Positions 1 through 24,991 of a DNA stretch of 24,991 nt are shown here, one piece after another; position 1 is the first letter of the stretch; each line of letters opens with the position of its first letter. The stretch is from an uncultured Gammaproteobacteria bacterium (GTDB lineage: Bacteria > Patescibacteriota > Microgenomatia > CAZETR01 > Amesbacteraceae): the NCBI GenBank assembly GCA_964362965.1, contig CAYIGO010000001.1, forward strand, positions 1 through 24,991, in the 5' to 3' direction. Both the position numbers and the translations under genes were made by a program. The notes under the pieces were generated by a model, which was not told the DNA's origin, searched no databases, and saw only the letters and a list, made by a program, of their open reading frames with translations.

Positions 1-2
1 CA

Positions 3-326
3 ATCGAAGCAGATATTTACAAGAACAAGAAGAATGAATTATTTGAAAATAAAGTCAAATTACAAGGCCAAATCGTTCAACTTCAGACCCAAGGCTCCAG
101 TTGGCTCGGACCAATGCGAGAATTTATAAATATAGCGGTAGATGGGGACAAAACCGCGCGCGCAAAAAATAATGCCGACGAACTTTGTTCCGTCGGTAAA
201 AACATCGGCTCGGACTACTTTTTGACTAACCGGCAACTGGGCGTCAGATACAAAATGGGCTTTGCCGAGCTGGCCACTCGCGGGGACTCCTTTTCTGAGC
301 GGGTAGGGGGAATCGGACCCCCGTAG
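3..326 (+). CDS. 5'-truncated ORF, probable C-terminus of a large serine recombinase of a neighbouring element to the left
   Basis: The frame is open from base 3 (IEADIYKNKKNELFENKVKLQGQIVQLQTQGSSWLGPMREFI...). A coiled coil followed by W-L-x-P-M-R-E-F resembles the tails of CPR serine recombinases as I recall them. It ends at TAG 324-326 inside the antisense tRNA-Gly. The catalytic domain is not in the window. Confidence 0.5.
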   Translation: MEADIYKNKKNELFENKVKLQGQIVQLQTQGSSWLGPMREFINIAVDGDKTARAKNNADELCSVGKNIGSDYFLTNRQLGVRYKMGFAELATRGDSFSERVGGIGPP

Positions 327-368
327 CCAGTTTGGAAAACTGGTGCTCTACCATTGAGCTATACCCGC
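298..368 (-). tRNA. tRNA-Gly (TCC)
   Basis: Reverse complement GCGGGTA TAGCTCAATGGTAGAGC A CCAGT TTTCCAA ACTGG CTAC GGGGG TCCGATT CCCCC TACCCGC T. The cloverleaf is complete. CCA is not encoded and the T-loop is the variant TCCGATT. Confidence 0.95.
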
Positions 369-402
369 AATGACATCATTTTACTATATCTGGTAAAGAT
401 TT

Positions 403-426
403 CCCTCTCCTAAAATAAGGAGAGGG
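403..426. repeat. GC-rich inverted repeat between divergent tRNA-Gly and tspO
   Basis: ccctctcct-aaaata-aggagaggg, a 9-bp perfect stem. Confidence 0.7.
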
Positions 427-454
427 ATAAAGGGTGAGGTGGTATACTTAAACC

Positions 455-895
455 ATAAAACTAATTATTTCATTATTACTTCCTCAACTTGCAGGACTTG
501 TTGGTAGTTTATTTACTATTTCAGCTATACCTACATGGTACGCTACTTTAAACAAACCTTTCTTTAGTCCACCAAATTGGATTTTTGGTCCAGTTTGGAC
601 CATTTTATTCTTATTAATGGGTATTTCGTTGTACTTAATCTGGTCAAAGGGCAAAAGAGGTGTAGCATTATTTAAATTTCATCTGGTGATTAACACCTTA
701 TGGTCGATAGTATTTTTTGGTCTAAAAAGTCCAATTCTTGGTCTAATTACCATAATTATTCTTTGGATAACAATTTTAGTTTTAATTAAGATCTTTTGGG
801 AAATAAACAAGCTGTCTTCTATTTTACTCTGGCCTTATTTGGCCTGGGTTTCATTTGCCACTGTCTTGAATTTGGCGATATTGATTCTAAATTAA
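455..895 (+). CDS. tspO: TspO/MBR family tryptophan-rich sensory protein (start uncertain, ATA at 455)
   Basis: The frame is open from 452, well upstream of the ATG at 617. It encodes TWYATLNKPFFSPPNWIFGPVWTILF and LLWPYLAWVSFATVLN, the TspO signatures. No ATG/GTG/TTG precedes the conserved region in frame. Confidence 0.9.
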   Translation: MKLIISLLLPQLAGLVGSLFTISAIPTWYATLNKPFFSPPNWIFGPVWTILFLLMGISLYLIWSKGKRGVALFKFHLVINTLWSIVFFGLKSPILGLITIIILWITILVLIKIFWEINKLSSILLWPYLAWVSFATVLNLAILILN

Positions 896-910
896 TCCCA
901 ACAGTGCTCA

Positions 911-986
911 TGGTCGGGGATGGCAGATTCGAACTGCCGACCTCATCGTCCCAAACGACGCGCTCTACCAACTGAGCCAATCCCCG
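911..986 (-). tRNA. tRNA-Pro (TGG)
   Basis: Reverse complement CGGGGATTGGCTCAGTTGGTAGAGCGCGTCGTTTGGGACGATGAGGTCGGCAGTTCGAATCTGCCATCCCCGACCA, with CCA encoded. Confidence 0.97.
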
Positions 987-993
987 AAATTGT

Positions 994-1025
994 GAGCGGG
1001 AGACGAAGTTCTATTTGAACCGCTC
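994..1025 (-). other. Putative att site (left ICE boundary): tRNA-Gly 3'-end remnant within an inverted repeat
   Basis: Minus strand 1011-994 GAAC TTCGT CTCCCGC TC matches the T-loop end, T-stem and acceptor strand of a GCGGGAG-type tRNA-Gly. GAGCGG (994-999) and CCGCTC (1020-1025) are inverted arms centred on 1009-1010. It lies 7 nt from the 5' end of tRNA-Pro. Confidence 0.65.
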
Positions 1026-1044
1026 CTTCTCACCGTCCTCTCGT

Positions 1045-1073
1045 ATTTTACCAAGCTGATGGAGGTATATCAA
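1045..1073 (-). promoter_or_regulatory. Outward-facing sigma70-type promoter
   Basis: Minus strand TTGATA, 17 nt, then TAAAAT, with an extended -10 TG. Confidence 0.65.
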
Positions 1074-1095
1074 CCCGAGGAAAAGGAGGATTTTT

Positions 1096-1536
1096 ATGTA
1101 TAAATCCGACCTTTTCGACGAGACGACATTTTATAGTCAATTCAGGCACGATTTACTTCGCTCTACGCGCGAAGTCGTTATTGAAAGTCCATTTATAGCA
1201 AGAGAACGGGCAAGAACACTCTATCCTCTGTTTGAAACTCTCATTAACCGTGGTGTACGAGTCTATGTAGTTACTCGTGACCCAAGTGAGCATAGTGAAA
1301 CGATGGAAGAGCAGTCTGAGGTTGAAATACAGCGTTTTGAGGAGTTAGGAGTCCAAGTCCTCCTATGCACAGGCAACCATCACAGGAAGTTAGCTATTTT
1401 AGATAGGCAGGTGCTTTGGGAAGGCAGTCTTAACATTCTCTCTCAACGTAAAAGCCGTGAGATTATGCGCAGAATTGACAATAAAGACATGGCTTTGGAG
1501 ATGTTTAACTTCCTGAAGTTTGGTAATTTCCTCTAG
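1096..1536 (+). CDS. Phospholipase D-like (single HKD) domain protein, possible nuclease
   Basis: HRKLAILD...GSLN motif (HxKxxxxD-x6-GSxN) and SD AGGAGG upstream. Confidence 0.8.
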   Translation: MYKSDLFDETTFYSQFRHDLLRSTREVVIESPFIARERARTLYPLFETLINRGVRVYVVTRDPSEHSETMEEQSEVEIQRFEELGVQVLLCTGNHHRKLAILDRQVLWEGSLNILSQRKSREIMRRIDNKDMALEMFNFLKFGNFL

Positions 1537-1562
1537 TCGGCTTCTTGGATTATAATAAGGCC

Positions 1563-1841
1563 ATGCAAAATGGCACAACTGATGATTTAGTAAATATTGT
1601 CGATGCTCTACCTTGGGATGAGTTAGATGCATTTTCCAAGGGTAAGTACGAAAGTGTTTCTGAAGAAACCTATAAGTTCGTGCTTGATGAAGCAAATAGG
1701 GACATGCTCGTGAAGGCAGCTTTCAAAAGTTTGAAAAAGACTGAATCAGAGAACGCTTCACAATACAGAGCAGAACAGCTCGCAGATATGATGATCAGGT
1801 TTGCAAAACTAGCTTTGGAGAATAAACAGGCTACGAAATAG
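1563..1841 (+). CDS. Hypothetical protein (alternative TTG start at 1545)
   Basis: Helical-looking ORF with TATAAT at 1551-1556, 6 nt before ATG 1563. No family recognised. Confidence 0.55.
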   Translation: MQNGTTDDLVNIVDALPWDELDAFSKGKYESVSEETYKFVLDEANRDMLVKAAFKSLKKTESENASQYRAEQLADMMIRFAKLALENKQATK

Positions 1842-2049
1842 TGATCTTGAGCTTCAAGACCTTGACGATACTCTTCATTTTTTCAAACGACAGATTAGCT
1901 TCACCACGTTCAATCATGGCGTAGTAGTTAACGGTCATGTCAGCTTTTTTGGCCACATCAGCTTGAGTGAGGGAAAGTTTCTCTCGAGCAATTCGAGCTT
2001 TGTCTCCGAATTCTTTTTTCTCTTTCAAATTCATGGAATCGCTATTCAT
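1831..2049 (-). CDS. XRE-family helix-turn-helix regulator
   Basis: RIAREKLSLTQADVAKKADMTVNYYAMIERGEANLS is an HTH_3 pattern. The start was placed at 2049 because TGcTAAAAT lies just upstream. Confidence 0.85.
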   Translation of the reverse strand: MNSDSMNLKEKKEFGDKARIAREKLSLTQADVAKKADMTVNYYAMIERGEANLSFEKMKSIVKVLKLKITIS

Positions 2050-2092
2050 ATATTTATATTTTAGCATTTAATAGCAAATTTACCTCCACAAC

Positions 2093-3826
2093 CTAAATTG
2101 AGGGGATTATTTTTGCTTTATTTTCTATTCTAAAGAGCTTATCGTCTTGAGATAACTTAACTACAAACAGGTCTTCATTGTTCAATGATGAAGGAAGTTT
2201 ATCCTTGAGAATCGACGCCACGAATTGTATATTTTCCGTTTTAACAATCTCAGCAATTTTGACAAGCTGATTATCGTGCATCAACTCCTTTTTATCATTC
2301 AAAATAAAGTGAAGGCATGGAATATTCTCTTCGTCGGCAAATAATATATATGCTATATCAAAACACGATATCTCACCCTGTTTTTTCCCAGAGCTTAAAT
2401 TAGTATTGAAAGAGCTAAATTTGTACAGTTTTTGACCATTTTTATTAGTAACGATGTCATATTTCAAGGCGTATTGTTCCCCATATAATCTATTAGATAT
2501 AGAAGAAAAATGTTTATTAAATTTGTTTAACTGTTCCTTCACGGTTTGTTCAAAGGGTTCAGAGAATAATTCATCGTCGATTAAACCCATATCTTGGTTA
2601 AATTTCTTTAAGTTGGTTTCGACTTCTTCTAGTTGCTGTATTACACTCTCATATTCCCCCTTTTTTCTAAATTGTTCGTTTAGCTGTGAAATTAGTTCTT
2701 CTAGATCTTCATACGAGTCGCTTTTTGAGATCAAGAAAGAAAGTCGCTCTTCTTCTGATAAGAGTACTTTAAGATCATTTTCTCTGGCACTAATGATTTT
2801 GTTTAAATCAGGTAATTCTTTTGTTATGAATTTGATTTTTTCTTCAGTCATCTGGTTGTGGTATTTAACCAGTTCATCAAAGGTTTTTTGAATCGTACTA
2901 ACATATTTAGTAGCTTGCTTATATATCGATTGCAATTCTTGAAGATCAATATCTGCTCTATTTGCATCTAAGTCTTGTTTTGCTTCATTAATAAGATCTT
3001 TGCGAATATTTAATTTTCCGATTTCAGAGCTTAGCTTATTAATTTTGTACTTTACCTCGTTAAGATTATTAAGATCCGATTCGAAATTCTCATTCAAACT
3101 CAAATTAGATTTTTTGTCATTGAGAATTTTTATTTCGTTTTCAACAAGCGCCAATGCGCTTTCATACGCATTTTTTGTTTGTTGTTTCTCAAGTCTTCTT
3201 TTGAAAGTGTTTTCTTGCTGTATTTTTATTAATATTTCTTGTCTTGTGCTGCCTTTGTCAAAATCACATCCTAATAAAAATAAATATAGAGCCTCATATT
3301 CAGCGTCAGTAGTATATCTATCCAATGTTTTTAGGGTGCTATTTATAGCTTCATCTTTATATCTAATATTGTGTGAAATCATTTGTCTAAATGTCGGCCT
3401 TTCGGCAGTATGCTCTGGAAATATTAAATTACCTAGCTTTACCTCAAACTCTTCTTTAGTAAAATCTTCGTTATTAATTCGTCTGATTACTTTTTTATAA
3501 GATAAGAAGTTTCGCTCAATGACTATATCTTGACCAACATTATTATCGATATTTTCAGATAATGTGAGTGTGATTACTACTTCATAGTCAACTAAAAAAT
3601 CTTTCACAAGCGCATACTCATCTCTCTTGGTTTCAGGGTCTACATATATTTGCTTAGCGTCAGCGCCTAAACAAAAGTCAATTAACTTGAGGACGGTTGT
3701 TTTACCCACATTGTTGCCTGTAACTTGATCCACACTCTCGTCGACAATAAGATTAATACCTTTGTGAAAAGGGATGTCTCGGATGATATTACCGAAAGTT
3801 GATATTTTTAGTTGTTTTAAGAACAT
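2093..3826 (-). CDS. ABC-3C/Lamassu-like SMC-type ATPase (LmuB-like, DUF2326-type C-terminus)
   Basis: MFLKQLKI start, Walker A GNNVGKTT, long coiled coil, signature LSSGKKQ, and LHFILNDKKE/MHD C-terminal motifs. Confidence 0.8.
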   Translation of the reverse strand: MFLKQLKISTFGNIIRDIPFHKGINLIVDESVDQVTGNNVGKTTVLKLIDFCLGADAKQIYVDPETKRDEYALVKDFLVDYEVVITLTLSENIDNNVGQDIVIERNFLSYKKVIRRINNEDFTKEEFEVKLGNLIFPEHTAERPTFRQMISHNIRYKDEAINSTLKTLDRYTTDAEYEALYLFLLGCDFDKGSTRQEILIKIQQENTFKRRLEKQQTKNAYESALALVENEIKILNDKKSNLSLNENFESDLNNLNEVKYKINKLSSEIGKLNIRKDLINEAKQDLDANRADIDLQELQSIYKQATKYVSTIQKTFDELVKYHNQMTEEKIKFITKELPDLNKIISARENDLKVLLSEEERLSFLISKSDSYEDLEELISQLNEQFRKKGEYESVIQQLEEVETNLKKFNQDMGLIDDELFSEPFEQTVKEQLNKFNKHFSSISNRLYGEQYALKYDIVTNKNGQKLYKFSSFNTNLSSGKKQGEISCFDIAYILFADEENIPCLHFILNDKKELMHDNQLVKIAEIVKTENIQFVASILKDKLPSSLNNEDLFVVKLSQDDKLFRIENKAKIIPSI

Positions 3827-4044
3827 AGTTGTACTTCGCCACCTTTGCTCATAGAAACAATATTGAGTAAAAATAGCCAATCTAAAGATAGCATGAACAG
3901 AGGGAATGACATCATATTATTTTGACGTACTTTTTGATATAAATCAAAGATTTTCAGCACACGATCACTTTGTAATATCTTGAGGACATGAGCGCCGTTA
4001 TAGTAAACGCTTTGCTGAGGGTGTATGTTGTCAGGCAGTAACAT
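3817..4044 (-). CDS. ABC-3C middle component (LmuC-like small protein)
   Basis: MLLPDNIHPQQSVYYNG...LSLDWLFLL; 75 aa, overlapping both neighbours, in the middle position of the triad. Confidence 0.75.
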   Translation of the reverse strand: MLLPDNIHPQQSVYYNGAHVLKILQSDRVLKIFDLYQKVRQNNMMSFPLFMLSLDWLFLLNIVSMSKGGEVQLCS

Positions 4045-4999
4045 AATTATATTTTGATGGATTCTTAAATATCTTACAACGTACAAATGCATCCACAGCT
4101 AGTACGTTGGCACATAGTTCAAGTTCATCAATAGGTGTCTCGATATAATTGGCGCTCTCGACGACAGTTTTTACAATTTCATCGACAATGTAGAAAAATA
4201 ATTCATCATCAGACATATTTTTTTGATTCTTGGTATAGATACTTCTGATTTTTGCTAATACAGATGTGCTTTTGTTCTTTCCCTGCAGATCAAATGTATT
4301 GTATATTTTATCCACCCTCGAATGGTGTGCGCTGTAGTCGTTTACAATATTTTTTGCTGAATCTAGTTGGTTAAATGAAATTTTTCTGTCTATTTCAAAG
4401 CTATTGATATTTAAATCTTCCCCAGCTTCGAGATTCTCTTTAGAGAGTATGTTAATCATGGCAGCTAGGTTTGATTCGAATTTAACAATGTCAACTTCAT
4501 CGCCAAGTTCAGACTTAATAAACTGATACACCTCTCTTATAAAAGCAGCGTCCTTTGACTTGATAAATCCGAGCAACGAAACCACGTCAATAATGTCATC
4601 ATGAGGATTAAAAATAAGTTTATGGGGGTTGTTAAACGTATTTTTTCTCAAGGAATCAGCGTCCTTATCAGAAATTAGGACATATTTGAAAGCATAACCA
4701 GAATAGTCTGCAACACTTTTCTTTTCTAGGCTTTTTTCGATTTTGTCTTTTGTATTGATCGCAGAAACTTGTACTATAAGTTTATTTTCTTGATCTATGA
4801 GATCAATTGCTTCAACATTTTGTAATTTATCGTTTAAATTAGACAGCTTCCAGCCATATAGTAAATTTAGAAAAAGGTAGTAAAAATTTTCGGAGTGTAC
4901 ATTGAGACTTAGATGATTTAATTTCCCACTTCGCCTGACCTGAAGACTATGGCTATTTAGCCTTTCATCAATATAATCGTAGTACTTCATTCTGTTCAT
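4031..4999 (-). CDS. SMEK-domain effector with ABC-3C C-terminal domain (LmuA-like)
   Basis: N-terminal HSENFY...LLYGWKLSNLN...AIDLID...IVQVSA (SMEK/PD-(D/E)xK-like) and C-terminal VDAFVRCKIFKNP typical of ABC-3C CTDs. Confidence 0.75.
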   Translation of the reverse strand: MNRMKYYDYIDERLNSHSLQVRRSGKLNHLSLNVHSENFYYLFLNLLYGWKLSNLNDKLQNVEAIDLIDQENKLIVQVSAINTKDKIEKSLEKKSVADYSGYAFKYVLISDKDADSLRKNTFNNPHKLIFNPHDDIIDVVSLLGFIKSKDAAFIREVYQFIKSELGDEVDIVKFESNLAAMINILSKENLEAGEDLNINSFEIDRKISFNQLDSAKNIVNDYSAHHSRVDKIYNTFDLQGKNKSTSVLAKIRSIYTKNQKNMSDDELFFYIVDEIVKTVVESANYIETPIDELELCANVLAVDAFVRCKIFKNPSKYNYVTA

Positions 5000-5061
5000 A
5001 TAATAAATCCAATATAGTCTATCTCATTTTAGCAACCTTACATGGCAAATGTATATATAGA

Positions 5062-5670
5062 TCAGTTCAAGGAGTCTGGCAAAAACACTCTCGGATTAAC
5101 TGGTATTCCATATACATTCACCTGGAAATGAAGGTGGACACCAGTTGCCCAACCAGTTTGACCTTGGCCACCGATTACGTCGCTGGTGGTCACCTTTTGG
5201 CCTTTAAAGACGTAGATCTTGTTTAAGTGGGCGTAGATAGTGGTAACGTTGTTGCCATTATTGATGATGATGTGTTTGCCAAACCCCCAGAATATTTCTC
5301 CTGCATAGATGACTGTGCCGTCCATGGCAGGATTGACTGGTTCATCTAGCTTGCTAGCCAGATCAATCCCTGTGTGGAAGACTTGGTACATGCTGGACTG
5401 TGCAAACTCTAGAGTAATGACGCCCTTGGTTGGCCAAACAACCGTTGGGTGAATCTCCGTGGTGACTTCGCCTGTGGTTGGATCTTTGATCTGGATGCTT
5501 TGATTGGTCGGATTCTGGTCTACTAACTTGTCCGAGATGATATTAATACCCACCTGAGTCAGTAGAATGACCGCAATGACAGGCAACATGAGGATAGTGA
5601 GGAAAGCCAGAAGGACGAATTTAAGTTCTTTACGAAACGACCAGAGGGTCAGTACTAGTTTAGGATTCAT
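5062..5670 (-). CDS. Membrane-anchored M23 family peptidase (conjugation-associated cell-wall hydrolase)
   Basis: N-terminal TM helix, HTGID and HLHF zinc motifs, YAHL; last gene of the T4SS operon. Confidence 0.9.
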   Translation of the reverse strand: MNPKLVLTLWSFRKELKFVLLAFLTILMLPVIAVILLTQVGINIISDKLVDQNPTNQSIQIKDPTTGEVTTEIHPTVVWPTKGVITLEFAQSSMYQVFHTGIDLASKLDEPVNPAMDGTVIYAGEIFWGFGKHIIINNGNNVTTIYAHLNKIYVFKGQKVTTSDVIGGQGQTGWATGVHLHFQVNVYGIPVNPRVFLPDSLN

Positions 5671-5672
5671 GG

Positions 5673-7472
5673 CTAAATGTAGACTTCCCTTGGGTCAGTG
5701 GTCAGGAGTGGATGTTCTTCGTCCGATGCGACTACTTTGACCGCTACATGGTTCTGGTCGGCTATGAGCAGCGCCTCACCGCGATCACAGGTTAAAAGAT
5801 AATGTTGCTCATAAGCTGAGAGGTGAAATTCTTCGGCCACTTTTTTAATCGTGGTTGTATCTTGGCGCATAAGAACTCTGAGGGATGATTGGCTGGCTAT
5901 AGCTTTGCCGTATTCCTGATTGAGAAAGTCATTAGCTTGCTGGGTAATGATTGTGACGCCTAAGTAATATTTTCTGGCTCGGCGTACTAGACCTGAGATA
6001 AATCGGGCACTCTCTGGCTCTTGTAGGAGCATCCAGCCCTCATCAATCACAAGCATTCGCTTCTGAGGATTCTGTTTAACTTCATTATTAACGAAGTTCG
6101 CAACCACCATCATCATGATTGATCTGATGGACTCGTTTAAGTCTTTGATATCAAAAACAATCAGACGATTATCAAGTTTGATATTCGTTTGGGAATCAAA
6201 AACAGTGGAAAGTGATCCCTTCACAAATCGCTCTAATCTGTCACATAAATCTTTATGCTTCATGGATTTGAGATTTTTGTAGAAATCTTTAAGGAGCGGA
6301 TATTCAACAGCTTTTGACCTTTTTGCATTTTTACGTGGAGTGAGTTTGACTTCTTTATAGGTGAGTAAAAGTGCGCGATCAACCGATGCCCGCTCTTCTG
6401 AGGTGAGTGATCCAACCATCAAGGAAATCAGCTCAGTTAAATCTTGAATATGTTCAGATAAGTTATTTTCTTGGGTGACTGAGTGCTCTGAAAACTGGAA
6501 GGGATTAATTTTCTCTTTGGATGAGCTAGAGAGTTTGATATATGTACCATCAACGCTTTTCGCCAGTTGTTTGTATTCGCGTTCTGGGTCAATAATTATT
6601 ACTTTTGTTCCCTGCATCAGATGTCTGAGAATTTCTACCTTAGCGGTATAGCTTTTACCCGACCCAGACTGGGCAAAAATAATAGAGTTAGCATTGTTTA
6701 AACTAAAGCGGTCGATGATAACGAGCGAGTTGTTTGATTTATTAATGCCATAGAGAATGCCTGATTCCTGTACTAGTTCGGAAGAAACAAATGGGAACGT
6801 GAGCGCTGCACTTGAGCTATCCAAGTTTCTTTTTTGGGCGAGTTTGTTTTCTGATCTAGGAAGAATCGATTGTAACGCTTCAATTTGCTGGAATGTAGCA
6901 GGCTTAATGTAGAACAGTCGTGTTTGCATGACTGTTTCTAAAAGCTTTGTGTTTTTATTGAGTTCAGCTAAGCTATCTGCACTGATTGTCATATAGATTG
7001 AGACTTGAAAAAGTTTTTCCATTCCGCGTTGTATTTTGTCTTTGAGTTCCATAGCCGACTCAAGCGGGTCGGTGATTTCACTCCCAATAACTCTGCCTTC
7101 TTTAAGCATGGTGCGCTTGGTAGACTCAAGTTCAGTTATTTTTCTATTGAGTTTGGGCAGAGCAATGAGCGGATCAACTTGTTCAATGTGATAGCTGATA
7201 TCAATATCATGATTAAAATTGATCAGGTTATTGAGCCACCCAGTTGAGGCAACATAGGGATAGCCTGAAACAAATAGTGTTCTGACGTAGCGGTCATTGA
7301 TCTGCAAGTAACTAGATTCTTCTTTGAGCCCGGCGTAAGAGATCATATCGAGCTGATCTTGCTCACCATAGGCAATATTAATCGACTGATTGGTCAACTT
7401 CTTTTTGAGCTGTTGGCGTTTCCAGTTTTTAATTGGTTTTAGGTTTGATAGTTTTTTTGTTAGGTTAAACAT
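5673..7472 (-). CDS. virB4: VirB4/TrsE-like conjugative ATPase
   Basis: Walker A AQSGSGKS, IIDPEREY, Walker B LVIDEGW, and RRARKY...TQQ. Confidence 0.9.
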   Translation of the reverse strand: MFNLTKKLSNLKPIKNWKRQQLKKKLTNQSINIAYGEQDQLDMISYAGLKEESSYLQINDRYVRTLFVSGYPYVASTGWLNNLINFNHDIDISYHIEQVDPLIALPKLNRKITELESTKRTMLKEGRVIGSEITDPLESAMELKDKIQRGMEKLFQVSIYMTISADSLAELNKNTKLLETVMQTRLFYIKPATFQQIEALQSILPRSENKLAQKRNLDSSSAALTFPFVSSELVQESGILYGINKSNNSLVIIDRFSLNNANSIIFAQSGSGKSYTAKVEILRHLMQGTKVIIIDPEREYKQLAKSVDGTYIKLSSSSKEKINPFQFSEHSVTQENNLSEHIQDLTELISLMVGSLTSEERASVDRALLLTYKEVKLTPRKNAKRSKAVEYPLLKDFYKNLKSMKHKDLCDRLERFVKGSLSTVFDSQTNIKLDNRLIVFDIKDLNESIRSIMMMVVANFVNNEVKQNPQKRMLVIDEGWMLLQEPESARFISGLVRRARKYYLGVTIITQQANDFLNQEYGKAIASQSSLRVLMRQDTTTIKKVAEEFHLSAYEQHYLLTCDRGEALLIADQNHVAVKVVASDEEHPLLTTDPREVYI

Positions 7473-8085
7473 AGTTATTTCGTAGTAATGCCTCCACGGA
7501 TTCTTTGGTAAGGGGTTGAGTCTTCATACTCTCGCCGTTGTAGAAGCTGTAAAAGAGGTTAAGGATTTCAAGGCCTGTGAGTGATCTAGCTTTCATTTGC
7601 ATGCGTTCCAAGCCTTTGACAATAATGTCTTTCTCAAGATTTAAGTGTTCTTTGATGAGCTTCATGTCTTGGTGGCGCTCAGTGTGTTTGTAGGGAACGA
7701 CAATATAGAATCTACGGGATAGGATTTTATTACCCGAAACTAATTTCTTCACAAATGCACAATATCCCTCAATCTGCTTTTTATAGGCAGGGACTTTTTC
7801 TTTGTCTTTGGTTTTAGCGATATCTTCCAGATACTTATCAATATCCATCTCACGAACCCGAACCAAGATTTGAATTTGGCATGGTAGAGAATTTAAGAAG
7901 TTTTGAAAACTATCAATAATCACATCCTGTTCGTCTTCGCTTTTAAGTTCAAAGTTAACGGAGGAGGTTTCAAGTATCTGACGATATTCGTTATTAGGAA
8001 GCACAAGGATGTTATCCACGACTTCTTTAATCTGGATTTGTTGACGGCTACTGGTACTGCCTGATTTGTGTAATAAGTTCTTCAT
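7465..8085 (-). CDS. T4SS-associated protein (VirB4 N-terminal-like partner)
   Basis: SVNFELKSEDEQDVIIDSFQNFLNSL...IQILVR...RRFYIVVPY resembles the small proteins that precede VirB4; overlaps virB4 by 8 nt. Confidence 0.65.
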   Translation of the reverse strand: MKNLLHKSGSTSSRQQIQIKEVVDNILVLPNNEYRQILETSSVNFELKSEDEQDVIIDSFQNFLNSLPCQIQILVRVREMDIDKYLEDIAKTKDKEKVPAYKKQIEGYCAFVKKLVSGNKILSRRFYIVVPYKHTERHQDMKLIKEHLNLEKDIIVKGLERMQMKARSLTGLEILNLFYSFYNGESMKTQPLTKESVEALLRNNYV

Positions 8086-8086
8086 A

Positions 8087-8563
8087 TTATTTTTTACTTA
8101 GTTGATAGTGCAGGGCAACTTTGCCAGAAGCGATTAAGTGCTCAAACCTAACTTGATCAAGAATATCTAAATTCATATTTTGAGATTTGCTGATCTTCTT
8201 TACGGATTTTTTAACCGCAATCTGCTCAACGGGTAACTCTGGAATATCGAGTGTTCTGCCCGTTAAATCGTTTTTGTTAAATAGATAATATTTTGGCCTC
8301 ATGCGATATTTAAGAAGTACTCCAAACCACTCAGCGACAATCTTGTCTTTAATTCGTAGTGCCAAAATACCTGAGGTAGCCGTAGAGATAATAATGAGCA
8401 CTAACTTTAGTGAGGTGAGCTTCATGCTGGGCAGAAGTAAGATATAAATAATGGCCGTCCATAGAATTGGTGCCATGAGAATTAATATTTGAGTCATATT
8501 GAGGCTCCCTGCAATCTTGTCCTCAACAGTCGTGATTTGTGCTGGGATGATGGTAGTTCTCAT
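8087..8563 (-). CDS. prgI: PrgI family protein
   Basis: IPAQITTVEDKIAGSLNMTQ followed by two TM helices and RPKYY; located upstream of virB4. Confidence 0.8.
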   Translation of the reverse strand: MRTTIIPAQITTVEDKIAGSLNMTQILILMAPILWTAIIYILLLPSMKLTSLKLVLIIISTATSGILALRIKDKIVAEWFGVLLKYRMRPKYYLFNKNDLTGRTLDIPELPVEQIAVKKSVKKISKSQNMNLDILDQVRFEHLIASGKVALHYQLSKK

Positions 8564-9852
8564 AGGTTTGCACTCCTTCTGGGCATCTTAACGGCTCTCG
8601 TCCCCTTATATGCCGTATTGGAGCTTGAATCGGTACTTAAAACATTAGTAATTTGGCTTCCCATATGACGAACTGCGCCCACACTTCTTGAGAAAAGAAT
8701 GAGTTGCATCATGAAGGATGGAATTTTAAGTAGAGTCAGAAGTAAACCAATGGCTACAGCGATGGAAATGAGAGAATTATTGGTGTTTGCTGGCAAAGTG
8801 AGGAATGTTCCGGCTAGTTGAATCGTGACCACATGGACAAAGATCGTAAAGATGGACACAAAATATCCCTTCATGGCCATTTCAGCAAAGTCAGCAGTTT
8901 TAGGAATGGCAGAGAGTAAGAAAATAAAAGGAGAAAGGACAGCACCAAGGCAAATGATAATCAGCCGACTTATATACATAAGGAGTAGTACTATTGCGAC
9001 GATTAGAAAAATGAGTAAGAAGATGAGGATAATAAATGGTGCTGTGCCATTGGTTAAACTCGAGATTGTAATAGCATTCGTGATCCATGCGTGGTTGAGG
9101 CCACCAGTAGCGGATATAACTCCAGACACCAAAGCGTTACTGGCCTTGATTGCATAGTCAGCGAGGAATAATGAGACGTTAGCGCCAAGAAAAGCTAGCC
9201 CAATTCTAGGAAGTAAATGTTTAAACTCGATTTCTTCAAAGCCAAAAGTGGAAGCACTCATAAACTGGAGTCCTAAGAGTGCTACAACGAGTACGAATAA
9301 TGTATCTGTAATCCCAAGCATAATCAGCCAAAACTTGACGATGGATGAGTTTTCAAGAAGTGACGGGGTTGAGCTAAGAAAAGTCATAATCCCGTCAACT
9401 ATTGGCTTGGTGGAACTCTCCACAATGTTTTGAATAAAGCCATTAACGGCATCAATTAAAACTTGGGTTAATCCGTCCCGTGGGGCGATTGTTTCAATCT
9501 GGGTTATAGGAAGTGCGGCAGTACTTGTGTTACTGGGATCGCCGACAAGTGCACCAGTTAAAAGAGAAACAAGGGCGCTTGAAGCAAGGACAATGACTAA
9601 TCCAAGGAGAGCATTGCGAATTGTTTTCTTAGCGTCTTCTAAAGCGTCAGGCCTACCAGTTGAGATGATGTAGACATACCCACCACGAATTAAAAAAAAG
9701 ACCGCTGCTGCGGCCGAGATCATCGTAATGATGGAAAGGGCGTCACTAGTAAATGCTGTCACCTCCGAGGGTACGCTCGTTGCGGCATAGGCTACTGAAG
9801 GTGTAAGAAGGAGTATCAGTATGGTGCTGAGTGCCAATATGATTCGTTTCAT
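8560..9852 (-). CDS. VirB6/TrbL-like polytopic membrane protein with an N-terminal pilin-like domain
   Basis: Signal peptide, then GGYVYIISTGRPDALEDAKKTIRNALLGL (VirB2-like), then several TM helices with SPFIFLL, in T4SS context. Confidence 0.7.
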   Translation of the reverse strand: MKRIILALSTILILLLTPSVAYAATSVPSEVTAFTSDALSIITMISAAAAVFFLIRGGYVYIISTGRPDALEDAKKTIRNALLGLVIVLASSALVSLLTGALVGDPSNTSTAALPITQIETIAPRDGLTQVLIDAVNGFIQNIVESSTKPIVDGIMTFLSSTPSLLENSSIVKFWLIMLGITDTLFVLVVALLGLQFMSASTFGFEEIEFKHLLPRIGLAFLGANVSLFLADYAIKASNALVSGVISATGGLNHAWITNAITISSLTNGTAPFIILIFLLIFLIVAIVLLLMYISRLIIICLGAVLSPFIFLLSAIPKTADFAEMAMKGYFVSIFTIFVHVVTIQLAGTFLTLPANTNNSLISIAVAIGLLLTLLKIPSFMMQLILFSRSVGAVRHMGSQITNVLSTDSSSNTAYKGTRAVKMPRRSANL

Positions 9853-9880
9853 AGTGATTCATAGGTCAAAGATTGACGGG

Positions 9881-10213
9881 TTACGGCGTGACCCCGAATG
9901 CTCCGGTTGCTAAATCAGAGACAATGTTGGTCAAAACAAACGCACCAAGAACTACCGCTAAACCAATCGCTGAATATAAAATGGTTTTTTTGGATCGATC
10001 AAGCATTTCGGGATTCCCGGAACTCGTCATGTATCCCACTCCGCCCCAGACAAAGAAACCGGCGGAAATAAGGCCAGCCAGCGTGACCAACACCTGAATA
10101 GCGCTTTTGATAAATGTTTCAATCTTGGTGACATCAGCCGATGCGGCATACACGGGAACTGCTAAAAGGAGTGAAGCGATGATGAGTGCGTTTACAATAA
10201 TAATCTTTTTCAT
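9881..10213 (-). CDS. TrbC/VirB2-type pilin
   Basis: Signal peptide (VYA/A), GGVGYMTSSGNPEMLDRSKKTILYSAIGL and SD GGAGGTG. Confidence 0.85.
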   Translation of the reverse strand: MKKIIIVNALIIASLLLAVPVYAASADVTKIETFIKSAIQVLVTLAGLISAGFFVWGGVGYMTSSGNPEMLDRSKKTILYSAIGLAVVLGAFVLTNIVSDLATGAFGVTP

Positions 10214-10228
10214 AATTCACCTCCCTAC

Positions 10229-10254
10229 AAAAAATGCCACCGATGATGGTGGCA
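10229..10254 (-). terminator. Intrinsic terminator-like hairpin in the leader of the T4SS operon
   Basis: Minus strand TGCCACC-ATCATC-GGTGGCA followed by T6. Confidence 0.7.
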
Positions 10255-10286
10255 GGATTCTTTCGTTTTCTAAAGAACTAATTGTT

Positions 10287-10315
10287 AGTATATCAGACAA
10301 GATCAGGAAATGCAA
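10287..10315 (-). promoter_or_regulatory. Sigma70-type promoter of the T4SS operon
   Basis: Minus strand TTGCAT, 17 nt, then TATACT. Confidence 0.65.
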
Positions 10316-10336
10316 ATTCAATTGGTGAGAACCCAA

Positions 10337-12376
10337 CTATTCATACCGCAATGCGTTTAGGGCGGATATTTTTGTTGCTCTGCGTGCCGGATAAATACCG
10401 GTGACCAGTCCAACCAAAAGCGATAAGAAAATAATCACAAAAACAAATGGAAGAGGAATATAGGAAATGTCCACAAAACCCACACCTTTAATAATGGCAA
10501 AAAACGATAAGAAGATGCCAAGAAGCCTCCCTAAAACCCAGCCAAAGATAATCCCCAAGATGCCACCCAAAAATCCCATGATCATTGATTCGGTCAAAAA
10601 CAATTCTGAAACCTCCGAGGATTTCATACCCATCGCTTTCATCAGCCCCACTTCCCGCGTACGCTCCAAAAGCGAAACAGTGAGCGTGTTAAACATGCCA
10701 AGGGCAGCCACAGACAAGGCAACCATGCCTAGTAGCATGAGCACTGTTCGTGCTGTTGCAAACAACGAATTGATTTGCGCCACGGTATCCGCCACCGAAC
10801 GGGTCATATACCCCATGGACTCAATTTGCCGTCTGGTTTTAACGAGTTCATTTTGGTCTTTCACCACCACCTTGGCTTGGGAAAAGTTCGTGATGCCTAA
10901 ACTCCGAAGATCAAGAAACGGCACGTAAAAGAATGGCGTTTTTTCTTCAGGGATCACACCGACAATTGTGTATTCCGCCGAGGATGATTCAATATTGGCT
11001 GACGGATCACTTAACAGATCACCAACCACCACAAATGTGGTCATAAATTTCTTACCAAGCGCTTCGGCTTCTTTAATGCCCAACACCGAGAGCATTGCTC
11101 GATTCACAACTGCCTCACGTTTGGCAGATGTGGAAAGATCCACGGTTTTTGTTTCGGCAGGTTTAATAATGCCGGCCTCCGAGGCAATATCGACCCAATT
11201 CACACCCGCACTTCCTGACGCATCGGAGCTGACGCCTAAGACTTTCGGCTCTGAAATGTTCACTCCTGATAATGTAAGTCCTATCTCTGCAAAATATCCA
11301 GCCTTTTGGATTTGTGTGTTGTCTTCATCACGGGCTACCAGATATTTTCCGCCTTCGCAGTCTCCCTGGGTTGCGGGGTCGCACTTTTCGCTTTTCCACA
11401 GGAGCACCTCTGCCTTCATCCATTTTCCGATCATTTTCCCGTCTTCTGTTTCTCCAAAAGTGCCTATGCCGTCATCTGATTCATATTTCCCTCCCCAAAC
11501 CTCCTCGCCTTGCGGAGACCCTTCCACTCGTTTGGTATACCCAATGATCTTGCCTGTCGTTGACGGATTTTCGCGCACGCGTATCCACGTTCCCGGATCA
11601 ATGATAAAGTCCACATCCTGGATTTTTTCACCTATTACTCCGACTTTTTGTTCCGTCGACACACCAGCTACCTGACCTCTGAGAGAGGAAACATCAAAAG
11701 ATAATTCATTACTCTCAAACACTTTTCCGTCCACCGGCTTGATGGCTGATTGCTTGAGATAATCAGTCGTGACACCATACACCGCCATATCCGTGACAGA
11801 GTTTAAGTAGTTTACTCGTCCGACTACTGCAATGAGTGGCAACGCCATATCTACTGAGGTAATTTCTTTAAAATTTGCCAGTGTTTGATCATTAATTTTT
11901 ACTTTTCCTCCGGGTTGAGGGGAAACATCAGCTTGTTTCATCTCGTCAAGCCGAGCCACCCGAGTAATGACCAGTCGTTCAAAACCGTAGCCCATGGACA
12001 CTAAAAAGACAATCGCGCCAATCCCAATCGTCATGCCACCAACGGTAATAGAGGTCCGTGTTCTTTTGGACTTCATATTGCGTAAGGAAAGCTCGATCAA
12101 CTCGACTCTTGAAATAGACCCCGTTCGTTGCAGATCAAGAAAAAACATGGCACGGGTATACCCACGAGTGGATGCTTTGATCACTTTTTGAAAGAGTCTG
12201 CTTTGGATCAATCTTCGTCCAATACCATGGGTTTTTGTTTCCAAGAGAAACACCATCAAGGCGCAGGCTTTGGCAAAAAGAAAAACCATCAACAGCACCA
12301 CAAATGTCGTCACCTTCCAAAAGTTGGTTTTCAGATCTATAAAAAATTTCTTGATTTTTTCTTTACGTGTTGGCAT
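10337..12376 (-). CDS. MacB/FtsX-family ABC transporter permease with an enlarged extracytoplasmic domain
   Basis: LRNMKSKRTRTSITVGGMTIGIGAIV, SLLERTREVGLMKAMG, and the C-terminal GIYPARRATKISALNALRYE. Confidence 0.92.
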   Translation of the reverse strand: MPTRKEKIKKFFIDLKTNFWKVTTFVVLLMVFLFAKACALMVFLLETKTHGIGRRLIQSRLFQKVIKASTRGYTRAMFFLDLQRTGSISRVELIELSLRNMKSKRTRTSITVGGMTIGIGAIVFLVSMGYGFERLVITRVARLDEMKQADVSPQPGGKVKINDQTLANFKEITSVDMALPLIAVVGRVNYLNSVTDMAVYGVTTDYLKQSAIKPVDGKVFESNELSFDVSSLRGQVAGVSTEQKVGVIGEKIQDVDFIIDPGTWIRVRENPSTTGKIIGYTKRVEGSPQGEEVWGGKYESDDGIGTFGETEDGKMIGKWMKAEVLLWKSEKCDPATQGDCEGGKYLVARDEDNTQIQKAGYFAEIGLTLSGVNISEPKVLGVSSDASGSAGVNWVDIASEAGIIKPAETKTVDLSTSAKREAVVNRAMLSVLGIKEAEALGKKFMTTFVVVGDLLSDPSANIESSSAEYTIVGVIPEEKTPFFYVPFLDLRSLGITNFSQAKVVVKDQNELVKTRRQIESMGYMTRSVADTVAQINSLFATARTVLMLLGMVALSVAALGMFNTLTVSLLERTREVGLMKAMGMKSSEVSELFLTESMIMGFLGGILGIIFGWVLGRLLGIFLSFFAIIKGVGFVDISYIPLPFVFVIIFLSLLVGLVTGIYPARRATKISALNALRYE

Positions 12377-13127
12377 AGGATGGTGTTCCGCTTCCGCGTT
12401 TCCCTTTAATTTCTAACAATAATGATTCTTTATCTTTTTCCCCATATTCTCCGACGATGGTCCCGTTAAACATCTTGACTGCGGTTTTGGCAAAGGTGAG
12501 GTATTCCAAATCGTGCGTGACCATGAGTATTGTTTTTGCCTGGTCTCTGTTGAGCGTAACGAGCAAACGCATCAGTTCCTGTCCCGATTCAAAGTCCAGA
12601 TTTCCGGTGGGTTCATCGGCAATAATGACCTCGGGATTTGTTACGAGGGCCCGGGCCAGGGCGACTTTTTGCTGTTGACCACTTGAGAGTTCGGTAGGCG
12701 CATAATTCGACCATTCACCCATCCCCATGACTTCAAGCATAGTGTGTGCTTTTTCCAAGCTTTCACTCTTTAATCTGCCCATCAACACCAAGGGGAAGGC
12801 TACATTTTCCACCACGGTGAGCGACTTAATCCAGTTGGGCTGCTGGTACACCATCCCCACATGGTTTTTACGAAAATCACTGCGTTGATCTTCATCCATG
12901 CCCGCATACAAATTTTTAGTAAGAAACAGACAGGTTCCTGTACTTGGCGCTTCCAGTCCGAGAATCGTATGCAGGAGCGTTGATTTCCCACATCCTGATG
13001 GGCCAAAGATGACACAAAAATCATTTTGGTTTACTTCAAAAGAGATGTCTTTTAACACCGGCACGTCCTGCTTGCCCACATGGAATGATTTGGAGAGATG
13101 GTCGACTTGAATGATGGCGTTTATCAT
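12363..13127 (-). CDS. ABC transporter ATP-binding protein (MacB/LolD type)
   Basis: GPSGCGKST, LSSGQQQKV, IIADEPTGNLD and VTHD motifs. Confidence 0.95.
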   Translation of the reverse strand: MINAIIQVDHLSKSFHVGKQDVPVLKDISFEVNQNDFCVIFGPSGCGKSTLLHTILGLEAPSTGTCLFLTKNLYAGMDEDQRSDFRKNHVGMVYQQPNWIKSLTVVENVAFPLVLMGRLKSESLEKAHTMLEVMGMGEWSNYAPTELSSGQQQKVALARALVTNPEVIIADEPTGNLDFESGQELMRLLVTLNRDQAKTILMVTHDLEYLTFAKTAVKMFNGTIVGEYGEKDKESLLLEIKGKRGSGTPSYANT

Positions 13128-13131
13128 AGTA

Positions 13132-16100
13132 TTACTTTTTGAAGCCTCCTAAAAATCCAAAGGCTCCTTGTAAATTCATAATGACGAGGTTCAGTGCATT
13201 CTCCGTGGCTTTCGGCGTAATGGTGACGGTATCAATGGAGTTGCCGAGATTTCCTGCTTTGTCTTTAGATAGAGAGCGTAGGTGATACACCTTTGATGGC
13301 GTGAGATTGGAGATAATCACAATGTGGTTAAAGGTTAGGTTGCTGTCCTCTTGGGTCTTTTGGGCATACGTTGTTCCTGTCCCTTCGCCAAACTCGACTT
13401 GCGATGTTCCTGGTTCGTCGGTGTTCCAGGACACAATCAGTTGAGCCGTTTGTTCCTGAGCGGTCTGCGTAACCGCGGGGATATTGCTTCCTTCCACATG
13501 GAGATCCGAAATCTGTGGCGGCCGGGTATCGGTGGCGGTGGTCAGCCGTTGGGAATCAGAAGTGGCTTCGTTGCCCACCTTATCCCTGCCTTTGACGACC
13601 AACATATAGTCCGTTTGGGGTAAAAGGCTCCGCACAATCATCCGATGATCACCTTTAGTTAAAGCCACGTTGACTTCATCCCGAGCGTCACCAGTCTGTC
13701 CTTCGGGGTAGTACGTCACAATGGAAGAGACCTCGGTATTTGTTGTCCAGGTGATGAGAATCGTGGATTGGGCGGTGTTGGCCACCTGTTGAATACGGAC
13801 ATTGGTAATTTTTGGTCGGGGGAGCGTGGTAAAGTCGAGCGTTGTTCCTTCGTACTCCGTGCTATCAGAATCAAAGGTATTGATTTTGTAGTAATACTTC
13901 GTGCCGTCAGATAAACCGGTGAGTTCCGTGGTGTAGGTCGTTTCGGATGTAGAGGTCGACACCTCTTTTGATCCGCCAAACGAGGTGGTGGTGCCGTAAT
14001 AAATTTTGACCTTGCTGGCGTTTGAACTCGTGTATTGAATGGTCGTCGTGGTAAGCCCGATGCTTTTAGCCAGGACGTCCTTGACGGTTGGAGCCGCATT
14101 TGTGGAAAAACTTTTCTCATCAGATGTGCCGGTATTCCCATCTTCATCCGTCCATTTGGTTTTGTAGTAGTAGGTGGTTCCCGGATTCAGTCCCGTCAAC
14201 TGAATCGAGTGCGAGGTGACCTGTGAAGAATTACTGGGTTCCACCGTGTTGTAACTTCCGCTGGTCGTCCCATATTGCACCTTGGAATCACTTGTGCGTG
14301 AAGTTGACCACGTGATGGTTGCCTTTTTGGTCGTGAGGCTTCCCGCACTTGGTCCAGTATCAATCGTTGGGGCTGTTGTCCATTTGCCGGTCGGCGTGAT
14401 GGATACGGCATTGGTTCCCGAACTTTGCGCAGCCGCTCCATCTTTGGTGTACACCTTGTAATAATATTTGGCAGAAGACGGTGTGGTGTCCACATACGAA
14501 AGACCGGTCGTTGTTCCTACTTGAGTAAAGGTGCTGTTATCCGTTGACCGTTTGACGAGATAGGTGAGATTTCCTGCTCCTTGATAGGTGGGTGCGACCC
14601 ACGTGAGAGTGACATTCCATTGCGAGGACGCTTTGATACTACTGTCTGACGCAACCACACTGCCTACATTGTCCGGATCAGTTGAGCTGAGTGTAAAGGT
14701 GCCGGAGATGTAGTTTGACGGTGAATAGTTGGGCGTTGTGGCATTGTCAATTGCCACCACATACACCGTATTGGTCCCTTTGTTCACACCGGGGAGTGCT
14801 GCGGCAGCAACGGTTCGTGTGGTGCTGTTGTCAATATAGGTCGATGCGTTTCCTTGAAGCGTGGCTAACGTGCTTGGCGGCGAGGTATTGATCATGTAGT
14901 AGTAATGCGCCACTGAATTTGATCCTGATGGGGTAGCAGTTGGCCAACTGAGTGCATATGAATTTGCGGTAGACGTTATTGGCGTCACCGTGACGGTATC
15001 CGTTCCGCCAAACGCCGGAGCCGCTCCTCCATACGAAAGGTTGCAGGTTCTTATGGTTCCATCGCTTGAGGTATTTCCTGCCGCATCCACCGTACGGAAA
15101 TAGACCACATTTGTTCCCGAGACGATGGATGAGCCGTCCTGAGATTGCGATAATGTTCTCCCCGTTTCCGAGGAAAGAATGTAGTTGGTCACACCAAGCA
15201 ATGATTCCGTGGTTGTCCCGAGCCATGTTCCCGACGTGGAGTTGATCTGATACTGCCAACCATACAGTCCGGCGTTGGAATCAGTCGATGCGGATAAACC
15301 GGAAGTCGGCCAATTAAAACTCATATCTGCCACGTTGGAAAAACTGCCTGATGCGCAGGAAATATACGTCACGTTGGCCGGTGCAGTGTTATCAAACCGG
15401 AACTGAAACTGAGCCGATGAGCCGGAAAAAATGTTTCCGGAGTTATCAACCGCTTTGATATTGAAATAATACGGAGAGCTGGACGTGGTCAGTGCCGTCC
15501 CGATATATCCGCTGGTTGCCAGATCCACACTGGTAGCCGAGACAATAAACTGGCAGGTGGTACCGGCAGTTGAAACAGGAGAAGTGCCTAGGAGTCCCTT
15601 TGCTGTTGCCGGATTGCCAGCTATGTCTGTTCCCAAATACAGACAGTACCCTTTAAGTCCCGATCCGCCGGCGTTATCTGCTCCAGCCGTCCATGAATAA
15701 TAGGGTGACGATCCCTTCGTCCAGGCATTGGAAGACATACTCGTTCCGCCATTTGAGCGGGTCATGGCAACGGTCGATGCGTTGGTCGTCGGGGCGGTGG
15801 TATCGGTTGTCAGTCCTATAGAAACGTGAGGCAATAAAGGGACATCATTCCCACCAAATGTCAGGATTGCCTTGACCGAGATTCTTTGGGAAGTAATCGG
15901 GAGGGCTTGCATGGCCGACTGGGTAAGTTGAGCTGCCGTGTTCACTGTGGTTGTGGTATCGGTGGCGCTTGCCCACGCGCTTCCGGTCCAGTATTTCCAG
16001 GATGATCCTGACTGGCAAGTTGAGCCGTCATCGGTGCAGAGTTGATACTTGATCGCTGCGTTGCCGGTCGCGGTAGAATCGGTAGTGCAGGTTGATCCGG

Positions 16101-16410
16101 CAAGCGTCCCTTCGCAAAACGTATCCCAGGTGTTGACCTGCGCATTGGAGTAGGCGCTGGTGGTATAGACGCTATAGGTGCCTTGTTTGGAAAGCGTAAA
16201 GTCATCGACCTTGACCGTTTTTCCCGCCTTCACCAATACGCCATACTCGCGAGACGCATTGGCGCCGGTCAGCGTCCCCGACAGTTTCCACCACCCCGAT
16301 CCGGCATCCGTGTAGGTGGTAGCAATCGTTGCGCCATTGTAGTAGAGCTGAGCAATAGAGGAAGTAATAGTCCCGCCGACATTGCCTGTGGTCGTATCGT
16401 AGACATACAC
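13132..16410 (-). CDS. C-terminal part of the DGR target: Thr/Ser-rich fibronectin type III repeat surface protein
   Basis: Repeats such as TITWSTSRTSDSKVQYG...HSIQLTGLNPGTTYYYK. No signal peptide of its own. The frame stays open upstream to 16602. Confidence 0.85.
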   Translation of the reverse strand: MYVYDTTTGNVGGTITSSIAQLYYNGATIATTYTDAGSGWWKLSGTLTGANASREYGVLVKAGKTVKVDDFTLSKQGTYSVYTTSAYSNAQVNTWDTFCEGTLAGSTCTTDSTATGNAAIKYQLCTDDGSTCQSGSSWKYWTGSAWASATDTTTTVNTAAQLTQSAMQALPITSQRISVKAILTFGGNDVPLLPHVSIGLTTDTTAPTTNASTVAMTRSNGGTSMSSNAWTKGSSPYYSWTAGADNAGGSGLKGYCLYLGTDIAGNPATAKGLLGTSPVSTAGTTCQFIVSATSVDLATSGYIGTALTTSSSPYYFNIKAVDNSGNIFSGSSAQFQFRFDNTAPANVTYISCASGSFSNVADMSFNWPTSGLSASTDSNAGLYGWQYQINSTSGTWLGTTTESLLGVTNYILSSETGRTLSQSQDGSSIVSGTNVVYFRTVDAAGNTSSDGTIRTCNLSYGGAAPAFGGTDTVTVTPITSTANSYALSWPTATPSGSNSVAHYYYMINTSPPSTLATLQGNASTYIDNSTTRTVAAAALPGVNKGTNTVYVVAIDNATTPNYSPSNYISGTFTLSSTDPDNVGSVVASDSSIKASSQWNVTLTWVAPTYQGAGNLTYLVKRSTDNSTFTQVGTTTGLSYVDTTPSSAKYYYKVYTKDGAAAQSSGTNAVSITPTGKWTTAPTIDTGPSAGSLTTKKATITWSTSRTSDSKVQYGTTSGSYNTVEPSNSSQVTSHSIQLTGLNPGTTYYYKTKWTDEDGNTGTSDEKSFSTNAAPTVKDVLAKSIGLTTTTIQYTSSNASKVKIYYGTTTSFGGSKEVSTSTSETTYTTELTGLSDGTKYYYKINTFDSDSTEYEGTTLDFTTLPRPKITNVRIQQVANTAQSTILITWTTNTEVSSIVTYYPEGQTGDARDEVNVALTKGDHRMIVRSLLPQTDYMLVVKGRDKVGNEATSDSQRLTTATDTRPPQISDLHVEGSNIPAVTQTAQEQTAQLIVSWNTDEPGTSQVEFGEGTGTTYAQKTQEDSNLTFNHIVIISNLTPSKVYHLRSLSKDKAGNLGNSIDTVTITPKATENALNLVIMNLQGAFGFLGGFKK

Positions 16411-16500
16411 GGAGAAATCATAGGTTGAGGTGTCACCAACATTGACTGACTGGTAGATTTTTCCGTCCGAGATTGAGCCTATAGTAACGGTATCGCCACC

Positions 16501-16515
16501 GGCCGCTGCGCGGCC
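16501..16515 (-). promoter_or_regulatory. DGR target-recognition hairpin downstream of VR/IMH
   Basis: GGCCGC-GCA-GCGGCC (6-bp GC stem, 3-nt loop), about 35 nt after the VR and inside coding sequence. Confidence 0.7.
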
Positions 16516-16555
16516 AGAAGAAGAGGAGAAAGAGTGAGAGATGGCTACGGGATCA

Positions 16556-16668
16556 CTGGCGCAACGAAAGCCAACGTTGCTGTACGTTCCCCGGCGCGAA
16601 AATCAGATACGCTGTGAACGCCCCGGCGTAGGACGTGCTAAACCAATGGCCGCCGCGCTAGAAGGCGT
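16556..16668 (-). repeat. DGR variable repeat (VR)
   Basis: Matches 20054-20168 with 14 substitutions, all opposite TR adenines, plus a 2-nt deletion. Homology continues to 16551 with one C/T difference (IMH versus IMH*). Confidence 0.97.
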
Positions 16669-17797
16669 AGACAGTTGAAGCAGCGGAACCAGAGTTGTGA
16701 TAGATTCTTCCAACACCGTAGGTGGCATCATAGGCAGATGCAAGTGGGCGATAGGCATCGTAGGTCAATGAGCCATATGAAGTAAGTGCAGTAAATTCCC
16801 GCCAAGCAAAACCCGATTGACCACTAACATCGGGTTGGTTTGCTTCGGTAATGGTGTCATTGGTCCATTCCCAAACGTTGCCAGGGATGTCCCAAATGTA
16901 GGCGCCGTTACTCAGTGTGAGAACGCGTTTTTGATTGCCAGCTGTTCCTGAAGTATTGTTCGCAGTATTTGTGGGACAGGAACTGGGGGCTTCGGTGGTA
17001 CCGGCAGTATCGGTGTAGGCGCAGGCATTGTTGCCGGTATCGGTCGTGGAAGCAACCACTGCCAGAGCCGGTGCGTTGTCATTGTGTCCGGCGTAAAGGT
17101 AACCGCTCCCGACTGAACCCAAACTCCAGTTACCGGCTTGGGCTTCGGCGTTTCGTGCAACCGTCATCCATTCATTGTTGGTAATAAGGTGAGTCGCACT
17201 GCCATTGATAGAGACAGTAGAACAGCGGGTGATGGCGTTGGTTTGAGAAACGTTCGCTATTGGATATCCAGAGGCAACCGAGACGACTGCTTTGGAGTTG
17301 GCGCTGGTACAGGCAGTCCCTGAATCGGAATACGTATGATATCCTGAATCAGGAGAGGTAAGTCCTGTTGTCAAGTCAGAGGTGGCTGCACATTTTGCTT
17401 CATATTTCATGGCCAAAAATTCAGTCGTAGAATAGGTGGCATCTGCTGGAACCGCAACCCAACCGGCAGGCGCTACTGCTGCCACACTCCAGGAAGTATT
17501 GTTGCTGGCAAAGGCGGGATTCGTGAGTTTATTGGCAACCGAGTGCGCTCCCGTATCATCAACCGTGACCAGCGTGGAATCGTAGGTGTACGTACCAGCA
17601 TTCGCCGTATTAAATGTCCAGGTTTTAGCGGTGTCATTGAGCGCAAAAATGCTGGTGATGCCTTTGAGCGTCAGATACGAGCCGGCGATGAGCCCGACGG
17701 TGATAAACAGAAGGGCAACAAGATTAAACTGAAACCGCGAAAAATGGAAGCGTGGGGTAAAGAGGTAGGTTTTGAGTTTAATTAATATTTGTCTCAT
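16658..17797 (-). CDS. N-terminal part of the DGR target: TM/signal plus CLec-fold (FGE-sulfatase-like) domain, truncated by TAG in the VR
   Basis: FLAMKYEA, HLITNNEWMTVARN and IWDIPGNVWEW motifs; the RGGxW motif follows immediately after the stop. Confidence 0.9.
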   Translation of the reverse strand: MRQILIKLKTYLFTPRFHFSRFQFNLVALLFITVGLIAGSYLTLKGITSIFALNDTAKTWTFNTANAGTYTYDSTLVTVDDTGAHSVANKLTNPAFASNNTSWSVAAVAPAGWVAVPADATYSTTEFLAMKYEAKCAATSDLTTGLTSPDSGYHTYSDSGTACTSANSKAVVSVASGYPIANVSQTNAITRCSTVSINGSATHLITNNEWMTVARNAEAQAGNWSLGSVGSGYLYAGHNDNAPALAVVASTTDTGNNACAYTDTAGTTEAPSSCPTNTANNTSGTAGNQKRVLTLSNGAYIWDIPGNVWEWTNDTITEANQPDVSGQSGFAWREFTALTSYGSLTYDAYRPLASAYDATYGVGRIYHNSGSAASTVYAF

Positions 17798-18615
17798 GTT
17801 AGTTTCTTTATACTTCCATTATTCAGTAACGACCGCATCTGAACGATAGCAATTTGATTCAGTTGAACTAGACGATCTGATTGGGATATTTTTCTTCTGA
17901 TTAACTCAGCGTTTATACCTTCCAAATTGGCCAAGACAACCAATTGAGTTACGTCAGCGTAATCACGAATATTTCCATCTTTGTTCGAATTTTCGTCACG
18001 CCAATCTTTAGCTGTTTTTCCAAACAGAGCTACATTGAGAACATCTGCTTCGCTGGCATAAACCATGTTGGCTCTATTGCCAGTGACATTTTCAGGAATT
18101 AAGTGTTCTTGAATTGCATCCGCGTGGATCTTGTAGTTAATTTTTGTGAGAGTTCTTTTGACATCCCAGCCAAGCGCCAGTTTTTGACTTTCTTCTTCTT
18201 TTAGTCGTTGGAATTCTTTGATTAAATACAATTTGAATTCAGCAGAGATCCAAGATGCAAACTCAAAGGCGATATCCTTATGGGCATATGTGCCACCAGT
18301 TCTTCCTTTTTTTGAAACCAATCCTATTGCATTGGTGGACTCTGTCCATTTTTTTGGAGTTAAAGAAAAGCTATTTAACCCTGCTTTTTGTCTAAATCCA
18401 TCGAATTCGATGGATTTAAAATCAGGATTATTTATCTTTTCCCAAAGTCCCAAAAATTCTATCGTGTCACGATTACGGAGCCAGTTTTGAATTATATAAT
18501 CACTTCTGTCCTCATCTTTATATCTGGCGATATCAGTCAAAGAGATATAGTCAGATTCCTTTTTAAAAAAAATGACAATTTCTATGCCTTTAACTGTAAT
18601 TTTTGTATTAGTCAT
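17794..18615 (-). CDS. KilA-N domain DNA-binding protein
   Basis: DYISLTDIA...IQNWLRNRDTIEFLGLWE...GGTYAHKDIAFEFASWIS. Its stop overlaps the target start (ATGA). Alternative starts at 18627 and 18630. Confidence 0.85.
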   Translation of the reverse strand: MTNTKITVKGIEIVIFFKKESDYISLTDIARYKDEDRSDYIIQNWLRNRDTIEFLGLWEKINNPDFKSIEFDGFRQKAGLNSFSLTPKKWTESTNAIGLVSKKGRTGGTYAHKDIAFEFASWISAEFKLYLIKEFQRLKEEESQKLALGWDVKRTLTKINYKIHADAIQEHLIPENVTGNRANMVYASEADVLNVALFGKTAKDWRDENSNKDGNIRDYADVTQLVVLANLEGINAELIRRKISQSDRLVQLNQIAIVQMRSLLNNGSIKKLT

Positions 18616-18728
18616 ATTTTTTCTCATCATTCAAAAATGCTCAAACACATACAAACAAAACGGCTGCTATGCAACCCCATACAATCATAATAGTATTTCT
18701 GAAAGAAATTGCAACGTTGCAAACTGCA

Positions 18729-19877
18729 TCACGGTCTCAATAGATGTTTTGTCAATCCGTGGCTATTGGCATGTTTGAAATGACCAATAATCGAGGCCTT
18801 TGTTTCGGCAAGTTTTTTGCTGGTTATCCGGCCATTTTTTACTTGTTTTTCTTTGGAGCGGTAGTTGCGCTCAATCCGGCGAAGCGTGGTACCACGAACC
18901 AGTACATGATCATAAAATGTCCGATACCCAACAAATGGCACTCCAGTTGAAACATTTTTGATGGTGAGTTTTTTAGGATGCAGGCAAAGATGGAGTTTCT
19001 CTTGGAGAAAAGCATCAATTGTCGCACAAAGCTGTTGTAAATACGTACGGTCGTGGTGCAACACAAAAAAGTCGTCCATATACCGCCCATACCAACGTAC
19101 TCTGAGACGGTCTTTAATAAAGTGGTCGAGTTCATTGAGGTAAATATTGGCAAAGAGCTGGCTCGTCAGATTGCCGATTGGTAAACCAGTTCTGTGCTTG
19201 ACCGAAATACTTGCTTTCGCACCATCCGAACTTGAATCAAAAAGAGAGAGCTGTGAGGGAACAAGTCTTTGGGGTGCTGTTAAATGGTGATGCGACGTAA
19301 CGATCGTTTGAATCAGTGCTAATGTTTTTGGGCAGTGAACGGTTTTACCCATAATCCGAAGAAGAATATCCCAGGATACACTTTGGAAGAATTTACGGAT
19401 GTCACACTGAAGAACATAGATTGACGTATTTTTACCATGAAAAGATCGGGCTGCCATGAGGAATTTTTTTAATCGCTTGGCAGCAAGATGTGTGCCTTTG
19501 TCTGTACGACATGCATAGGAGTCGTAAATAAATTGTTTTTCAAACAAGGGCTGGATCACATTGACTAATGCGTGTTGGATAACTCTATCTCGGAAATCCG
19601 GCGCGGCGATACTCCTGGTTTTTGGATCATGAAGCATGAAATAGGTATATGGACGCGGTACATATAGGCCCTGATCCAATTCCCATCGCAAATCAAAGAG
19701 GTTTTCCTCAAGTGAAAACGTGAACGCGCAAATCTTTCGCTTATAGCGATTATCCAGTTGTGCCTGCGTATGCGCGTACAATAAATTTTCTAAATTACAT
19801 AGCTGTGTATACATAAAACGACAAACCCCGCTCTCACAAGCAGGGCTTGTCTTCTTGTACCCCATTTCTGTTTTCAC
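18729..19877 (-). CDS. DGR reverse transcriptase (start uncertain: 19877, 19862 or 19814)
   Basis: FRDRVIQHA, DSYACR..KGTH, QCDIRKFF, GLPIGNLTSQLFAN (the DGR-type SQ motif) and YMDD; no maturase or endonuclease domain. Confidence 0.97.
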   Translation of the reverse strand: MKTEMGYKKTSPACESGVCRFMYTQLCNLENLLYAHTQAQLDNRYKRKICAFTFSLEENLFDLRWELDQGLYVPRPYTYFMLHDPKTRSIAAPDFRDRVIQHALVNVIQPLFEKQFIYDSYACRTDKGTHLAAKRLKKFLMAARSFHGKNTSIYVLQCDIRKFFQSVSWDILLRIMGKTVHCPKTLALIQTIVTSHHHLTAPQRLVPSQLSLFDSSSDGAKASISVKHRTGLPIGNLTSQLFANIYLNELDHFIKDRLRVRWYGRYMDDFFVLHHDRTYLQQLCATIDAFLQEKLHLCLHPKKLTIKNVSTGVPFVGYRTFYDHVLVRGTTLRRIERNYRSKEKQVKNGRITSKKLAETKASIIGHFKHANSHGLTKHLLRP

Positions 19878-20018
19878 CCATTTACTCTACCATCCGTATA
19901 TCGAGAATGATAAAAATACAGGCGTTATGTTTTTCCAACTCATGCTGGAATGGAAAAGACCGCTGTGATCCTAAAACCCTGGATATGCATCCGTAAACAC
20001 ATACCGCTCGTTCTGGCG

Positions 20019-20046
20019 TTTCCTTTGCGGGTACGGGCAAAGGAAA
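20019..20046 (-). ncRNA. Stem-loop in the DGR RNA spacer downstream of TR
   Basis: TTTCCTTTGC-N8-GCAAAGGAAA, a 10-bp perfect stem directly after the TR. Confidence 0.6.
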
Positions 20047-20053
20047 GAGATCG

Positions 20054-20168
20054 CTGGCGCAACGAAAGCCAATGTTGTTGTTCGTATTCCCCGGCGTGTT
20101 ATTCAGATTCGCTGTGAACGCCCCGGCGTTGGACGTGTTATTCCAATTGCCGCCGCGTTAGAAGGCGT
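20054..20168 (-). ncRNA. DGR template repeat (TR)
   Basis: Non-coding, between avd and RT. In the target frame it has 11 AAY codons (aat tgg aat aac ... aat acg aac aac aac att) and one TAA. Confidence 0.97.
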
Positions 20169-20199
20169 GTTGCGTTTTGACTGATCTTCCCCTTGTCTA

Positions 20200-20541
20200 T
20201 CATACACTTCGTGGCCCCATCCAACTTGAGAGCATCCGTCCGACTTCATTGAGCTTTTCAGCAGTCGTCACATATTGCTTAACACTCATAAGGCGCGTAT
20301 CTTTGGTAAGCCGCACTATGATACGCAAATAATCCAACGTGTCCGATGCTTCAGTTTGTAGGGCATTTCTTTCAATTCCTCGTGCTTTATTGGCTTTCAT
20401 GAGAAACATGAGAAGTGAGAGCGCCAATTCTTCAAGTCTTCTTCCGAGAATATGACGGTGATTTTTGGGTAAACGGTTGATGATGGGGTACAAGTAGAGG
20501 ATAAAATCGTAGGTTTTTTGGTGCAGGATGAATTTTTCCAT
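20200..20541 (-). CDS. avd: DGR accessory variability determinant (four-helix bundle)
   Basis: 113-aa basic helical protein (LPKNHRHILGRRLEE...LRIIVRL...EVGRMLSSW), directly upstream of the TR. Confidence 0.92.
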   Translation of the reverse strand: MEKFILHQKTYDFILYLYPIINRLPKNHRHILGRRLEELALSLLMFLMKANKARGIERNALQTEASDTLDYLRIIVRLTKDTRLMSVKQYVTTAEKLNEVGRMLSSWMGPRSV

Positions 20542-20592
20542 GTTTCCATTATGACAAAATAATCGGCTACGAATAAGGGGTCTTACCCCTCT

Positions 20593-20702
20593 TTTTGCAA
20601 GGGTTTCCGCTTCGCTTCAATAAACTGCACTTCGTTTGCCCTTGCAAAATTTCACCCTGCTTGCGGGTTCCCCTGATATGGGAGGCATGGCCATGCCTCC
20701 CA
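20593..20702. repeat. Inverted repeat cluster upstream of DUF2958
   Basis: TTTTGCAAGGG (20593-20603) pairs with CCCTTGCAAAA (20639-20649); perfect 24-bp palindrome TGGGAGGCATGGCCATGCCTCCCA at 20679-20702. Confidence 0.85.
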
Positions 20703-20747
20703 ACTATTAATTTCGGGAGGGACCAAAACAAAGGAGGTGAAAACAAT

Positions 20748-21062
20748 ATGAAGCTATTAACCAAAGAACTACTCGAGAGATTTGCCAAGGTCGGCAGACA
20801 AGAAGAAGTAAAAGATCCACTCGTCATTGCAAAGTTTTTTAACCCTAGCGGAGCGGGTACATGGTATGCCACGGAATATGATCCGCAGTCAAAGGAATTT
20901 TTCGGATACGTTTCTATCTTTGGAGATGAATGTGACGAATGGGGTTCGTTCTCCCTTGATGAATTACAAAATTATACGGGTAAGTTAGGGCTCGGCATTG
21001 AGCGAGATTTGTATTTTAGTGAGAAGCCAATTAGTGAGGTTGTCCCAAGTGCAAAGTTATAA
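20748..21062 (+). CDS. DUF2958-family protein
   Basis: AKFFNPSGAGTWYATEYD...EWGSFSLDEL...IERDLYF, with a strong SD AAGGAGGTGA before ATG 20748. Confidence 0.8.
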   Translation: MKLLTKELLERFAKVGRQEEVKDPLVIAKFFNPSGAGTWYATEYDPQSKEFFGYVSIFGDECDEWGSFSLDELQNYTGKLGLGIERDLYFSEKPISEVVPSAKL

Positions 21063-21069
21063 AAAGTTA

Positions 21070-21102
21070 CCCATCCGCGAGACTAACCACCTCGCGGGTG
21101 GG
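21070..21102 (+). repeat. Intergenic stem-loop
   Basis: CCCATCCGCGAG-N9-CTCGCGGGTGGG, 12 bp with one G-T pair and no U-tract. Confidence 0.65.
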
Positions 21103-21120
21103 ATTAGAAAGGATAAATAT

Positions 21121-21315
21121 ATGATCAGACTATTGCCAGTTTTTAAAGGATACACAGTCGATTTACGACTACAGGAGTTTAGAAAAATAGAAATGGATAA
21201 GCTACCGGAATTTATTCCGCTACTTAATGATAAAGGTGCTCGGTTGTTTTACGAGTTTCGCCGGACTGAGGAAGGACAAAGCGAAATTGATCGCGTTTTA
21301 GGCAGAAAAATCTAA
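21121..21315 (+). CDS. Small hypothetical protein (64 aa)
   Basis: SD-like GAAAGGA before ATG 21121; MIRLLPVFKGYTVDLRLQEFR. No family recognised. Confidence 0.65.
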   Translation: MIRLLPVFKGYTVDLRLQEFRKIEMDKLPEFIPLLNDKGARLFYEFRRTEEGQSEIDRVLGRKI

Positions 21316-21322
21316 ACGGTTG

Positions 21323-21357
21323 ATAACACCCTGGGGAATAATTCTTCGGGGTGTTAT
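21323..21357. terminator. Hairpin between convergent genes, probable bidirectional terminator
   Basis: ATAACACCC...GGGTGTTAT 9-bp perfect stem, extendable with G-T pairs. Confidence 0.6.
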
Positions 21358-22127
21358 TCGTCAGATGGTTCTACTTTTTCCCACTCACCAGAAAATGCAC
21401 CGTCTTGCGTGGTGACATATATTGATGTTTGATCAAGAGATGATTCGTCATAGATTTTTGCTAGGTATTTTTTGAGATATATTTGAATGCCTAATGTAGG
21501 GCAGATTAAAAGAATGGTTGGGAATGGGTGGCTTGTGACTTCTTCAAATGTGCCGTTATCAATGTAGTCGGTATATTGTTCGATGCGTTTTCGCAGAGTA
21601 AAGCGTGGCGCTCCCTCGTCGATAACTTCAACAAAATATCGTTTGGTTTCTAGTTTTTCATCGACTCGGGCAAAATAGGCATCAGGTAACGGATGGATAA
21701 TATATTTGTGAGCGAGTAAATCTGTTTTGGTGAAGAAATGAAGCGTGTGTTTTGATTTGGCTGATTCAGTGGTGAGATATTGATAATATTGGGCGATAAA
21801 TAAGGCGTGGGAAATAAATTGTTGAGATCTGATTTTTTCTCGATAAATTCGTTGGAGTGTTTTTGTCTCTATACCTTCGATGTTTTGTAATACCTTGATA
21901 CTACCTGAGGCAAGAAAATAAATAGCTGGTTGGTTCCCTGATCCAAGTGAACGGGTGTAGTGTTTGTTTATGTAATTTTGTGAAGTGAGAATTTTAAGAT
22001 GGTAATTTGTGAGGCGTGGTGTTTTGTCATTGAGTAAGTGTTGAATGTGGGTGCTGGTGAGAAATCGAAATCGGTAAAGTAGTTTGAGAATAGTACGTTG
22101 TTTGTCTGTAAGTGTTGGGTTGTCCAT
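21354..22127 (-). CDS. Replication-relaxation family protein (putative relaxase)
   Basis: N-terminal wHTH (LLYRFRFLTSTHIQ), ISH, then PDAYF...YFVEVI (PD-(D/E)xK-like); adjacent to the coupling protein. Confidence 0.8.
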   Translation of the reverse strand: MDNPTLTDKQRTILKLLYRFRFLTSTHIQHLLNDKTPRLTNYHLKILTSQNYINKHYTRSLGSGNQPAIYFLASGSIKVLQNIEGIETKTLQRIYREKIRSQQFISHALFIAQYYQYLTTESAKSKHTLHFFTKTDLLAHKYIIHPLPDAYFARVDEKLETKRYFVEVIDEGAPRFTLRKRIEQYTDYIDNGTFEEVTSHPFPTILLICPTLGIQIYLKKYLAKIYDESSLDQTSIYVTTQDGAFSGEWEKVEPSDE

Positions 22128-22142
22128 AATGTGTGTTTGTGC

Positions 22143-22266
22143 AGAATCTGGAATGATTCTATCATTCCTCTCCCTTATATATAAGGAATAAGAAGTAAAA
22201 GTAAAAATACAATATCCCTATCTAACGGCCTAAACTCAAATATCTCATTACCTACCGGTAGGTAAT
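22143..22266. repeat. Palindrome-rich intergenic region (candidate oriT or regulatory region)
   Basis: GAATGAT-tct-ATCATTC at 22151-22167, CCTTATATATAAGG at 22173-22186, ATTACCTACCGGTAGGTAAT at 22247-22266. Confidence 0.6.
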
Positions 22267-22276
22267 CAAATGACCC

Positions 22277-24880
22277 TTACGGAACGACTACTTTTACCTT
22301 TCCAGATGATACATTTTTCACTTGTCTTTGGACTACAGCTACCGCCTCATACTTTTTTGCATAAGACTTCCTCGATGACTCAACTACTTCATCTATTCTG
22401 CTTTGACTAAATGGCATATGAACTGGTGTCGTAACTCCTGAAAATGGTTCTTCTGGATTAAGTGCGCCAAGTCTCATATAGAAATGGTATGAAGGAAGAC
22501 TGGCAATCTCCCCTTGAGCAATATAGGGCTGGAACTGTGGCAAGATCATCCGCTCATCTTCTGGGTTGGCCGTTCGGAAACAGATAACCGTACCAGTATT
22601 AGCGAGCGTTATATTGACCAGTGAAATATCTTCAAGCTGAGATGTAGTTTGGTGAGCCAGTATTGCACCCAATCGATACTTACGAGCCTCTGAGAGGATT
22701 TGAGCAAACGCAGGAGTGGCAAAGTTTTGGAACTCATCAACATATAGGAAGAAGTCTTTTCTGTCTTCTGCTTTCATTCTGGCACGTTTAAGCGCCGACA
22801 ACTGGATCTTTGCCATGATAAGCACTCCGAAAACACTGGAATTATCTTCACCAACCTTACCTTTAGCGAGATTGCAAAGAAGTATTTTACCCTCATTCAT
22901 TATTGTGTCGAAGTTTATAGTGGATTTGCCTTGTTCAAGTATTCGCTTAGCAGTTGGTGAAAAGAGGAAACGCCCAATCTTATTCGTAATTGGCGAAATC
23001 ATTTTTACCTTTTGGTAGTCTCCAGCTTTGGCGAATTCATACTTCCAAAAGTCCAAGAGATTTTCGTCTTTCAAGTTACGGACGACTGATTTTCTAAAAG
23101 GTGTATTAATCAGGAGTTTGTAGACCGTGAATAAGGTAGCGTCAGGAACAGTAAAAGCCGTATGAATAGTATTTCTTAAGATGTATTCCATCCTTGGCCC
23201 TGAGTACTTATCAGTATAGATTTTATGGAAGACTGAGATAATACTTTCGGCGATAAATTCTTTTTCTCGAATCGTATCCTCTTCGTTTAAGCCTGGAGTC
23301 AGTTCAAGTAGGTTAATGCCCATTGGATAACCGATATCATCAGGATTAAAGTAAACCACATCAGCAATACGCTCTCTGGGAATAACAGATAAAATTTGCT
23401 CAATTAAGTCTCCGTGTGGATCAATGACACTTAAGCCCTTATGGTTTTTTATATCCTGTTCGATCATTGACAAAAGCATGGTTGATTTTCCAGTACCTGT
23501 AGCTCCCAAGATATAGACATGGCGACGACGTTCATCGGCCGTCAAGCCTATCTTGGTTTCAGTGCCACCGTAGGTATTGTTTGCAAAATATATATCGAGC
23601 TCAGTCTTTTGTTTTAAAGATAATGGAGCTGGTAATTCTTTGCTATGTAACTTTGATAAGTTTTCGGTTTTAGTGATACTGGTATAGGGAAAGTGATAGA
23701 GATCGGACAATTCAGACGTCGAGAGAATCAGATTGCCCATAAAGCCAAATAATCGGCGTCTGTAGAGCCACAATAATAGATTATTGATTGCCTTTATCTT
23801 GAGGTATCTTTTTGGTCGTAGATTTTGATAGCCTGCATTAGTAAATGGACTAAGCGCTGCGATAAAACCCTTTTCAATTCTTGACCTGCTAGAGTAGACA
23901 CTTGAGATAGTCAGATATCTTAAAGAAACGGTAAACAACTGCTGATCAATTTTTTGTTTAATCTGGGTTTCCACGATATCTCTGTATGTGCTATCAGGTA
24001 GCTGAGCTTTCAAAGAATTGATGGATAAAATTGGCCCCTCTCGACCACCAGTTAATATCCAGATTACTAAACCAAGGGGAAATAAAAGAATTTGTAAGGC
24101 GATATAAACAATCGCTAAAAAGATGGAGCCAGCTACATTAGATCCCTTTAACTCTGATAGAACATCCTTCTTCCCTAAAAAGAGTGAGCGGAGACGTCCA
24201 ACAAATTGAGCTGTCGGCCTACTAACAGTAGATACAACCATTTGCACGGCCACCAACTCATTCTCAGCCAGCTTAGTCATTGTTCCTGTGATATAGGCAA
24301 TGGGGTCATATTCGGCAAGATTGTCTTGTTTCTTAAGAGGAAAAGCGAAGTGATTAGTCAAACTGATATCTATGACATGTCCTTGGTCGTTTGTCTTAAG
24401 ATAATCACTGGTTTCTTTTACTTGTATGCCAGGCAAGTATGCGATGAGATTCTTTTTGATGATTTGAGCATCATCCGCTGAAAGCCTCAAAATATATCTA
24501 ATACCCTTATCTTTTGTGGAAGCAATTTCAAATGAATACGACTTGGTAACGTCAAATAACCTGAGTAACCAAGAACGCTGGCGCAGTAACCCATGAACTG
24601 AGGTGAATAGCTGAGTAGTAGTAAAAGAACTTTGTTCTGTTGAGGTTGGAGGTGATACTTCAAACAAGGTCGCAGGCTTAATGGATTCTTTCCAAGATAG
24701 ATATAGTTTTACAACCTGATACGTCACCCAGAGAACAAGGACGAGCAATATAGTCAAAACCAGATATGGTCTATATGTGTTAAAGAAACTATAGAAAATT
24801 GTGAAATACGGATTTAAGAAGTTGCCTAAGCCGACAAGTTCTTTTTCTAGGATTGTGAATATAAGATTATTTTTCAACAT
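22277..24880 (-). CDS. Type IV coupling protein-like ATPase (VirD4/TraD/TrwB family) with N-terminal membrane region
   Basis: RRRHVYILGATGTGKST, IDPHGDL, Walker B YVDEFQNF, and SEARKYRL...AHQ. Confidence 0.88.
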   Translation of the reverse strand: MLKNNLIFTILEKELVGLGNFLNPYFTIFYSFFNTYRPYLVLTILLVLVLWVTYQVVKLYLSWKESIKPATLFEVSPPTSTEQSSFTTTQLFTSVHGLLRQRSWLLRLFDVTKSYSFEIASTKDKGIRYILRLSADDAQIIKKNLIAYLPGIQVKETSDYLKTNDQGHVIDISLTNHFAFPLKKQDNLAEYDPIAYITGTMTKLAENELVAVQMVVSTVSRPTAQFVGRLRSLFLGKKDVLSELKGSNVAGSIFLAIVYIALQILLFPLGLVIWILTGGREGPILSINSLKAQLPDSTYRDIVETQIKQKIDQQLFTVSLRYLTISSVYSSRSRIEKGFIAALSPFTNAGYQNLRPKRYLKIKAINNLLLWLYRRRLFGFMGNLILSTSELSDLYHFPYTSITKTENLSKLHSKELPAPLSLKQKTELDIYFANNTYGGTETKIGLTADERRRHVYILGATGTGKSTMLLSMIEQDIKNHKGLSVIDPHGDLIEQILSVIPRERIADVVYFNPDDIGYPMGINLLELTPGLNEEDTIREKEFIAESIISVFHKIYTDKYSGPRMEYILRNTIHTAFTVPDATLFTVYKLLINTPFRKSVVRNLKDENLLDFWKYEFAKAGDYQKVKMISPITNKIGRFLFSPTAKRILEQGKSTINFDTIMNEGKILLCNLAKGKVGEDNSSVFGVLIMAKIQLSALKRARMKAEDRKDFFLYVDEFQNFATPAFAQILSEARKYRLGAILAHQTTSQLEDISLVNITLANTGTVICFRTANPEDERMILPQFQPYIAQGEIASLPSYHFYMRLGALNPEEPFSGVTTPVHMPFSQSRIDEVVESSRKSYAKKYEAVAVVQRQVKNVSSGKVKVVVP

Positions 24881-24991
24881 AACTACCCAAGGTGGGCAGT
24901 TAATATCAAGTACTAATGGTATTTGATATTGTTTGAATGATACTCCTTGAGGCCGTTTTTGGCAAAAGGATACTCCCTACATCTGGCTTGA

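Follow-up and report, generated by a model that had tools for sequence, protein, structure and literature searches.

In phage BPP-1, a stem-loop located 3′ of the IMH promotes retrohoming, the structure of its stem and not its sequence being what counts (Guo et al. 2011, PMC3240598); the DGR stem-loop has also been confirmed as important, although not essential (PMC12875486). The consensus of the phage hairpins comprises (i) a stem of 7-10 bp, (ii) a 4-nt GRNA loop, and (iii) a location 4-34 bp from the variable region, VR (PMC3240598); in BPP-1 the hairpin is non-coding because the mtd stop codon precedes it, within the 4 bp that separate it from the VR. The VR lies at the gene end in 87% of cases (PMC11661182), a C-terminal position also tied to the ancestral targeting of terminator-like stem-loops (PMC3240598), and Roux et al. 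(2021, PMC8144416), who describe VRs as C-terminal, explain this near-universal position by arguing that only there can cis elements be intergenic and so escape coding constraint; in the supplementary table of that paper, the relative VR position of at least one CPR target is 0.23. Internal VRs themselves are already known from the phage tentaclins (Baykov et al. 2023, PMC10743442) and from DGR catalogues (PMC11661182). The statement in a sequence-only reading of the present DNA that most DGR targets have the VR at the 3′ end is right, but has to be read beside internal VRs already in print. The tentaclin paper contains no analysis of DNA cis elements (PMC10743442), and no description of coding-embedded DGR cis elements under selection was found in the literature consulted, Paul et al. 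2017 lying outside its scope.

The window, the whole stretch of 24,991 nucleotides analysed, carries on its minus strand a complete DGR (bAvd, template repeat or TR, and RT) upstream of a 4.67-kb target gene. As in BPP-1, an adenine-mutagenised VR closes a C-lectin fold, and the VR itself closes with an IMH that is free of mutagenesis and differs slightly from its TR copy; just downstream lies a GC-rich inverted repeat, the stem sequence of which varies between elements with pairing kept and the loop of which has G first and A last. In contrast to BPP-1, the gene order is avd-TR-RT-target instead of target-avd-TR-RT, and the hairpin departs from the phage geometry, with a core stem of 6 bp (8 with G-T) closed by a 3-nt GNA loop and starting 34-37 nt past the end of the TR homology; moreover, spacer and hairpin are translated because the ORF runs on for ~1,140 codons.

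In the tentaclins, too, the variable domain has a lectin fold and leads into a chain of Ig-like β-sandwiches, and the target lies downstream of the RT. Nevertheless, according to their published description, tentaclins are 313-650 aa long and belong to phages or prophages; their lectin domain, which is DUF6273-like, occupies the extreme N-terminus, and their C-terminal Ig domain has a consensus of its own. The present protein (~1,555 aa), in contrast, is encoded by the cell or by a conjugative element, begins with a membrane anchor and jelly-roll strands, and combines an FGE-sulfatase-type lectin domain with about 9-10 FN3-like domains. The CPR/Patescibacteria DGRs (clade 2, Roux et al. 2021, PMC8144416) match in host group, aquatic or groundwater habitat, and cellular encoding; compared with that account, the present family displays the opposite arrangement, apparently kept under selection. 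The structures closest to the variable domain, TaqVP (5vf4), TvpA (2y3c), and Mtd (1yu*), likewise have a VR ending in a conserved GFRC-type strand, but their lectin domain terminates the protein, whereas here a CBM-like jelly roll, in which it is probably nested, follows it, and the FN3 array comes next. The gene is probably the target of a working type of DGR, widespread in Patescibacteria, with its 3′ signals in-frame and the hairpin DNA setting codon choice.

Organization of the DGR locus

Table 1. Features of the DGR locus; positions are counted from the first letter of the window.
Feature	Position	Strand	Basis or remark
ABC ATPase and MacB/FtsX permease	10337..13127	-	synteny with the target in 56-62 related loci
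DGR target gene, ~1,555 codons once repaired	13132..17797	-	ORFs, homologue comparison, domain and fold predictions
Open frame 3′ of the VR lesion, 1,154 codons	13132..16596	-	translation
GC hairpin, codes GRAAA; core GGCCGC-GCA-GCGGCC at 16501-16515 (arms 16515-16510 and 16506-16501, loop GCA at 16509-16507), extendable to 8 pairs	16499..16517	-	sequence, homologues
37-nt pyrimidine-rich spacer (pyrimidines 32/37), codes DPVAISHSFSSSS; synonymous sites conserved family-wide	16516..16552	-	homologue alignment
IMH-like VR 3′ end, codes GFRCAS	16553..16572	-	last 20 nt equal TR except one C/T; no adenine mutagenesis
VR, TR homologue with adenine-specific differences	16551..16668	-	TR/VR alignment
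2-nt deletion site relative to TR, frameshift; 2 extra nt present in other samples	16587..16588	-	alignment
In-frame TAG in VR; TR has TAA there	16658..16660	-	TR/VR alignment
N-terminal ORF as assembled, 379 aa, ends at the in-frame TAG within VR	16658..17797	-	ORF call
DGR reverse transcriptase, IGNLTSQ and YMDD motifs	18729..19877	-	RVT_1 match, E = 8.8e-23
TR; read in frame, it has 11 AAY codons and one TAA	20049..20168	-	repeat pair, translation
bAvd accessory gene	20200..20541	-	PF22296, 79.9 bits, cut-off 40

The locus displays RT motifs, an adenine-biased TR/VR pair, Avd, an IMH-like end, and a 3′ inverted repeat, all expected of a DGR. The RT carries IGNLTSQ at residue 234 and YMDD at residue 266, in agreement with the DGR motif (I/L/V)GxxxSQ and with YxDD. 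The core TR/VR alignment has one 2-nt gap and 17 substitutions, of which 15 are A-to-N changes at TR adenines and 2 are of other kinds, a pattern paralleled in 27 related loci. The TR translates as AF*RGGNWNNTSNAGAFTANLNNTPGNTNNNIGFRCASD, and its AAY codons, already counted in the sequence-only reading, do allow 15^11 (~8.6e12) variants. The host is a tiny groundwater bacterium with a genome of 682 kb. Across that genome, the TR matches itself and this VR, and nothing else.

Three VR alleles occur on flanks 99-100% identical in different samples, namely those of the window, of a contig from run X2, and of locus L114 (99% nucleotide identity), and contigs from some samples break inside the VR. 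The runs are available as contigs and not as reads, and the holes in the VR of X1 and X7 stand for fragmentation only, not for variant frequencies. Differing alleles and contig breaks indirectly suggest ongoing mutagenic retrohoming.

The module order avd-TR-RT-target-ABC/MacB is often found on a conjugative element. The neighbours in the window comprise a VirD4-like coupling protein, Replic_Relax, and the ABC/MacB pair; a phage or prophage context was not found there.

Reading frame of the target gene and position of the variable region

As assembled, the frame of the target is broken within the VR, and a second minus-strand ORF is called at 13132-16410, although its frame stays open back to 16596. 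Reading through the TAG and restoring 2 nt at 16587/16588 yields a target of ~1,555 aa, comparable to an intact homologue (P0004, 91% identical) of 1,554 aa with GFRC at residues 409-412. The stop and the frameshift in the VR preclude a full-length product of the assembled allele and, judged from its sequence, the target gene is OFF in the present assembly. Recoding of TAG as a way round the stop was ruled out, TAG being a normal stop in the host genome (TAA 159, TGA 110, and TAG 65 among the stops of 334 long ORFs).

The VR occupies about residues 377-416 of about 1,555, where the sequence-only reading had placed it (~codons 377-415), and its internal position with more than 1,100 residues following proved to be the norm for the family. 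More than 70 intact Patescibacteria homologues share the target layout, the frame is open for at least 60 codons upstream in 77 of 105 VR instances, and the VR motif lies past residue 150 in 73 full-length proteins of more than 1,400 aa. The lengths upstream of the VR are mostly 369-459 codons and those after GFRC mostly 1,123-1,183 codons; homologues thus continue instead of ending right after GFRC. A VR at the protein C-terminus is usual, not strictly defining, for C-lectin variable proteins; here, ~1,140 residues follow.

Fold and possible surface role of the target protein

The target comprises an N-terminal membrane anchor, a jelly-roll and FGE-type C-lectin domain containing the VR, and an FN3/Ig-like array. 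The match to PF03781 (27.1 bits, cut-off 23.3) ends at GFRC and is the only one obtained with Pfam over residues 1-420 at E up to 1, a DUF6273-like N-terminal domain not being found. Foldseek returned the DGR variable proteins TaqVP, Mtd, and TvpA, plus FGE, as the best matches of the variable domain. The C-terminal 850 residues match an FN3/Ig-like array in an all-beta model, and ahead of the lectin domain come the membrane anchor and a run of beta strands about 120 residues long. In the predicted structure, the linker following the VR forms ordered beta strands (pLDDT 94-96), with only the hairpin-coded GRxAAGG in a loop; a floppy pyrimidine-coded spacer at the protein level is therefore not supported.

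The proposal of an adhesin head on an FN3 stalk holds for its parts, the C-type-lectin/FGE fold and the FN3/Ig array, but not for their arrangement: the single predicted hydrophobic anchor is N-terminal (residues about 19-47) and adjoins the variable domain, and a simple distal head does not fit because the order of the chain puts the variable domain on the membrane side and the FN3 array beyond. Host attachment by an episymbiont is speculation, and since the module is often near conjugation genes and always near a MacB-type ABC pair, a role in mating pairs, or another role at the surface, is just as possible.

Recognition elements within the reading frame

In the proposed mechanism, the RT/Avd complex would copy the TR RNA into cDNA with errors at adenines, and the mutated cDNA would replace the VR. 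As canonical targets do, this one has a C-lectin domain, of the FGE-sulfatase type, whose last ~40 residues are encoded by the VR. The domain occupies residues about 170-415 of a protein of ~1,555 residues that is all-beta and anchored at its N-terminus and, because about 1,140 residues come after it, the 3′ recognition elements cannot be intergenic. Instead, the IMH is read as GFRCAS, the conserved 37-nt spacer as DPVAISxSFSSSS, an ordered strand, and the GNA-loop GC hairpin as the surface loop GRxAA, so that keeping the DNA hairpin would dictate codon choice and, in places, amino acids. By analogy with phage BPP-1, hairpin and spacer may promote cDNA integration. We consider it reasonably likely that the IMH, spacer, and GNA hairpin work wholly within the ORF and impose some of the protein sequence; the spacer may be an extra, clade-specific cis element.

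The reading frame bears out that the IMH-like end, the pyrimidine-rich linker, and the hairpin are all translated once the frame is repaired, giving GFRCAS-DPVAISHSFSSSS-GRAAAGG. As for pairing of the spacer with sequence 3′ of the TR, the single candidate noticed is a short CCCGTA match. Opposite the spacer, an antisense ORF with a Shine-Dalgarno-like run was discarded, the alignment, inspected by eye, showing no conservation of its start codon among relatives.

Comparative evidence on the spacer and hairpin

Synonymous-codon identity counted from GFRC is 0.66 over codons 0-9 and 0.62 over codons 10-19, compared with 0.30-0.52 in 39 later windows. Perfect pairing over at least 5 bp occurs at the hairpin spot in 50 of 89 unique homologues and is absent in about 44%, counts that are not independent because the homologues are related. 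Stems of this length occur in 6.9% of 6,017 control windows and in 9.3% of GC-matched windows; resampling of synonymous codons with the protein preserved predicts 6.9 ± 2.5 such stems against the 50 observed, and 1.5 ± 1.2 stems of at least 6 bp against 31 observed. The stem sequences vary by lineage, with at least 10 different ones, and the loops of the 50 hairpins include 26 GNA and 6 GNNA. Hairpin and spacer are retained in 29 of 39 loci with an RT and in 3 of 9 loci without one, these 3 sharing one sequence.

Folding the window sequence singly as DNA recovered the hairpin, but with z = -0.91, which is not significant and thus no evidence on its own. Single-register covariation over 75 sequences gave pair counts that exceed those of slid controls by a modest margin only, owing to the high G+C of the region and to the use of at least two registers; the case for the hairpin rests instead on register-free hairpin counts and codon resampling. 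The check suggested at the outset, whether the hairpin is conserved at synonymous sites in homologues, has a positive outcome, through codon choice and compensatory changes. These comparative tests, strongly non-random in their results, support selection at the DNA level on spacer and hairpin, beyond protein constraint.

Alternative explanations

Hairpin and spacer might be by-products of protein constraint and of the reverse-complement Gly/Ala/Arg codons (GGC/GCC, CGC/GCG), arising without selection for DNA structure. The conserved peptide, the ordered strand coded by the spacer, the elevated G+C of the region (61% vs 47%), and the fair pairing of slid-register controls agree with such an origin. 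Both the resampling and the GC-matched windows, however, fall far short of the observed hairpins; the spacer Ser, Val, Ile, and Gln codons are almost invariant; and the residue coded by the loop is free to vary (A, E, G, F, S, V) with the stems retained. Moreover, one compensatory pair, GGTCGC/GCGACC, is non-synonymous and changes the protein (Ala to Thr, GRxAA to GREAT). The by-product origin was already disfavoured and is judged very improbable. Selection of the hairpin for a role outside DGR targeting, for instance in pausing transcription or translation at a domain boundary or in stabilizing the mRNA, is unlikely, if less so: the hairpin does code a loop between two strands at the lectin-domain exit and its geometry departs from the phage consensus (PMC3240598), but no U-tract follows it, its spacing 3′ of the IMH is constant throughout (the stem begins at nt 55-58 in 45 of 50 hairpins), its G..A loops recall the GRNA loops of DGR hairpins (PMC3240598), and hairpin and spacer have decayed in three relatives without a nearby RT (L031, L038, and L078).

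The two ORFs of the assembly could also be taken as the native state, in which a lectin gene of 379-414 aa would end in a canonical C-terminal VR and the FN3 part would be a gene of its own after it; about 25-30 of 120 database relatives are indeed 1,050-1,175 aa long and start in or after the VR. Several of these short forms, however, start at contig ends, and most relatives are continuous. Both lesions lie inside the VR with the remainder of the 4.67-kb frame intact, a 99%-identical element elsewhere is unbroken across the VR, and the family has neither a stop after GFRCAS nor a conserved start or ribosome-binding site there. Already disfavoured, this native split is the least credible of the three alternatives, with hardly any probability left to it.

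Implications for DGR targeting

If the recognition elements do work wholly within the ORF, the usual C-terminal VR would be a convenience and not a mechanistic requirement. A large natural family with an internal VR, in which selection is visible on the hairpin codons and on one amino-acid swap, therefore offers a comparative data set on the requirements for hairpin and spacer. The family also shows that a DGR can diversify the middle of very large proteins, which bears on the engineering of DGRs for directed evolution of internal domains.

Architecture of the DGR locus

All relevant parts of the diversity-generating retroelement (DGR) are located on the minus strand of the window, which constitutes an entire contig of a 682-kb genome, 90% complete, and the sequencing runs containing it are mostly recorded as groundwater metagenomes. 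The order avd-TR-RT-target-ABC-MacB is preserved in 56-62 of the related loci compared. Upstream in the window lie genes for a VirD4-like coupling protein and for Replic_Relax, and VirD4 or Replic_Relax is also found upstream in 13-22 related loci.

Coordinates of the DGR components and neighboring genes in the window
Feature	Position	Strand	Remarks
bAvd	20200-20541	minus	
Template repeat (TR)	20049-20168	minus	
Reverse transcriptase (RT)	18729-19877	minus	IGNLTSQ and YMDD motifs
KilA-N gene	17794-18630	minus	between RT and target
Target gene	13132-17797	minus	
Variable region (VR)	16551-16668	minus	within target
Hairpin	16501-16515	minus	GGCCGC-GCA-GCGGCC, translated
ABC ATPase and MacB/FtsX permease	10337-13127	minus	

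The KilA-N gene is present in only three related loci and is therefore no core part of the module. Directly after the TR, at about 19960-20048, a 10-bp inverted repeat (TTTCCTTTGC ... GCAAAGGAAA) precedes motifs common to related elements (GCCAGA-GAG, TTTACGGA, and GATCAC), the region probably representing the spacer of the DGR RNA, through which RT/Avd is recruited. The target displays about 48-53% G+C (13000-18000) compared with 39.6% for the whole genome, and its C-terminal 850 residues share 67-84% identity among MAGs that carry labels of different candidate phyla, which together suggests spread by a conjugative element.

Internal position of the variable region

Downstream of the VR lesion the frame remains open for 1,154 codons, reading GFRCAS-DPVAISHSFSSSS-GRAAAGG across the IMH-like end of the VR, a 37-nt spacer (32/37 pyrimidines), and the hairpin. 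A search with the downstream part of the target disclosed more than 400 relatives, mostly of 1,500-1,620 aa, the full-length ones displaying a VR-type motif at about residues 350-475. The homologous protein P0004 (91% identical, 1,554 aa) is intact, and in another assembly the 99%-identical element L114 comprises the same TAA-containing TR and an uninterrupted VR. The 105 VR instances found in 111 fetched loci include (i) 77 open upstream, (ii) 14 broken within the VR, and (iii) 12 reaching the contig end, with mostly 1,123-1,183 codons after GFRC. The internal VR and the translation of the putative targeting signals, proposed by the sequence-only reading, are thus confirmed, the relatives continuing well beyond GFRC.

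A distant relative (L113, 2030-2125) displays a stop 10 codons from the start of GFRC (GFRCASDPVG) yet retains GATCCCGTAG, which hints that this stretch belongs to the cis element and may not reflect protein constraint solely. In two other loci (L090, 5600-6200, and L111), 462 nt separate the avd gene from an unmutated Asn-rich repeat of TR type downstream of it, which is joined directly to a VR-type spacer and downstream domain; this arrangement looks like a deletion through TR-VR recombination, with loss of the RT and the target front.

Selection on the translated spacer and hairpin

Across 35 loci below 90% nucleotide identity, synonymous-codon identity counted from GFRC is 0.66 for codons 0-9 and 0.62 for codons 10-19, compared with 0.30-0.52 in 39 later windows; the codons AGT, GAT, GTA, ATC, CAA, and TCT hardly vary, and codons 7-19 lie outside TR homology. 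Scored in a 36-nt window at the hairpin position, a perfectly paired stem (at least 5 bp, 3-5-nt loop) is seen in 50 of 89 unique sequences, against 6.9% of 6,017 same-gene control windows and 9.3% of GC-matched windows, the sequences being related and the hairpin and codon counts therefore not independent. Stems of at least 6 bp reach 35%, against 2% in controls. Conservation at synonymous sites, a check raised by the sequence-only reading, is borne out by synonymous resampling with proteins fixed, where 6.9 ± 2.5 (at least 5 bp) and 1.5 ± 1.2 (at least 6 bp) stems were expected and 50 and 31 observed.

The stem sequence varies by lineage, including GGCCGC/GCGGCC, GGTCGC/GCGACC, CCGGC/GCCGG, CCGGG/CCCGG, CCGGA/TCCGG, and CTGGCC/GGCCAG, as well as 7- and 9-bp versions. 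The GGTCGC/GCGACC stem encodes GREAT instead of GRxAA, so that the protein is altered to preserve pairing. The loop codon varies freely among relatives, with GNA (26/50) and GNNA (6/50) loops resembling the GRNA loops known from DGR hairpins in phages (PMC3240598). Where at least 5.5 kb of upstream sequence is available, stems of at least 5 bp are kept in 29/39 loci with an RT versus 3/9 without, the latter three sharing one sequence; in L031, L038, and L078 the spacer has degenerated. Covariation counted in a single register exceeds slid controls only modestly, and the single sequence of the window folds no better than shuffles. Altogether, these comparisons document selection at the DNA level on the hairpin and spacer, both of them translated, in a large cellular family.

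Lesions and alleles of the variable region

The TR and VR differ by 15 A-to-N changes, two other substitutions, and one 2-nt gap. The TR reads in frame as AF*RGGNWNNTSNAGAFTANLNNTPGNTNNNIGFRCASD and therefore contains the 11 AAY codons counted in the sequence-only reading. The assembled target is broken twice, both within the VR, by (i) a TAG at 16658-16660, an ordinary stop codon in this genome, matching a TAA in the TR (20158-20160, the AF*RGG codon), and (ii) a 2-nt deletion at 16587/16588. In L114 the AF*RGG codon encodes Leu, and TAA recurs at this codon in the TRs of L016 and L024; an 86%-identical relative, L015, displays TGA at a conserved Trp codon (RGGN*NN) in both TR and VR (3100-3250, 8250-8400). 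Indels of 1-2 nt relative to their own TR occur in 4/27 VRs (L025, L039, L041, and the window at 16587/16588); VR indels and frame breaks represent either frameshifts made by the DGR or errors introduced when a polymorphic site was assembled.

Contig matches in sequencing runs comprise X2, from a different study, with 12 substitutions confined to other VR positions and two extra nucleotides restoring the frame while the TAG is kept; X6, where 70 other nucleotides replace 68 nt of the VR; and X1, whose contigs break within the VR. Together with L114, at least three VR alleles occur on near-identical flanks, which speaks indirectly for an active element.

Predicted structure of the target protein

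In the intact homologue, the match to PF03781 exceeds the family cut-off and extends exactly as far as GFRC. Residues 45-720 are modeled with confidence (pLDDT 86), and the closest PDB structures are TaqVP, Mtd, and TvpA, all DGR variable proteins, followed by FGE and then by CBM4/16/61 jelly rolls; the spacer-coded residues are modeled as ordered strands and the hairpin-coded residues as a loop. Residues 708-1554 are predicted to be all-β (pLDDT 83, pTM 0.41), matching FN3/Ig arrays, e.g., fibronectin, gp130, and thick-filament proteins. The sole hydrophobic segment is N-terminal, therefore placing the variable domain directly after the anchor. The protein may act as an adhesin in host attachment.

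Comparison with known DGR systems

An internal VR by itself is no novelty: Roux et al. (PMC8144416) list a CPR target with VR position 0.23, and among other surveys one places 87% of VRs at the end of the gene (PMC11661182), while phage targets resembling tail fibres account for 17 N-terminal VRs. Tentaclins (PMC10743442), a published family of phage proteins in which an N-terminal lectin domain bears the VR and 1-4 Ig domains are present, differ from the window target in the type of lectin, its N-terminal position, and the phage context. In BPP-1 a stop codon within the 4-bp spacer precedes the hairpin, which is therefore non-coding, whereas the hairpin of the window target is translated; the stem-loop is important, not essential, for retrohoming (PMC3240598; PMC12875486). 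The literature search, with Paul et al. 2017 outside its coverage, returned no paper analyzing cis elements within coding sequence. What is new is that, in a large family of cellular elements, selection is documented on a hairpin and spacer that are translated. Roux et al. (PMC8144416) explained the C-terminal placement of VRs by a requirement for cis elements to be intergenic, and the selection documented here runs counter to this rationale stated in the DGR field.

Follow-up and report, generated by a model that had tools for sequence, protein, structure and literature searches.

The question raised by this locus is whether a gene for a very large surface protein, interrupted twice inside its VR, is dead or is held in a broken state written by the retroelement that acts upon it. 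The window (i.e. the whole stretch of DNA analysed, 24,991 nt in length) contains a complete DGR on the minus strand, comprising Avd, the TR, the reverse transcriptase (RT), a KilA-N gene and the target (Table 1). We consider it likely that this is a functional DGR, the single target of which, a membrane-anchored surface protein of ~1,555 aa, has been caught as a null allele of the DGR's own making. This state is probably transient; the damage appears to recur and to be reversible, and not to mark the end of the gene.

Table 1. Positions of the DGR, its target gene and the adjoining genes in the window.
Feature	Position	Strand	Remarks
MacB/FtsX permease	10337..12376	-	next gene after the ABC ATPase
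ABC-transporter ATPase	12363..13127	-	start 4 nt past the target stop
Target 3′ fragment, 1,151-codon open frame	13132..16587	-	GFRCA strand, linker, FN3/Pur_ac_phosph_N-like repeats, C-terminal tail
GC hairpin GGCCGC-GCA-GCGGCC	16501..16515	-	centroid structure; ~35 nt beyond the VR end, within coding sequence
VR, 118 nt	16551..16668	-	codons ~377-415 of the repaired gene
Out-of-frame TGA	16553..16555	-	reached when the TAG alone is read through; 379+1+34 = 414 aa
Lesion 2, 2-nt deletion junction	16587..16588	-	TR GGGGAATACG vs VR GGGGAACG
Lesion 1, TAG stop	16658..16660	-	opposite TR TAA, A>G at the third base
Target 5′ fragment, 379 codons + TAG	16658..17797	-	N-terminal membrane anchor, most of the FGE-sulfatase/CLec domain
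KilA-N domain gene, in the slot between RT and target	17794..18630	-	PF04383, E 1.5e-23
DGR reverse transcriptase, 382 aa, intact	18729..19877	-	RVT_1, E 8.8e-23; LPIGNLTSQ and YMDD motifs
TR, 120 nt, 33 adenines	20049..20168	-	translation in the target frame AF*RGGNWNNTSNAGAFTANLNNTPGNTNNNIGFRCAS
In-frame TAA of the TR	20160-20158	-	nine bases from the TR 5′ end
Avd accessory gene, 113 aa	20200..20541	-	PF22296 bAvd, E 2.4e-22

The open frame of the RT satisfies the motif criterion for the DGR clade (I/LGxxxSQ and YxDD). On the upstream side of the DGR, Pfam identifies a T4SS coupling protein and a Replic_Relax protein, and on the downstream side lies the MacB-type ABC transporter; the order of target, ABC ATPase and permease is conserved in the related genome G036 and at the related loci L012 and L016. 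The host genome is a 682-kb assembly in 119 contigs, and the runs that hold it are groundwater metagenomes. A search of this whole genome with the TR found only the TR itself and one VR, and no second target. The KilA-N gene stops where the target starts, the two codons overlapping as ATGA. The content of this slot varies: the window and G036 have a KilA-N gene there, L014 and L015 have one with an NYN domain, and L012 and L013 have neither (the slot is at L014:4287-4805, L015:1852-2337 and L012:3203-3833). We also note that a premature stop 3.5 kb upstream could exert polar effects on the ABC transporter (the target stop region is at 13127-13134).

A GC hairpin past the VR is the usual target-recognition element of a DGR, and that of the window is inferred to have the same function. 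The 101-nt stretch at the end of the VR folds no better than shuffled sequences (z -0.37), and it is the short GC hairpin alone that is notable. The repeats have an IMH/IMH* asymmetry at their 3′ end, where the VR reads GCCAGTGATCCCGTAGCC and the TR GCCAGCGATCTCTTTCC; again the function is inferred.

That the target of the window is one broken gene, not two, is supported by sequence comparison. The repaired target is defined as a bridge across both breaks (window:13135-16587~16589-16657~16661-17797:-). In this product the FGE-sulfatase/CLec domain (PF03781) spans residues 163-414 (E 2.5e-6, 27.8 bits with a cut-off of 23.3), the CLec fold being assigned by profile only, and Pur_ac_phosph_N/fn3-type repeats (Pfam) follow downstream. 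The frame of the 3′ ORF supplies the last CLec strand (GFRCA); it begins at this strand, in the middle of the domain, and lacks a signal or anchor of its own. The ORF listed within the 3′ fragment is shorter, covering 13132..16410 alone from a GTG (1,092 aa). G036 has an intact orthologue of 1,526 aa that matches the bridged protein over its full length, from residue 1 onwards, with 66% identity, in a locus that is syntenic throughout (ABC ATPase, target, KilA-N, RT, TR, Avd, Replic_Relax and coupling protein). More than 100 single-ORF homologues of ~1,520-1,580 aa were found in a search of 5.8 billion proteins; they come from Patescibacteria, including Dojka-, Woese-, Pace-, Davies-, Roizman- and Moranbacteria.

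An alternative genetic code was rejected. TAG, TAA and TGA all end long ORFs in this genome (69, 190 and 121, respectively, of 380), as in the standard code, and no tRNA with a CUA anticodon was found among the 26 tRNAs detected in the MAG, which is 90% complete.

Both lesions are observed inside the VR, as the earlier note on this DNA had described, and the figures that it gave all proved correct. It had reported that the offset between TR and VR switches from 3500 to 3498 around position 16587, and this is matched by two blocks of direct repeat, 16587-16668 against 20087-20168 (spacing 3500) and 16551-16587 against 20049-20085 (spacing 3498). The 2-nt deletion that it had read by eye (TR aaTAcg, VR aacg) appears in the MAFFT alignment as a VR gap opposite 'AT/TA' of the TR, so that an A-containing dinucleotide is taken out. 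Its reading of the frames also holds; repair of the TAG alone ends the protein at the TGA at 16555-16553 after 414 aa, while repair of both lesions, for which ~1,555 aa had been claimed, gives a bridged product of 1,555 aa with no further stop or shift. It had seen no lesion elsewhere in the target, and there is none in the 4.5 kb outside the VR, where the protein aligns end-to-end with the intact orthologue. The note had further expected that annotation pipelines would call two genes, and the gene callers did so in L014, L015 and L016.

The differences between TR and VR point to the source of the lesions. Fourteen of the 15 substitutions are at TR adenines (33 A in 120 nt), for which the chance of 14 or more is ~2e-7. 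The fifteenth is a C>T at 16555, at the 3′ IMH edge, and the mutagenised core of the VR differs from the TR at adenine sites only. At the codon of lesion 1 the sister locus L012 has TTA (Leu), and the G036 orthologue has CGC, with CTC in its TR; other relatives have CTN, CAA or ATC. Since the TR of the window has TAA where the relatives have CTN, CAA or ATC, the initial T of the TAG came from the TR. Judged from the aligned repeats, the TAG derives by A>G from the in-frame TAA of the template and is not a chance mutation of the VR. The proposal of the earlier note that retrohoming made the lesions is supported by this T, and by the presence of indels at the deletion site in three other haplotypes.

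We propose that the RT would copy the TR RNA with misincorporation at adenines, and that the resulting cDNA would replace the VR. The TAA is so close to the 5′ end of the TR that any homing event reaching there would write T-N-N at this codon, which in the window would have become TAG. The loss of 2 nt at GGGG|AATACG would most likely be due to a register slip of the RT, with mismatched adenines next to the G run; this slip is inferred. As the VR is internal, either lesion removes the last strands of the CLec domain together with ~1,140 downstream residues. The RT, Avd, TR, IMH side and hairpin are intact, so a new homing event could restore both the frame and a sense codon.

The stop codon in the template is not confined to the window. 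The same TAA codon is found in the TRs of window/L012, L048, L059, L014/L099, L115, L140 and L153. The VR codons opposite are, as listed, TAG, TTA, TGA, TAG, TGA, TAA, TGT and TTA, i.e. stops in five out of eight. The fraction of adenines changed is 0.48 over 50 TR/VR pairs (with G > T > C), which predicts a stop in 54% of unselected output; the observed share (5/8) matches that of unselected adenine mutagenesis (0.54). On the RT tree the TAA state needs at least five changes, and monophyly is rejected (p-AU 5e-64), where the TAA group tested was defined after the TRs had been inspected. The states that neighbour TAA on this tree are CTN and CAA; CAA is one step from TAA, and CTC is three. Stop codons of other kinds are also seen in templates. 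In L151 (TR ~1466-1610, VR ~6612-6760) a TGA replaces a conserved Trp codon of the TR (RGGN*NN) and is shared by the VR, a second kind of templated stop. The TR of L139 (~725-860) has an in-frame TAG (AGAFA*NL) opposite TTG (Leu) in the VR, i.e. a stop-capable template codon in the ON state.

A wider survey bears on how often such VRs are broken. Whole-protein searches (40 relatives, and 400 genomes of the phylum) mostly matched the FN3 arrays of unrelated 2,000-aa proteins, and found the CLec-VR part only in G036 and G067. Pattern-based locus searches of metagenome and genome collections gave 128 related loci, to which contigs for individual proteins were added. Automatic local alignments of TR and VR over-counted non-A differences owing to non-homologous flanks, and the key cases were judged by eye. 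In 118 loci compared by tblastn using an intact homologue as query, there are 21 stops or shifts in VR codons versus 7 in ~136,000 other covered codons. This is a ~91-fold enrichment in the VR (binomial p 4e-26), although the loci are not independent. L121 and L124 (many lesions everywhere), L089 (hits wrongly chained in the full-length tblastn) and L099 (a duplicate of L014) were left out of this count. The VR is broken in 18 of the 118 loci (about 15%, one in six), and in 15 of the 77 clusters formed by flanks of 97% identity. In four clusters with flanks at least 97% identical a broken VR is accompanied by an open one, among them window/L012, L098/L095 and L110/L077+L088. The broken L115/L079 and the intact L140, a further sister pair, have nearly identical TRs but are in separate clusters.

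The breaks are of the same two classes as those in the window. A stop at the TAA-templated codon is present in L048, L059, L115 and L079, all with TAA in the TR. L014, also with TAA in the TR, has a TGA stop plus a 1-nt insertion; L016 has an in-frame TAA in the VR, its TR being absent from the contig. Indels are found where the template has no stop at this codon, i.e. a 1-nt deletion at an AAT in L015 (TR codon ATC), and internal indels of the VR in L098, L154, L156 and L159 (TR codon CTC or CTT). Four haplotypes have an indel at GGGG|AATACG itself, namely the window (-2), L017 (-1), L089 (+1) and L097 (+1); the L017 contig starts inside the VR. A stop and an indel co-occur in L014 and L115 as they do in the window, and such pairs of lesions are equally compatible with selection having relaxed once a first lesion had knocked the gene out. 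We note separately that in L126, L127, L130, L131, L133, L135 and L136 a DGR and target of Patescibacteria type lie in MAGs labelled Pseudomonadales, Gammaproteobacteria, Anaerolineae or Limisphaerales. Mis-binning or mis-labelling is the likely reason, and transfer on a conjugative element is conceivable.

The evidence from sequencing runs consists entirely of assembled contigs rather than reads. Run X2, which belongs to another groundwater study, gives a contig of 3,865 nt over 14370-18232 that outside the VR has a single SNP relative to the window (T>C at 17992). Its VR carries 12 substitutions relative to the window, all opposite TR adenines, and 2 extra nt at the site of the deletion, where AAT of the TR has become the codon ACT; this allele is thus in frame, with the TAG kept. 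Compared with the TR, the core of the X2 VR has differences at adenine sites only. L012 (ENA ERZ2470813) shares its TR exactly with the window, and its target gene shows 99% identity. In the VR of L012 the codon is TTA and nothing is deleted, and its differences from the TR include one non-A change. Different VRs in a near-identical background are what ongoing diversification requires, and X2 and L012 provide them. Both states of the VR are therefore seen in near-identical strains, in assemblies only, from which neither the direction nor the rate of switching can be read. The reversibility claimed in the earlier note gains support from the in-frame VR of X2 and the TTA without a deletion in L012, together with the intact RT, Avd, IMH-like end and hairpin, although the direction and rate of switching are not shown.

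L012 carries a difference of its own at the other end of the gene, with one extra base in the A5T5 run directly after the ATG (ATGAAAAATTTTTAAAC; L012:3840-3870, corresponding to window 17797-17770), i.e. a +1 shift. As a result the gene caller starts the target at Met105 (1,451 aa). The extra base may be a second, start-proximal route to the OFF state, may indicate a rare ATT start, or may be an assembly error. X2 also contains a low-depth contig of 213 nt that joins window position 16574 (the 3′ flank of the VR) to 20082 (in the TR), with 9 other letters between; it represents either a VR haplotype with almost no mutations or a chimera of VR and TR created in assembly.

Between the window and L012, the part of the gene past the VR has 16 synonymous changes and 3 non-synonymous ones (dN/dS 0.06), and the corresponding dN/dS with L013 is 0.044. 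Values this low indicate that purifying selection had been acting until very recently on this part, which is no longer translated.

Could the broken sequence be present in no cell, the stop and the deletion having come from different molecules or from errors of assembly or consensus? The MAG is of low coverage (word depth ~5), the contigs of runs X1 and X4 end within the VR or at its borders, a sign of mixed haplotypes, and the contig of L017 also begins inside the VR. Switching of paths between haplotypes of equal length cannot, however, create a 2-nt indel, and the same classes of lesion occur in SPAdes, MEGAHIT, JGI and Logan data from many samples, with the strong enrichment in the VR noted above. 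For these reasons we regard an artefact as very unlikely. A separate Logan assembly of X4 moreover yields the exact VR of the window with both lesions in one unbranched contig (16547-16858, 312 nt, depth 5.4), although X4 may be the source sample of the window assembly and so may not be independent. That the two lesions are linked in cis in single cells is inferred, and rests on this one Logan contig rather than on single reads. We give still less credence to the suggestion that the fragments are two independent genes, with translation of the 3′ ORF initiated separately, or that ribosomes pass through the TAG and then shift frame. The GTG at 16410 does open a long ORF, and gene callers annotate relatives as two genes; but the homologues are single ORFs, and the 3′ frame opens within the CLec domain with neither signal nor anchor. 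As for recoding, this genome uses TAG as a normal stop, and none of the tRNAs detected is a suppressor. Related loci have TAG, TGA and TAA at the codon of lesion 1, and both the sign and the place of the indel differ between relatives, so that no single recoding signal fits.

A more serious contender is that the lesions are real and were made by the DGR, but that the gene is being lost, with a dead VR still being rewritten in the absence of any functional cycle between ON and OFF. No allele of the exact window lineage that is open from ATG to stop was seen among the three sampled, since the window has the TAG and the 2-nt deletion, X2 the TAG, and L012 the start-proximal +1; for this reason dead-end decay cannot be excluded. 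The presence of two lesions in one allele would also be expected of decay, as would the shortened Avd call (69 aa) and the absence of the KilA-N gene in L012, and over half of the candidate DGRs of Wu et al. were discarded as inactivated (PMC5758913). A decaying pseudogene should, however, exhibit relaxed selection and lesions spread along its length, and neither is found here. From the dN/dS the region past the VR was translated for most of the divergence of the window from L012, and the 4.5 kb outside the VR is free of lesions. The core of the VR differs from the TR at adenines only, the single non-A difference being at the 3′ IMH edge, and the RT and Avd of the window are intact. On balance we think decay unlikely, and favour a null allele that was written by a working DGR and remains open to rewriting.

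Contingency loci such as Neisseria opa and the Haemophilus lic genes give phase variation of surface proteins through slipped-strand mispairing. The window resembles these in having a hypermutable tract in a surface-protein gene that may toggle frame or stop, with broken and open alleles co-existing. It differs from them in that the tract is rewritten by templated reverse transcription, not by replication slippage in a simple repeat, and in that the ON states differ among themselves.

The window also has much in common with the canonical DGRs that have CLec targets (BPP-1 Mtd/bAvd/bRT, Treponema TvpA and Legionella LdtA). Avd and a TR are present, as is an RT carrying both the SQ and the YMDD motif; mutations are specific to adenines, AAY codons are frequent in the TR, and the VR encodes the last strands of a CLec/FGE-type domain ending in GFRCA, with an IMH-like end and a GC hairpin beyond. 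Unlike those systems, the VR is internal (codons 377-415 of 1,555, followed by ~1,140 residues), an in-frame TAA is present in the TR, a KilA-N gene lies within the cassette, conjugation genes (T4SS coupling protein and Replic_Relax) adjoin it, and the target is null. DGRs of the CPR/Patescibacteria and of DPANN were reportedly treated by Paul et al. in 2017. As in the CPR/Patescibacteria and DPANN DGRs of Roux et al. 2021 (PMC8144416), the host of the window is a small-genome groundwater member of the Patescibacteria and the target is a large surface protein. The main text of that paper contains none of the terms 'stop codon', 'frameshift', 'nonsense' or 'pseudogen', and null alleles borne by the VR are not treated there.

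In the textbook view AAY codons preclude stops, and templates avoid codons that can become stops (PMC7826257). Such accounts also hold that the bias of the RT minimises truncation, and a related slippage model has come from a reconstituted DGR (PMC12875486). Wu et al. 2018 found length differences between TR and VR in 25 of 372 DGRs, 11 of them frameshifting, which they attributed to slippage of the RT beside AAC; they described the DGRs of CPR as less faithful, and frameshifts were interpreted as extra amino-acid diversity in a C-terminal VR (PMC5758913). The indel of the window adjoins A-rich TR codons as in those cases. In the window, by contrast, three quarters of the protein is lost through the error, near-identical strains differ in it, and it recurs at the hot spot GGGG|AATACG in four haplotypes. 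Frameshifting indels in VRs are thus already known, and what is new is the knock-out of a whole gene through an internal VR, and its recurrence. Within the limited library of literature searched we found no description of VR-borne, reversible, population-polymorphic null alleles of a large target with an internal VR.

Phase variation calls for a hypermutable site in the gene that makes null alleles, and this is met here by the enrichment of breaks in the VR and by the broken and open VRs within clusters. In this Patescibacteria DGR family the element may, in a single step, combine diversification of the binding site with flipping of the whole 1,555-aa surface protein ON or OFF. This reading is based on the in-frame TAA of the TR, kept through long divergence and in at least five places on the RT tree, on the share of stops (5/8), and on the internal position of the VR. 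We put it forward tentatively, as a possibility that at present falls short of being the probable one. An adaptive role for the switch is not proven and no benefit of the OFF state has been shown; that switching is fast enough to matter ecologically is inferred.

DGR targets with premature stops are usually discarded as dead in surveys, and gene callers report such loci as a pair of unrelated proteins. As the break appears to be the output of the retroelement itself and seems to be transient, affecting about 15% of related loci, catalogues are expected to under-count active DGRs and to mis-annotate their targets. With an internal VR the ordinary errors of a DGR, a templated stop or a slip of register, silence a giant surface protein of a bacterium of episymbiotic type. 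If switching is fast, this would be retroelement-driven phase variation combined with antigenic variation, of which no description was found in the literature searched. If the dual role is true, the OFF state would be tolerated or even favoured, for example in shedding a phage receptor or an attachment organelle, and the DGR would be a bet-hedging switch rather than purely a diversifier.

Follow-up and report, generated by a model that had tools for sequence, protein, structure and literature searches.

A stop codon in the template repeat of a DGR, and ON and OFF alleles of its target gene, on a predicted conjugative element of a Patescibacteria bacterium

The window, meaning the whole stretch of 24,991 nucleotides analysed here, is contig C1 of a 682-kb assembly with an estimated completeness of 90% and a GC content of 39.6%. 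The runs holding the window were groundwater metagenomes, and its relatives were Patescibacteria. Judged from its gene content, the locus is a DGR located on the conjugative element of a CPR (Patescibacteria) bacterium, with the following features:

22277-24880, minus strand: Type IV coupling protein gene
21354-22127, minus strand: Replic_Relax protein gene
20200-20541, minus strand: avd (accessory variability determinant; PF22296 bAvd, 2.4e-22; phrog_3206, 2.2e-25)
20049-20168, minus strand: template repeat (TR), based on repeat families D1 and D7, the VR alignment and the identical TR in L008 and L005
20160-20073, minus strand: mutable tract of the TR
about 20072-20049, minus strand: IMH*-like 3' end of the TR
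20158-20160, minus strand: in-frame TAA in the TR, its 5'-most mutable codon, replacing the Leu before RGGxW
18729-19877, minus strand: DGR reverse transcriptase (RT; PF00078, 8.8e-23; phrog_1423, 7e-111)
17794-18630, minus strand: KilA-N gene, a lineage-specific accessory between RT and target (PF04383, 1.5e-23)
17797-13132, minus strand: target gene, whole
16658-17797, minus strand: N-terminal part of the target, with a hydrophobic stretch near the N-terminus, then the first part of an FGE-sulfatase/C-type-lectin-like domain
16551-16668, minus strand: variable repeat (VR), inside the target gene, codons ~377-415 of ~1555
16658-16660, minus strand: TAG in the VR at the site of the TAA (OFF allele), terminating a 379-aa N-terminal ORF (17797-16658)
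16586-16587, minus strand: site of a frame-shifting 2-nt deletion in the VR, opposite TR 20087-20086, in GGG AAT ACG
16501-16515, minus strand: GC hairpin GGCCGC-GCA-GCGGCC, candidate target-recognition element, lying 36 nt beyond the 3' end of TR/VR homology (16551)
13132-16584, minus strand: C-terminal part of the target, an open frame from GFRCASD with beta-sandwich and FN3 repeats (Pfam fn3, Pur_ac_phosph_N)
12363-13127, minus strand: ABC ATPase, directly after the target gene
10337-12376, minus strand: MacB/FtsX-type permease, after the ABC ATPase (the pair spans 10337-13127)
5062-10213, minus strand: T4SS pilins, PrgI, VirB4-like ATPase and M23 peptidase
297-986: tRNA-Gly and tRNA-Pro

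Both the RT and Avd genes were intact in the window, and the RT gene (18729-19877) was placed in a tree among the RTs of 56 related DGR loci. An exact look-up of the RT protein returned one short Logan contig only. The slot between RT and target, compared among the window (17794-18630), L147:2475-3311, L142:3946-4464 and L009, varied by lineage and held KilA-N (as in the window), Bro-N, an NYN nuclease or no gene. The ABC ATPase and MacB/FtsX permease behind the target were an arrangement common to the window, L008, L142, L147 and L153; by polarity, these downstream genes might also be expressed less when the VR holds a stop. Beside the T4SS genes lay genes for an ABC-3C SMEK/CTD10 protein (4031-4999) and a DUF2326 protein (2093-3880), possibly an element-borne defence module.

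An initial annotation, made from the letters of the window, had claimed that the template of this DGR encodes a stop codon, and the readings on which it relied were reproduced. On the minus strand, the TR reads GCC TTC TAA CGC GGC GGC at 20166-20149, with TAA at 20160-20158, and the VR reads GCC TTC TAG CGC GGC GGC at 16668-16651, with TAG at 16660-16658; the sole difference in the codon is the reported A-to-G change, from TR A20158 to VR G16658. The reading frame is right, giving the family's conserved ..YAF-x-RGGxW..GFRCASD motif, and homologues had Leu at the position of the TAA, mostly as CTN. Base-by-base comparison placed 16 of 16 TR-to-VR substitutions in the mutable tract at TR adenines. 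The first non-adenine mismatches lie outside that tract, upstream of 20168 and at 20053 within the IMH-like end, and TR and VR part after GGCTTTCGTTGCGCCAG, at 16555/16550. The remaining adenine-bearing TR codons are AAT, AAC, ACG, ACA, ATT, AGC and GAT, which agrees with the earlier statement that the other variable codons are stop-proof, and the count of three stops among the 16 TNN codons was also correct. An assembly error in the TR is excluded by the recurrence of the TAA-bearing TR in L008 (ENA), in L005 (Logan) and in contigs of the runs X1, X2 and X6. Folding of the hairpin at 16515-16501 gave -8 to -9.5 kcal/mol, with a z-score of only -1.06. As TAG is an ordinary stop in the genome of the window, the window holds an OFF allele, and its VR is OFF for a second reason too, the 2-nt deletion.

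The target frame is broken twice in the window, by the TAG and by the deletion, and mending both on paper gives ~1555 codons. When the 1150 residues that follow the VR were used as query, a large family came up in which full-length homologues of 1520-1580 aa are the norm; in these, the VR-bearing FGE-sulfatase/lectin-like domain is internal and is followed by FN3-type repeats; about one sixth of the matches were fragments of ~1100-1175 aa that start in or just after the VR. Many database proteins of the family end in frame-shifted readings of GFRCASDP ('WLSLRQ', 'AFAAPVIP'). The N-terminal hydrophobic stretch, as read off the translation, is a likely membrane anchor. PF03781 scored 22 bits on the truncated target ORF, just below its cut-off of 23.3, and was present among the precomputed matches of the full-length product P0001 and other homologues. 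A profile match of the target to SUMF2 (1y4j) aligned VLRGASW..GFRCA, but an AF2 model of the VR region (A2) was too poor to confirm the fold, with a pLDDT of 30-60 over the lectin-like part. Within the GTDB family of the window, one target homologue was found (G009), a 406-aa paralogue with Ile at the site of the stop and no DGR seen in its 3.9-kb locus.

The same element was present in other assemblies, with both ON and OFF alleles beside an identical TR, as the switch proposed in the initial annotation would have it. In L008 (ENA ERZ2470813) the TR with its TAA was identical, and the VR had the full TR length and TTA (Leu) at the codon, an ON allele; its target was an intact, 1451-aa open product (P0001), 100% identical to the C-terminal part in the window and joined to the N-part. 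The OFF codon TAG was found in the window, L006 and L007. L006 (ENA, Hainich well H52) had the VR of the window, with TAG and the 2-nt deletion, while L007 (Logan ERR3654040, X2 contig) had a third VR that differed at 12 positions, was in frame and again carried TAG. The deletion was absent from L007/X2 ('AG' inserted behind 16587) and from L008. An apparent extra lesion in L006, which split the downstream ORF (527+551), was rejected, being a run of 10 N. Thus, three VR haplotypes of the element of the window accompanied one constant TR, a sign of DGR activity, and the TR region had no differences in the X1, X2 and X6 contigs. Across 16560-16649, the contigs of X1 and X6 are interrupted or skip, and an X7 contig begins at 16660; these breaks, as contig-level data, hint at a mixture of codons within populations. 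Comparison of L008, L006, L007 and the X contigs therefore indicates that the template stop is reproducible, that the VR is turning over and that the codon occurs both as sense and as stop.

Two collection scans with the VR-region alignment (A2) yielded 62 TR/VR pairs, 58 of them unique, from a Patescibacteria family. The TR codon before RGG was mostly CTN across the 58 pairs, with ATC in 2, CAA in 2 and TAA in 9. The alignments of the TAA-type pairs were inspected by eye, and these loci had the following VRs:

window (this genome), TAA-type TR: VR codon TAG, VR frame shifted (-2)
L008 (same element as the window), TAA-type TR: VR codon TTA, VR frame intact
L017 (Moraniibacteriota), TAA-type TR: VR codon TGT, VR frame intact
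L026 (Roizmanbacteria), TAA-type TR: VR codon TTA, VR frame intact
L033 (Shapirobacteria), TAA-type TR: VR codon TTA, VR frame intact
L063 (Hainich well H43), TAA-type TR: VR codon TGA, VR frame intact
L068 (metagenome), TAA-type TR: VR codon TAG, VR frame intact
L099 (metagenome), TAA-type TR: VR codon TGA, VR frame shifted (+1)
L120 (metagenome), TAA-type TR: VR codon TAA, VR frame shifted (+1)

The outcomes TAA, TAG, TGA, TTA and TGT indicate that retrohoming reaches the TAA codon. The initial annotation had noted that its proposal would fall if cDNA never extended to this 5' part of the VR; all three stops, together with sense codons that derive from TAA only (e.g., TGT), answer that doubt. 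It had also looked to conservation of TAA in homologous TRs, which was borne out in part. The codon is not a private mutation, being found in 9 of 58 pairs and in at least four RT lineages, but the nearest relative, L009 (target 91% identical), carries CTC in TR and VR alike. TAA is thus not required for the system to work.

Within lineages, the VR had also changed beside a single template. The L063 lineage had one TR and three VR haplotypes (TGA, TGA and TAG), and three Logan contigs end inside the codon, which likewise hints at mixtures within samples. In the L099 lineage, L146 equals L142 in the 5' part of the VR (TGA, +1 insertion) but differs from it in the 3' part; this indicates that partial, 3'-anchored rewrites occur, so that two VR haplotypes of the element of the window can share one TAG. 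Truncated N-terminal fragments added the OFF lineages L153, L154/155 and L156/157, which were excluded from the frequency estimate because they were found by a truncation search. Fragments ending in ..AF on short Logan contigs (L149, L151, L152) were rejected as contig ends rather than stops.

Some loci of the family deviated at the same or at other codons. L024 (734-860) had a template stop at another codon, TAG in the TR versus TTG (Leu) in the VR, and in L028 (3270-3400, 8418-8540), an OFF locus, both repeats had TGA where RGGxW has its Trp. In four or five loci (L029, L035/L104, L077, L083), the codon before RGG was CTT/CTC in the TR and CGT/CGC in the VR, a recurrent, non-adenine change from Leu to Arg for which adenine mutagenesis is no explanation. 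Many TPA MAG records with the Patescibacteria-type locus (L010, L011, L014, L018-L020, L028 and others) are titled Pseudomonadales or Gammaproteobacteria, and these labels look unreliable.

Copying was adenine-specific throughout the family, with 47% of TR adenine sites changed in the VR (to G in 54%, T in 27% and C in 19%) versus 2% of non-adenine sites. At the codon before RGG, 14 of 24 adenines were changed, whereas those of the IMH-like end were never changed in the TR/VR pairs of the family. A 5'-to-3' conversion gradient that would spare the TAA codon was not seen in the long run, as 46% of adenines were changed in both halves. Taken together with the unchanged IMH-like end, this makes TAA the first codon of the mutable tract. 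Without selection, the expected share of stops from TAA is 0.55 per full rewrite at the family's 47% adenine-change rate, and ~0.62 with the bRT misincorporation rate measured at 30.65% (PMC12875486). The figure of 3 in 16 in the initial annotation, valid for the codons, therefore does not hold per full rewrite, where about half of the adenines stay A and stops make up ~0.55. The observed share among TAA-type loci was 5/9, in a small sample of loci that are not fully independent. Since this equals the expectation without selection, a tolerated by-product and a selected switch would account for it equally well.

Targets broken in the VR were more prevalent at TAA-type loci (5/9) than at the others (7/49; Fisher p = 0.014). 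Among the sense alleles of TAA-type loci, Leu was enriched (3/4 versus 0.22 expected, p = 0.04), and frameshifts accompanied three of the five stop alleles versus 6/53 others (p = 0.023). Frameshifting indels relative to the own TR were present in 9/58 VRs (L010-L141 set), with +3 nt in one further VR; as these include non-TAA loci, OFF alleles do not depend on TAA, and VR-broken targets are common where the template has no stop. Wu et al. attribute VR indels to slippage at AAC (PMC5758913).

The TAA trait required seven changes on the tree of target flanks and five on the RT tree, at least four of the latter being forced by well-supported branches. On the RT tree, TAA-type loci paired as L026+L068, L033+L099 and L017+L120, and their sisters carry CAA, CTA or CTC. 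A single origin of TAA-type TRs, with all TAA rows held together, was rejected (AU p = 1.6e-5), and the trees thus suggest several origins or losses of the TAA template, which occurs in at least four RT lineages. Outside the VR, the target was under long-term purifying selection, with dN/dS of 0.04-0.15, a range that also holds for pairs of lineages now both OFF. The ~1139 downstream codons were fully open in the OFF loci WIN, L063, L099 and L120 (the contig of L068 spans only 226 of them), and the TAA pair L017/L120 had diverged by a dS of ~0.8-1.0. These results imply that the template stop has coexisted with a gene that was functional in the long term. OFF alleles are, by the same comparison, young relative to the target gene.

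The reading that best joins these observations, to which we give a probability of roughly 0.7, is that an active DGR (avd, TR and RT) on a conjugative element of Patescibacteria rewrites the internal VR of a gene for a ~1555-aa surface protein and thereby writes ON and OFF states. With TAA at the 5'-most mutable codon of the TR, where relatives mostly have an adenine-free Leu codon, each rewrite that reaches it would install TNN at codon 380; roughly half of the outcomes would be stops (TAA, TAG or TGA) and the others Leu, Phe, Ser, Tyr, Cys or Trp. Transfer from TR to VR presumably proceeds through cDNA. Both OFF lesions of the window, the TAG and the 2-nt slip deletion, lie inside the tract covered by the TR, so that a later rewrite could remove them, and switching within a lineage would then be reversible. 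If the truncated product is non-functional, the net effect would be that the surface protein, besides being diversified, varies between ON and OFF in a stochastic and heritable way. On the alleles compared here, DGR-written ON/OFF variation in this Patescibacteria family is real and recurrent.

Why the template carries a stop is a separate question. It is a tentative suggestion, at clearly less than even odds, that the stop is a selected device, by which one retroelement both diversifies the binding head of an adhesin-like surface protein and phase-varies its presence. Partial 3'-anchored rewrites would then diversify the protein without switching, full-length rewrites would re-roll ON and OFF, and cells in the OFF state would draw some benefit. 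The main rival assumes no direct selection on the TR: TAA arose there by mutation of a 5'-edge codon (Leu, CAA or TTA) and persists, imposing a load of dead alleles without any benefit from OFF cells. This too is a serious possibility that falls short of an even chance. The agreement of the stop share with its neutral expectation is what a by-product would give, TAA is one step from the CAA found in the sister TRs L020 and L124, and the nearest relative works with CTC. The frameshifts gathered by stop alleles are as relaxed selection on dead alleles would give, and the enrichment of Leu is as if only the ancestral residue works well. However, a cost incurred in about half of full rewrites ought not to last in a gene under such strong constraint, yet TAA has been kept in at least four RT lineages and across a dS of ~1. 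OFF alleles are moreover the consensus in several populations and samples rather than rare variants, and other near-stop TR codons (TGG, CAG, TTG) are almost never stops, with two cases versus the nine TAA-type loci.

Other explanations take the stop allele itself to be damage, harmless or unreal. That the target is a pseudogene and the DGR on its way out, with TAG and deletion as mere damage, is improbable: two lesions in one VR would suit it, and Wu et al. (2018; PMC5758913), who removed elements with premature stops from their set, dropped over half of their candidate DGRs for premature stops or truncations, yet both lesions of the window fall within the TR-covered tract and none elsewhere in 4.7 kb, neither RT nor Avd is damaged, the VR keeps changing from sample to sample, and the same element has an ON allele in L008. 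Read-through of the stop, by TAG recoding, suppression or a programmed event, such that the protein is made anyway, is very unlikely. The open downstream frame of the in-frame TAG allele L007 is an indirect point in its favor. Against it, TAG terminates 80 of 428 long ORFs (19%) with short same-frame extensions after it, no tRNA-CUA was among the 26 tRNAs found in the genome, and both RF1 (with the PxT motif as PMT, and GGQ) and RF2 (437 bits) are present; relatives have TAA and TGA at the site, which no single recoding covers, and the window has a frameshift as well. A TAG flagged upstream of prfA was discarded, being the stop codon of rpmE. The RF1 gene (G000:C35:4915-5787) follows directly after rpmE and encodes 297 aa, without ~48 N-terminal positions of the prfA model and with PMT and GGQ kept. 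An assembly artefact, in which variants of the population, or reads from TR and VR, would be joined into a chimeric VR consensus, has a negligible chance of being right. The VR is heterogeneous and contigs break in it, as such a chimera would have it, but TAG and TGA are absent from the TR sequence, VR-specific letters flank the codon on both sides within one k-mer, the alleles recur in independent assemblies and assemblers (ENA, JGI, Logan, NCBI), and chimeras of equal-length variants make no indels.

With canonical DGRs (Bordetella phage BPP-1 Mtd/Avd/bRT, Treponema TvpA and Legionella LdtA), the element of the window shares avd, TR and RT, adenine-specific TR-to-VR copying from an AAY-rich TR, and the RGGxW...GFRC part of the FGE-sulfatase/CLec-like domain in the VR; a GC-rich IMH-like end and a downstream hairpin are candidates for further common features. 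It differs from them in that its TR holds an in-frame stop at a mutable position, and in that its VR is internal, with ~1175 residues following, so that three quarters of the protein is lost with a stop or frameshift. Like the DGRs described from Patescibacteria (CPR; clade 2, Roux et al., 2021, PMC8144416; Wu et al., 2018, PMC5758913), it is cellular and belongs to an ultra-small groundwater bacterium, and, as in the CPR DGRs of Wu et al. (PMC5758913), non-canonical changes (non-A substitutions, indels beside AAY) are frequent. As searched, PMC8144416 and PMC5758913 make no mention of template-encoded stops or ON/OFF alleles, both of which are present here. One DGR survey other than that of Wu et al. 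is silent on stops altogether. Engineered kanR repair reporters (Guo et al., 2011, PMC3240598; PMC12875486) are similar in that TR stops are copied to the target and adenines mutagenised; there, however, the stop is the gene's terminator and was placed by the experimenter, whereas here it occurs naturally, lies within the gene and recurs across a gene family. In the DGR literature searched, coverage of which was incomplete, these reporters were the only stops in TRs found, and neither a natural stop encoded by a template nor ON/OFF variation driven by a DGR was found described.

Codon choice in TRs is described as avoiding nonsense (bioRxiv 10.1101/2024.11.15.621889; PMC10907252; PMC4159848; PMC12875486), with AAA codons noted as an exception in one DGR paper. 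According to papers on DGRs up to 2026, templates are built against nonsense codons and the RT has a bias of its own against their production; the present case contradicts this rule: the template stop sits at one fixed codon in several RT lineages, and truncated alleles dominate natural populations while the gene is under strong purifying selection. A DGR can thus toggle the presence of a gene besides varying a binding site, and it may be that a real biological state is lost from surveys when DGRs with premature stops are dropped. With classical phase variation (slipped-strand repeats, invertible promoters, conjugative-pilus shufflons), the system shares stochastic, heritable ON/OFF variation through a built-in, locus-specific mutational device, and, as at contingency loci, the ON and OFF alleles of the element of the window coexist in natural populations. 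Unlike at those loci, the device is RT-templated rewriting instead of slippage or site-specific recombination, and each event also alters the binding site. If the stop is indeed a selected device, this would be phase variation driven by an RT and maintained in several lineages of Patescibacteria. The locus itself makes it easy to ask whether reverse transcription serves bacteria as a means of phase variation.

The locus is also of interest for the way in which ultra-small episymbionts cope with the cost of a 1555-aa surface protein encoded on a mobile element. As speculation, cells in the OFF state might be over-represented in the small-filter planktonic fractions from which the groundwater samples of this element derive. 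Among distant relatives of the N-terminal part of the target (P0191-P0240), a prepilin-type N-terminal domain (PF07963) is fused to the FGE-sulfatase domain, giving pilin-like lectin proteins of about 400-560 aa.
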